Shown: one piece after another, positions 1-55,574 of the stretch
How the letters are laid out: every line of letters starts with the position of its first letter
Numbering within the stretch: position 1 is the stretch's first letter
DNA from: Gracilinanus agilis
Taxonomy: Eukaryota
NCBI RefSeq assembly: GCF_016433145.1
Contig: NC_058131.1
Location: 401,709,440 to 401,765,013 of the forward strand
Reading direction: 5' to 3'
Length of the DNA: 55,574 nt
Notes under the pieces: generated by a model
Seen by the model: the letters and a program-made list of their open reading frames with translations, nothing else
Told to the model about the DNA's origin: nothing
The model's database searches: none
Translations under genes and position numbers: made by a program

Positions 1-59
1 AGCTTGCTTTATATGCATTTCTTTATATGTTGTCTCCTCTATTAGATTATAATATCTTG

Positions 60-560
60 AAAGAAGACACTGTCTTTTGCCTTTTTTTAAAATTCAGCAC
101 TTAGAACAGTGCTTGGCATATGGTAGAAGTAGGTAGCTTAATTGAAACATTCTTAGGATCACAGGATCATAGAATCCTCAAGCTGAGAGTTGAGATATCA
201 TCTCCTTCAATCTCTTCTTTTTACAAATAAGAAGATTGAAATCCAGAAAGAATTGACTTGTCCAAAATCATGCAGATAAATAACACAGCTGGGACTCCAC
301 TCTTGGTTCTCTAACTCTATATCCAGGGTTCTTTCCATATAATATACAGTTGTAGAATTACTGATTCAGAGCTGGGAAGGCCTTTAGAGGGTATTCTGGT
401 CCAACTCTTTTTTTAAATTCCTTACCTTCTATTGATTCTAAGGCAGAAATTCAGCAAGGGCCACAGAATTGAGGTTAAATGAATTGCCCAGAGACATATA
501 AGTAGGATGTGTCTGAGGCCAGATTTGAACTGACTCCAAGCCTAGAACTCTATGGTTCAA
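60..560. mobile_element. L2 3'-end fragment plus two MIR/Mar-type SINE fragments
   Basis: cttagaacagtgcttggcata (L2 tail); ttttacaaataagaagattga...gacttgtccaaaatca and gttaaatgaattgcccagag...gtctgaggccagatttgaac (CORE-SINE, minus). Confidence 0.6.
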
Positions 561-1604
561 CTCTTTAGCTTTATTGATGGGGAAACTAACAGCAAAAAAA
601 GTTTCTAGGCAAGAGATCTTGTGTAGAGTTACAGAGGAAGTAGTAGAACTAAGAATCAAACCCAGGATGTTAGATTCTAACTCCCTTCTTTCCATTTTAT
701 ATCAGCCAACTATAATTCAGTGTTTAGGTCAAAAGGCATAAAGGTTTGATGTAACTTCTTTCCAGAAACATCTAGAAAGTCCCATCATTTCATTTTGAGA
801 CTCGTTTTTGTTATTCAACCAGTGAAACTTTGTTCAATGACACCATATTTACAGTGTCTGGGGGAACCTCAGATATATTTAACATGACCAGATAGTTCCT
901 CTCCATTCCTTGGAAGAAAATGAGACCTAGGTGGAAGCAGCTACCTCTTGGAAGTCATCATGGAGTCCACTGAAGCAATGATTTGGCCTAATGAACTACA
1001 AGGACAAATGCAGCTCCTAGAAATCCATGTTAGGTGAACAAACTGAACTATTGCTATAAAATATATCTGGCTTAGTTTGCAATGTCCCACTCTTATGGAG
1101 AGGAAATGGAAGTGCTGGGGAACTGGACCAGTGTCTGCTGGACCTATTAATGCCTAAAGCTTTATTCCTCAGAATTCATTCCCAGGGAGTCATGGATGTG
1201 TAGAAAAAAATTCTATTTAACATGATATCAAGAGATTAGAAAATGGGGGTGGGGATGATGGAGGAAAGATTACCGAGTAATCTTTCTGAAATCCATGTTA
1301 AGCAGCTACCCTGTAATTCAGTGATTAAATTCTAATCTTTCTTATTTGAGTAGTCGAGTGTGTCAGATTGTTTGGAGTCAAAATCTGTTAAAAGTGGACA
1401 ACACCACCATATTCTTTTTTGCTACCTTCATTCCACAAAAAAAAAAAAATCAACCAAACATATACCTATTTATAATGATTTTTTTTAATTTGTAAGAATG
1501 GGTTAAGCCAGGCACCAATATATTATGAACAGTTAGATTATTGTTCCTAATCTATAGGGAATTTTAGTGTTCCTAAGCCATAAGGGAAGGGGAAGGAAGG
1601 CAAA

Positions 1605-1860
1605 GGGAACAAGTATTTATATAACACTTACTACGGGCTAGGCATTCTGCTAAGTGCTTTATATATATATCAACTTGTTATGTCCTCATTAACACTGAAA
1701 GGTAGGTGTAGTTATTATCTCCATTTTATAGTTGAAGAAACTGAGGCAATCAGAAGTTAAATGACTTGCCCAGGGTCACATAGCTAGGAAGTCTCTGAAG
1801 CTGGCTTTGAATTTATGTCTTCCTGACTTCAGACCCTGTATTTTGTCCGCTGCATCACTT
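1605..1860 (-). mobile_element. MIR/Mar-type CORE-SINE
   Basis: ccattttatagttgaagaaactgaggc...gttaaatgacttgcccagggtcacatagct is the reverse-complemented CORE domain. Confidence 0.85.
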
Positions 1861-1869
1861 TGATCCTTC

Positions 1870-2100
1870 ACAAACACATACACACACACACATTTCCATC
1901 TATATATATTTATATAGACACACATGTATATATTTATATATACACACCTATATATATTAATACCTATGTATGTGTATATATCCATTTATGTATGTATGTG
2001 TCTATATAAAATATATATAAATATGATTATATTTATATACCTATTTGTATATATGTGATTATATATAGATATATAATTGTATTATTCATATACATATACT
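1870..2100. repeat. (CA)n/(TA)n degenerate microsatellite
   Basis: Direct inspection. Confidence 0.9.
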
Positions 2101-2680
2101 TTGCCTCCAGAATCAACTGCAAAAATACTGTCTGGCTTTCAAAGTTCTTTATAATTTTGGCTCCCTCCTATTTTTTATATCTTCTTTTACTGTCTTCTTC
2201 AACAGATGTTCTTTGGTTCAGAGATAAATATTCACAATTCATTGATGCACATTTGCAATCAGTATACCCTGATTCAGAACACACACATACCGGTGTCTAC
2301 ATCTATAACTGTATATGTTCATATTTATAGATATATAGCTATAGATATGAGTGTGTATGTGTATATGTGTTGGCCTGAGGCATTTAGAGGCTGAGGGAAA
2401 GGCATTTTTTTTCAAGGGTCAAACAGCTAATAAGCATCAGAGGCAGGATTTGAATTCAGCTAATGATTACTAAACAAATTGAATGATTTCACTTTCACGA
2501 ACCTCTGAAGCTCAAGTGTATTTCAGACCTTAATATAAAAACACAACTTTTAACTTTATTACTAAAGATCTCTTTTCTTTTTTTTAATTGATTAATTAAG
2601 AAATTTTGCCATGGTTACATGATTGATGTTTTGTTTATATAATTTTCATAGGAAAAAGCCAGATAAGGCAATTAACTCAC

Positions 2681-3286
2681 TGTTAAGAGATTTTTTTTTA
2701 TTAAGTTCTCCTTTTTTCTATATAAGAGGAAAAGGAGCAATAAGATTTCTGAGTAAGAGACCCTGAGCTGTGAAGGTTGTCAGTTGATGACTCCCTGCTG
2801 TGCAGGTTGGCAGTTGGTGACAGTTAGAAGGGAGTGGCTGAGTACAGTTAGTAAGTTTCAGACTGCTGGAAGGGGCATTTTTTCTCTGGGTCTCTTGGAA
2901 AAGGAGTGTGTGACTTCTCTCTCTGGTTGGAGACAGAGAAATGGAATTAAGGTCTTAACAGCTTTATTGATTATCAATTAACTTGGGTAGATAGGTAGAT
3001 AGATAGTGGGTATATTATTAGATAGACAGAGTAGAAGAGTAGACTAGGCTTCGGCCTAGCAGAAGACATTGCCCTTGAAGGCAGATAGATTAAGGGTTTT
3101 TAGAAAAATTTTATTCAGGATTGGGATCTTAGGTATAGTTATAAACTATCATAAGATTTCTCTTTTTCTTTCCATTTCCTATCCATATTTTCCTAATAAT
3201 AAACTAAGTGTTTTGTGTTTAAGAAACTGCTCTCCTGACTTTTGTTTTTTGTTTAAACTCTTACCCCAAAAATTTAACCCTTCACA
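2681..3286 (+). mobile_element. Possible solo LTR
   Basis: About 600 nt bounded by TG...CA with a TATA-like element near 2720 and AATAAA near 3200. No clean TSD found and the family is not recognised. Confidence 0.35.
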
Positions 3287-3302
3287 TCATCTACCTTAGA
3301 AA

Positions 3303-3550
3303 TTAAGGCAGTTAGGTAGCATGGTGGCTAGTTTTGGACTCAGAATCAGGAAGATCTCCCATCAAATCCAGCTTTAGATCATTTACTATCGGTGTGACCT
3401 GAGGCAAGTGGTTTAACCTCTCTCAGCCTGATGTGGATAACAATAGCAACAAACTCACTGTGGGGGAGGGGAGGTGTCTGAGGACCAAATAGGATAACAT
3501 ATAATTGCTTTGCAATCTTTTAAGTGGTATATAAGTAACAGTTATTATTA
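3303..3550 (+). mobile_element. MIR-type SINE
   Basis: gtagcatggtggctag...gtgtgacctgaggcaagtggtttaacctctctcagcct, then a MIR-like tail. Confidence 0.75.
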
Positions 3551-4234
3551 TTTTTGTTATTATTACCACAGGAGAACTTTAGAGTTAAAAAAAACTGAAG
3601 AATCATGACCCAAAGGTGTCTGGTGATTACTGAGAAACTGGTCATTGTCTGGTTATGACCTAGTCTACTTTAATGCAAATTAGGAAAATATTCTAGTCAC
3701 ATTAAGTTAGAATAAGGTCTCTCACCAAGAGGACCCAGTCTTGAATCCATTAAGAATTGGTGAAAGGAAAGGCTAGACCTTTGGTTCTCCCATCTCCTGC
3801 CTAGGATCCTGGTGGCAAGCATCAGAGCTGAGGCTCAGAATTTGTTGAAAAGGCTTCTTCTATGCTTAGGCTAAGGAAATTCTCCTCTTTCTGAAATAAA
3901 CTGAAGGTGAGATAACAAAAAAGTAATTAACTTTAACGTTCAATAACTCTCCTTAATTATAAGGGGCTGTTTCCCATAGGTGAGATATCAAACACAGCTT
4001 TCAAAATTTATTTTAAAAATCACAAGCTACTTTCTTTAGGTTCATTTTATCTCCTGGTTTACAGAATCTTGAAGTTATCACATACGTAGAGGAATTCCTT
4101 GACTCCTTTAAAATAGTAAAATTTTACAAAAGTAAAATTAAATTTGACTAGTCTAAAATCTAGAATTTGGCTAGTACTGCTAAATGGGAATAGAAACTGG
4201 ACTTGTGATTTCATTGGCATAAACATTCATGAGG

Positions 4235-4925
4235 AAACTCCATCACTGCAAAGTCAACACCTTTTCTAGGTACATAGAGTACTAAAAACTTAAGTGATTT
4301 GCCCAGGGTCATAATATACCCAAGAAGCATCAGAAGAAGGACTTGAATTCATGTCTTTTTGACTCTCTAGCTCTTAATACTATTGCACAATGGCTCTATA
4401 AATTGCTGCTAAAGAGGAGTATTTTTCATTCTGCCTTAGCTATGGTACATATATGATTCCATTCCTTCAGCTTTATCAGTCTATATGACATTGAACAAAA
4501 TATAGTAAAAAGCAATCTGAATTTCTGCTTATTTTCAGAAATTCAAATTCATTTGCTATAAAAACTCAGTTAAGAGAGATCATCTTTACCATACAAAAGA
4601 GCACTGTCTCTGGATTCAGAGAACCTAGGTTCAAATCCTGCTTCTGATATCTGTGTGGCCTTGGGCAAATCATCTAATCTCTGAGCCTCAGGATCCTGAT
4701 TTGTAAAATGAACAGGTTGGAGTAGATGAGCTCTAAGCTGTGAATCTAATATTCTTTAATATTAACTTTAAAATTTCTGATAATAGTATGATTATGATTT
4801 TTGAATGCACCTCTTACAATTTCATTCAACCAGTACTAATTAAGCATCTACTACTACATGCTCAGTTCAAGGGATTACAAAATCAGAAATGAAATAGTCC
4901 CTGCTCTCAAGGAACTTATATATCT
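4235..4925. mobile_element. Cluster of MIR (-), MIR (+) and L2 3'-end (-) fragments
   Basis: CORE motifs at ~4290-4360 and ~4620-4720; ttcattcaac...taagcatctact...gtccctgctctcaaggaactta (L2 tail, minus). Confidence 0.65.
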
Positions 4926-4994
4926 GCTGGGAAGCTTATGTGCCACCTTTGTAGAATTGTATGGGACATAAGTTGGTGATCCATGAGAGTGATT

Positions 4995-5121
4995 CTCTCT
5001 CTCCCTTCCTCCCTTCCTCCCTCCCTCCCCCCTCTCTCTATCTCTCTCTCTCTCCCTCTTTCTCCTTCTCTCTCTCTTCTCCTTCCTCTCCTTCCTTTCC
5101 TCCCTCTCCCCCCTCTATACA

Positions 5122-5155
<34 letters not shown>

Positions 5156-5165
5156 CACGTGTACA
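4995..5165. repeat. (CT)n/(CCCT)n plus (CA)n microsatellite
   Basis: Direct inspection. Confidence 0.95.
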
Positions 5166-5806
5166 CATATACCTTCCCCAAAAAAGTCTAGTCACTTTGC
5201 CACATATTTATAATTACAAGTTTGGAAAAGTTCTCAAGAACTTTTGAAACATAACATGATCTGTACATGCCAACAATGAACAATTATGGGCTTCATCACT
5301 AGGGCCATTCTAGCCAAGTTCAGATTGTCTCCTGGGTAGAAGAAAAAACTTTATTTGGTCATCATTTGAACTAGAAAATGTTTTTAAAGGTTAGTTATCC
5401 ATCAAATCTCTTAGTAACCAGGAATGGGAATTATACTAATGACTCTGGCTGGAGCCACTAATAGCAGATGAAAACTAGGGAAACCATTGGTTGCTATGGT
5501 GATGGTGGCAGAGATGTGACAGCCCTGTGGGGAAGAGCTGGAGGAAAGGCCACTAAGCTGACAAAAACATCTATTATTCTGATGGAACAATTAAAAAAGA
5601 GCCAGGCCAGAAAAACTTGGTGGTAGCTGTAAATAGGATATGTGGTATTGGAACTTAGTGTAGGGAAAATACAAGGAACTCTAAATTGGTTGGCATTACA
5701 AGAAAAAAAAGAAGAAAGAAGAGTGATACCTATATATGTTGTTGGTCTGGGACCTTATTAACTGTTTGGAAAGGTAGTGGGAACACTCTCAGGCTATTTC
5801 CATATG

Positions 5807-5994
5807 CTTTTTTTTTTTAAACCCTTGTACTTTGGTGTATTTTCTCATAGGTGGAAGATTGGTAAGGGTGGGCAATGGGGGTCAAGTGACTTGCCCAGGG
5901 TCACACAGCTGGGAAGTGGCTGAGGCCGGGTTTGAACCTAGGACCTCCTGTCTCTAGGCCTGACTCTCACTCCACTGAGCTACCCAGCTGCCCT
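5807..5994 (-). mobile_element. SINE1_Mdo-type tRNA-derived SINE
   Basis: Full-length, head gggcagctgggtagctcagtgg on the minus strand; TSD ccatatgctttt on both sides. Confidence 0.92.
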
Positions 5995-6052
5995 CCATAT
6001 GCTTTTAAAAAAGAAGCAAGAGAATATGAAGCATTTTAAAAAATATTTCTCT

Positions 6053-6245
6053 CTGGGGGCAGCTGGGTAGCTCAGTGGATTGAGAGCCAGGCCTAGAGAT
6101 GGGAGGTCCTAGGTTCAAATCTGACCTCAGACACTTCCCAGCTGTGTGACCCTGGGCAAGTCACTTGACTCCCATTGCCTACCCTTACCACTCTTCTGCC
6201 TTGGAGCCACTCCAAGACAGTAGGTAAGGGTTTAAAAAAAAAGGA
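6053..6245 (+). mobile_element. SINE1_Mdo-type SINE
   Basis: ggggcagctgggtagctcagtggattgagagccaggcc...; TSD aaaaaatatttctct at 6038-6052 and 6246-6260. Confidence 0.92.
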
Positions 6246-6701
6246 AAAAAATATTTCTCTATTTTAAAATATAACAGCTTTTAACCAGACTATCAGGTGA
6301 AATGTTAAAACCCGCAATTAAATATAATATGAAAACAGATTCAAGTGGAAGTCCACTAAAATGTAAAAATAAAAATAATTTTAAAAACTATAAAAAAGGC
6401 AGATTCTTAAAGTTGCATGAAATTGGGCTGCAAGAATTTTCAAGGGTGAGGCAAAGGTAATGGGGTGAGTATAGATTTCAAGTTCTATTTTGTTCCTGTG
6501 GGACCACCATAAGGTATATCCTAAAGGAGAAAAGGGAAAGAGACATGGGAGAGAAGGAAAATAAAGAATTCAGCTCTGCCCCAGTCTCAATAAAAGTTCA
6601 GAACCTTTGATCTAGAGGAGAGGAAAACTCTGAAACCTTTCTTTCATAAAAATTCACTGAAAGGAATATTAGGCCAATTTTCAGAATGGTTCCTTGTAGC
6701 T

Positions 6702-6928
6702 CAGTGGTTCTCAGAATATGATCCTGTGATCCCTGGGGATCCCAAGACCTTTTCAGGGTGTCCACAAGGTCAAGACTATTTTCCATAATAAGACTTAAAT
6801 GTTCTTATTTCTAATATGACAGATATCAATAGAAATAATCCACATAAACAAAAGCTCGTGGGTATGGGTTCCCAATAATTTTAAAGAATGTAATGGAGAC
6901 TTAAGACCAGAAGATTTAAGAACCCTTA
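6702..6928 (+). mobile_element. Internally deleted hAT-Charlie-type DNA transposon relic
   Basis: cagtggttctcag...aagaaccctt termini; internal gtccacaaggtcaagactattttccataata and cacataaacaaaagctc resemble Charlie-family non-autonomous elements (from recall). Confidence 0.6.
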
Positions 6929-7119
6929 TTGCACCCCAGCAGCATTGCTCTTTCCTTTTCTCCCTCACCAGAGAACAGTCCTATATAAAAGTGTACAATA
7001 AGAGCCAACATTTACTCAGTTTCTTTCCCCTCCTAGCTGCATTTCTGACTCTCCAGGCTGTATCTGGGTGATGTAGATATCTTATCTCCCCTACTCTTTC
7101 ACATTTTGATTTCCTTTTT

Positions 7120-7250
7120 TCCCCTCTTGGTTTCCATTCTACTAGAACATAAACTCCTTGAACATAGGGACTATCTTTGTTTTTGCTTGTATTTGTATTC
7201 TCACTGTAATTTAGCACAGTGCCTAGTTAAGTGCTTAATAAATACTTTTA
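7120..7250 (+). mobile_element. L2 3'-end fragment
   Basis: actagaacataaactccttgaa...ttagcacagtgcctag...gtgcttaataaata. Confidence 0.75.
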
Positions 7251-8279
7251 GCCTTCCTGTCTTTAATTAGTAGTAGTAGCCCAACATTCTATTCTTTGTT
7301 GCTAAGATCCTTGCCTTTTTTTGGATTCTGAGTGTGGGAAGCTATTATATTGGGCACCAGGGGCACAGTTTGAATATGCCAACTTGTCTGATTTCAGGTA
7401 TCTTTTTGGGCTAGCATTCATAGATTTATTATAATAACACAACTAAGTAGACATTAGGAATATCTCTATACCACCAATTTCTCATTTTACCTCCTTTATT
7501 CTATTATTATTCTATTCTGTTCTATTTTTAAATAAGAATTCTGTTGATTTTTTTCATGCCATCTTTTAAATTAAAAGCCCTGAGTCACTAGCATGGTGTA
7601 ATCTATAATTTTGAATAAAATATCTTAGAGGTTCAAATGTTGAATTCTAAATGGAAAAATTTTCAGCCAAATTATTAGTAGATATCCACCCAATTTATGA
7701 AGAGTTTTGGGCTGTTTGTTGAGTAGAAAATTATGATTACACTATTTATTATAAGCAATAAATATAACCAGCTCTTTACTCTTGCCATTAATTGCATATA
7801 TGATTTGAATATAAATTAAAACTGAATTTGTCTGCTAACAATGTGACCCTGACCAAGTTATTTAATTTCTACGTACCTTTGTTCCTTTTTTTAGAATAAT
7901 AATAATAACTCAAATATGTATCAGTTGCCACAATACAATACAATATCTTACTTTATCCCCAAAACATTATTTATAAGTGTCCTGCCAAGGAACTGAGGGA
8001 AAAGGATACTATTCGATTAAGTTTCCAGTCTGGTCTATCACCTTAGGGCTAGGAGAGTAATAGCATTCATTCTTCTACAATTACTTGTTCCCTCACCTGA
8101 ACTGCCCAAGGCTTTGAAAAGACCCTATCCTGAGGCTAAAATCTTAGAAATTAAATATCTGTCATTATAGATAGAAATTAAAAAATAAATATAAAAATGT
8201 CCTTTAATTACTAGCAAATCCCCATCCCATTCACCATATTGTCCCCATCACAAAGATTCTGAATATAGGTCATGATTAG

Positions 8280-11200
8280 ATCATTGTTCAAAACACCTGT
8301 CAAAACCTGTTATATAGTCCCACTCCCCTCCTCCATGGTCTCACTCCAAAGCAACCTACTCCTTCCACTATACCCTCTGGAATGTCTGCTCTATAGGCAA
8401 CAAACTTGCTTTCATCTTAAATCTCTACCTTTCCCACTCCTTACATCTTTGGCTCTCACTGAGACCTCCAAATGACAGCTTCCCTGATTACTCTTTCCAG
8501 CAATGGGCTGTACTTTGAGTCCTTCCCTCCTCCCTCCTCACTGATCAAGGTAGAAGAAGTGGAATTCTCTTTAATTCCCATTACTACTCTCCTATACCAT
8601 TATTATTCAGAATACTCTCCTTGGTTGAGGTTCAACCTACCACTCAATCAAAATTCTGGTACCTATTGCTACCATCTTCTAGGGCACTCCTCTTCCTTCC
8701 TCAATAAATTCAGTGTTTGACTGACAATCTTTCTTTCCTCCTCAACTCCTGCTCTCATACTAGGGGACTTCAACATACATTTTTTTTTAAAGTTTTTTTT
8801 TTCTTTTTTTTTTTTTAACCCTTGTACTTCGGTGTATTGTCTGATAGGTAGAAGAGTGGTAAGGGTGGGCAATGGGGGTCAAGTGACTTGCCCAGGGTCA
8901 CACAGCTCGGAAGTGGCTGAGGCCGGGTTTGAACCTAGGACCTCCTGTCTCTAGGCCTGACTCTCACTCCACTGAGCTACCCAGTTGCCCGCAACATACA
9001 TTTTTGTATTTCCTCTAACACCCTAACTCTCTGTCTCCTAATATACTCATTTCCCATAACCTATTCCTCAATCCCACCTCAACCACATGCAAAAGACAGT
9101 AATACTCGATTTTGCTATCTATTTCAAATACACCACTTCCATGTTCATGAACCCTGAACTTATTTGATAATAATCTCTTGGCATTCTATCTTTCCCTCTG
9201 CCTTCCAAAACCAAATCTTTGTTTATACCATAACCTCCAATCTCAACCCCTAACTTCTCTCCCAGGCTATCCTCCCTTCATTGGCTACATTCCTTTTTCT
9301 CATCTTGAATTCTTGAAAGTGAACCACTTCAATGTTCTTCTTCTGAATCCTTTGCCTCTTTATCTTATCAAGGATCATTCCCTGCCAAGTCTCTGCCTTG
9401 TATCATCCTCTACCTTTGCTTCTATGCAAAATGAAGAAGAAAAACATGCAATCATACCAACTGGGGCCACTACAAATTTATATTACATAAACTCAATTGT
9501 TGCAAGAAAATACTTTTATATATGCCTAATTGATTCATTATCCCACTCACCATAATAGCTTTTCCAAACCTTTTATCTATTCTCAAATTTCTCCATGGAT
9601 TGTGCTATGCTCATCCTCTCAGGTGAGAATATTTTATTGAAAATTGAGGGCATTCACCAAGAGTTCCCTCTTCTCTCCTGTTTATCATTTCTCATCACTC
9701 AAATGTGTTTTGTCACTATATCCTCCTTCACTCTAATCTCATGTGATCAAGTGATCCTTCTCCTTGCCAAGGCAAAGTGATGCCATTCCATCCTGTCTTT
9801 GCCAAGAAACTGCCTCCTCTATCATCCTCACCCCTTTCGCTTATCTTCTATTTCTCCCTGTCTATTGGCTAGCTTTTGTCTTAATGCCTAAAGGCATTCA
9901 CATCTCTAGCATCTTCAAAATATCCTAACTTGATCCACTCACCTCTGCTGTCTTTCCATATCTCTTCTTCCTTTTGTGACTAAGTTCCTTGAGAAGGCCA
10001 TCTACAATCAGTGCTTCCCTTCCTTTTTTCTCATTCTCTTAACTTTCTATTGTCTGGTTTATGACCTCATCATTCTATTGAAGTTGCTCTTTCTAAAGTT
10101 ACCAATGATTTATTAATTGCCAATTCTAATGGTCCTTCTCATTCCTCATTCTTCTTTACCTCTCTGTATCCTTGATACTGTCAGTCAGTCACCTTTCTTT
10201 GATTATTTCCTCTCTTTGGGTTTTTGGGACACCACTATATTCTCTCCTGTTCCTGACCACTCTTTCTTAGTCTCCTTTGTTGGCTCATTCTCCAGGTCAT
10301 GCTTAATGAGAGGTATCCCATAAGGCTCTTTCTTGGGCTCTCTTCCTTTCTCTTTCTTTACTAATTCACTCGATTATCTCATCAGCTCCCATGGATTCAA
10401 TTATTGTCTCTATACTGATGATTCTCAAATCTACTAATCCATCCCTAACCTCTTCAGTTACCTCCAGGCTTATATTTACAACTGTCTATTCAATACCTTG
10501 AGTTGGATGTCAACATATCCAAAACTCGAACTAATTATTTTTCCCTTTAAACCTTCCCCCTTTCTAAATCTCAGTTATTGTCTAGGACACCACCACCCTC
10601 CCAGTCCCCCAGGCTCACAACCATGGTGTCTTCCTTTCTTCATTCTCTTTCACTCCTCATATCCAATGTGTTGTTGAGCCTATCAATTTTACTTTTGCTA
10701 CATCTCTAAAATATAGTTCCTTCTCTCCTCTGACACTAACACCACTCTAGTGCAGGTCTTCATTATCTCACACCCAGACAATGGTAATAGTCTAATGATT
10801 AGTTTCTCTGCCACAAGTGTCTCCCTACTCCAGTCCTCAACTCAATTGTCAAAGTGAATTTCCTAAAGCCTAGGTCTGACCTCATCATCATTACCAAGCT
10901 TGATAAACTTCTATCACCTCCAGGATCAAATATAAACCCCTCTATTTGACTTTTAAAGTCTTTCATCATAATCTGACCCTTCAACCCCTGCTTCCAGTCT
11001 TCTTATTATGCCTTATATATAGTCTTCAACTCAGTGATATTAACCTCCTTGCTGTTCCTTGAACAGGACACTTCACTTCCCAACTCCAACTGTTTTCATT
11101 GGCTGTTCCCCATACTTTGAATGCTCTCCTCTTTTATCTCCACATTCTGAATTCCTTGGCTTTCTTCAAGTCCTAGCTAAAATTGTACCTTCTAAAAGGA

Positions 11201-11375
11201 GAGCTTTCCCAATTCCTCTTAATTCTGGCACTGTCTCCCTATTGATTTATTTCCTAATTACCTTATTTGTAGTTTGTTTGTACAGAATTGTTGGTACTTG
11301 CCTCCCGCATTAGATTAGGAACTCTTCCATGGCTGGGATTGTCCTTTTTCTTTCTATCCTAAGCACAGGGCCTAG
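8280..11375 (+). mobile_element. Long degenerate L2 LINE (endonuclease and RT remnants, 3' tail)
   Basis: ctcatactaggggacttcaacatacat encodes LILGDFNIH (APE domain). The degenerate G.PQGS.LGPLLF and Y.DDSQIY motifs lie at ~10310-10435. Many stops and frameshifts. Confidence 0.88.
8786..8991 (-). mobile_element. SINE1_Mdo-type SINE nested in L2
   Basis: Full-length, TSD caacatacattttt at 8771 and 8992. Confidence 0.92.
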
Positions 11376-11383
11376 AACCTATT

Positions 11384-11640
11384 GTTTAATTTCACTTCAG
11401 TCATGCCCCACTCTTTGTAACCCCATTTGTTTTTTTTTTTGTTGTTGTTGTTGTTGTTTTTTTTGGCAAAGATACTAGAGTGGTTTGTCATTTCCTTTTC
11501 TAGATCATTTGGCACATGAGGAAACTGAGGCAAACAGGATTAAGTGATTTGCCCAGGGTTACATAGACTACAATTGACATCAGATCTTCTTGACCCCAGG
11601 CCTGCTGCTCTATCTACTGCATCAACCAGTTGCTGGTGCC
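11384..11640 (-). mobile_element. Mar1-type SINE (CORE plus RTE-like tail)
   Basis: ttttggcaaagatactagagtggtttgtcatttcctt followed by the CORE motif gaggaaactgaggcaaacaggattaagtgatttgcccaggg. Confidence 0.8.
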
Positions 11641-11714
11641 TAGAAGTTAGAAGACACTTAACAAATGTTTCTTTATTTTTTACTAAGTAGCTCTGTGATA
11701 TAGGTATTGACTAT

Positions 11715-12428
11715 ATATATATCATGTATTGGTTTCAAGGCAGAAAAGTGGTAAGGGCTAGGTAATGGGGGTCAAGTGGTTTGCCCAGGGTCATGCAGCT
11801 AGGAATTGTCTTGACATTTTCAGATGAATAAACTGAGGTGAAGAGACATTAAGTGATTTGCTAAGGTTGCACAATTAGTAAGGAGCCAAACTGGGACTAA
11901 AGCTCAAATTCTCTCTTTCCAAAATTGAAGTGCTTTAAAAAAAATAACCCATACTCCTTCTAGATAGTATAAATAAGGCAAAAAAATGTAATCTTAACCA
12001 AAACTAACCTTTAAATTTCTAAACAAGCAAATGTGTATTATTCTGGCAAGTAATATTTAAATGAATTTAAGTTTCCTCAACCCCTATAACCATCAAAGAT
12101 GCAAAATTAGTATCTCCTTTTGTAGAATTTTGGAAAAATTATTTTGTCCAGTGAAACAAGGGCATTGCATGGGAAGCCAAAGCACAATATGACTTTCCAG
12201 TAATTCCTACAGATCCAGTTTAAAAACAACAACAACAAACCTTTCCTTCTGTCTTAGAATTAACACTAAATATTTGTTCAAAGGCAGAAGAGTGGTAAGA
12301 GCTAGACAACTGAGGTTAAATGATTTGTCCAAGGCCATTCAGCTAGGAAATATCTGACGCTACATTTGAACCTAGGACTTCCCATCTCTGGGCCTGACTC
12401 TATCCACTGAGCCACTTAGTTGTCCCCA
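11715..12428 (-). mobile_element. Partial SINE1_Mdo, MIR fragment and an older full-length SINE1-like copy (12235-12428)
   Basis: ggcagaaaagtggtaagggctagg...; aggcagaagagtggtaagagctag...ccactgagccacttagttgtcccc. Confidence 0.7.
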
Positions 12429-12639
12429 GATCCAATTTTAAAGGGCTAAAGAAGATTATTCAGTTATGAGCAGCTCTTCAGATAGAATGCTAATCTCTGA
12501 AGATCTCTTATCTATGAACTTTCTTCAGCATTACTCTCATAAGTTATACAAAAAGAAAGAGGAGTGATAGTTCCAGCTTTAGGAGTCAAGAAGGATAGAT
12601 ACCTAAGGGAAAGTGTGCTTGATATAGTTGTGGAAATGC

Positions 12640-14398
12640 TATCAATAGCAATAAGACCAGAGAAAGAAAAAAGCTATAAAGAGAGATAAAGAGGACATCA
12701 AAATTATCCCTATTTGCTGATAATATGATGGTGTACTTAGAAAATCCTAGGGAATCAGCAAAGGCAATAGCTTCAGAGAAGCAAGTTGAACCTTCAGAAT
12801 CAACACTAAAAAATCAATAGCATTTCTCCAAAGTAATGACAAAATCCCAAAGGCAATACTAGAAAAATCCCATTCCAAATAACAAAAAAATTCCATAAAG
12901 TATGTGATCAATCTACCAAAACTCACAAAAGACTTTTGTACATTCAGTTACAATGTGCTTTTAAAGACATTAAATGAATGAAAGGTAATATTCAGTGCTC
13001 ATGGCTGGACCATGCCAATATAATAAAAATGACTATGTTACCAAAGTTAATATGTAATTTTAATGTCAAACCAATCAAATTATCAAAGTGATACTTTATA
13101 GTACTTGATAAAATAATGACGGTATTAATTTGGAGAAACGAGATCTATAATATCGATGAAAACAATGAAAAGAGGTAGGAATAAAGGGAGAATAGCACTT
13201 TCACACTTCAAACTATATTATAAAGCAGTAATATAAAGTTCCTGTAATATTGGTTAAAAACATAGAGAGGTAAATCAGTGGTACAGACTAGATAACAGAG
13301 AATCAGAAACAATGGAGTTCAATAACCCATCATTTGATAAAGTGAGGGGAAAAAGTTTAGGTAAAAGCTCCTGGTTTGATAAAAAGCTGATGGGAAAACT
13401 GGGAAGCAATCTGGCACAAATTAAGTTCAGGCCAACATACATCATATTCCATGATACATTCTGAGTGGATACATGATCTTGATATTGAAGATCACACTAT
13501 AAAAATTAAAAGAGAAGCAGATTATATACCTATTATATATGGGTATTATTAATTAAATTTATTGTTTATTATATTATATTCACCAAATAAAGAAAAGACA
13601 CAATTAAAAAAATAAAATAGACAAAATTACATGAAACTGAAAAGCTTCCACATGGACAAAATTAATTCAGATAAGATAAGGGAAACTATAGAATGGGGTA
13701 AAAAAAAAACCTGTCTACTGGCTGTTGCTTTACTGCCTAAAAACAAACCCATGCCTCCTCCATCTTCAATACACTTTCTCTTGATCCATCCACTTCTGCT
13801 AGCTATCACCCCACATTTCTCCTGACTTCTGTGGCTAAACCTCTTCAGAAGGCCACCTACAGGTGATACAAACTATTAACTACCACATGAAAGGATATTC
13901 TGAATCACTAATTATAAAATATGCATATCAAAACAACCTTAAGATTTTACTTTATACCCTGCAAATCCATGACAAAAAGAGGCCCCAAAAATGGCAATAG
14001 ACAGTGTTTGAAGGGTTGTGGCAAAATAGGCATACTGGTGCCTTGCTGATGAAGCTGAGAATCAGTACAACCATTTTGGAAAGCAACTTGGAATTATGCA
14101 CATAAAGAGTCTGAAATGTCCATTCTCTTTTGACCCAGGAATTCTATGGGATTATTATATCCTAAAGAGGTTATTGATAGGAAGAAAATATCCTTATAGC
14201 CCAAAATATTTTTAACAGCACTTTTTGTGATAGAAAAGAATTTGAAACAAAGTAAATATTCTTCAACTGGGGTATGATCAAACAAATTGCAGTCTGATGA
14301 TGGAATAATAATGTGCTGTGAGAAAGTATGAATGTAATGAATATAGAAAAATATGTAAAGATCTCCATGAACTGATGCAAAATGAAGAAAGTGGAGCC

Positions 14399-14432
<34 letters not shown>

Positions 14433-14770
14433 ATACAACAATTAAAGGAGGAAAAATGAGTATAACAATTAAAGGAGGAAAAAATCACACATACAATAAA
14501 AAATTAACATTGCAAAATTATAAAGAATAAGTATGGCTTGGGAGAAGATATGAGAAAACACCCTCACCTCACCTTTTCACAGAAGTGAAAGAACCAAAAT
14601 TGTTGCACATTGTGTATATTTCCAGGCTTTCTCAATATACTGATCAGTTATGCTGATTTTAAAATCTTTTTGTCTTTAAAAATGTCATTTTAAATATAGA
14701 ATGGCTCTCTTGGAGGAGAAGAGGAAGAATGCTGAAGGAAATTATGGTCTAAAAAATTAAGACATTAGCA
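12640..14770 (+). mobile_element. Degenerate marsupial L1 (RT to 3'UTR)
   Basis: tttgctgataatatgatggtgtacttagaaaatcct encodes FADNMMVYLENP; the ORF2 C-terminal and 3'UTR remnants are collinear with the L1 at 39.4-42.4 kb. Confidence 0.88.
13711..13862 (+). mobile_element. Internal L2 (RT N-terminal) fragment embedded in the L1
   Basis: Aligns by eye (~65-70%) to 9857-10005 of the L2 relic (ctgtcta.tggct...cttgatcca...agaaggcca.ctaca). Confidence 0.7.
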
Positions 14771-15660
14771 AAAATTAATTTAAAAAAAGAGAAAGTGTCC
14801 TATTTCTGAGTTGTCTAGAAGGGGAAAAAATACTTTCCATTAAGGGGCAACTCTGCTAAGCTTTCAAATGATCAATGAAAAGTAAAGAAAAGAGTAAAAC
14901 AATGTCAAGAAGAAGGAAAAAGTATTACTATCTTTCTGTTAGAGAAGGTAGGATATGTCCATTGTCATATTACAATAGTAAAAAATAATAACATAAGAAT
15001 AAATAAAAGAATGAAATTAACTACCAAAAAAAGTTACTGGAAGTGTCTAAATCTCTTTTTCCAATAGAAAAAAAAAGTTAAGGATAAATAGTTTGATTTT
15101 GCTTAATCCTAACTGCAGTATTATGTAGTTATGTAGACAAGCAGCCTCTCTTTCTTTAACTCATCTAAAACGTCAGATTAGACTAGTACTAACAGATAAA
15201 TATTTTTAGAAAAAGAAATGTTATGGAAGTGTGGCAAATAGTTCATCCTCAAACCCTGGGTAGAAATCAAGTATATGAGAAACAGGAAAGCATTTTATCA
15301 TTAAACACCTTGAGCATCTTCTACATCCTCTGCGAAAAATGGAAAGATTGTTGACTATCTTTTAGAATTTTAGTTAAAAAGTCACTGTCTTACAACCAGA
15401 ACAAAAGAAACGAGGAAGGAAAAGGGAAAGGGAAAGAGAGTGTTGCAGAAAAGATAGTACAGTTTTCCAAATTAAGGGCAAGAAAAGCTTTACTTAGTGA
15501 TTTCTGTGGTTCATACTTTGCAATGGAATGAAAGACGGAGAACCACTTGCTGGGGTGTATTTAATGACGTATCTAATTGTTAGTCAGTAAGAATTCTCAG
15601 TGGTGGAGAAAAACAATTACAAAGACCTGTGTTTGATCTTAGAACAAACAAGAACCTCAC

Positions 15661-18075
15661 CTTAGAAGGAGAGTTCTGGTCCCTGAGTTCTGGCAGACCA
15701 CCAACCTTGGAGTTGATTTCAGCAGCCAGGTTACCCTTCAAGTCTGTTGGGTCCGTTTTCAGAAAAGTGAATTCGCTCTGTCCTGGATCCGAAGTAAGGC
15801 ACACCTCGTAGGAATATGGCAAGGGCAACGTCCCATTGATGCATTTACTAGTGACTCTGGGACCCAGGCTAGAATAAAGATCAGTGGGAAGAGAATCCAA
15901 TACTAAATGCTGTTTGGGTTTTCGGCACTTAAAAACAACCGCAAACACTGCGGTCAAGAGGAATACAAAAGATACTAAAGCCAATGCAATGACTAGAAAA
16001 AAGTTAACTTTCCATTGCGTGGGTAGATTTTCCGAGCCCTCCTCCTTCATCTCAGGCAACGCCTCCTGCAGACTGTCTGCAAAGACTAGATGCAGAGCCA
16101 CAGTGGCCGACAGAGGGGGCTGGCCTCCATCCTGCACGGAGACCAGAAGGCGGTGCCGAGCTGCATCTCGGTCAGTCAAAGCCCTCGCAGTCCTGATCTC
16201 GCCTGTGCGCAGCCCCAGGCTGAAGAGCCCGGGATCCGTGGCCTGCAGCACGCGGTAGGCCAACCAGGCGTTGTGTCCAGAGTCTGCGTCCACTGCCACC
16301 ACCTTGCTGACCAAGTATCCTGGCTCTGCAGATCGAGGAACCATGTCGAAGAGGGCCGATCTGTCAGGTCCCAGGGCGGGGTAGAGGATGTTCGGGGCGT
16401 TGTCATTGCGGTCCAAGATGAACACTCGCAGGGTGACGTTGGCACAAAGGGCTGGGGAGCCCGAGTCACAGGCCTGCAGCGTCAGTTCGAAGGTTCGGAC
16501 CTGCTCGTAGTCGAAGGAGCGCTGAGCGAAGATGTCTCCGCTGTGGCCATTGACAGACACGCAGGAGGACAGAGGCAGAGGGGCCAAGTCACTGCCGAGG
16601 ATGGAATAGGACACTCGGCCATTCTCTTCCAGGTCCGAGTCAGAGGCTGAGACCTTCGCGATGGAGGCTCCAGAAGGGTTGTTCTCAGGGACGTAAACAA
16701 CGTAGGAAGGTTGAAGGAAAACCGGAGGATTGTCATTGACGTCAGCTACGTGCAGGGTGAAGGTTTTGCTGGTGTACAAAGGAGGGTTTCCCTTGTCTGT
16801 GGCAGTCAATGTGATATTATACTCTGGGGTCTGCTCGCGATCCAGGGCTCCGTCTGTCAGTAGCTTGTAGTAATTCTTGGAAGAGGACTCTATTCTGAAA
16901 GGAATGGAATATGATTGCATATAACAAGATATTTCTCCATTGCTCCCAGAATCTATGTCACGTGTTTTGAAGAGGGCAATCACTGTGCCAGGTTCGGAGT
17001 CTTCCAGGACAGAACTGACTAGAGATGTTAATATTATTTCAGGTGCGTTGTCATTCTCGTCTTGTATGTCTATGACAACTTTACACTGTGTGGAAAGACC
17101 TCCCCCATCCTTAGCCTCTATATCCATTGTAAACTTTTTTGTGTCCTCAAAATCCAGGGAAATTTTGGTTCTGATTTCACCTGTGTTTGGATCCAGGGAG
17201 AACATCTGCCGGGCATTCTGGGTAACACCGGTGAAGGAGAAAGTGATTTCCGAATTTACTCCTTCATCTTTATCGGTAGCAGTCAGGCGAAGTACGGAGG
17301 AGCCCGGGGGTAAATTCTCCAGTAGATTAGCTCTATAGAGGCCCTGACTGAAGACTGGTGGATTATCATTGGCATCGGTGACATTTATCTTGATTTGAGT
17401 GGTGCCACTGCGAGGAGGATCTCCCCCATCCATAGCTGTTAGAACCAAATAATGAGAACTTTGCATTTCTCGATCGAGAGGTTTCTCCAATACTAATTCT
17501 GGGTATTTTCCACCACCTGGATTTTCTCTTACCACCAATGAGAAATATTGGCCAATACTTAGATAGTAATTGTTGAGTGAATAGACAGTTATATCGGGAT
17601 CATTGGCTGATTCAAGAATCCATCTCGCACCTGGCAAAGTGGACTCAATAATTTCTAAATTTATTTCATTCTGACTGAATTGTGGAGCATGATCATTAAT
17701 ATCCTCAATCGCCACAGTGATGTGAAAAATATTTAAGGGATTTTCAACCATAGCTTCCAACTGTAGTTCACATACTGTTCTTTCCTTACATATCTCCTCC
17801 CGATCTATTCTGTCGCTGACCAATAATTCCCCGCTCTCCTTGCTCACGCTAAAGTATTCCCTCTCTGCACTCACCCGCAGCTTCCGAGTCGGCAAGTCCT
17901 GGACCTCCAGCCCAAGATCCTTGGCGAGGTTCCCCACCACCGATCCTTTCGCCATCTCCTCAGGAATTGAGTAGCTGATGTGCTCGGAAAGCGTCCGGCA
18001 GAACAAAGACGCCCAGAAGGCACAGAGTACTTGCAGTTTAGGGGGTTGTCTTCTCTCTGCCGAGTTCCTTCCCAT
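15661..18075 (-). CDS. PCDHGB: Protocadherin gamma B-type variable exon (3'-most in window; tentatively gamma-B8-like), 805 codons
   Basis: ORF 15580..18075 has YSIPEE, C-X5-C in EC1 (CKERTVC), repeated DRE/DxNDN motifs, B-type EC6 (HNAWLAYRVLQ, LHLVFADSLQEALP) and a TM helix. Donor AAG|GTGAGG at 15661/15660, phase 0. The ORF tail past the donor is intron read-through. Confidence 0.95.
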
Positions 18076-18324
18076 CCTAACTTCCTTTTCGCCGTCTTTC
18101 CAGCCCTGCCAAACAGCTGTTTATACCACTGCAGCAATCCTTCAGAAATATGAGACTGGGCCCCCACTATATTCCTCTGAAGTGAGAGTTTCTCAGAGAA
18201 GGGTCTATGGCGCAGCGAACGCGACTGAGTCTGTGCTGCTCTTCTCTCTGCTGTATCTTATGACGGAGCAGGAAATCACCCTCAGGAAGCTCCAGGAGCA
18301 ATCGTGTTTCAGCTCTAATTCCGT

Positions 18325-18366
18325 ACTGGCCAGCAGCGGCACCCAGAGTTTCATTCCCAAATTGCA
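18325..18366 (-). promoter_or_regulatory. Pcdh promoter CSE (CGCT box, CTCF-binding) of exon 15661-18075
   Basis: Coding strand TGCAA-N13-CTCTGGGTGCCGCTGCTGGCCAGT, about 260 nt upstream of the ATG in a CpG-rich segment. Confidence 0.9.
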
Positions 18367-19140
18367 ACATTATTTCGCTTCCTAAAACCAATCTTTGCAA
18401 CTCAAGAGCTTGATGATTTTTCTCCATGTGAGAGCTCCGATTTATAAACATTCAATGGGTTTGAATTATTTGATTTGTATGTGCATGGATTACTCTGCAC
18501 GTTATCACACTTCATGTATGAAAAACGATTATACTTCATGTATCCTATCAGTCTAATTAGTATGGGGGGTTTTATGGTTTACTGAGGTTTATATTACAAA
18601 CCCAGTGCTGTTGCAAAGGCGGACAACTTTACAAATTTGAAGAACAGAAAAAATACAAGAAATGTCGTACTTTGCCCACCCATTGACAAGGCCAGTGTGG
18701 TAATGATCTCAAAGACATTTTGGAGAGGGGAAGGGGACAGACAGACAAACAGAGACACAAAGACAGATTGTCAGAGAGAGAGACAGACAGACCGACATGG
18801 ATGGGATAGTTTCCTTTCGTGACAGCTAGTAGTGTGAAATCAAGGTTTACAAAAACCATCAATAGTTATAATTTTCTTATAATGAAAACATAATTTTATT
18901 AATTTGTTGATAAATCTTTGAGTTGAAATTATCTACAACGATTGTTTAAAAAGGCACATTAAAAATCGTTTTCAGATAGATTAGAATCCATCTTTCAGAT
19001 TCCCACAACGATTGGGTGGGGGGGAGGGAAATCTAACTGATTATGATGAACATCATTCTCACCAATGATAATCCAGTACAAAGAATTGCTGATTTTAAAA
19101 CCTGCCATTAACAACATTATTTTGAAAAGGAACATAAAAG

Positions 19141-19255
19141 CTTGTGACCCTGGGAAAGTCACTTAACCCTCATTGCCTAGCTCTTACAGCTCTTCTGCCT
19201 TGGAACCAATATACAGTATTGGTACTAAGATGGAAAGTAAGGGCTAAAATGTTTT
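19141..19255 (+). mobile_element. 5'-truncated SINE1_Mdo-type fragment
   Basis: tgtgaccctgggaaagtcacttaaccctcattgcctagc...ggaaccaatatacagtattgg. Confidence 0.8.
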
Positions 19256-19714
19256 AAAAATAAAGAAATAAGCTATTCCTGTTCACTTTAATGGACATTT
19301 TTGTTTCAGTTTGGCTTTAATGATCATGATCCTTTTCTTTAAAATCCTAGAAGACATCCAGCACTTCCTTATCTGTTGAAAAGCTATTTACCTCAATTCA
19401 AACCCTTAGAGAACCCATTTTCGTTCCTATGTTTAGGGTTAGGAGAATTGTTTTGGAAACAGGACAGTGAGCAGAATAATGATTCTGAACCGTTTCTTTA
19501 GGAGTGTGCTTGAATTTGTATCGAGAAAGAATTAAGCATAAAAAAAGAATTGAAGAACATTCAAGTGTCTTACAAATTCATCATTCACCGTCTGAATTAT
19601 GAAATTAGATTCCTTTGGGAAGTCCAGGGAAGGATACTAAGCTTACCATGTATTATTATGAATTTTCAAGTCAAAGCACAATTGGAAGAATAACAAAAGT
19701 AGGTAAAACTTAGG

Positions 19715-21100
19715 AAACTCTGTTTTTATAAAAGGTGATATCATAAGTAAATTAGGAAAGCATGGAAAAAATATACCTGTCAGATGTATGGATAAGGGAA
19801 GAATTTATGACCAAATGAGATAGAGAGGTTTATTGGAAGTAACATGAATAGTTTTGATTACATGAAAATAAAAGGGTTTTGCACAAAGAAAACCAATGCA
19901 GCAAAAATTAGAAGAAAAATAGGAAACTGGGGGGAAATTTTGTAGCAAATTTTTTTATAAAGGGCTCATTCCTCAAATGTATGGGAAACCAAGCCAAATT
20001 TATAAAAAATATGAACCATTCCCCAACTGACAAATGATCAAATGATATGAGCAGGTAGTTTTCAGAACAAGACATTAAAACTATTAAAAGTCACTTGAAA
20101 AAATGCTCTAAATCACTAATTTGAAAAAAACAAACCAAAATGATTTTGAGATGCCACCTCACATTTATAGTATTGGCTAATATGACAGAAAAGGAAAATG
20201 ACATGTTAGAGGGGATGTAGAAAAATTGGGGCACCAATGCACTGTAGGTAGAGTTGTGAAATAGTTAAACCATTTTAGAGAACAATTTGGAACTACACGC
20301 AAAGGGCTATAAAACTGTACATACCGATTGACCCAACAATACCATGTCTAGGTCTGAATCCTAAAGAGATCAAATGAAAAGGAGAAGACCTTATTGGTAT
20401 AAAAATATTTAGAGCAGCTCTTTTTGTAGTGACAAGGAACTGGAAATGGAGGGGATGCCCATCAATTAAAGAATGGCTTGACAAGCTGTAGTATGTGATT
20501 GTGATGGGATAATATTGTGCTCTAAGAAATGAGAAGTGGGATGTTTCAGAAAAACACGGTGAGACTTAAATGAAGAGAAAGCCCAAATCACTTATTACAA
20601 ATTGGACTACATTCTCCATGGGGCATCTCTCTCCTACATCTCTATTGATTCTGAGATTGGCATCCTCTATGTTCTGCTCTCTTTTTACTATGAAGAGAAC
20701 CAGGAGAACATTGTACACATTGACAGCAATATTGTAGCGATGATCAACTGGGACTTATCTACTCTGATCAAGACAATGATCCAAGACTTCCTAAGTACCC
20801 GTGATGAAAAATGCTATTTCCAGGAAAAGAATTGATGAACTCTGAGTACAGAATGAAGCATACTTATAAAACATTCTTTCTTTCTTTGCCTGTGTGCTTT
20901 CTTTTGCAACATGGATAATATAGAAATTTTTTTGCATGACTTCACATGTAAAATGAATATCATCTTGCTTGCCTTCTCAAGGGGTGGGGAAAGAAAGAGA
21001 AGAAGAGAATTTGGAAGTTAAAAAATTTAAAAATGAATGTTAAAATTTTTTGCAGGTAACTGGGAAATTATTAATGCAATGAATAAAAATATATGAAAAA
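19715..21100 (+). mobile_element. 5'-truncated marsupial L1 (ORF2 C-terminus and 3'UTR), interrupted by a Pcdh fragment
   Basis: Collinear with 40.6-41.9 kb; reverse ORF 20293..20484 is the typical antisense reading of the L1 end. Confidence 0.88.
20571..20694 (+). pseudogene. Inverted 124-nt fragment of Pcdh gamma-A EC5 coding sequence inserted in an L1 relic
   Basis: Reads EEKAQITYYKLDYILHGASLSYISIDSEIGILYVLLSFYYE on +. Hand alignment to the reverse complement of 22713-22839 gives 23 substitutions plus one codon gap (~81%). Flanked by ATGAAGAGAA at 20570-20579 and 20690-20699. Confidence 0.88.
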
Positions 21101-21872
21101 AAAGCTCCCTGATGAAATTCTTTAATTATAGCCTCGTTCTATAAGATCTCTGGTTTTTAAATAGAATATCTTCAATACCATTATTTGGTGATGAATCTAT
21201 AGTTTAATCCTCAGTAAGACATACGTTGTGTTTTACTCTAGAGTGCATATACTATTCTATCACCCTCTTTCCTGAACAATAAACTACAAAGGAGAGGCCA
21301 GATATGTCATAAAAGGATAACAAATTTCACTTGGGTGATAGAATATGCTAAATGAAAACCTAAAGACTTAAATGCTAAGATTCCTTGCCCAGAAGAAAGC
21401 CTGAGTTGGTCAGAAGAAGATGAGTTTGCCCTAAGTCCAGGAGAGAGCAGATGATAGCTAAAACATCAATATCCATAACTTTCTATGAGCATTTTCAGAC
21501 TAAGACAATGAACTTTTTGAACCAGCAAAAAAAAAAAAAATGGGTGTTTGTCTAGTGCTAACTTAGGAACCTCTTTAGCAGTATTCTAACCAATCAGAAA
21601 GAATCAATTGTCTACACAAATATAACAGTTCAAATGTCAGGAAGTTAAATGAAGAGTATCACTCAGAGTAGAATAATAGATATTGCATTAAGCCATTAGT
21701 TGAATGAAGACAAATAAAGGAATGTCATATTTTAGCAACCTAGCAATGATCAGATAAAAATAAATTTAAATTTCATAAATGAATTATTCTATCATCTTTG
21801 TAGAAAATGAAAAACAAACATAATAGATAATGAAGAAATAAGATAATTATTGATAAGGTGAAAGAAACTCAC

Positions 21873-24278
21873 AGAAATGAGAGCAGGATCTCTGGCAGAA
21901 AACCTTGAATCCTCTGGTATTAATAAGGGCTCCTTTTTCTCACAACTCTGCTGACTAATTAAAGTATCTGCATAATTGGGCTGGGGGAAAAGCAATTGGC
22001 TTTTCCTAGAATCCATGGTGAGGGAAACCTCATGGGAATAAGTCTGGAGAAAAGCCTGAACTCCTTCAAGACCCATAAACTGGGAAGGTGGGCCACTGGA
22101 GGACTGTAACAGCTGTGAATTTCGCCAGGACCTTAACTTGATCACCAATAAGACAATGATGAAGACAAAGAACAGAGAAGACACCACAGCCACTGCAATT
22201 ACAAGATAAAGAGTGAGATTTGCGTCTTCCAGGTCTCCTGGAGTCTCCGGATTGCTGAGATCTGAGAGGATCTCGGGGATGCTGTCAGCCACAGCCACTG
22301 TGACACTAACTGTTGCAGATAAAGGAGGTTCCCCATTGTCAGAGACTGCCACCGTTAGAATCTGTTTGAGGGAGTCTTTGTCATGGAAAGTTCGGGCTGT
22401 CCTGATCTCACCTGTGTGCAGATCCACTGAGAAAAGCCCAGGCTCTGTTACTTTCAGCAGACGGTAGGATAGCCAGGCATTCTGGCCAGAGTCTGCATCC
22501 ACTACCACTACCTTGGTCACCAGGTAGCCTGGCTCTGCAGAGCGAGGAGCCAACTCCACTCCTGTGGAGCCATCAGTGGGGAAAGTGGGGTACAGGATTT
22601 CTGGGGCATTATCATTTTGATCCAGGATGAACAGAGTTAGAGACACGTTGCTGCTGAGAGGTGGATCGCCCCAGTCCTTGGCAGTTACTTGAAGCTGCAA
22701 ATCCCGAAATTGTTCGTAATCAAAAGAGCACAGAGCATAGAGGACGCCAGTCTCAGAGTTAATAGAGATGTAGGAGGAGAGAGAGGCCCCATAGAAAATA
22801 TAATCCGTAATGGAGTAAGTGATTCGGGCGTTCTCTTCAGTGTCAGAGTCACTAGCGGTCACTGAATAAATGGAAGAGCCTCTTGGATTATTTTCAGGTA
22901 TGTAGGCAGAATAGGACTTCTGACTGAAGCTGGGAGGGTTGTCGTTGGTGTCTTCTACTTGTAGGGAGATGTGAATGTTTGTAGATAACAATGGAGTTCC
23001 TTGGTCTATGGCTGTTACTGTGACATTGTACATGGATGTCTGTTCCCTGTCTAGAGTTCTGTCAGTCACTAAACTGTAATAATTTGCATATGATTTTTCT
23101 AATTTAAAAGGCAAGTGACCATGAATGGAACACATAATGTGACCATTATTCCCAGAGTCTCGGTCATGCACCTTTAAAAGGGCAATCACAGTTCCTGGAG
23201 GTGAGTTTTCAGGGATTGAACTGGCAGAAGAAGTGACCGTCACCTCCGGAGGATTATCATTCACATCTAGTACCCTGACCAGTACCTTTGCACTAGTTAG
23301 AAGACCACCACCATCCTGCCCTTGAATTTCCATTTCATAGATTTTCGATTCCTCATAATCCAGTGATTCTTCAAGTATTAGTTCCCCTGTCCGGGAATTT
23401 AGCTGGAAAATCTCTGAAGCTTTGTCGTCGATGTTCCGAAAAGAATAAGTTACTTCTCCGTTGACTCCCTCATCCGAATCCGTAGCGTTCACTGCTAGCA
23501 GCAGCTTCCCCTTGGGCACGTTTTCTCGAACACTCACGCTGTACAAGGACTGAGTAAATACTGGGGCGTTGTCGTTCGCGTCTAGGACCAACACGCGGAT
23601 TCGAGCAGTTCCAGACAGGCCTGGATCTCCTCCATCCAAGGCCTTGAGGATAAGCTGGTGAACAGATTCTTCCTCCCGGTCCAGGGCCCGTTCCAACACC
23701 AGTTCCGGGTACTTGGCCCCATCGATCCCACTTAGCACATTCAGAGAAAAGTGATTGTTCTGACTTAGCTGGTAGCTCTGGAGGGAATTTACTCCTATGT
23801 CTGGATCCCTCGCACTGGGAAGCCCAAAACGTATACCCGGGGCCGCGTTTTCATTAATTTTTATTTCCACTTCATCTGTCCGGAAGCGTGGAGCGTTATC
23901 ATTAATGTCCGTCACTTCTATTTCTAAGCCATAAATTTTCACTTTGTCCTCCATTAAAATTTCCACATTTAAAAGACAACTAGAAATTCCAAGACAAATT
24001 TTCTCTCTGTCTATTCTGTCCGCGGTGATTAAGCTGCCGCTTCTGACATTGAGAGCGAAATGTTGCTTACCTCCGGAAACTATGCGGGCTCCTCGCTCTG
24101 ACAGCTTGTGGGGCTCCAGACCCAGGTCCTTGGCGATGTCACCCACGAAAGAGCCCTTCTCCATCTCCTCGGGAATAGAGTAATGGATATGCACAGCCCG
24201 GGTCTCCCACAGCGATCCCAGGAGACAGCAAAGCAGGATTCTCCCTCTGTAGTGCCAAAGCTTCTGCGGAGAGATCAT
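21873..24278 (-). CDS. PCDHGA: Protocadherin gamma A-type variable exon (resembles gamma-A11 from recall), 802 codons
   Basis: ORF 21792..24281, whose first codon is GTG; the first ATG is at 24278. Six EC repeats, A-type motifs QNAWLSY and [14 protein letters not shown]. Donor TCT|GTGAGT at 21873/21872, phase 0. [14 protein letters not shown] and [13 protein letters not shown] match my recall of human PCDHGA11. Confidence 0.95.
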
Positions 24279-24516
24279 CACTGCATCCCCAGCTGAATGG
24301 TTTGGATTTCCTATTTTTTCCGGTTATCTCTGAACTGATTCTTGTTTTTCCTCAAGACATCGGGAATATTGACATTCACTGAAGGAGTCCGAAAGGCTCT
24401 GGGGCTCTTGATCTGGGTCTCCGTGAAAATCAGCAATGAGCCTTTCGGTTCTGTGGTCTTTGTATTGTGAGAGAAAAGACAGGCAGGCGGGATCTCGCAG
24501 AACCTTTTTCTTCCGG

Positions 24517-24558
24517 ATTGGTGAACAGCGACGCCCAGAGCCTTAATCAATTATTGCA
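24517..24558 (-). promoter_or_regulatory. Pcdh promoter CSE with CCAAT box of exon 21873-24278
   Basis: Coding strand TGCAA-N13-CTCTGGGCGTCGCTGTTCACCAAT, about 250 nt upstream of the ATG. Confidence 0.9.
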
Positions 24559-25289
24559 TCCTTTTAGGTAAACTTCGTAGATTAACAAAATATTAACGAT
24601 GTATGTGATTTTCTTGTTTTTGTTTTACATGCATTTCTTTAAGAGAAGGCAACAGTGATTGTATGCAGTTTTCGGTTAGTTACGCAAACATGAATGCTCC
24701 TTGTAGCTTTAAATTTCAATTACCTTTTCCCATTACACCCTTGGAATACTAGGATTTCATTACTAGGGATTCTTATAAGATGAAAAAAATCAATGAAGTA
24801 ACTTAATTGTGTTTAAAATGTGAATACATTTTAGGAGTGAATTCTCATCTCCAAAAAGTTCCAGCATTTGTTTTATCCTTTTATTTTAAAGAAAACATTC
24901 CCCATATAATTTGTCGTGTATAACCCTCAAAGTTTTACCTAATTAGCCCAAAATGCCAAAATGGACTCTATAAGAACAAGAATATATTGAGTTCTCATTT
25001 TAAAACGAGTATGTAAGAAAATAACTTTAATAAAAGAAGTAACTTTTTTTTTATCATTCTTAAGGGTAAGAAAATGATGAGAAATAGTCTAAACCACATT
25101 GAAAAGATTATTCCAATTTACCATTCTAATTCTGTTGATAAAATTCATCAGAAACCATAGTGGATATAATGTTACCACATATAATTAAAGATTCAGGTTG
25201 ATGGACATGTTAAACAATGCTAATGGGAGTGAAAATTCTTTTACTTTATCTCATACCTATGTAGAACTAAGGAGGGAATTATATTATTA

Positions 25290-25388
25290 TGCATCTACCG
25301 CCACCACCTTGGTGACCAGATGGCCAGGCTCAGCTGATCCAGGGATCATGTCAAAGAGGGCTGAGCTGTCAGGGTCCAGTAGTGGATA
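25290..25388 (-). pseudogene. 99-nt same-orientation copy of the EC5-EC6 linker/EC6 start of the adjacent exon, in the intron
   Basis: 93/99 identical to 26168-26266. Flanked by the 12-nt direct repeat ATATTATTATGC at 25281-25292 and 25386-25397. Confidence 0.95.
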
Positions 25389-25537
25389 TTATTATGCCAT
25401 AGGCATAGAACTATATCAATCAACCAAAAATAAAGCATTTTTAGATCAAATATATAGCTATAATGATTTGCATATGGTTTTAGGTAGAAGATGTTAGTGA
25501 AGTTCAATATTTGGTAATATATTTAGTAGAACCCTAC

Positions 25538-27955
25538 CTGTCCAAGAGTGTTGGAATGACAATTGACATCACCATTTAAGTTATTCTTGAATAACATGGA
25601 AGCAATATTTGTGTTGAAAAGTTCTGGAGGACACTGGTCAGTTGATTTCAGGTAATTAAATTCTGTATGTCCTGGATCTGGTGCTACACACAGATTATAG
25701 GAATAAGGCAAAGTTCCTTCACTGTAGTTTGGGGGGATATTGAGTTCAGATTTAGAGTGAAGATCCCCCCGGAAACAGCTCCATACTCTAGGATCAGAGG
25801 ATCTCTGAAGGTGCAGAGCAATGGCCAATGTCACAGTCACGAGAAATAGTAGAGATATTAGGGCCAGAGCCACAACCAAGTAAAACTGTATCTCAGATTG
25901 GGATTCGGAGGTGGTTGTACGCTCCTCCTTCATCTCAGGCAATGCCTCCTGCAGACTGTCTGCAAAGACTAGATGCAGAGCCACAGTGGCCGACAGAGGG
26001 GGCTGGCCTCCATCCTGCACGGAGACCAGAAGGCGGTGCCGAGCTGCATCTCGGTCAGTCAAAGCCCTCGCAGTCCTGATCTCGCCTGTGCGCAGCCCCA
26101 GGCTGAAGAGCCCGGGATCCGTGGCCTGCAGCACGCGGTAGGCCAACCAGGCGTTGTGTCCAGAGTCTGCGTCCACTGCCACCACCTTGGTGACCAGATG
26201 GCCAGGCTCAGCTGATCGAGGGATCATGTCAAAGAGGGCTGAGCTGTCGGGGTCCAGTGGTGGATAGAGGATGTTTGGGGCATTGTCATTGCTGTCCAAG
26301 ATAAACACTTGTAAGGTGACATTGGTACAGAGGGAGGGAGAACCTGCATCCTGGGCCTGCACAATCAGTTCAAAGGTATGAACTTGCTCATAGTCAAAGG
26401 AACGCTGAGCAAATAAGTCCCCACTGTTACCATTAACAGACACATAGGAGGATAGAGGCAGGAAGGGTAAGTTGCTACTGAGGATGGAGTAGGACACCTG
26501 GCCATTTTTTTCCAGGTCTGGGTCAGTGGCTGAGATTTGGGCTATGGAGGCTCCAGAGGGATTGTTCTCAGGTACATAAATGACATATGAGGTTTGGAGG
26601 AAAGTGGGGGGATTGTCATTGATGTCTGCAATGTACAGGGAAATTATTTTGCTGGTGGACAGAGCAGGATTCCCCTTGTCTGTGGCTGTCACAGTAATGT
26701 TATATTCCAAGGTTTGCTCCCGATCCAGGGCCCCATCTGTCAATAACTTGTAGTAATTCCTGGAAGAGGACTCTATTTTAAAGGGAACAGTTCCTTCTAT
26801 ACCACACACAATCTCTCCATTCTCTCCAGTATCTCTATCATCTGTTTTAATCAGAGCAATTACTGTCCCAGGCACTGTGTCCTCAGGGATAGGATTAGAC
26901 AGAGACGTTAATGTTATTTCGGGAACATTGTCATTTTCATCCCTAACTTCTAAAACAACTTTGCATTGTGCAACCAGAGAGCCAGCATCCTTGGCTTCTA
27001 CATCCATGGTATATACCTTTGTTTCTTCAAAGTCTAGAGTCTCCTTAATAACGATTTCTCCAGTGGTTGGATCCAGTCTAAACTTGTGTGAAGCATCTTT
27101 GGTGATGCTTGTGAAGGAGAAGGTGATCTCTGCATTAACCCCCTCGTCTTTATCCGTGGCTGTCACTTGCAGTACCGAGGATCCAGAGGGCAAGTTCTCT
27201 GACACGCTTGCTCGGTAGACATCTTGACTGAAGACAGGCGGATTGTCATTAGCATCCGTGACTCTGATCCTGATCTGAGCGGTGCTACTTCGGATGGGAT
27301 CGCCCCCATCAACTGCGGTCAAGATTAAGTGGAGGGAATTCTGGATTTCTCGATCGAGGGATTTCTCCACCACCATTTCTGGATATTTACTGCCATCAGG
27401 ATTATCTTTCACTCTCAGAGAAAAATAGGGGTTCGAATTTATCTGGTAAAATTGCAAAGAATTGAGCCCAACATCTGGATCGTCAGCTGATTCAAGAATT
27501 AATCTAGTACCTGGCAGTATAGACTCACTGATTTCTAAATTTAATTCATTTCGACTGAATCGAGGCTCGTGATCGTTAATATCCTGAATCGTCACAACCA
27601 CATGGAAGATATTTAAGGGATTTTCCACTACTATTTCCAACTGTAATTCACAGGCCTGATTTTTTCTGCATATGTATTCTCGATCTATTCTGTCACTGAC
27701 CAGCAGATCCCCATTGTCTGCGTCCACGGAAAAGTATTTCTTCTCCCCAGTAACTCGCATTTTCCTGGCGGGCAAGACCCGGATACCGATCCCCAGATCT
27801 TTGGCGAGATTCCCCACCACTGACCCTTTCTCCATTTCCTCTGGAATGGAGTACCGGACCTGCTCGGAAAGCACGCAGCAGAACAAAGAAGTCAAGAAGG
27901 GAAACAGTACTTGCCTCCTCATTGTTATTCCTGGTTCCCGGGAGCGGCGCCGCAT
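25538..27955 (-). CDS. PCDHGB: Protocadherin gamma B-type variable exon (B6/B7-like), 806 codons
   Basis: ORF 25523..27955, six EC repeats, EGTLPYSYNLCVA cytoplasmic motif. Donor CAG|GTAGGG at 25538/25537, phase 0. An alternative in-frame ATG lies at 27922. Confidence 0.95.
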
Positions 27956-28212
27956 TTTTTGTCCTCAGCTCGGCAGCCCTCAGCAATCCCGAGAAACTGT
28001 AGTTTAAATCAACGTTCTAATAGTCCGCAGATAAGGAAAATCAGCCAACGCCTCAGCTTCGCGGCTCTAACGCCCCTTGTTTTGGGGTCAAGATCTGCGC
28101 AGCAAAGGGACTAGTCTCTGTGCACTGAGTCTCCTCTCTGCTGCCAGCCTAACGCCTATGCAGGAAATTTCTTTGCAGGAAGTTACAGGATGTGACTTAG
28201 CTGTCTCTCCGC

Positions 28213-28254
28213 CCTGGCCAACAGCGGCGCTCCGAGGTTTTATTAGGAACTGCA
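28213..28254 (-). promoter_or_regulatory. Pcdh promoter CSE of exon 25538-27955
   Basis: Coding strand TGCAG-N13-CTCGGAGCGCCGCTGTTGGCCAGG. Confidence 0.9.
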
Positions 28255-29593
28255 AGGCTACGTGGATTTCTAGAATCAATCTTCCTAGCGCAAAATTTTG
28301 TATAGTCTCTTGGAAAGACTCCGCCTATGATAGCCAAATACTTTAACTCTTTTCTCTTAGAGACAGCTTCAAAAGATATTTTAAAGCCTATCCCCACCCC
28401 ACCCCCGATTTCCTTATAAGTCCCGAGAAGTAATACTACACCACAATTCTCTTATTTATGCTTTTATCCAAATCCTTTCAAAATTTAGACTTCTACAAAA
28501 AAAGTTTAAAGAGGCCATTTTTATGCAACTCGTTTTTTTTGGCTCAATAGAATCCTCATTTACTTTAAAGCTGGACGGTAACAAATGTTGAGTAAGAGAA
28601 CAAACCAACCAAATGAAATTACCAAAATTATCACCATGAATCAGTCCTTCCCCAGTTATTATCAGTCCCTTCGATGTTGATTTTCAAATTTCCCAGAGCC
28701 ATTAAAAAAGAATGAGTTGGGGAAGAGGGAGTGGACTAATTTATTTGAATAGGTCTTTTTTTTTTTCAAGCTCAGAGATCGATTAGTCTTTTTCTTAAAG
28801 GGAAGCAGTCTTGGGTGAACTTAACATTTTGATTGGCTATTCTGGAAAGGAAATTGATTACCTAAACTCTATGTTCTAGGACCTGTTCCTTCCTTGGCTC
28901 AAAGTTTAGGAAAATGAATTGGAGGAACAAGAAGAAACATCCTTTTCGAAAATGTTCTTCCAGGACTATCTTGAACTCTTGTTGAATGAGTACCAACCAT
29001 GAAAAAGAAAGCAAGAGTTCTAGTGTCAATATTTCAGTGCTTCAAGACTACATGGCTTCAAACCTGCTGAAATTCTCTTTAAGTGGGCAGGATTGAAATC
29101 ATTCTACCACTTAAGAGAGCCTTTGAAATTTGCCACAAAACTAATCACCTGTTGATTTGTCTCTCCAAATTTAGAGTAGTTCATGGATTATAGAGGTAGT
29201 ATTTGTCAGTAGTCTATACTTTAACTTTTTCCTTCTTTACAGGAACTTCCAAAGTTTGTTTTACTAGAGTAGTCTTCTAGGTCCCAGAGACACCTTTACT
29301 TCAGATGAAGTATCTATGTTGGATCTTTGACATTCATTGAGAAATTAAGGTTGTTAAAGAGTCTCAGAAGGAAGGTCAAAGTATCAGTTGACAGGAAATT
29401 GAAATGAATAAAAACAAAAGAATTTGGACCATCCTTTTTATATGATTAATGAATATACAACTTAAAAAAACCCTAGTTTTTCCCCCCTAGGAAGATTACC
29501 AAGTACCATTTGTTTAGGAGGTCATGGACAGGAGTTGTATTTTTTTTTTATTAAGGACTATGTATTTTGCTCAATAAAGTTAAGAAAAAAAAA

Positions 29594-29774
29594 TCTTTAC
29601 ATTTCGTCTTAGTATCAATTCTAAGACAGAAAAGTGACAAGGGTGAGGCAACTGGGGTTAAGTGGATTGCCCAGGATCATACACACAGTAAGGAAGTATC
29701 TGAATCCAGATCTGAATCCAGGTCCTCCCAACTCCAGGTCTTGGTCTCTATTTACTGTGCTACCTACCTGCCCC
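29594..29774 (-). mobile_element. SINE1-like marsupial SINE
   Basis: gttaagtggattgcccaggatca...gtgctacctacctgcccc. Confidence 0.8.
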
Positions 29775-29824
29775 TGCTCAATGAACTTTTTCATCAGCTT
29801 CCTCTTTCAAAAAATAGCAATTTT

Positions 29825-29995
29825 GGAGGCAGCTGGGTGGCTCAGTATATGGGTCCAAATCTGACCTCAGATACTTCCTAGCTGTATGACCCTGGGCAAG
29901 TCACTTAACCCCCTTTGCCTAGCCCTTACCACTCTTCTGTCATGGAGCCAATACGCAGTATTTATTCTAAGACAGAAGGTAAGGGTTTTTTAAAA
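29825..29995 (+). mobile_element. SINE1_Mdo-type SINE with internal deletion
   Basis: ggaggcagctgggtggctcagt...gaccctgggcaagtcacttaacc...gacagaaggtaagggtttt. Confidence 0.85.
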
Positions 29996-30407
29996 ATACT
30001 AATTTTAAAGGAGGTATCTTGTATAGCCATAAGCCTTTGGATCATGTGACCACAATATGAATAGTATCATTTGGGAGGATTCAGCTGTTGACTCTGACCT
30101 CATTAACCTGGCTTTTTAATAAATTTTGATGATTAATGGGATAAACTATTGTTTTCACTAGGATAAGAATTAAAATTTAAATGTTATACTTAAATGCCTA
30201 AATAATTATTATATGGAGCACAATATCAGATGGATGAGGTAGATATGACATAGTCCATTTCAATAACATGACAATTTCAATAAAAGCTAAATAGGAATTG
30301 AGGAAACCTTATTGAATTCTTATTAAAATTCTTATTATTCCAAACCCAACCTAACACTATTAGATCATGAAGAAATAAGAGTAAAATAGACAAGGACACA
30401 AACTCAC

Positions 30408-32828
30408 GGGAACCAAAGGAGGATCACGAGTGGAACACTTTGAATCTTCTGCTACTAAGAGTGGCTCCGTTTTTTCACAGCTGTGCTGACTTAAGAGGGT
30501 ATCAGCATAATTAGGTTGGGGAAATATCAAATGGCTCTTCCGAGAGTCAGTGGTGAGAGAAACCTCATGGGAATAAGTCTGGAGAAAAGCTTGAACCCCA
30601 TCAATGCCCAAGAAGTGAGAGGCAGGGACAACACCTAAATGGTTACTACCTGAACCTAAGAGCTGGGAGGTCCGCCACCTCCATATCCTGAGTGCCAGCA
30701 AGACAATGATGAAGGCAAAAAACAAGCAAGAAACTGAAGCTACAGCTATAACGAGGTAGAGTGTGAGGCTAGAATCTTTGAGGTGGGAGGAGGCCTCTTG
30801 GCTGCTAAGATCCGAGAGGATTTCAGGGATGCTGTCAGCCACTGCAACTGTGACACTGATCGTGGAAGACAGAGGCGGTTCCCCTTTGTCAGAGACCACC
30901 ACCACTAGACTCTGTTTGAGAGCGTCTTTGTCCATGAAAGCTCTGGCAGTCCTGATTTCTCCAGTGTGCAGATCCACAGAGAAGAGTCCAGGTTCTGTAA
31001 CCTTGAGTAGACGATAGGACAACCAGGCGTTCTGGCCAGAGTCTTTATCCACCGCCACCACCTTGGTCACCAGGTACCCTGGTTCTGCAGAGCGAGGAGC
31101 CAACTCCATTCCTGTGGAGCCATCGGTGGGGATGACGGGATACAAGATTTCTGGGGCATTGTCATTTTGATCCAGGATGAACAGAGTCAGAGACACATTG
31201 CTACTGAGAGGTGGATTCCCTGAGTCCCGGGCAGTCACTTGTAGCTGCAAGTCCCGGAACTGTTCGTAATCAAGGGATTGAAGAGAATAGAGGATGCCAT
31301 TCTCTGAATTAATGGAGATGTAGGAGGATAGAGGTGCCCCTTGGAAGATGTCCTCTTCAATAGAGTAGGTGACACGAGAGTTTTCTTCGCTGTCAGGATC
31401 ACAGGCTGTCACAGAATAAATGGAAGCTCCTCTAACGTTATTTTCCTTGATGTAGGCAGTGTAGGATGCCTGACCAAAGATGGGAGGGTTGTCGTTGATG
31501 TCTGCCACCTGCAGGGAGATGTAAATGTCTGTGGAAAGGGGTGGGGAACCCTGGTCTATAGCTGTTACGGTGATATTGTACACAGAAATCTTCTCTCTAT
31601 CTAGAGTTCTATCTGTCACCAAACGATGATAACTGTCAATTGACTTGTCTAGTTTAAAAGGCAGATTCTCCGAGATAGAGCACGTGACTAAGCCATTCTC
31701 CCCAGAATCTTGGTCATGTACATTTAAAAGGGCAATTACAGTCCCTGGGGGAGAATCTTCGGTCACTGGGCTAAATAGAGAAGTGACAGTCACTTCCGGG
31801 CTATTATCATTTAAATCCAATATCGTAACCAGCACTTTAGCGCTTGCTAAAAAAGCACCACCATCCTCAGCTTGTATTTCTATTTCGTAGAAATTCGATT
31901 TCTCATAGTCTAAATCTCCAGATGTTGTTATTTCTCCACTTCTCGAGTTAACCTGGAATATCTGTAGATTTTTTTCACTTTGTCTCCGGAATGAATAGGC
32001 CACGTCCCCATTGACTCCCTCATCTGGATCAGTAGCGTTCACAGTGAGCAGCAGTGTCCCCTTAGGCACGTTCTCGGGAACATTCACGCTATATATCAAC
32101 TGAGTAAACACTGGTGGGTTGTCATTGACATCGAGCACCACCACGCGGACTTGAGCTGAGCCAGAACGCACTGGGTCTCCCCCATCCGAGGCCGTGAGGA
32201 TGAGGTGGTGAACAGGCTCCTCCTCTCGGTCCAGGGCCCGCTCCAGCACCAACTGTGGGTACTTGGCCCCGTCACCTCGGCTTTGCACAAGCAGAGAGAA
32301 GTGGTGATTGGAGCTCAGCTTATAGTCCTGAAGGGAATTCACCCCCACATCCGGATCAAATGCTTCCGGAAGAGGAAATCGCATTCCAGGTGCTGCGGTT
32401 TCAGTGATTTTAACTCCTACTTGTTCTACTTGGAATTTCGGGACATTATCATTAATATCTGTTATTTCCACTTCTACCGCAAAGAGTTTTACGTTATCCT
32501 CTACTAGCACATTGAAATTCAGCCGGCACTGGGCCTTCTGAGCGCAGAGCTCCTCCCTGTCTATTCTGTCCGCGGTGACTAAGCTGCCGCTTCTGACATT
32601 GAGAGAGAAATGTTGCTTCTTACCTCTGGAGACGATGCGGACTCTGCGCTCCGACAGTTCCCACGACTGCAGGCCCAGGTCCTTGGCGATATCGCCCACG
32701 AACGAGCCCTTCTCCATCTCCTCCGGCACTGAGTAGCGGATCTGAGTGGCCCCAGAGTCCCACATCCCCAGGAGAAAACAAAGCAGGATTTGTCCAGCGT
32801 AGTCCCGGCGCCTCTGAAAAGCAGCCAT
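30408..32828 (-). CDS. PCDHGA: Protocadherin gamma A-type variable exon (A9/A10-like), 807 codons
   Basis: ORF 30360..32828 starts MAA, six EC repeats, canonical [30 protein letters not shown] motif. Donor CCC|GTGAGT at 30408/30407, phase 0. Confidence 0.95.
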
Positions 32829-33058
32829 TGCTTTCTTGCTGCCAAATTATCGAGTTTTCCAATAATGCAGACTGTGCCTAGATCAATTCTTGTATCCTCT
32901 GTATCTTAAGCTATCGGCAGCCAAAGATTGAGATGCAAGCTTGGAGAGCTGGGTGGCTGAGTCTCCGTGCAGCCCAGACTGTGTATATCTGATATTCTGG
33001 GGCTTTGTGCTTTTGAGTTGTGAGTCGTGCCGGATCTCTCCACGCAGTTTTCTTCCCG

Positions 33059-33100
33059 ATTGGTGAACAGCGGCGCCCAGAGTCCTAATCAATTACTGCA
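33059..33100 (-). promoter_or_regulatory. Pcdh promoter CSE with CCAAT box of exon 30408-32828
   Basis: Coding strand TGCAG-N13-CTCTGGGCGCCGCTGTTCACCAAT. Confidence 0.9.
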
Positions 33101-33757
33101 TTCACGCACACATTTTGGGAAAAAAGGAAAACTGCCTAACATTTGTTATATACTTTATTTCTTGCTACATAACATTGTTCCCCATTTTCTCCTTACTATA
33201 TTCTGTGGGAAGCTATTCCTTGTTTTTTTTTCCCGCAAGTGGGAGGGACAAAGAGAGATAAAGTTCAATAGTACAATTAAATGTTAGATTCCAATAGAAT
33301 GTTTGTTAGTCTTAATTTAAACTTTATTATGTTTACATTTGGCAGATTTTCCTGAATGCCCTTGGAAACCGAGCTCTTTTTCATCTTATGTATTTCATAA
33401 GGCAGGAAATAATTTTACTTTAATTTCCGTCTCTTTTAGAAGTAGCAATTTAAATACTCCAACTCTTTTTAGTGTTTTCAGTCCTAGAATGACTGTATAA
33501 AAACATATGACTTCTTAAATATATTAAATTTATATATAGTATATATATTAAATATGTAACATCACACGCTTGTACGTTAGGATTTCATTTAACCAGCACT
33601 GCTGGAGATTAATCTTTCGTGGAAGACAGCTTTCCTATGACTTTCATTTTTCTTGAGATTACTGGGATGGTGTAAGAAATAGAAGATATGAAGATATCAA
33701 TAAAACTATTTTTTTACAGGAAGAAAAAGACCTACGGGTTCCAACGCTATTGCTACC

Positions 33758-33941
33758 TTTTTTTTTTAACCCTTAACTTCTGTGTATTGACTTATAGGTG
33801 GAAGAGTGGTAAGGGTAGGCAATGGGGGTCAAGTGACTTGCCCAGGGTCACATAGCTGGGAAGTGTCTGAGGCTGGATTTGAACCTAGGACCTCCAGTCT
33901 CTAGGCCTGGCTCTTAATCCACTGAGCTACCCAGCTGCCCC
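33758..33941 (-). mobile_element. SINE1_Mdo-type SINE
   Basis: Full-length; TSD ctattgcta(c/t)ctttt at 33747 and 33942. Confidence 0.92.
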
Positions 33942-34973
33942 CTATTGCTATCTTTTAAGAATGTGCAGTATAGACTTTATTTTCTATTGAGATAACTATT
34001 GAAAATATGTGTTCTAATTTTAGGTACTTCATAAGAAAGCCAAGAGCCAGAATCTCTACTAAGCTCATCGAGCAGAAAATAAAACAAAACAAACAAAAAC
34101 CCCCTAATAAATAGGGAGCCTTATCATAAAAGGAAGGTTGAAGATGACATTGGGTCTGTTTTAGAAATGAAGGCAGGAAACATGGCCATAACTAATCTAG
34201 TCCCAGGGGCTAAGGTTTCCAAGCAACAAGATACTAATATTTATTTTTAAAAACTCTGCTTATGGAATGAATGCAAAAATGGATATGAGGGTAGGGAATT
34301 GTACATATTGGTGGAAACATAACCCTTTTCCCCTTCATACAAATATTCTTCTCTAGCATATAAGTAAAATCAAACCCAGAAAACACATTGATTTTGACTA
34401 GGAGAAAACTAGAATGCATTTTGCACGAAGTAAACTTGAACAGAAAGCTGGCATAGATTCAGCAGGTGAGAACAAAAAAAAAAAAAAATAAAATCTCTTT
34501 CTGAAGTTACCAAAAGCATAGAAAGGAAAAGGAGCTAAAAGAGAAGAAAGAGAAATAATGTATCTTAGCTTTTGCTTTAAACTTCCCGTCTCCACAATCT
34601 ACTTGGATGCATATTTGTTTTAAAATAACTAGCTATTCTCTTCCTCTCCTCTTTAGCAAGGTTTGGTGAATCCAGGAGCAGGAGGGAGCTACCTTTCAGG
34701 ATCTCAGGACAAGTATTACTACATTTCTTGAATTTGTCAAACCACCCACACTCTGATGGCCGTGTTTCTAAAATACACGGGAAGTTTTGGCACGGTGAAT
34801 AAAACACTTTGAAGATTGAAACGACAAAACCAGGATTACTAGATTACAGCTTTGTGATAGGCTATGTCTTTCCTGCAATGAATCACAAACTATAGTATTG
34901 ATATGTATTTTTGAGGAAACATGGAAATCGAACACAACAATGAAAAAGAAAAGATACTCAAAGGAAAGCTCAC

Positions 34974-37397
34974 CATATCTAGTTTCTCAGGGTACGAAGC
35001 TGAATCACTGATGCCAAAGGGTGGATATGAAGATCGAGATGAATCAAAGGAAAGGAGATCCTGTCCTGCGTTTAACGGACCATTGCATTTGGGGGCATTA
35101 AACCCTGGCTTTCCCTGGTCTGTGGCCACACAGAGATTGTAGGAATAAGGCAAAGTACCCTCCCCGTAGTTTGCGGGAAGGCCAGATCCAGACTTAGAGC
35201 AAAGATTTGGTCGGAAACATCCCCATTCTTCGGAACTGGAGGATTTTCGAAGGCGCATTGCGATGACCAGAATCACCGTGACCAGAAATAGCACTGAGAC
35301 TAGAGCCAAAGCGATTACCAAATAAAACTGTAACTCAGATTGTGGGTCTAATGTATCAGCGCGCTCCTCCCGCATCTCTGGCAGCGCCTCCTGAAGACTG
35401 TCGGCGAAAACCATATGCAGAGCCACAGTGGCCGAGAGAGGCGGCTGTCCATCATCCTGCACGGAGACCAGCAGGCGGTGCCGGGTAGAATCACGTTCGG
35501 TTAAGGCCCTAGCAGTCCGGACTTCGCCTGTGCGTAGCCCCAGGCTGAAGAGCCCCGGATCCGTGGCCTGCAGCACGTGGTAGGCCAACCAGGCATTGTG
35601 TCCCGAATCTGCATCTACTGCCACTACCTTGGTGATCAGGTATCCTGGCTCCGCCAAGCGAGGGACCATATCAAAGAGAACTGAGTTGTCGGGGCTCAAG
35701 GTGGGATAGAGGATGTTCGGTGCGTTATCATTTCCGTCCAAGATAAACACTTGCAGAGTAGCATTGGTGCAGAGGGCTGGGGAGCCTGAGTCACAAGCTT
35801 GAAGAATCACCTCGAATGTGCGGACTTGTTCATAGTCGAAGGAGCGCTGAGAGAAGATGTCCCCGTTGTGGCCACTGACAGACACATGGGAAGATCCTGG
35901 CGCACGATCGAGGTCACTCCTGATGATGGAATAGGACACCCGGCCATTCTCTCCTAGGTCCAGATCAGAGGCCGAGACTCTAGCAATAGAGGCTCCAGAG
36001 GGGTTATTCTCAGGGACATAAATGACATAAGAAGAGAGTAGGAAAACAGGAGGGTTATCATTAACGTCACCCACAACCAGGGTGAGGATTTTGCTGGTGG
36101 ACAGAGAGGGATTTCCTTTGTCTGTGGCAATCACTGTGATGTTATATTCTGGGATCCGTTCTCTGTCCAGGGGTCCATCTGTCATTAACTTGTAAGAATT
36201 TTTTGACGAAGACGATATTTTAAATGGGACATTTCCTTTTATTTCACAAGAGACCTCTCCATTGTGTCCAGAGTCTTTATCACGAGTTTTGATCAATGCA
36301 ATCACGGTTCTGGGCAAAATGTCCTCTGGAATTACGGAGGGTATGGATTGTAATAGAACCTCTGGGGCATTGTCATTTACGTCTAAAACTTCAATTTCAA
36401 TTGTGCACTGTGTAACAAGTCCACCTCCATCCCTAGCTTCCAACACTAAAGAGTAGTCTTTGTTCTTTTCAAAATCGATACTCGCTGCAGTTGTAATCTC
36501 TCCGCTATTAGCATCCAGATCGAATACGTGCCAAAAGTCTTGACCTGTACTTCGGAAAGAAAAGGTGATTTCTGCGTTGACAAGCTCATCTTTGTCGGTG
36601 GCTGTCACCTGAAGCACTGGGGAGCCCCGGGGAAGGTTCTCGGGAAGACTGACCCTGTAGACGTCCTGGCTGAACACTGGGGCATTATCATTAGCGTCTG
36701 TGATATTTATACGGATCTGAGCCGTGCTGCTTCGAGCAGGGTCCCCACCATCCACGGCAGTCAGGAACAACTGATGAGAACTCTGTGTCTCCCGATCTAG
36801 GGACTTCTCCAACACCAATTCTGGATATTTATTGCCATCTTTATTATGCTTATTCACTAGTGAGAAGTCAGTGCTGGGACTGAGTTGGTATTTTCGCAGA
36901 GAATTGATGCCGACATCTGCATCTTGTGCTGAAAGTAGGATAAACCTAGCCCCTGGCAGTGTAGACTCGCTGATTTGCAAATCAAATGTATCTTGACTGA
37001 ATTGTGGCGAATGGTCATTAATATCCTCTATCTCCACAGTTATGTGAAAAAAATTTAGTGGATTTTCAGCAACTGTTTCAAAATCGAGGACACACACAGG
37101 CTTTTTCCCGCAAAGCTGCTCTCGGTCTATTCTTTCTTTGATCACTAGTTCCCCAGTCTCTGTGCTCACAGCAAAGTATTCCCTATCTCCACTAACCCGC
37201 AGTTTCCGAGACTGCAAATCACGGATCTCCAGACCTAGATGTTTAGCGAGATTCCCAACTACAGACCCTTTCACCATTTCTTCTGGAATAGAATAGCGGA
37301 TTGGCTCTGGAAGTGCCAGGCGGAACAAAGACAAGAAGAAAGAAAACAGTACCTGCGATCTCAGTGCTCTCCCCCTCAGGTTAGAGTTTTTTCCCAT
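34974..37397 (-). CDS. PCDHGB: Protocadherin gamma B-type variable exon (B4/B5-like), 808 codons
   Basis: ORF 34890..37427 begins at a TTG; the first ATG (MGKNSN) is at 37397. Six EC repeats and EGTLPYSYNLCVA. Donor ATG|GTGAGC at 34974/34973, phase 0. Confidence 0.93.
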
Positions 37398-37664
37398 TCT
37401 TCTTACTCTATCCAGCTTTCTGTCCAACGCAGAGAAGTCTGGTTTAGCGTTTCCAATCGTCAGTGGAATCCTAAAAGTTTTCTGAGATTAAGGTGAGTAC
37501 TCCTACTTTGAGTGGTGACGAATCGGGGTATTTTGGGGCTGTGTATAGCGAGCCCCAGGAAGCGAATGCTGGCTCTTCCCTAGGATGTAATTCGGGTGAC
37601 TGAGGAGAGAATCGCCCAGCAGGAAGTTCCAATAAGTGGATCCGGCTTTCAGCTCTGCCTCTGC

Positions 37665-37706
37665 GCTGGACAACAGCGGCACTCCGAGTCTTTATTGGAA
37701 ACTGCA
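37665..37706 (-). promoter_or_regulatory. Pcdh promoter CSE of exon 34974-37397
   Basis: Coding strand TGCAG-N13-CTCGGAGTGCCGCTGTTGTCCAGC. Confidence 0.9.
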
Positions 37707-39404
37707 GCCTTTGCCGCATCAGCATATCCACTAAAAATTATTTTAAGCTTCTGCCCATTAAAGCAATTCAGTGTTTTGGAATGTAGAAGCCCATAATTTC
37801 GTGTATATATATATATATATATATTCGTATATATACATAAACTCTTTAAAGAACTTCAGAAGATCCGTAAGTGTTTCCCCCCGGTTAAGGAGTCTCTGAT
37901 TCCAGTTACAATACATTCATTCCGTAGATTTTTGTTCTTGTTTCAAGGGCGTTTCTTCAGCATGAGCCACCATTTTAATTTTAATTCCACACAGAAGTAA
38001 TGCACACTTTCTGTAGCGCACCGCCACTGACGAAATCTGTGTTAACCGTGTTAAATTGAAAACCAGAGCATAGATTGGTGAGTTCAAATCTTGTCTCAAG
38101 AACTAAACAACTGTGATTGAGCAGAAGCCTCTCCGAATCTGTTTCTTCAAAGGAAGATAATAATGCACTTACCTCACAAAATTGAGAGACTCAAAGTAAA
38201 AGCATTCTAGCGCCCCTATCGTATTTATAGTTACCACCTCTGTTTTCCATATTTCGCTGTCTACACATTTTGTTCCCAACCAATTAAGAAAATTACTCCC
38301 CTCATGAAGCAGGAAGTAATGTTTGAAAGCACAAATTCTAATATTTCCTAATACTTAAATCAACCCTACAGTGTTTGACCACGGGAAGGCACTTAAATCT
38401 TCCAAGTTCCTAGGAAATTTTAGGCACGATGATGTGAACTCACTAAACAAGAATTTAGTAAGCTCCTATTTTTGCCACTGCATAGTGATGTGGACGTTGT
38501 ACAGAATCAAGATCATTGAAAGTTTATTTCGACTATTTTTACACTCCAGGGAAAGTTATCAGCCTGACTAGTCTGAATTGGGTTAAAAAGAATAGAGGTA
38601 ATTTGATTGATAAGTTGCCTCCTGCTCCTTGAATATCTTAATTCTGTTTCTTAAAAATTTTATGGAGTTCTTTGGGATTGGGAGTAGAACAGTAGAATAT
38701 TTTCCTCCTAAGTTTATCTTTTATACTTTTCTCTCAGTTTGTCAGGAATTTCCTAAACCAGGAAAGCTGTCATAACATTTCCCCACAAGTGATACTATCC
38801 TCAGCTAATAGAGGTGGTTTGCAATTTTACATTTTTTTGTAAATTTTACATTTTACAGTGAAAGAAAATGGGGAAACTCAGTTATTTTTACATGCAAATT
38901 ATTAGAAGACCCACAATGGCATTCTTTTGAAGATCATAGGGATAGTTATTTAAAAGCAAATATCTAATGTGGCAGTTATTGAATTCCATGCAAATACTGT
39001 ATGAATACACTATTAAATGGTTTCAGGGTTTGATTCTTATTTTCATTTATTTGAAGTTATTTGACTAATTCAGCAAAATTCATCCTATTGTTTGGGAAAC
39101 ATGTACATATACAATGAATTTTCTTGTTCAGACTCTATCCCTATCTATATCTATATAGAGATATATTTATCTCTATGCCCCATTTTTCTGAATGGTTTAC
39201 TCAGATGCTTCTAACTTTCATGCAATTGTAATTCTACTCAGAACAAAAGCTAAACAAGGCATCTCTAATTCCTCATTTAAGAAATAGGTTGTAAAAATCA
39301 AGTGACCTTGTACAACATAGGCAGTTTGACATATTCTTGCATGAATTAGTAATTATGTAGACCTATGGACACATTTAATCACTCATTCACTCACAAAGAT
39401 TGTA

Positions 39405-42390
39405 CATTATGACCAGGTGGGATTTATATTAGAAATGCAGGAATGGTTTGATATTAGGAGAACTATAAAAATAATTGATCACATCAATAACAAAAACAAC
39501 AAAAATCATATTATTCTGCCAAAAGATGCAGGAAAAGCTTTTGATAAAGAAGAGCACTCATTCTTTTAAAAATCATTAGAAAGCAAAGGAATAAATGGAG
39601 CTTTTCCTAAAATGATTAATAGCACCTATCTAAAACCAAGAGTAAGAATTTTTTGTAATGGAAAGAAATTAGAAGTCCTCAATAGCTCAGAGGTGAAGCA
39701 AGGATTTCCATTATCACCTTTATTATTCAATATTATACTAGAAATGTTAATTAAAGCAATAAGACAAGAAAAAGAAATTGAAGGAAAGAGAATAGGTAAA
39801 TAAACAAAACTATTACTCTTTGCAGATGATATGATCTATACTTCGAGAACTATAGAAAATAAACTAAAAAGTAGTTGAAAAAATTAACCATAACAACGTT
39901 ACAGGATATAAAATAAATCCACATAAATTACCAGCACTTCTCTATATTACCAACAAACTAAGCAGGAAGAGATAGAAAGATGAATTCTATTTAAAAATAA
40001 CTGCAGGCATTATAAAGCACTTGGGAGTCTACCTACCAACACAAACTCAGGTACTATATGAACACAATTACAAAGAATTTTTTATACAAATAAATACAGG
40101 TCTAAACAACTAGAAAAATAATAACTGTTCACAGGTAGGCTTGTAGCTAATACAATAAAAGTGACAATTCTATCTAAAATAATTTGTTTATTCAGTGCCA
40201 TACCAAATTACTAAAGAATTATTTTATAGAGCTAGAAAAATAATAACAAAACCTACCTTGAAGAACAAAAAGCCAAATATGTCAAGAGAATGAAAAAAAA
40301 ATTAAGAAAGGCAGTCTAACAGTACCAGATTTAAAACTACATTATGAAGTGATGATCATAAAAAAAACTGGTACTGGATAAGAAATAGGATTGTTGATCA
40401 GTGGAATAGATTACATATACAATATGCAAAAGTAAATGGACATTGTAATCTAGAGTTTAATAAACCCAAAGATCCAAGATCTTGGGGTGAGAATTCATTC
40501 TTCAACAAAAACTACTGGGAAACCTGGAAAGTGATCTGGCAGAAATTAGGTGCAGCTGGACCTCTCACACCATATAACAAGATATGATCAAAATGGTTGT
40601 ATGATTCAGACATAAAAGATGATATAAACAAATTAGGTGAGCATGGAAAGAAATTATCTGTCAGATCTAAGGACAGAGGAATATTTTATGACCACACGAG
40701 ATAGAGAAGATCGCAGGAAGCAAAATGGATAACTTTGATTTTATTAAATTAAGAAGTTTTTGTGCAAACAAAACCAATGCACCCAACATTAGAAGGTTAG
40801 CAGGAAATAGGGCAAAAAACTTTTTTTTGGCAGCAAGTTTCTCTGATAAAGGTTTAATTTCTCAAATATATAGGGAACTGAATCAATTTTACAAAAATAA
40901 GTTCCATTCCCATTGATAAATGGTTAAGGGATATGAACACAAACTTTTCAGAAGAAATTAAAGCTATCAATAGCTATATAAAATGCTTTAGATCACTAAT
41001 AATTAGAGAATTGCAAATTAAAACAGCTCTGGGATATCACCTTACACTCATCAGATTGGCTAATGACAGAAAAGGAAAATGATAAATGCTAGAGGGGTTG
41101 TAGGACAATAGGTATACTAATGCATTGTTGGTAAAATTTAATCTAATCATCTGGAGAACAATTTGGAACTATGCCCAAAGTGCTATAAAACTTTACATAC
41201 CCTTTGATCCAGCAATAACACTACTTGGTCTGTATCCCAAAGATATTAAAAAAGGGGAAAGCACCTATAACTACAAAAATATTTATAGCAGCTCTTTTGT
41301 AGTGGCAAAGAATTGGACATTGAAGGGATGCACATCTCTTGAGGAATGGCTAAACAAGCTGTGGAATATGACTGCGATGGAACACTATTGTGCTGTAAGA
41401 AATGACAAGGAGGATAGTTTGAGAAAAAACGAGAAAATGTATTAACTGATGCAAAGCAAAGTGAGCAAAACCAGGATATCACTGTAAACAGTAACAGCAA
41501 TATTGTAATGATTATCAATTGTTACTTTGTGACAACATTTGTACAACCCAGTGGAACTGCTTGTCAGCTTTTGGAGAGGGAAGGAAGAAGGGAGGTAAAG
41601 AAAATGAATCATGTAAACATGGAAAAATATTTAAAAGTAAATAAAGCAAAAAATTTGACCAATACAATGATCAATGACAATTCCAAAGGAATCATGATGA
41701 AAAGTACTATCCGCCTCTGAAGAGAGAACTAATAAACTCTGCCTGAAAATAATCTCTTTCACTTGCTTTATTTTTCCCAATTTTTGGATGGGACGAAACC
41801 ATGGCTAATGTGGAAATATATTTTGTATGACATTACATGGATAAGGGGTACCATATTTCTTGTCTTCTCAATGAGGGAGAGAGGGCCTAGAGTAAGGGAG
41901 GGGACTTGGAACTTGAAATAAAAATGAATATCAAAAATCACTCATTTGTGAATGAAACATGTTTATGTTAATGAATAATTCAAGAAATATGCAAAGACAT
42001 ATAAACTGATGCAAAGTGAGGTAATCAGAAACAGGAATATAATATATATAATGACTACTACAAACCAGATGGAAACCACAAAATAAAAGATGGTTAAATG
42101 CCATGTAAGTATAATGACCAAATTTGGCCCTAGAGAAGAATTCAGAAAATGCAACTACCTCCCTTCTTAAAAGAGACTATACATATGGGATGTTACATAA
42201 AAGCTTTTTTTAAATGGTTGATAAACTTGCTGGTTTTGTTCAAAAACAAAAACAAAAACAAAAACAAACCAGGTTTTTTTTGGCCTGTGATGATTTGCTA
42301 GGGAAGGATGGTGGGGTAAGGAATATATTCATAAACAAATGTGATGTTAAACAAAAGATGTCAATAAAAATGAAAATAAAATAAAATTTA
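39405..42390 (+). mobile_element. Degenerate marsupial L1 (RT through 3'UTR) with nested additional L1 3'-end pieces
   Basis: ORF 39612..39803 (VKQGFPLSPLLFNIILE), tttgcagatgatatg (FADDM), ORF 41125..41445 (IPFDPAITLLGLYPK). Extra 3'-UTR segments at ~41520-41655 and ~41980-42170. Confidence 0.92.
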
Positions 42391-42631
42391 AAATAGTGGA
42401 AGTATAGGATAAATAATATGGAAAAATCTCATCCCCAAAGCAAATAAAACCATAAAGGATGACATCCTACAAAGTTCATATTCTAAACAGTAAATCAAAC
42501 CAAATTCAACATTTTAAAAACATCTTTTAAATGAAAACTTTAACAACCTATATCTAAAAAAACCCAAGCTCAAACCTCAGGAATACAAAATATTTCCCTT
42601 CAGAGCCAAGTTTAGGAAAGAATTAACTCAC

Positions 42632-45040
42632 TTGAAGAAAAGTAGATTCATCTTTGCATTCTTGCAACTGTTTGGTTGTTAAAGATTCTTTTTTATCACA
42701 GCTCTGAATATTAAGGAGAGTTTCTGCATAGTTGGGTTGGGGAAAGATCAACTGACTCTTTGGAGAATCTGTGCTGAGGGAAATTTGGTGGGAATGCGTC
42801 TGAAGAAAAGCTTGAACTCCTTCGATGCCCGCAAACTGAATGTCGGGAACAGCTCCAACACAGTCATTAGTTGATTCCAACAACTGTGATGTCCTACATT
42901 GGCACAGTCTGAGGGTCAGTAAGATGATTATGAAAATGAAGAACAAGCAGGATACAGTAGCTACAGCAATGACTAGGTAAAATGTGAGGCTAGAGTCATC
43001 TGAAGACTTAGCAGCTTCTAGGTTGCTAAGGTCAGAGAATATCTCTGGGATGCTGTCAGCCACTGCTACTGTGATACTGACTGTGGTAGATAGAGAAGGT
43101 TCTCCATTGTCTGTAACTGCAACCAATAGCTTCTGCTTAAGGGTATCTTTGTCTATGAAGGCCCGTAAAGTCCTGATCTCTCCAGTGTGCAGTCCCACAG
43201 AAAAGAGCCCAGGTTCAGTGACTTTGATAAGTCTATAAGATAGCCAAGAGTTCTGTCCCGAGTCTCTATCCACTGCCACTACCTTGGTTACCAAATAGCC
43301 TGGTTCTGCAGAGCGAGGGGCCAACTCAACTCCAGTAGAGCCATCTGTGGGAAAAGTGGGGTACAGGATTTCGGGGGCATTGTCATTCTGGTCCAAGATG
43401 AACAGAGTCAAAGAAACCTTGTGCCTAAGAGAAGGGTCTCCGGAGTCTTGAGCTATTACTTGGAGTTGCAGATCTCGAAACTGTTCATAATCGAAGGATT
43501 GAAGAGCATAAAGGACTCCAGTCTCCGAGTTGATGGAGACATAGTTCCTGTGAACATCACCCTCAATGGAGTAAGTGATACGGGAATTTTCTTCGCTGTC
43601 TGGGTCATGGGCTGTCATGGAATAGATAGATGAACCTCTGAGGTTGTTCTCTGGAATGTAGGCAGAATACGATGTTTGACTAAAGCTGGGAGGGTTGTCA
43701 TTAATGTCTGTGACTCTCAGAGAAAGTTGAGTAACTGTAATAAGAGGCGGAGTACCCTGATCAGAGGCTGTAACAGTGATGTTGTATTCAGAGATCTGCT
43801 CCCTGTCCAGAACTCCTTCTGTCACCAAACGTTGATAATTATTAAGAGACCTTTGGAGTTTGAAAGGCAGATTAGCCGGGATCGAACAAATGACGTGTCC
43901 ATTTTCCCCAGAATCTCGATCATGCAAATTGAAAAGGGCAACGATTGTTCCAGGTGGAGAGTTTTCAGGGACTGAGTTGGTGAAATAAGTGATTGTCACT
44001 TCTGGGGCATTATCATTCACATCCATGACTTTAACAGCCACTTTGGCGCTCCCAAAGAGCCCTGGTCCATCATTAGCTTGAATTTCTAATTCATAAAGCT
44101 TGGCTTTCTCATAATCCAATGACTGCTTAGTTAGTATTTCCCCTTTATGGGACTCTAAGTAAAAAATATCTGAAACTGGTCTTTTAAGATTCTGGAATGA
44201 ATATGTCACTTCTCCGTTGATTCCTTCATCTTCATCCGTAGCGTTCACCTTGAGTAGCATAGTTCCGACAGGTACATTCTCTGGTACACTCACGTGATAA
44301 ACAGACTGAGTAAACACTGGAGCATTGTCATTTGAATCCAAGACAATTACTCGGATGCGGGAGGTGCCAGAAAGGGCTGGATTTCCCCCATCTAAGGCCG
44401 TGAGGATGAGGTGGTAAACAGGCTCCACTTCTCGATCTAGGGCCTGCTCCAGCACGAGTCTCGGATACTTGGCCCCGTCGTCTCCAGTTCGCACAAGTAG
44501 GGAGAAGTGATCACTTGGATTCAATTGGTAATTCTGGAGGGAGTTCACTCCCACATCTGGATCCCATGCACTGGGAAGCCCAAATTGCGTTCCCTGCGCT
44601 GCATTTTCATTGATTTTTAAGTCTAATTCTTGTGCCTGGAAACCAGGGGTGTTGTCATTAATATCTTTTATTTCCACTTCTATGGAATACAGATCCATTC
44701 TGTCCTCAAACAGAAGCTCAAAGCCTATCAAACATTGTAAGCTCTGGGCGCAGAGCTCTTCCCTGTCTATTCTGTCTGCTGTCACTAAGCTGCCGCTTCT
44801 GACATCCAATACAAAAGGTTGAGTCCTACCTCCCGACAAGATCCGCGCTCCTCTTTCCGACAATTCCCGCGGTTCCAGACCGAGGTCCTTGGCGATAGCG
44901 CCCACAAAGGAGCCCTTCTCCATCTCCTCGGGTACCGAGTAGAGGATCTGCCTGGCTCCGGTCTCCCAAAACACCCCGAGGAGAAAGAAAAAAAAAACGA
45001 CTTGCCGTCTGAGGTCGCCGAGCCTCTGATCAGCAGCCAT
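42632..45040 (-). CDS. PCDHGA: Protocadherin gamma A-type variable exon (A6/A7-like), 803 codons
   Basis: ORF 42623..45040 starts MAA, six EC repeats, TM helix and A-type cytoplasmic motif. Donor CAA|GTGAGT at 42632/42631, phase 0. Confidence 0.95.
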
Positions 45041-45287
45041 TGTTGTAGCACTGCAGAATTGTTTCGTGTATTCTTTCTAGAGTACTATTTCCAGAGTAGC
45101 GATGGTTTCCTCATAGTTGGGGCAATCAGCATTTACTAGTGATTTCTGAGTTCAAAGGACTGGTAGTGGTGGCGGGGGAGCTGAATTTCCGGGCAACACT
45201 CTGCTCCTATATGTCTGATTTGCCGGTGTTTTGAGAGTTGGAGGCGGGGATGGTCTCGCAGGATCTCTGAATGTATTTCTTTCCTTG

Positions 45288-45329
45288 ATTGGTGAACAGC
45301 GGCGCCCAGAGTCTCAAACGATTACCGCA
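45288..45329 (-). promoter_or_regulatory. Pcdh promoter CSE with CCAAT box of exon 42632-45040
   Basis: Coding strand TGCGG-N13-CTCTGGGCGCCGCTGTTCACCAAT. Confidence 0.9.
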
Positions 45330-45579
45330 CCGGCAGATAAAGAAAATTGTTTAAAATCTTCGTTCTTTAACAATCCCTTTATTTCTTTTAAACATAATTT
45401 AAAAATATATTTATTATCTCGTATCTGAAATTCAGTGAAGATACAAATCATTTTTTGAGTGTCTGTAGCTACTGACTGAGCTTTCTTTTGGTTAAACAAG
45501 CTTTGTTTGACAGTGAGCTGTTTAACACTTCTTATTTATGACTTAGGTGACGGCAAGATGTGATAGCATATTTATCAGA

Positions 45580-46355
45580 TTTTTCAGGTGACTTGAAGCT
45601 GGAGAAATACCTAATCCACTTTAGAACAGAATAAGGATCCCCAAAGACCTTTATAAAACTAAAGCATTGGGCTTAATCTAGGAAGATAGAAATCAATAAG
45701 GTCAAGTGCAAAGTCCTACACGTGATTCAATAATTCAACATCACAGGTGCAAGATGGCTGAGGGAATGATTGAAAAAGATCTAGGTATGCTGCAAGCCCA
45801 ATGTGCGTTAGCTGTGCATGATGCAACAAGCCAAAACAACCAATGCAATTTTGCACTCCATAAGAGAAATATAACTTCAGGCAATAAGAAGATGATAATT
45901 CTTTTGTGCTATTCAGTGCTCAGACCCCATCTGGAATGCTGTCTTCAGTTCTCGGTGTCATAATTTAGGAAGGATATTGACAAATTTCAGAGTATTCAGA
46001 AGAGAGTAATGGGGATGAAGAAAGGTTCATAGTCTCAGCTCAGTTGAAATAATTGGAGATATGTAGCCCAGAGAAGAAATAACTCCAGAGAGTATCAAAG
46101 ATATACTCAAGTAGTTAAAAAACTGTACTATGGAAGAGATATTAGATTGGTTCTATTTGACCCTAGGTGACAGAAGCCAGAGCAATGGGTAGAAGTTGCA
46201 AAGAACCAAAATTTAGACATGATTCTAGGAGAAACTTCCTAACCATTAAAGCCATCCTGATGTGGTGTGGGTTACCTTTGGATACAGTGTATTTCTTCCT
46301 CGCTGGAGATTTGAAACACTGACTGGATGACCAACAGTGAAATATGTTGTAGTTG
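45580..46355 (+). mobile_element. L3/CR1 LINE 3' fragment
   Basis: aagtgcaaagtcctacac, gaaaaagatctagg, cagaccccatctggaatgctgtcttcagttct and gatattgacaaa are CR1 RT C-terminal signatures; ORF 45706..45963 ends LRPHLECCLQF. Confidence 0.85.
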
Positions 46356-46769
46356 GGAATTCTTTTTTTGAATATTTGTTGGATTTGTTGGCTGTTGGAA
46401 TTGTTTCCAACTCTAAAATTCCCTGGCCTGTGGTTATTTCTATTTTTTTGCCTGGGGGCTTTCATTTTCTTATTTTTCATTAGGAGACTCCATAGAACCA
46501 TTCAAGAAATTCCCAATGCAAATCAATCTTCCCATATTCTCTTGAAAAAGGAATTAAGTGGCATAGAAACAGTAACATCTCTTCAGGGAGTAGATGTTTA
46601 TTTGTTTGTTTTCCTGAGGTTTTCATATTACTCTCTGCCCTTATTTGAGAAAAGCTTGGTCATCATGTTTGCTGTTTAATAAAGATCCAGAAATTGGGGA
46701 AGGTCTGGATTTGATCCCCCAATGACCATGTGATTTGAGTCCTATTATGATTTCCTTTATACAGTTAAG

Positions 46770-46900
46770 GAAAGTGATGTAGAAAACAGTTAAGTGACTT
46801 GCCCATGCCCACAACTATTAAGTGTCTGAGGTCATATTTGAACTCAGGTATTTCTAATTCTAGGACTAGCACTCTATCCATCTAGCCAGCAGTTGCCACA
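46770..46900 (-). mobile_element. MIR/Mar-type SINE fragment
   Basis: gttaagtgacttgccca...gtgtctgaggtcatatttgaactcagg. Confidence 0.7.
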
Positions 46901-48183
46901 GTATTTTATTGTGTCAATTGAACTGATACATTTGTATATCTTATGTGAATATATATGCCTTCTTTATCTCGAATCATAAATACACCTACAGTTCTTTAAA
47001 ATACTATTTTATTTGTTTACTCTGTCTATTCTCATGCCCACTTCCCCATCTTAGAAACTGAAACTGTTATAATAGTCTTTCTGCTTCCAAAATTCAGATA
47101 TTTTTCAAAAGAAGAAACAGACCCTGGAAATTTCTTTTAAGCCTTAGTAATAGTGACAAAGCTATTCACAAGAAACAGTTTTTGTAATTAGGAGAATTAA
47201 TAGCTCCATTATTCTTGATAAACGAGAGAATATAAAAAATGTGACATCTACACAATAGACTAGAATGAATCTGTGAGCTATGGATTTCTACACTATGTTA
47301 ACATAGTCAAAAGACCTGAGAAAATTAGATTTGCTGCTCATATTTCCCAAATATTCAGACTTCTTTATCCTTGTTAGGCACAAACCCAGCATTTCCAACA
47401 GTATCTATTCAAAGGGACTTTTTTTGGACCAGAACATGAATAATCACAATACTATTTCCTTATATTGTCTAGAGAATATTTGATCAGGAATTCATTGGGG
47501 GAGGGAATGTTGCTATTCCAAGTTGATATACATAATAATTTAAAACATTTAATAAGTTAAGCAATAAACCCAAGCCAACATCCCTGACAAAATTCAAAGT
47601 AGAAACCTTGATTGGAAAGGGTTATTTCCCCATCTTGTTTGATTTTCAAGTAGTACATATGCCTGAATAGGGAAAATCCTAGGATATGAAGAGAATACTC
47701 TGGTTTCTGAAAATCATTTGTTATTTTGTTGCAAAGAACACATATGAGCCAACATTTCAAAGACTGGTGATTTTCTGCACATAAGTGTTCCTCGTACCCT
47801 GGAAGTTAGAAACTTTGTACTTAGAAGTGGAGAGTTGGTGTGGTAAAAAGAAATATTTATGCAAAAGTAGAATCTGAGATAACGCTCTCTGAATTTAACA
47901 AGGAACATTTTCTGATAGTACAAATTATCTGACCATACTTGACCATACTTGAAGTTTTCTGGTTGCCACAAGTTATGAAAGACTGTGTTCCTGGAGCATA
48001 GCCTTCACAAACCTAATAGCTTTAATGGAGGTGCCAGAATATGCTACATTGTAAGTGGGAGTTGCTAGGTCATACAATTTTTTTTATTTTCAGAGCAGGA
48101 GGGATTACACTATTCTAATGTTTAAAACTAGATAATTAAAGTGAAATATTAACATTAAAATAAAAGTGAATGAAGAAACTCAC

Positions 48184-50589
48184 GTGAGAAGAGATAACCA
48201 AGTCAGAGATGACCTTTTTGTTTTCATCGCTGGTACTTAAGACCAAGGAGGGATCATTAAAGAGTAAATCTTGCAGGGGAGGCACTTCCCCAGTCAGTTT
48301 AAGAAAATTATATTCCATTTTTCCCACTTCTGAAGCTGCACACAAATTGTAAGAATATGGTAAAGTCCCCTCACTGTAGTTTGTGGGGACATTGGAGCCC
48401 GACTTAGAACAAAGATCCACTAGAAAACAGCTCAGTATTGGAGGATTTGATGACCTTCTTAACCGAAGGGCAATGGCTAGAGTAATGGTGATGAGGAACA
48501 GCACGGAGATGAGAGCCAAAGCTACAACTAAGTAAAATTGTAACTCAGATTGAGATTCTGGGGCAGATGGAAGATCCTCCTCCATCTCCGGCAGTGCCTC
48601 TTGTAGGCTGTCAGCAAAGACCAGATGTAGAACCACCGTGGCTGACAGAGGGGGCTGGCCTCCGTCCTGCACAGACACCAGAAGACGGTGCCGGGAAACG
48701 TCTCTTTCAGCTAAAGCCCTTGCAGTCTTGACCTCACCCGTGCGAAGCCCTAGGCTGAAGAGTCCCTGATCTGTGGCCTGCAGCACGCGATAGGCCAGCC
48801 AGGCATTGTGCCCAGAGTCAGCGTCTACAGCGACTACCTTGGTGACCAGATAGCCTGGATTAGCTGATCGAGGGACCATGTCGAAGAGGGCAGATCTGTC
48901 TGGCCCCAGAGCAGGGTAGAGGATATTTGGAGCATTGTCATTGCTGTCTATGATGAACACTTGCATTGTGACATTGGCATTGAGAGAGGGAGAGCCGGCA
49001 TCCTGGGCCTGTACAGTCAACTCGAAGGTGCGGACCTGCTCATAGTCGAAAGAGCGTTGAGCAAAGATGTGCCCAGTATGACTATTGACAGAAACATAGG
49101 AAGAAAGCTGCAGTGGTTCCAGGTCGCTGCTGCTGATAGAATAGGACACTCTGCCGTTCCCCTCCAGGTCCAAGTCAGTGGCTGAGACACAGGCGATAGA
49201 GGTTCCGGAGGGGTTGTTCTCGGGGACATAAACTACATAGGAAGATTGGAGGAAAACTGGGTGATTGTCATTGACATCTGTAATGTGCAGGGTGAGAATT
49301 TTGCTAGTGGTCAAAGGTGGATTTCCCTTGTCTGTGGCCATTATAGTAATGTTATACTCCGAGATCTCTTCACGGTCCAAGACACCATCTGTAACTAATT
49401 TATACAAGTTGTTGGTGGAAGAAGATATTTTAAAAGGGACATTATCTCTTACACGACAGAATATTTCTCCATTTATACCGGAATCTTGGTCCACTGTTTT
49501 AATTAGGGCTACTACAGTTCCAGGCAGAGAGTTTTCAGGTATATGATTGGATACTGAGGCAAAAGTCACCTCAGGAGCATTGTCATTCTCATCTAGAATT
49601 TCTATTTGAATTTTACTGTAAGCAGTATGACCTCCTCCATCCTTTGCTTCTACTCCAAGAGTGTAGCTCTCTCCTTTTTCAAAATCGAGTATTCCTTTAG
49701 TTGTTAGTTCCCCACTTCTACTATCCAGTTTGAACAGGTGTTTCAGTGTCTCTACTGTGCCGAGAGAGTAAGTAATTTCCGCATTGTTCCCTTCGTCCTG
49801 GTCCGTGGCGGTCACTTGAAGCACAGAGGACCCGGGGGGCAAGCTCTCTTGCAGACTGACCCTGTAGATTTCCTGGCTGAAGACGGGCCAGTTATCATTG
49901 GCATCTGTGACATTGATACGGATTTCTACTGTGCCACTTCGAACTGGAATCCCACTGTCGACAGCCGTCAGGATCAAGCTATAGGAACTCTTTTTTTCCC
50001 TGTCCAGAGGCTTTTCCAATACTAATTCTGCATATTTACTGCCATCCGGATTTTCCTTTGGCAGTAACAAGAAATGGGGATCGGGACTTAGAAAATACTG
50101 CTGTAGCGAATTCACACCTACGTCTGGATCCTGAGGAGATTCCAGTGTAAACGTTACTCCAGGCAGCGCTATCTCGCTGATTTCCAAGTCAATTATACTT
50201 CTACTGAATCGCGGAGGATTGTCATTAATATCCTCTATCTCCACAGTTATACTGTAAAAATTCAAAGGGTTTTCAGCCACCATTTCAAATTCCAGAGCAC
50301 ACACAAGCTTCCTCCCGCAGATCTCCTCCCGGTCTACTCTGTCGCTGACCAGCAAGTTCCCGCTTTCATCGCTCACACTAAAGTATTCCCTCTCTGCACT
50401 CACCCGGAGCTTCCGAGTCGGCAAGTCCCCAATCTCCAAGCCCAGATCCTTGGCGATGTTCCCCACCATCGATCCTTTCGCCATCTCCTCGGGAATTGAG
50501 TAACTGATGTGCTCGGAAAGCACCCGGCAGAACAAAAACCCCAAGAAGAGAAACAAGGTCTGGCTCCTTTGCTCAGTGATCATTTCCAT
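48184..50589 (-). CDS. PCDHGB3: Protocadherin gamma B-type variable exon, probable gamma-B3 ortholog, 802 codons
   Basis: ORF 48136..50589. Donor CAC|GTGAGT at 48184/48183, phase 0. [46 protein letters not shown] and the C-terminal QDLL..DPS...SSH match my recall of human PCDHGB3. The symbol is from memory, not a search. Confidence 0.92.
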
Positions 50590-50805
50590 CTTTCAGTCTC
50601 TCAGTTCCACTGCTTCTCAACGCCTTGTTTCAAACACTGAAGTATAAAAGCTCATGAAAAAGAAAGGGAATGTCTCTGTTTCTGTGGGATGGATCAGTGT
50701 GTTCCGGGGCAGAATCTATGAGCAGCGAGTCTGAGATGAGCTCCTTCTGACTGCAAAAAAACAACTCTGGGAGGCTTCAGGGTGCTCTTTTATTTCTGAG
50801 TTGGC

Positions 50806-50847
50806 ATTGGCCGACAGCGGCGCCCTGTGCCTGTTCAGAGAACTTCA
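50806..50847 (-). promoter_or_regulatory. Pcdh promoter CSE with CCAAT box of exon 48184-50589
   Basis: Coding strand TGAAG-N13-CACAGGGCGCCGCTGTCGGCCAAT. Confidence 0.88.
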
Positions 50848-50929
50848 GCAAGTTGCAGGTGAATAAAACTCATTTTGAGCCTGATCGCGTAGAAAAAGTG
50901 CAGGCCTCCGAATCAGGAGAAGCATGGGT

Positions 50930-51505
50930 TGACATCTTGCTTTTGCGTCTTATTAGCTACAGGCAAGTCATGGGGGATAGATAATAGTTTTATAAATTTG
51001 GAATTGGAAGGAATCTTTGAGAGGTTTTTTTACCTAAACCTCTCCTTTTACAGATAAGGAAGCCCAGAAAGATTAATAACTTGTCCACAGTCATGCGCCT
51101 GGCAAGAGAGAGCTATGATTTAAACCTAGATCGTCTGAACCCAAAACCATCCGTCTTTCCACTGAATCATGCTGCCTGTAATCACAATCTTTCAGACTTT
51201 CAGTTTTATTGTTTTGTGAACTGTGGTTAGTAATACCAAGAATATCTACCTCATAGGATCCCTGTGAAGATAAAATAAAATAAGGCATGTATTTGAGATT
51301 GGATCTGTGATTTCTTTGGTAAAGATCGTAGGAACTAGGTGAGGAAATTCTTTCAAATAATACAGGTCCCTACTTTCTTTGAAACTTATGGTCTTAGAGA
51401 GTTACTTAGAGCACTGAGAAGTTAAATGATCTGTCTATAGCTAGCATATCTCAGAGGTGGTACTTGAACTCAGGTCTTCTTGGCTTGGAGTCCAGCTCTT
51501 TCTAG
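50930..51505. mobile_element. Two or three MIR/Mar-type fragments immediately upstream of the B3-like promoter
   Basis: ttttacagataaggaagcccaga...cttgtccacagtca; gcactgagaagttaaatgatctg...cttgaactcaggtcttct. Confidence 0.65.
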
Positions 51506-52724
51506 CCACCAACCAGGATGCCTCTCAATGTACATATCAAAAGATGCAGTTTGGAAGAGCTACTTTTAACAATTTTGAAAATCTTACCTTTACTCAATGG
51601 ATTTATTTTAGAAATTTTTAGATTGATGTGTTTGTTTGAAAGTATGTTTTCAGAACTTGTTCCCTTTATATAGAGGAGGTTAAGTTTTGTCAACTCTTTT
51701 GTTTTTTATTTCCTTCTTTTACTCATTCTACTAATTGATTCTTTCATCCATATGTTTGCCAAATATCATGTAGAAAATACAAACTTTAATTGATCACTAT
51801 TTCCATTAATGCTATATATGTTATGCTCCTTAATCAATACATGAATGTCTCTTTAAGTTTATTGCCATGAGGGTTCCTTTCTAATGATACATGAATATTC
51901 AGTTTTAAATATAATTCACAATATAATTTTCTAGATGTGATCCAGTCCTAAATAGTTTGGATTTCTATAAAATGTCAGTCTCTGATGCCTCTTCTAGATA
52001 TGTGTTCTGATGGATTATATCAGTGGGCTGCCCATACTAATTCTTCACATAGTAAATGTGCATTCTGCATCCACTTCCCCATGTGAATAGGTTGGCCAGT
52101 CTCTTTTTAATGATTGTGGATCTCATCCTCCATGGAAATCCTACACCAAAGCCTCATTGTGGTATGGAGATGACTCTGGGTTCTTAAAGGCTTTAACAAT
52201 GAAGCTAAAACACTGACAGATTCTACAACCTGGGCCGGTTTTGAATATGTGCCCATTGGTAAACCATATCTATTGCCCAAGAAAAGCTCTAGCTAAATAT
52301 GGAGAGGCAATTAATCAGTAGGTTGGCCACTGAGTGATGAATTTTTTGGCTCTAGCAATCTTTGAAACAATGAAAAAAAAAGTGGCTTTCAGTCATGGGT
52401 GGACTTCCTTCTGCTTCTTCAGTGACTGGTACAGTACCAGAAAAAAGATGCAGAGAATAGTGATAATTAAGCAGTTTATAGATCAACTGTAAAGATGAAT
52501 TGAATTTTCAGAACCTGGAAATATGATATTTCAGTACAATGATAAAAACTGATAACATTAGATGAACTATAACATGAATATTGATATTTTCATTACATAT
52601 GAAAACAGAAGACAAAAAATAGAAGAGGGTATACCTCTTCTTTGGAGAATAAAATAAAAGAGTTATGGAAGTGGATTCATAGTGCATTCACAGGCAAAAA
52701 TTGTTTCTTTCTTTAAAAAAATTT

Positions 52725-52914
52725 TTTAAACTTAACTTCCCCCTTAGAATCAATACAGTGTATAAAGGCAGAAGAGTGGTAAAGTCTAGGCAATGGGGGT
52801 TAAGTGACTTGCCCAGGGTCACACAGCTAGGAAGTGTCTGAGGCCAGATTTGAACTCAGGATCTCCCATCTCCGAGCCTGTCTCTTAATCCACTGAGCCA
52901 CCCAGCTGCCTCCC
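52725..52914 (-). mobile_element. SINE1_Mdo-type SINE
   Basis: ggcagaagagtggtaaagtctaggcaatgggggttaagtgacttgcccagggtcacacagct...gagccacccagctgcc. Confidence 0.9.
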
Positions 52915-53164
52915 ATAAAAATAATTTCAAAGGAGTTTTAGTCACTTCACCTCAGTATGGGAATCAGAGAAAATACTGCCATGGATATGATTGTAATTTG
53001 TGTATAAACATCTGTTGCATAAGATGATGATATATAAAGAAATTCTATTAAGGACTTGACAAGATTTTTCAGATCAAGGCAGCATATATGTAGTGATTTA
53101 AATGCAAAGGGGGAAATAGGAAAGAATGGCAAAAAAGAAAAAATATGATTTTAAATTAAGAAAC

Positions 53165-53676
53165 AATAGCTGCTAAGTGGGCCAGTGAATTGAGTGCAAT
53201 ACCTAAAGATGGGAGGTATTGGGTTCAAATTTGACCTCAGACACTTCCTAGTTGTGTGATCCTGGCCAAGTCACTTAACCACAATTGCCTAGACCTTTTG
53301 ACTTAGAACCAATACTCAGTATTGACTCTTTTTAAAAATATTTTTTATTATGAGTTTGACAAACATGAAAACTTCCATATGCAAAGAACAGAAAAAGACA
53401 ACTCCATGTGATGACCATCACTATGTATAGCTTTTAAGATAAGAATTAAATTTAAAAGTGCATTTACAACCTGCCCTTCTAAATGTCCTCTTACTCTCTT
53501 TTGTACATTTTCTAAGTGATTTATCAATGTTCTTTAAAATACTTTAAAAATATTTTCCAATTACATGTAATTGCAATTTTCAAATACATTTCCTGAAATT
53601 ATAAGATTCAAATTATCTCACTTTCTCCTTTCCCTCCCCTTTCAGTATTGATTCTAAGAAGGTGAGGGCTTAAAAA
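53165..53676 (+). mobile_element. SINE1-type SINE interrupted by a ~310-nt insertion (53330-53641)
   Basis: The SINE body stops at tcagtattgactct (53316-53329) and resumes at tcagtattgattct (53642-53655); the insert looks like minus-strand L1 3'-end sequence. Confidence 0.7.
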
Positions 53677-55518
53677 CAATAGACACAAAATGCTCGTAAA
53701 CTACCCAGAAAACTTAGGTTTACACATGAATACTTTCTTCTAGGACAAAGTACGTGGAGTAGGTATATATTGGAAAATAATTGTGGAATAAAAAAAAGAT
53801 CAGTAAAATAGACAAATTTAAAGAAGAATCAGAAAGCAATATACATGGAAGTCATTTTTAAAAAACCGACAATCTTAAGATATTAAAAATGATAGCTTCC
53901 TATTGTGGGAAGTGTTTCGGAATAATATGAGTGAAGTTAGATCACTTATTAGAACAAAAGTCACAATCGACACCAAATTAGAAGAACAATAAGATAAGAA
54001 ATAAAAACTATGTAATTGCAACAATTAAAATCTGACTTGTTAAAACAAGTTATTGGATTGAAAATTAGAAATGGATAAAGACAAAGACATAGACTAGGAT
54101 TATTACCATTTTGCAAGTTCAACCTATGTAAAACAATGCAGCAACAGGAAGCCCAAGAGAATGCATAACTTGGTTCAAAAAGCAAATATCTTATCTCTTT
54201 TCCAAACAAAATGGCAGTCAATAACACCATGCTTTATAATATATTATGTTATAATCTGGAGGACTTTTTTTGTCATTTATATGAGAAATTGTTTAATTTA
54301 GAAAACCTGAACCACCTTGACCATCAGCATCTATTTGAACATTAGCGACATTAGCAATGCTCAGTTCAAGGAATCAATAAACTGCACTGTGATTCCAAAA
54401 ATAAGTCAAAGACCACATAAAGAGTATAGTAAAATATAAAATCAGTGTCATAATTTGCTCTACTTAATGAAGGCCATCAACAGAGATGAATTAATACTTT
54501 GAAACTATACTAAAACAAGTTATAGTAATGTTATTGCCTTAGTTTCCCAAAACTTAACTTGGACATACTCAAGCAAACAAAAGCGTTGCAGACTAAGGAA
54601 TTTTCCACAAGTATTCCCAATCCTACAGGGAACTTAATATAAGATGGTAGATGCTGAAATTGTTATATTCTTTTTAGTAGACATAAATTTCTTAAATAGT
54701 AACAACATTATGTTAAATAAACTAATGGCTGGTCATTATAATCCAATTCACATACACAGCATCTGCCATGGGCAAGGCTCTGTATTAGGGGATAGGAACA
54801 TGAAAACAAAAATGGAAGAGTTCCTAATATTAAAGAACTTATATTCAATCAAGGATATTTCTTATGGTAAGAAATTATGATTATTACAATGAATGACTGG
54901 CAAAAGTATTATTTGTTTCTAAGAATCACAAAGGTATATTTAAAAGTTTCATTATAAAGAGTTCAGTTTCACAATACCAGTAAATCTCTGGAGCAAACTA
55001 ACTAACCCTTCCCACATTGCAAAGTTGATTTTCTGAAACCAAATGTAAGACTAACTTTATCCTATTTAAATTTCACGTTATTATATTTGGCTCAATATTC
55101 TAGAACATTTAGATTATTATGAATCCTGATTCTGTCATGCACTGTGTTAGTTATCTCCTTCAGCCTGCTGTCTCCTGCAAATTTAACAGGCCTGCCATTT
55201 ATCCAAGTATTTTTAAAAGTGTTCAACAGCACAAGGTCATGTACAGGTACCTAGGACATTCTACTGGAAAGTATCTTTCAAGCAGAGTTCAAAACAGTGA
55301 CTATTTTGTGGGGGAATTTAGCCATTCAATTAATTTCAAATGTATCTAACTGTGCTATCATCCCATCATCTTCTCCATAAGAGAACCCTAAGAATTGTTT
55401 AAGAAGAATCTTTATCAAATATTTGGCTAAACTACAGGTGGACTATATCTACAGGATTCTTTCAATCTACCAGTAAAGTCCAACAGAAAGAAAGGAGGAG
55501 AGGAAAAAAGAAGGAAGG

Positions 55519-55519
<1 letters not shown>

Positions 55520-55574
<55 letters not shown>
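55520..55574. repeat. (GAAA)n microsatellite running off the window end
   Basis: Direct inspection. Confidence 0.97.

What the first reader, a model, noticed from the sequence alone, without database searches (positions are those of the whole stretch)
20570..20699. Inverted piece of Pcdh EC5 coding sequence patched into an intronic L1
Seen: 124 nt on the + strand, opposite to the cluster, align to the reverse complement of 22713-22839 (EC5 of the gamma-A exon whose donor is 1.2 kb away). There are 23 substitutions and one exact-codon gap, and the frame is still open. The same 10-mer ATGAAGAGAA sits at both junctions and overlaps donor-matching bases at each end. There is no poly(A). Compared with the other L1s here (41450, 14360), a short L1 stretch (ctgatgca...gtgag) appears to be missing at the junction. 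Inference: a locally templated break-repair insertion (microhomology/polymerase-theta type, DNA- or RNA-templated), not a processed pseudogene.
Basis: partly seen in the sequence, partly recalled or inferred. Interest (0 to 1): 0.7.

Follow-up and report, generated by a model that had tools for sequence, protein, structure and literature searches.

The report
Inverted exon copy patched into L1
A 121-base copy of the neighbouring protocadherin exon was pasted backwards into a broken, dead L1 element in an opossum ancestor; it is a real, old and decaying repair scar of a known kind, not a gene or an assembly error.

Summary
Window 20571-20694 (+) matches the reverse complement of 22713-22839 with 23 mismatches and one 3-nt gap (E 2e-27). 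That stretch is EC5, residues 481-523, of the adjacent gamma-A12-like protocadherin variable exon.

The window is Gracilinanus agilis: an annotated protein matches the exon 100% over 802 aa.

The piece interrupts one 5'-truncated + strand L1 (about 19728-21103). There, 121 nt (20575-20695) replace 21 nt that hundreds of L1-family contigs carry. The patch has single-copy depth, while the L1 flanks are 100 to 10,000 times deeper, so it is not part of the L1 consensus.

Contigs from two organisms, about 10% diverged, span both junctions, so it is not an assembly chimera. The codon gap is a later deletion. The open frame is uninformative.

The copy keeps the residues L-H found in Australasian orthologues, where both the Gracilinanus and Monodelphis exons have F-Y. 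It therefore predates that split, and it is about as old as the L1 itself.

Best reading: a microhomology-primed templated insertion from a donor 2 kb away. DNA versus RNA template is unresolved.

The scan's first readers noted similar patches elsewhere in this genome; I checked only the one in this window. Known kind, modest interest.

The parts
19728..21103 (+). Host element: a 5'-truncated, dead L1 (3' part of ORF2, 3' UTR and an A-run remnant at 21096-21103). It lies antisense to the Pcdh-gamma cluster, in the intron downstream of the gamma-A12-like exon.
   Evidence: It is collinear with another L1 copy: 19728-20554 matches 40612-41428 and 20698-20756 matches 41469-41527. L1-family depth of 1e3-1e6 runs from the 19692 bin to the 21099 bin.
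20575..20695 (+). The patch: 121 nt that replace 21 nt of L1 (CTGATGCAAAGTGAAGTGAGC).
   Evidence: An L1 paralogue contig joins 20574 to 20696 with 21 other letters between. The loose-end consensus before 20696 is the same in all four runs. Depth is about 37 in the 20588-20651 bin.
20571..20694 (+). The stretch that aligns to the donor, in sense orientation on the + strand, the same sense as the L1.
   Evidence: 79.5% identity, E 2e-27.
20570..20579 (+). Left copy of the 10-mer ATGAAGAGAA. ATGAA is L1, TGAA (20571-20574) is the microhomology shared with the donor, and GAGAA is donor-derived.
   Evidence: Three-way comparison of window, donor and L1-family consensus.
20690..20699 (+). Right copy of the 10-mer. 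A(T)GAA matches the donor's end (TACGAA today), G at 20695 fits neither the L1 nor the donor's end, and AGAA(CC) is L1 resuming at 20696. I read GAGAAC as a re-copy of the donor's start motif.
   Evidence: The re-copy step is inferred.
20629..20630 (+). Site of a later 3-nt deletion in a CTCTCT run. This is the 'codon gap' relative to the donor.
   Evidence: Organism B's spanning contig has TCT inserted after 20629.
22713..22839 (-). Donor segment: EC5 coding sequence, residues 481-523. It still sits intact in the exon, about 2.0 kb from the patch.
21873..24278 (-). Donor variable exon (protocadherin gamma-A12-like). The coding part ends at the splice donor near 21873, 1.18 kb from the patch.
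   Evidence: P0035 [Gracilinanus agilis] residues 1-802 map here at 100% identity.

Best explanation
This is a fossil templated insertion. An L1 had landed antisense in the intron downstream of the gamma-A12-like protocadherin exon. A break, or a stalled synthesis, occurred in its ORF2 tail. About 120 nt were then copied from the EC5 part of that exon, 2 kb away, in inverted orientation relative to the donor. The donor stayed intact.

Shown: 21 nt of L1 were lost and 121 nt gained. The left junction shares TGAA between the L1 and the donor. There is no poly(A). The patch is single-copy and is shared by two species. Its substitutions are spread evenly over codon positions, as expected for neutral decay.

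Inferred, step 1: the left 3' end ...ATGAA annealed to the donor's TGAA and was extended to the donor's TA(C/T)GAA.

Inferred, step 2: the new end again read (A/C)TGAA-like, so it re-annealed at the same start motif TGAA-G-AGAAC and added GAGAAC.

Inferred, step 3: AGAAC then paired with the right L1 end AGAACC. This accounts for every base at the junctions and for the 10-mer appearing twice.

I favour a DNA template, by replication or repair template switching of the MMBIR/FoSTeS or synthesis-dependent end-joining type. The event happened before the Gracilinanus-Monodelphis split and close in time to the L1's own integration. No function is indicated.
For: Alignment statistics.

L1 'empty' form, single-copy depth of the patch, and spanning contigs in X1 (344 nt, 0 mismatches, 20438-20781) and X2 (358 nt, 31 mismatches, 20438-20784, another organism about 10% diverged in unique flanks).

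Donor assignment: the patch is 81.5% identical to the adjacent exon, while that exon is only 72-75% identical to its in-window paralogues. The patch peptide best matches this orthologue group in eight marsupials.

Neutral decay: 12 insert-derived substitutions fall at codon positions 2:5:5.

Age: the patch keeps DYILHGASL as in Dromiciops and Trichosurus, while both the Gracilinanus and Monodelphis exons read DYIFYGASL.

Junction anatomy.

Known signature: an inverted copy of a nearby template flanked by microhomologies is the described MMBIR templated-insertion pattern (PMC8421209).
Against: Size and distance: the donor is 2 kb away and the patch is 121 nt. That exceeds the 100-bp radius used to define MMB-TIs and, from my own knowledge, the usual size of Pol theta insertions.

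Timing: the patch lineage (raw 10-16%, ML branch 0.21) is as diverged as the host L1 lineage (about 0.135-0.167). The patch may therefore date from L1 integration itself, which also fits a reverse-transcriptase template switch.

Orientation: patch and L1 have the same sense, as that rival predicts. By chance this has a 50% probability.

Template: the piece crosses no splice junction, so the sequence cannot separate DNA from RNA templating.

Re-priming step: it is inferred, and it needs either an ancestral TAT codon or a 3-nt GAA match.
Confidence: 0.6

Rival explanations
1. A reverse-transcriptase template switch during integration of this L1. While copying L1 RNA, ORF2p jumped by microhomology (AGAAC, then TGAA) onto a Pcdh-gamma transcript. 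It copied about 120 nt of EC5 and jumped back to the L1 RNA 21 nt upstream. Patch and L1 would then have entered together.
For: Patch and L1 are in the same sense on the + strand. The patch is as diverged as the L1 itself. Template-switching RT and templated insertions at L1 integration sites are described (PMC11702581). An unchecked scan note reports a spliced mRNA fragment inside another old L1 in this genome (s1-153897).
Against: It gives no reason why the second template should be the exon 2 kb from the integration site, unless local nascent RNA is favoured, which is not established. It needs a neuronal gene to be transcribed in the germline or early embryo. Leaving the L1 RNA and returning to it 21 nt further upstream is unusual. 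The second exon fragment in this window (25290-25388) matched no in-window L1 copy, although I did not test what its flanks are, and it is also copied from its nearest exon.
Confidence: 0.2
2. Class 2 templated sequence insertion. A cDNA or RNA fragment of a Pcdh-gamma transcript was captured as a patch at a double-strand break in the L1 and joined by end joining, independently of L1 integration.
For: There is no poly(A), a microdeletion of 21 nt and junction microhomology, which are the class 2 features (PMC5110952). The source is exonic.
Against: Class 2 insertions are described as coming from distant regions, apparently at random. Here the donor is the nearest exon. Nothing in the piece shows an RNA origin, since it crosses no splice junction.
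Confidence: 0.1
3. A two-step history with a true target-site duplication. The L1 copy had already lost about 20 nt and read ATGAAGAGAACC. A staggered break then duplicated that 10-mer, and each 3' end primed on the donor: 9 nt TGAAGAGAA at one end and A.GAA at the other.
For: An exact 10-mer lies at both ends. The second fragment in this window is flanked by a perfect 12-mer with 3-nt overlaps to its donor at both ends, which looks like a staggered-break product.
Against: It needs an earlier, independent deletion of 21 nt, plus a G, exactly at the later insertion point. The one-event model explains the same bases without that coincidence.
Confidence: 0.07
4. Chance similarity or an assembly artefact.
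For: None found.
Against: E is 2e-27. Independent short-read contigs from two organisms span both junctions.
Confidence: 0.01

Closest known systems
MMBIR / FoSTeS-type templated insertions (MMB-TI; PMC8421209) and short template-switch mutations (four-point model; PMC5453318)
   Same: An inverted copy of a nearby template, microhomology at the junctions, replacement of a short target stretch, and an intact donor.
   Different: The template is 2 kb away and the copy is 121 nt. The published detectors look within 100 bp or at short range. This is a fixed germline event more than one genus-level split old. A third junction (the re-copied GAGAAC) implies more than one switch.
Polymerase-theta end joining with templated insertions / synthesis-dependent MMEJ (PMC7165422, PMC2943611)
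   Same: Short microhomologies (4-5 nt), a deletion at the break, and repeated anneal-extend-dissociate cycles that leave direct repeats at the junction.
   Different: From my own knowledge, typical insertions are a few to a few tens of nt, templated within about 100 nt of the break. The enzyme cannot be identified from sequence.
Class 2 templated sequence insertions (TSI/TSIP; PMC5110952)
   Same: No poly(A), no classical TSD, a microdeletion with microhomology, a patch of about 100-200 nt, and an exonic source.
   Different: Those are RNA-derived and come from distant loci. This donor is local and inverted, and an RNA origin is not shown.
L1 chimeric retrocopies by RT template switching, and complex L1 integration products (PMC11702581)
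   Same: A foreign piece in L1 sense orientation inside an L1, junction microhomology, and an age similar to the L1's.
   Different: From my own knowledge, known chimeras put the second RNA at the 5' end. Here synthesis would have returned to the same L1 RNA 21 nt further upstream.
Processed pseudogene / class 1 L1-mediated retrocopy
   Same: A copy of coding sequence placed away from the gene.
   Different: There is no poly(A) and no 3' end of the mRNA. The piece is 124 nt from the middle of a 2.4-kb exon, and target DNA was lost rather than only duplicated.

Membership tests
Microhomology-mediated templated insertion (MMBIR/template-switch type) | The insertion is a copy of a sequence that is still present nearby | tested here: met
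   The donor at 22713-22839 is intact in the open exon, 2.0 kb away. This is beyond the 100-bp radius of the published detector.
Microhomology-mediated templated insertion (MMBIR/template-switch type) | Inverted orientation relative to the template | tested here: met
   The patch is on the + strand and the donor on the - strand.
Microhomology-mediated templated insertion (MMBIR/template-switch type) | Microhomology at both junctions | tested here: met
   Left junction: TGAA. Right junction: AGAAC if GAGAAC was re-copied from the donor's start motif, otherwise GAA(C). The right side depends on the model chosen.
Microhomology-mediated templated insertion (MMBIR/template-switch type) | DNA (not RNA) template | not testable with these tools
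   The piece lies inside one exon, so no splice junction or intron boundary is crossed.
Polymerase-theta (TMEJ) templated insertion | Short insertion templated from sequence flanking the break | tested here: not met
   The insertion is 121 nt, copied from 2 kb away. It works like an iterative microhomology search, but its scale is atypical.
Class 2 templated sequence insertion (PMC5110952) | No poly(A), no TSD, microdeletion and microhomology | tested here: inconclusive
   No poly(A), a 21-nt deletion and microhomology are all met. The 10-mer direct repeat is composite rather than a clean TSD.
Class 2 templated sequence insertion (PMC5110952) | Donor in a distant genomic region, copied via RNA | tested here: not met
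   The donor is the adjacent exon. RNA origin is untestable.
Processed pseudogene / class 1 L1-mediated insertion | Poly(A) tail, TSD, and an insertion site like TTTT/A | tested here: not met
   There is no A-run after 20695, the piece is internal to the exon, and the target ATGAA/CTGATG is not an EN-type site.
L1 subfamily-specific internal sequence | Present in many L1 copies | tested here: not met
   The patch bin has depth of about 37, against 1e3-1e6 for the flanks. Roughly 460-600 L1-family contigs per run carry the 21-nt stretch instead.
L1 chimera by RT template switching | Same sense as the L1 and same age as the L1 integration | tested here: inconclusive
   Same sense is met. The ages overlap within error.

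The most novel reading that the evidence does not exclude
The inverted EC5 copy is not just a scar. With the exon it can still form an imperfect duplex of about 124 bp (-159 kcal/mol) in any pre-mRNA that reads through this exon, and the splice donor sits in the 2-kb loop. It may have been kept since before the didelphid radiation, because it influences splicing, exon choice or A-to-I editing of this gamma-A isoform. The low divergence of the patch between organisms A and B would then reflect constraint: 5 of 121 positions, against about 10% in the flanks. A wider version of this reading is that the Pcdh-gamma cluster is prone to local templated patching, since this window holds two exon-derived patches.
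Probability: 0.05. Interest if true: 0.65.

Novelty: new member of a known kind. Interest (0 to 1): 0.3.

Why it matters
This is a clean, datable germline example of a long (121 nt), kilobase-range, inverted templated insertion. The 'empty' target can be reconstructed from the L1 family, so every junction base can be assigned. Such cases help calibrate how far and how long template-switch repair reaches in vertebrate germlines.

The L1 host also sets up a natural test: does this kind of patch arise during L1 integration or later? The patch creates an exon-intron inverted repeat in a protocadherin pre-mRNA, which could be checked for editing. Otherwise it is an ordinary neutral relic.

Tried and rejected
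Ideas rejected:
- Open frame as evidence of selection. By simulation, 53-70% of neutral histories keep it open, and insert-derived changes fall 2:5:5 over codon positions.
- Duplex-preserving selection. Only 8 of 15 transition differences are G-U compatible in the sense transcript, which is no bias (my count on the table).
- Patch as part of the L1 family.
- Another in-window exon as donor.
- Pfam on the 42-aa patch peptide gave no hit because it is too short.

Steps that did not work:
- One Pfam call failed because I included an L1 frame with stop codons.
I could not look for the orthologous L1 there.
- The patch's status in organisms C and D could not be read. Only exon-like contigs ending near 20686 cover 20603-20686, and no listed difference row shows any X4 or X10 depth at 20580-20581. 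The tool warns that holes prove nothing, and its cap is one call.
- A search for a third exon-derived fragment near 13711, hinted at by a scan note, found nothing against in-window exons.

Caveat on one count: the low A-B divergence in the patch rests on the truncated difference table, so it is weak.

Full report
**What is there**

The + strand at 20571-20694 aligns to the reverse complement of 22713-22839 with 23 mismatches and one 3-nt gap (79.5% over 127 columns, E 2e-27). The window holds seven long ORFs on the - strand, alternating gamma-A-like and gamma-B-like types.

The donor ORF (21792-24281) has Cadherin_2, six cadherin repeats and Cadherin_C_2. The copied part is residues 481-523, in the fifth repeat.

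An annotated protein, 'protocadherin gamma-A12-like [Gracilinanus agilis]', matches the exon at 100% over 802 residues (24278-21873). The window is therefore from that opossum, and the splice donor lies 1.18 kb from the patch.

**The host**

The patch interrupts one 5'-truncated L1 on the + strand, about 19728-21103, with an A-run remnant at 21096-21103. The flanks are collinear with another L1 copy: 19728-20554 matches 40612-41428, and 20698-20756 matches 41469-41527. Patch and L1 are both in sense orientation on the + strand, but in different reading frames.

**Reads** (contigs of four coded runs laid at 80% likeness or more)

- *Junctions.* A 344-nt contig of X1 (organism A, probably the same species and possibly the same sample) lies on 20438-20781 without a mismatch. 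A 358-nt contig of X2 (organism B) lies on 20438-20784 with 31 mismatches. Organism B differs from the window by about 10% in the unique flanks. Both contigs span both junctions, so the structure is not an assembly chimera and it predates the A-B split.
- *Copy number.* Summed depth is 1e3-1e6 over the L1 flanks but about 37 in the 20588-20651 bin, which is the single-copy level. The patch is therefore not part of an L1 subfamily.
- *The 'empty' L1 form.* About 460-600 L1-family contigs per run end at 20696 with the preceding consensus TTATATGAACTGATGCAAAGTGAAGTGAGC. One L1 paralogue contig joins 20574 to 20696 with 21 other letters between. So 21 nt of L1 were replaced by 121 nt (20575-20695).
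- *The codon gap.* Organism B has TCT after 20629, so the gap is a later deletion in a CTCTCT run.
- *Older L1.* A contig of X10 (organism D, about 16% diverged) runs from the unique flank into the L1's 5' end, so the L1 predates that split.
- *Not readable.* Whether C and D have the patch could not be read. The contigs covering 20603-20686 there end near 20686 in every run. I take them for exon contigs that break at the paralogue-conserved [13 protein letters not shown] stretch.

**Which exon is the donor**

The patch is 81.5% identical to the adjacent exon. It is 70% and 62% identical to the other two gamma-A-like exons and about 51-54% to the gamma-B-like ones. The adjacent exon is itself only 72-75% identical to its in-window paralogues.

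At protein level the patch best matches the gamma-A12 orthologue group in eight marsupials (63-70%), against 55% or less for any other paralogue retrieved. The adjacent exon's lineage is therefore the donor.

**Age**

The patch reads DYILHGASL, as in Dromiciops and Trichosurus. The Gracilinanus and Monodelphis exons both read DYIFYGASL. The copy was therefore made before the L-H to F-Y change, which means before those two genera split. Convergent back-mutation at both first-codon positions is unlikely; my rough estimate is about 0.5%.

Using paralogues as outgroups, 12 of the 23 differences are insert-derived, 3 are donor-derived and 8 are ambiguous. The ML insert branch is 0.21.

The host L1 lineage is about 0.135-0.167. 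This comes from half the corrected distance to its sister copy, plus a three-copy comparison. The patch is thus about as old as the L1 itself, and the two ages cannot be separated.

**Decay**

Insert-derived changes fall 2:5:5 over codon positions. An open frame is expected in 53-70% of neutral histories. Nothing indicates coding constraint.

**Junction anatomy**

- The L1 sequence ends at ...ATGAA (20574) and resumes at AGAACC (20696).
- The donor's start motif is C-TGAA-G-AGAAC-G. It contains both TGAA, shared with the L1's left end, and AGAAC, shared with the L1's right end.
- The donor's end is TA(C)GAA. Several paralogues have TAT at that codon.
- The G at 20695 fits neither the L1 (which has C) nor the donor's end (which has C). 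It does fit the start motif.

The simplest one-event reading has three steps:
1. The left 3' end ...ATGAA primes at TGAA and is extended about 116 nt to ...TA(T/C)GAA.
2. That new end resembles the primer, re-anneals at the same motif and adds GAGAAC.
3. AGAAC pairs with the right end.

This explains the duplicated 10-mer (20570-20579 and 20690-20699) with no untemplated base. It is inference.

A two-step alternative is an earlier 21-nt deletion followed by a staggered break with a true 10-nt duplication. It needs an extra coincidence, so I rank it lower.

**Mechanism and rivals**

An inverted copy of a nearby template flanked by microhomologies is the described signature of MMBIR-type templated insertions (PMC8421209), and of template-switch mutations generally (PMC5453318). 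Here the reach (2 kb) and the length (121 nt) are larger.

The features also overlap class 2 templated sequence insertions: no poly(A), a microdeletion and microhomology (PMC5110952). Those are RNA-derived and come from distant loci.

Three things keep an ORF2p template switch onto a local Pcdh transcript alive, at about 20%:
- the patch shares the L1's sense;
- the patch shares the L1's apparent age;
- L1 integration is known to produce templated insertions and template-switching RT (PMC11702581).

Its main weakness is that it does not explain why the second template is the nearest exon. I put the DNA-templated switch at about 60%. That figure includes the possibility that the switch happened during L1 integration or second-strand synthesis.

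**Possible consequence**

In a pre-mRNA reading through this exon, the two arms can still pair, at -159 kcal/mol against -43 ± 5 for shuffles. Of the 15 transition differences, only 8 are G-U compatible, so there is no sign of selection for pairing (my count).

Organism B differs from the window at only 5 of 121 patch positions, against about 10% in the flanks (Fisher p about 0.03-0.04). The difference table is truncated, so I treat this as unexplained and weak.

**Context**

A second exon-derived fragment lies at 25290-25388 on the - strand, in direct orientation. It is 94% identical to 26168-26266 of its own upstream exon and is flanked by a perfect 12-mer. Scan notes list several other templated insertions in this genome, which I did not check.

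**Verdict**

This is a known kind of mutation, seen here in an unusually legible and old example.

Noticed in passing
window 25290-25388 (-), donor 26168-26266: A second exon-derived fragment: 99 nt, 94% identical to the EC5/EC6 region of its own upstream gamma-B-like exon. It is in direct orientation, about 135-230 nt past that exon's ORF end. It is flanked by a perfect 12-mer, GCATAATAATAT, whose last 3 nt (TAT) and first 3 nt (GCA) overlap donor bases. It looks like a staggered break filled from the nearest exon.
   Followed up: partly
window 20575-20695 versus flanks: Organism B's spanning contig shows only 5 substitutions and one 3-nt indel inside the patch. That is 4%, against about 10% in the unique flanks and 11.5% in the L1 part of the same contig (Fisher p 0.03-0.04). 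The cause could be chance, an incomplete table or weak constraint.
   Followed up: partly
window 18170-18328 (-): The annotated Gracilinanus and Monodelphis gamma-A12(-like) models (854 and 846 aa) do not join the constant exons. They splice the variable exon to a short terminal exon lying just upstream of the next variable exon's start codon. That places the L1 and the patch inside the model's intron.
   Followed up: no
window 24506-24559, 33029-33101, 45258-45329: Short stretches of 54-74 nt, 80-91% alike, sit about 200-300 nt upstream of three gamma-A-like exons. They are probably the conserved promoter element of clustered protocadherins (the naming is from my own knowledge).
   Followed up: no
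window 5810-6242: A 433-nt stretch that is 80% identical to its own reverse complement. Its halves match a multi-copy SINE-like family found across the window.
   Followed up: no
window 19532-19718 (unique flank): Shared differences suggest organisms B and C are closer to each other than to the window's species, with D outside: 3 sites shared by B and C only, 8 sites where A differs from all three, and 14 sites where only X2 (organism B) differs; X4 or X10 give no coverage at a few of these. If so, the patch in A and B implies it was present in C's ancestor too.
   Followed up: partly

What the first reader, a model, noticed from the sequence alone, without database searches (positions are those of the whole stretch)
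25281..25397. 99-nt exon fragment re-inserted ~150 nt downstream of its own splice donor with a perfect 12-nt duplication
Seen: 25290-25388 matches 26168-26266 at 93/99 positions in the same orientation. It is bracketed by ATATTATTATGC at 25281-25292 and 25386-25397. The repeat overlaps the donor-matching sequence by 3 nt at each end (TGC left, ATA right). There is no poly(A). Three of the six differences remove donor CpGs. Inference: a templated insertion at a staggered break, using the neighbouring exon (or its nascent RNA) as template. The donor is unambiguous because GPDSSALFDMIPRSAEPGHL-type codons (ggaccctgacagctcagccctctttgacatgatccc) are specific to this exon.
Basis: partly seen in the sequence, partly recalled or inferred. 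Interest (0 to 1): 0.7.

Follow-up and report, generated by a model that had tools for sequence, protein, structure and literature searches.

The report
Exon fragment copied into neighbouring intron
A 99-base piece of a protocadherin-gamma exon was copied into the intron just downstream of that exon in a mouse-opossum ancestor; it is a real but ordinary and apparently functionless scar of error-prone DNA copying or repair.

Summary
Bases 25290-25388 match 26168-26266 at 93/99 on the same strand. ATATTATTATGC occurs only twice in the window, exactly bracketing the copy, and overlaps the donor match by 3 nt at each end.

The donor is codons 564-596 (EC5/EC6 border) of a minus-strand protocadherin gamma-B variable exon, the orthologue of genes named PCDHGB7 in Australian marsupials. 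The copy starts 149 nt past that exon's splice donor. It shares all 7 bases unique to the adjacent exon, while other paralogues in the window match only 61-77 of 99. Its flanks show no protocadherin homology and are 27-30% GC against 58% for the copy. Both amino-acid-changing differences arose in the copy, so it is decaying neutrally.

Best reading: a locally templated insertion primed on 3-nt microhomologies. This could be a replication template switch or synthesis-dependent break repair. The 12-nt duplication marks either re-entry 12 nt behind the departure point or a staggered break. A DNA template cannot be told from a nascent-RNA template.

This is a known kind of scar. The scan already noted a sister event in this window (20571-20694) and several elsewhere in this genome.

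Interest is low.

The parts
25538..27955 (-). Protocadherin gamma-B type variable exon (donor gene piece): ATG at 27955, splice donor CAG|GT at 25538|25537. The mechanical ORF runs on to a stop at 25523-25525.
   Evidence: The ORF is listed. Pfam finds Cadherin_2, five cadherin repeats and Cadherin_C_2. It is 86/85/81% identical to proteins named protocadherin gamma-B7 in Notamacropus, Macrotis and Sminthopsis, which continue into the constant region exactly after ...NTL(G/S)Q.
26168..26266 (-). Donor segment: codons 564-596 of the exon ([33 protein letters not shown]), end of EC5 / start of EC6.
   Evidence: It has 7 bases unique among the seven paralogous exons of the window, and the copy carries all 7.
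25290..25388 (-). The inserted copy, in the same orientation as the gene, 93/99 identical to the donor. The unambiguously inserted part is 25293-25385 (93 nt). The end triplets 25290-25292 (TGC) and 25386-25388 (ATA) are microhomologies shared by target and donor.
   Evidence: GC is 58% against 27-30% in the flanks. tblastn hits from all seven exons stop exactly at these ends. It differs by two nonsynonymous changes (P566L, R580G) at residues invariant in paralogues and orthologues, plus four third-position changes.
25281..25292 (.). Left copy of the 12-nt flanking direct repeat ATATTATTATGC (duplicated target sequence).
25386..25397 (.). Right copy of the 12-nt flanking direct repeat ATATTATTATGC.
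25393..25407 (.). Small palindrome TATGCC-ATA-GGCATA spanning the point where the original sequence was interrupted. It is a possible stall site, with weak support only.
   Evidence: Folded as DNA it gives -4.1 kcal/mol with z = -1.8, and 8 of 200 shuffles fold as well.

Best explanation
This is a locally templated insertion and a neutral mutational scar.

Proposed sequence of events, in an ancestor of this mouse opossum after the split from Australian marsupials:
1. A DNA 3' end in the intron, ending ...ATATTATTATGC, left its own template.
2. It paired through 3 nt (TGC) with the adjacent protocadherin gamma-B exon 878 nt away, on the same strand.
3. It copied 96 nt (codons 564-596), ending ...GGATA.
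4. It paired back through 3 nt (ATA) with the original site, 12 nt behind the point of departure. Those 12 nt now flank the insert as a direct repeat.

The same product arises in two ways. One is a replication-fork template switch (FoSTeS/MMBIR type). The other is synthesis-dependent repair of a break with 12-nt 3' overhangs. The sequence cannot separate them.

Shown: the anatomy, the donor identity, the neutral decay of the copy, and the lower bound on age. Inferred: the order of steps, DNA as the template, and the absence of function.
For: - Copy and donor are 93/99 identical in direct orientation, and the donor is retained.
- The 12-nt bracketing repeat is unique in the window. The background is 13 such pairs at all spacings 60-300 in 55.6 kb.
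- Exactly 3 nt of donor/target identity sit at each junction, with no similarity beyond them. The chance of at least 3 nt at both junctions is roughly (1/64)^2.
- There is no protocadherin homology in the flanks by blastn or tblastn. GC jumps from 27-30% to 58%.
- The copy shares 7/7 donor-unique bases. It also encodes L567, D568, I578 and H586, which three Australian orthologues lack.
- The two nonsynonymous differences hit residues invariant in all paralogues and orthologues, so they arose in the copy. The other four differences are synonymous third positions, as expected if part of the divergence accrued in the constrained exon.
- 6% divergence with CpG loss argues for an old, real event rather than an assembly artefact.
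- Microhomology-primed copying from a nearby template is the published signature of MMBIR-type templated insertions (PMC8421209) and of synthesis-dependent end joining (PMC7165422).
- A second event of the same build lies 4.7 kb away.
Against: - No pre-insertion allele was seen. Orthologous DNA and reads could not be obtained.
- The single copied tract (96-99 nt) and the template distance (780-878 nt) exceed what is typical of polymerase-theta insertions: 3-30 bp copied from DNA flanking the break (PMC7165422).
- They also exceed what MMBIR catalogues search for: inverted copies within 100 bp (PMC8421209).
- A 12-nt duplication also fits a staggered endonuclease cut of LINE-1 type.
- Nothing excludes an RNA template.
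- Three of the six differences cluster in the first 10 copied bases (P about 0.016 for one given end). This could mean sloppy initial synthesis, or later synonymous change or gene conversion in the exon; it is unresolved.
Confidence: 0.6

Rival explanations
1. RNA-templated patch. A nick or staggered cut in the intron, possibly made by LINE-1 ORF2p and giving the 12-nt target duplication, was repaired by reverse transcription of a local transcript primed on 3-nt microhomology. That transcript would be the nascent protocadherin pre-mRNA or an antisense RNA of the exon.
For: - A target duplication of 12 nt lies in the LINE-1 range, and TSD is the class-1 feature of templated sequence insertions (PMC5110952).
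- Donor and target lie in one transcription unit, 878 nt apart, and the copy is in gene orientation.
- Experimental templated insertions at breaks were reported to derive from RNA (PMC5110952).
- A top-strand 3' end ...TGC can pair with GCA of the sense RNA (read).
Against: - There is no poly(A), no polyadenylation signal and no good 5'-TTTT/A-3' site. The two possible first-nick sites read ATAT/A and ATGC/C.
- The insert lies within one exon, so no splice junction marks an RNA origin.
- The donor is local rather than distant, as expected for DNA template switching.
Confidence: 0.2
2. Templated insertion, but from another, closer gamma-B paralogue outside the 55-kb window, or from an allele since lost, rather than from the adjacent exon.
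For: The gamma array continues beyond both ends of the window (earlier notes). Those exons could not be read. Three clustered differences at one end of the copy resemble the state of other paralogues: GTA and GAT codons, as in exon 34890-37427.
Against: The copy carries all 7 bases that set the adjacent exon apart from the six other exons here. It also carries four residues that Australian orthologues of this exon lack. In-window paralogues match at only 61-77 of 99.
Confidence: 0.07
3. Relic of a decayed protocadherin pseudo-exon. Only its most conserved piece survives, perhaps refreshed by gene conversion from the neighbour.
For: The segment ([17 protein letters not shown]) is among the most conserved parts of these exons, and all six paralogues still hit it. 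Gene conversion is well known in these clusters (own knowledge).
Against: - Homology ends abruptly at both sides, for every paralogue, at the same bases.
- The flanks have no protein-level similarity even at E = 1.
- A perfect 12-nt repeat brackets it.
- The space between the splice donor and the next exon's promoter element is only about 1 kb, too short to hold a 2.4-kb exon relic.
Confidence: 0.03
4. Assembly artefact: a chimeric or mis-joined read consensus.
For: Reads could not be inspected.
Against: An artefactual duplication would be identical to its source. This copy differs at 6 of 99 positions in a pattern of CpG decay and relaxed constraint.
Confidence: 0.02

Closest known systems
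MMBIR / FoSTeS-type templated insertions (template switching at microhomology; PMC8421209)
   Same: The donor is retained. The insert is copied from a nearby template in cis. Short microhomology sits at both switch points. Copying returns to the original template close to the departure point.
   Different: Catalogued small events are mostly inverted copies taken from within about 100 bp, by design of the search. Here the copy is direct, is a single 96-99 nt tract, comes from 878 nt away, and the return leaves a 12-nt duplication. A replicative origin is not shown.
Polymerase-theta end-joining templated insertions (TINS; PMC7165422)
   Same: A 3' end primes on a 2-4 nt microhomology, copies, dissociates and re-anneals. 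3' overhangs at a break would explain the flanking duplication.
   Different: TINS are 3-30 bp, built from tracts rarely over 10 bp, and templated from DNA right beside the break. This tract is about ten times longer and its template is about 0.8 kb away.
Templated sequence insertion polymorphisms, classes 1 and 2 (PMC5110952)
   Same: A stretch of unrelated genomic sequence is pasted into a new place. It has a target duplication of 5 bp or more, as in class 1, and junction microhomology, as in class 2.
   Different: It lacks the poly(A), polyadenylation signal and TTTT/A site of class 1. It has the duplication that class 2 lacks. The donor is local, not distant. It fits neither class as defined.
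Short-range template-switch mutations in primate genomes (PMC5453318)
   Same: It is a germline, evolutionarily fixed product of a transient switch to a nearby template.
   Different: Those events replace sequence with an inverted copy over tens of bases. This one is a direct-orientation net insertion over a much longer jump.
Sister event in the same window, 20571-20694
   Same: A roughly 120-nt piece of the upstream protocadherin exon (22713-22839) is copied into the intron downstream of that exon. It is flanked by a perfect 10-nt direct repeat, ATGAAGAGAA, at 20570-20579 and 20690-20699.
   Different: It is inverted, older (79.5% identity) and 2 kb from its donor. The left repeat largely coincides with a 9-nt donor/target microhomology.

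Membership tests
Locally templated insertion by microhomology-mediated template switching (FoSTeS/MMBIR type) | The insert is a copy of nearby sequence and the donor is still in place. | tested here: met
   93/99 identity to a segment 878 nt away on the same strand, with the donor exon intact.
Locally templated insertion by microhomology-mediated template switching (FoSTeS/MMBIR type) | Microhomology at both switch junctions. | tested here: met
   TGC at the left junction and ATA at the right, with no identity beyond them.
Locally templated insertion by microhomology-mediated template switching (FoSTeS/MMBIR type) | Synthesis resumes on the original template close to the departure point. | tested here: met
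   Re-entry 12 nt behind the departure point would give the observed perfect 12-nt flanking repeat. A staggered break is an equally good reading.
Locally templated insertion by microhomology-mediated template switching (FoSTeS/MMBIR type) | A pre-insertion (empty) allele exists in relatives. | not tested
No marsupial DNA collection is otherwise on hand.
Locally templated insertion by microhomology-mediated template switching (FoSTeS/MMBIR type) | Arises during replication or break-induced replication. | not testable with these tools
   A fixed germline product carries no mark of the polymerase or of the cell-cycle phase.
Polymerase-theta end-joining templated insertion (TINS) | Insert of 3-30 bp identical to DNA flanking the break (PMC7165422). 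| tested here: not met
   A single tract of 96-99 nt, with the template 780-878 nt away.
Class 1 templated sequence insertion / LINE-1 ORF2p-mediated retro-insertion | Target-site duplication of at least 5 bp. | tested here: met
   12-nt perfect duplication.
Class 1 templated sequence insertion / LINE-1 ORF2p-mediated retro-insertion | Non-templated poly(A) of 10-40 nt, preceded by a polyadenylation signal. | tested here: not met
   No A or T run and no AATAAA/ATTAAA on either strand of 25281-25397 (read).
Class 1 templated sequence insertion / LINE-1 ORF2p-mediated retro-insertion | Insertion at a 5'-TTTT/A-3' site. | tested here: inconclusive
   The two candidate first-nick sites read ATAT/A (minus strand at the left end) and ATGC/C (plus strand at the right end). 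The first is at best a degenerate match.
Class 2 templated sequence insertion (break patch from distant RNA/DNA) | No target duplication; donor from a distant region. | tested here: not met
   A 12-nt duplication is present and the donor is 878 nt away.
Processed pseudogene / retrocopy | Spliced exon junctions and a poly(A) tail. | tested here: not met
   The fragment is internal to one exon (codons 564-596) and has no poly(A).
Clustered protocadherin gamma, B-type variable exon (the donor) | One large exon encoding signal peptide, six cadherin repeats, transmembrane and proximal cytoplasmic part, ending in a splice donor joined to shared constant exons. | tested here: met
   Pfam finds Cadherin_2, cadherin x5 and Cadherin_C_2. 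It is 81-86% identical to marsupial proteins named protocadherin gamma-B7, whose constant region begins exactly at the CAG|GT of 25538|25537.

The most novel reading that the evidence does not exclude
Germline breaks in the protocadherin-gamma array may be patched repeatedly by copying the nascent pre-mRNA, or an exon-borne antisense RNA, of the variable exon just upstream. Both single-copy local duplications in this window draw on the EC5-EC6 part of the exon immediately 5' of the intron they landed in, and both carry 10-12 nt flanking duplications. If so, the scars would record transcript-templated repair at a locus known for stochastic promoter choice.
Probability: 0.08. Interest if true: 0.55.

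Novelty: new member of a known kind. Interest (0 to 1): 0.2.

Why it matters
On its own it matters little. It is one more fixed, neutral scar of microhomology-primed copying, in an intron, with no sign of function.

Its modest value is as a clean specimen. Both junctions, the duplicated target and the surviving donor are all readable. The donor is under selection, which allows the changes to be assigned to the copy or to the exon.

Together with the sister event 4.7 kb away and the other locally templated insertions the scan has noted in this genome, it could feed a census of insert length, jump distance, orientation, microhomology and flanking duplication. Such a census would say how common kilobase-range template switches are in marsupial germlines, and whether transcripts ever serve as templates.

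It is also a rare-genomic-change marker for didelphid phylogeny once presence or absence is scored in relatives.

Tried and rejected
The protein word search used only 26303-27955, beside that stretch. Later work on the stretch was local: scripts, alignment and folding.

2. Orthologous empty site. No orthologous intron could be fetched.

3. Paralogous empty site. The intron 24282-25522 has no homologue downstream of the other six exons. The only hit is a promoter element shared by A-type exons.

4. Relic hypothesis. blastn at word size 7 and tblastn at E = 1 found no protocadherin signal in the flanks.

5. Third event claimed by the 'candidate system' note, starting at 13711. Nothing exon-like was found in 13300-14300.

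6. Enrichment of exon donors. There are only two single-copy local duplications in the window, both exon-derived. Exons make up about 31% of the window, and conserved donors stay detectable longer, so this is not significant.

7. Hairpin at the target site as a stall signal. It is present but weak: 8 of 200 shuffles fold as well.

8. The bacterial promoter/terminator scan is irrelevant to this genome and was ignored.

9. Tandem-repeat origin of the 12-mer is excluded.

Full report
**1. What is there**

The window carries seven large minus-strand ORFs of 805-845 aa, spaced 5-7 kb apart. The one at 25523-27955 has Cadherin_2, five cadherin repeats and Cadherin_C_2.

Its first 551 residues were searched alone, from 26303-27955 (see section 6). 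The nearest relatives are proteins named protocadherin gamma-B7 in Notamacropus eugenii, Macrotis lagotis and Sminthopsis crassicaudata. Over the whole exon these are 86%, 85% and 81% identical.

In that alignment the orthologues pass from ...NTLSQ into the shared constant region exactly where the window reads CAG|GT at 25538|25537. So this is a gamma-B type variable exon with its splice donor at 25538.

The window is, by inference, from Gracilinanus agilis or a very close relative:
- ORF 15580-18075 is 100% identical to a protein listed as the window's own, on a contig of 725,203,407 nt.
- ORF 34890-37427 is 99.9% identical to another G. agilis protein.

**2. The observation**

Bases 25290-25388 match 26168-26266 at 93 of 99 positions, without gaps, on the same strand.

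ATATTATTATGC occurs twice in the window and nowhere else, at 25281-25292 and 25386-25397. Shuffles expect 0.01. Across the whole window there are only 13 perfect 12-nt direct repeats at any spacing from 60 to 300 nt. The 12-mer is not part of a tandem array.

The repeat overlaps the donor match by TGC on the left and ATA on the right. One base further out, on either side, copy and donor flanks are unrelated.

In gene orientation the copy begins 149 nt after the splice donor. There is no poly(A) and no polyadenylation signal. The only slip is a one-residue mistranslation of the peptide.

**3. Which exon was copied, and is it a relic?**

The copied stretch is exactly codons 564-596, at the EC5/EC6 border.

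Evidence that the adjacent exon is the donor:
- The other six exons of the window match the copy at 61-77 of 99 positions, against 93 for the adjacent exon.
- At all 7 positions where the adjacent exon differs from every other exon here, the copy has the adjacent exon's base.
- The copy encodes L567, D568, I578 and H586. The three Australian orthologues have M/T, E, V and Y at these places.

So the donor is this exon in its opossum-lineage state, and the event post-dates the split from Australian marsupials. Exons outside the window could not be examined, which leaves a small doubt.

Evidence against a decayed pseudo-exon:
- tblastn with all seven exon proteins finds the copy and stops at the same two bases for every query.
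- It finds nothing else between the exons down to E = 1, apart from the sister event described in section 7.
- Nucleotide searches agree.
- GC is 58% in the copy and 27-30% on either side.

**4. State of the copy**

There are six differences.

Two change the protein: P566L and R580G. Both residues are invariant in all six paralogues and three orthologues, so both changes arose in the copy.

Four are synonymous third positions and cannot be assigned. An excess of synonymous differences is what one expects if part of the divergence accrued in the constrained exon.

Three differences sit on donor CpGs: two CG>CA and one transversion. At a fourth the copy keeps a CpG that the exon has lost.

The Jukes-Cantor distance is 0.063, and the Poisson 95% range on six events gives 2-13%. 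This is the pattern of an old, unconstrained copy, and it argues against an assembly artefact.

Three differences fall in the first ten copied bases (P about 0.016 for a given end). All three are third positions. I therefore lean to later synonymous change or conversion in the exon rather than sloppy first synthesis, but this is open.

**5. Mechanism**

The junctions read as follows:
- Target: ...AATT ATATTATTATGC CATAGG...
- Donor: ...GAGTC TGC [93 nt] ATA GAGG...
- Product: target 12-mer, 93 nt, target 12-mer.

A 3' end ...TATGC can pair with the donor through TGC, be extended by 96 nt to ...GGATA, and pair back through ATA at the first bases of the same 12-mer. This yields the product exactly.

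Two processes give this outcome and cannot be told apart here:
- A replication template switch with re-entry 12 nt behind the departure point (FoSTeS/MMBIR type; PMC8421209).
- Synthesis-dependent joining of a break with 12-nt 3' overhangs.

Canonical polymerase-theta insertions are much shorter and are templated right beside the break (PMC7165422), so I do not file it there.

Nor does it meet either class of templated sequence insertions (PMC5110952). It has the target duplication of class 1 but no poly(A), no signal and no TTTT/A site. It has the microhomology of class 2 but also a duplication and a local donor.

An RNA template (the nascent pre-mRNA contains both donor and target) is not excluded, but nothing requires it.

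A small palindrome spans the interruption point (25393-25407). It is only marginally better than shuffles, so it is a weak hint of a stall site.

No function is indicated. The copy decays neutrally, sits in an intron about 730 nt upstream of the next exon's conserved promoter element, and adds no open frame.

**6. What could not be done**

- The protein word search therefore used only 26303-27955.
- The empty-site test, the read check and a scan of the rest of the cluster remain to be done.

**7. Context**

A self-comparison of the window finds only two single-copy local duplications. One is this event. The other is an inverted, older copy (79.5%) of 22713-22839 at 20571-20694, flanked by a perfect 10-nt repeat. 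An earlier agent already described it as a repair scar (s1-153903).

The 'recurrent patching system' proposed for 13711-25397 (s1-154059) is not borne out:
- I find no third fragment near 13711.
- Two exon donors out of two is unremarkable when exons fill about 31% of the window.
- Conserved donors also stay recognisable longer.

The scan has noted several other locally templated insertions elsewhere in this genome. The kind is common there.

**8. Verdict**

The break geometry and the nature of the template are unproven.

It is a new member of a known kind and of low interest. It is useful mainly as a clean specimen and as a phylogenetic presence/absence marker.

Noticed in passing
window 20570-20699 (donor 22713-22839): A second exon-derived insert: an inverted copy, 79.5% identical, of the EC5 part of exon 21792-24281, lying in the intron downstream of that exon. 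It is flanked by perfect 10-nt ATGAAGAGAA at 20570-20579 and 20690-20699. The left repeat coincides with a 9-nt match to the donor. It has the same build as the finding and was already followed up by another agent.
   Followed up: partly
window 24506-24559, 33048-33101, 45258-45324: A conserved 54-69 nt element (91% and 77% identity) lies 218-225 nt upstream of the ATG of the three A-type exons (21792-24281, 30360-32828, 42623-45040). Position and conservation fit the conserved promoter sequence element of clustered protocadherins (own knowledge). No such hit was seen for the B-type exons at this sensitivity.
   Followed up: no
window 15580-50589: The seven variable exons alternate between two types. 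B-like exons (NILYP...ALFDM) are at 15580, 25523, 34890 and 48136. A-like exons (EILYP...GSTG.EL) are at 21792, 30360 and 42623. This matches the interleaved gamma-A/gamma-B layout of other mammals.
   Followed up: partly
window 13300-14300: The earlier 'candidate system' note starts at 13711, but I find nothing resembling a protocadherin exon there, by blastn at word size 7 or tblastn at E = 10.
   Followed up: yes
window 5808-6251, 8796-9003, 11722-11811, 12282-12428: A multi-copy interspersed repeat (SINE-like) is present. It includes a roughly 430-nt stretch at 5810-6242 that is 80% self-complementary, i.e. two copies head to head. One pair (5808-6006 vs 8805-9003) is 93% identical.
   Followed up: no
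window 8000-11000: About 3 kb has a strong strand asymmetry (GC skew -0.27 to -0.47, AT skew -0.11 to -0.26). It has no long ORF and no tandem array. It may be an old antisense retroelement; it is unexplained.
   Followed up: partly
window 25393-25407: A 15-nt palindrome, TATGCC-ATA-GGCATA, lies exactly at the point where the intron was interrupted. As DNA it folds at -4.1 kcal/mol, and 8 of 200 shuffles fold as well.
   Followed up: yes
window 25523-27955 vs protein search: No Monodelphis domestica protein above 67% identity to this exon's first 551 residues appeared among the best 120 hits, whereas three Australian marsupials have 82-87% orthologues over those residues. By contrast, exon 48136-50589 has a 93% Monodelphis counterpart. 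The Monodelphis orthologue may be unannotated or lost.
   Followed up: no
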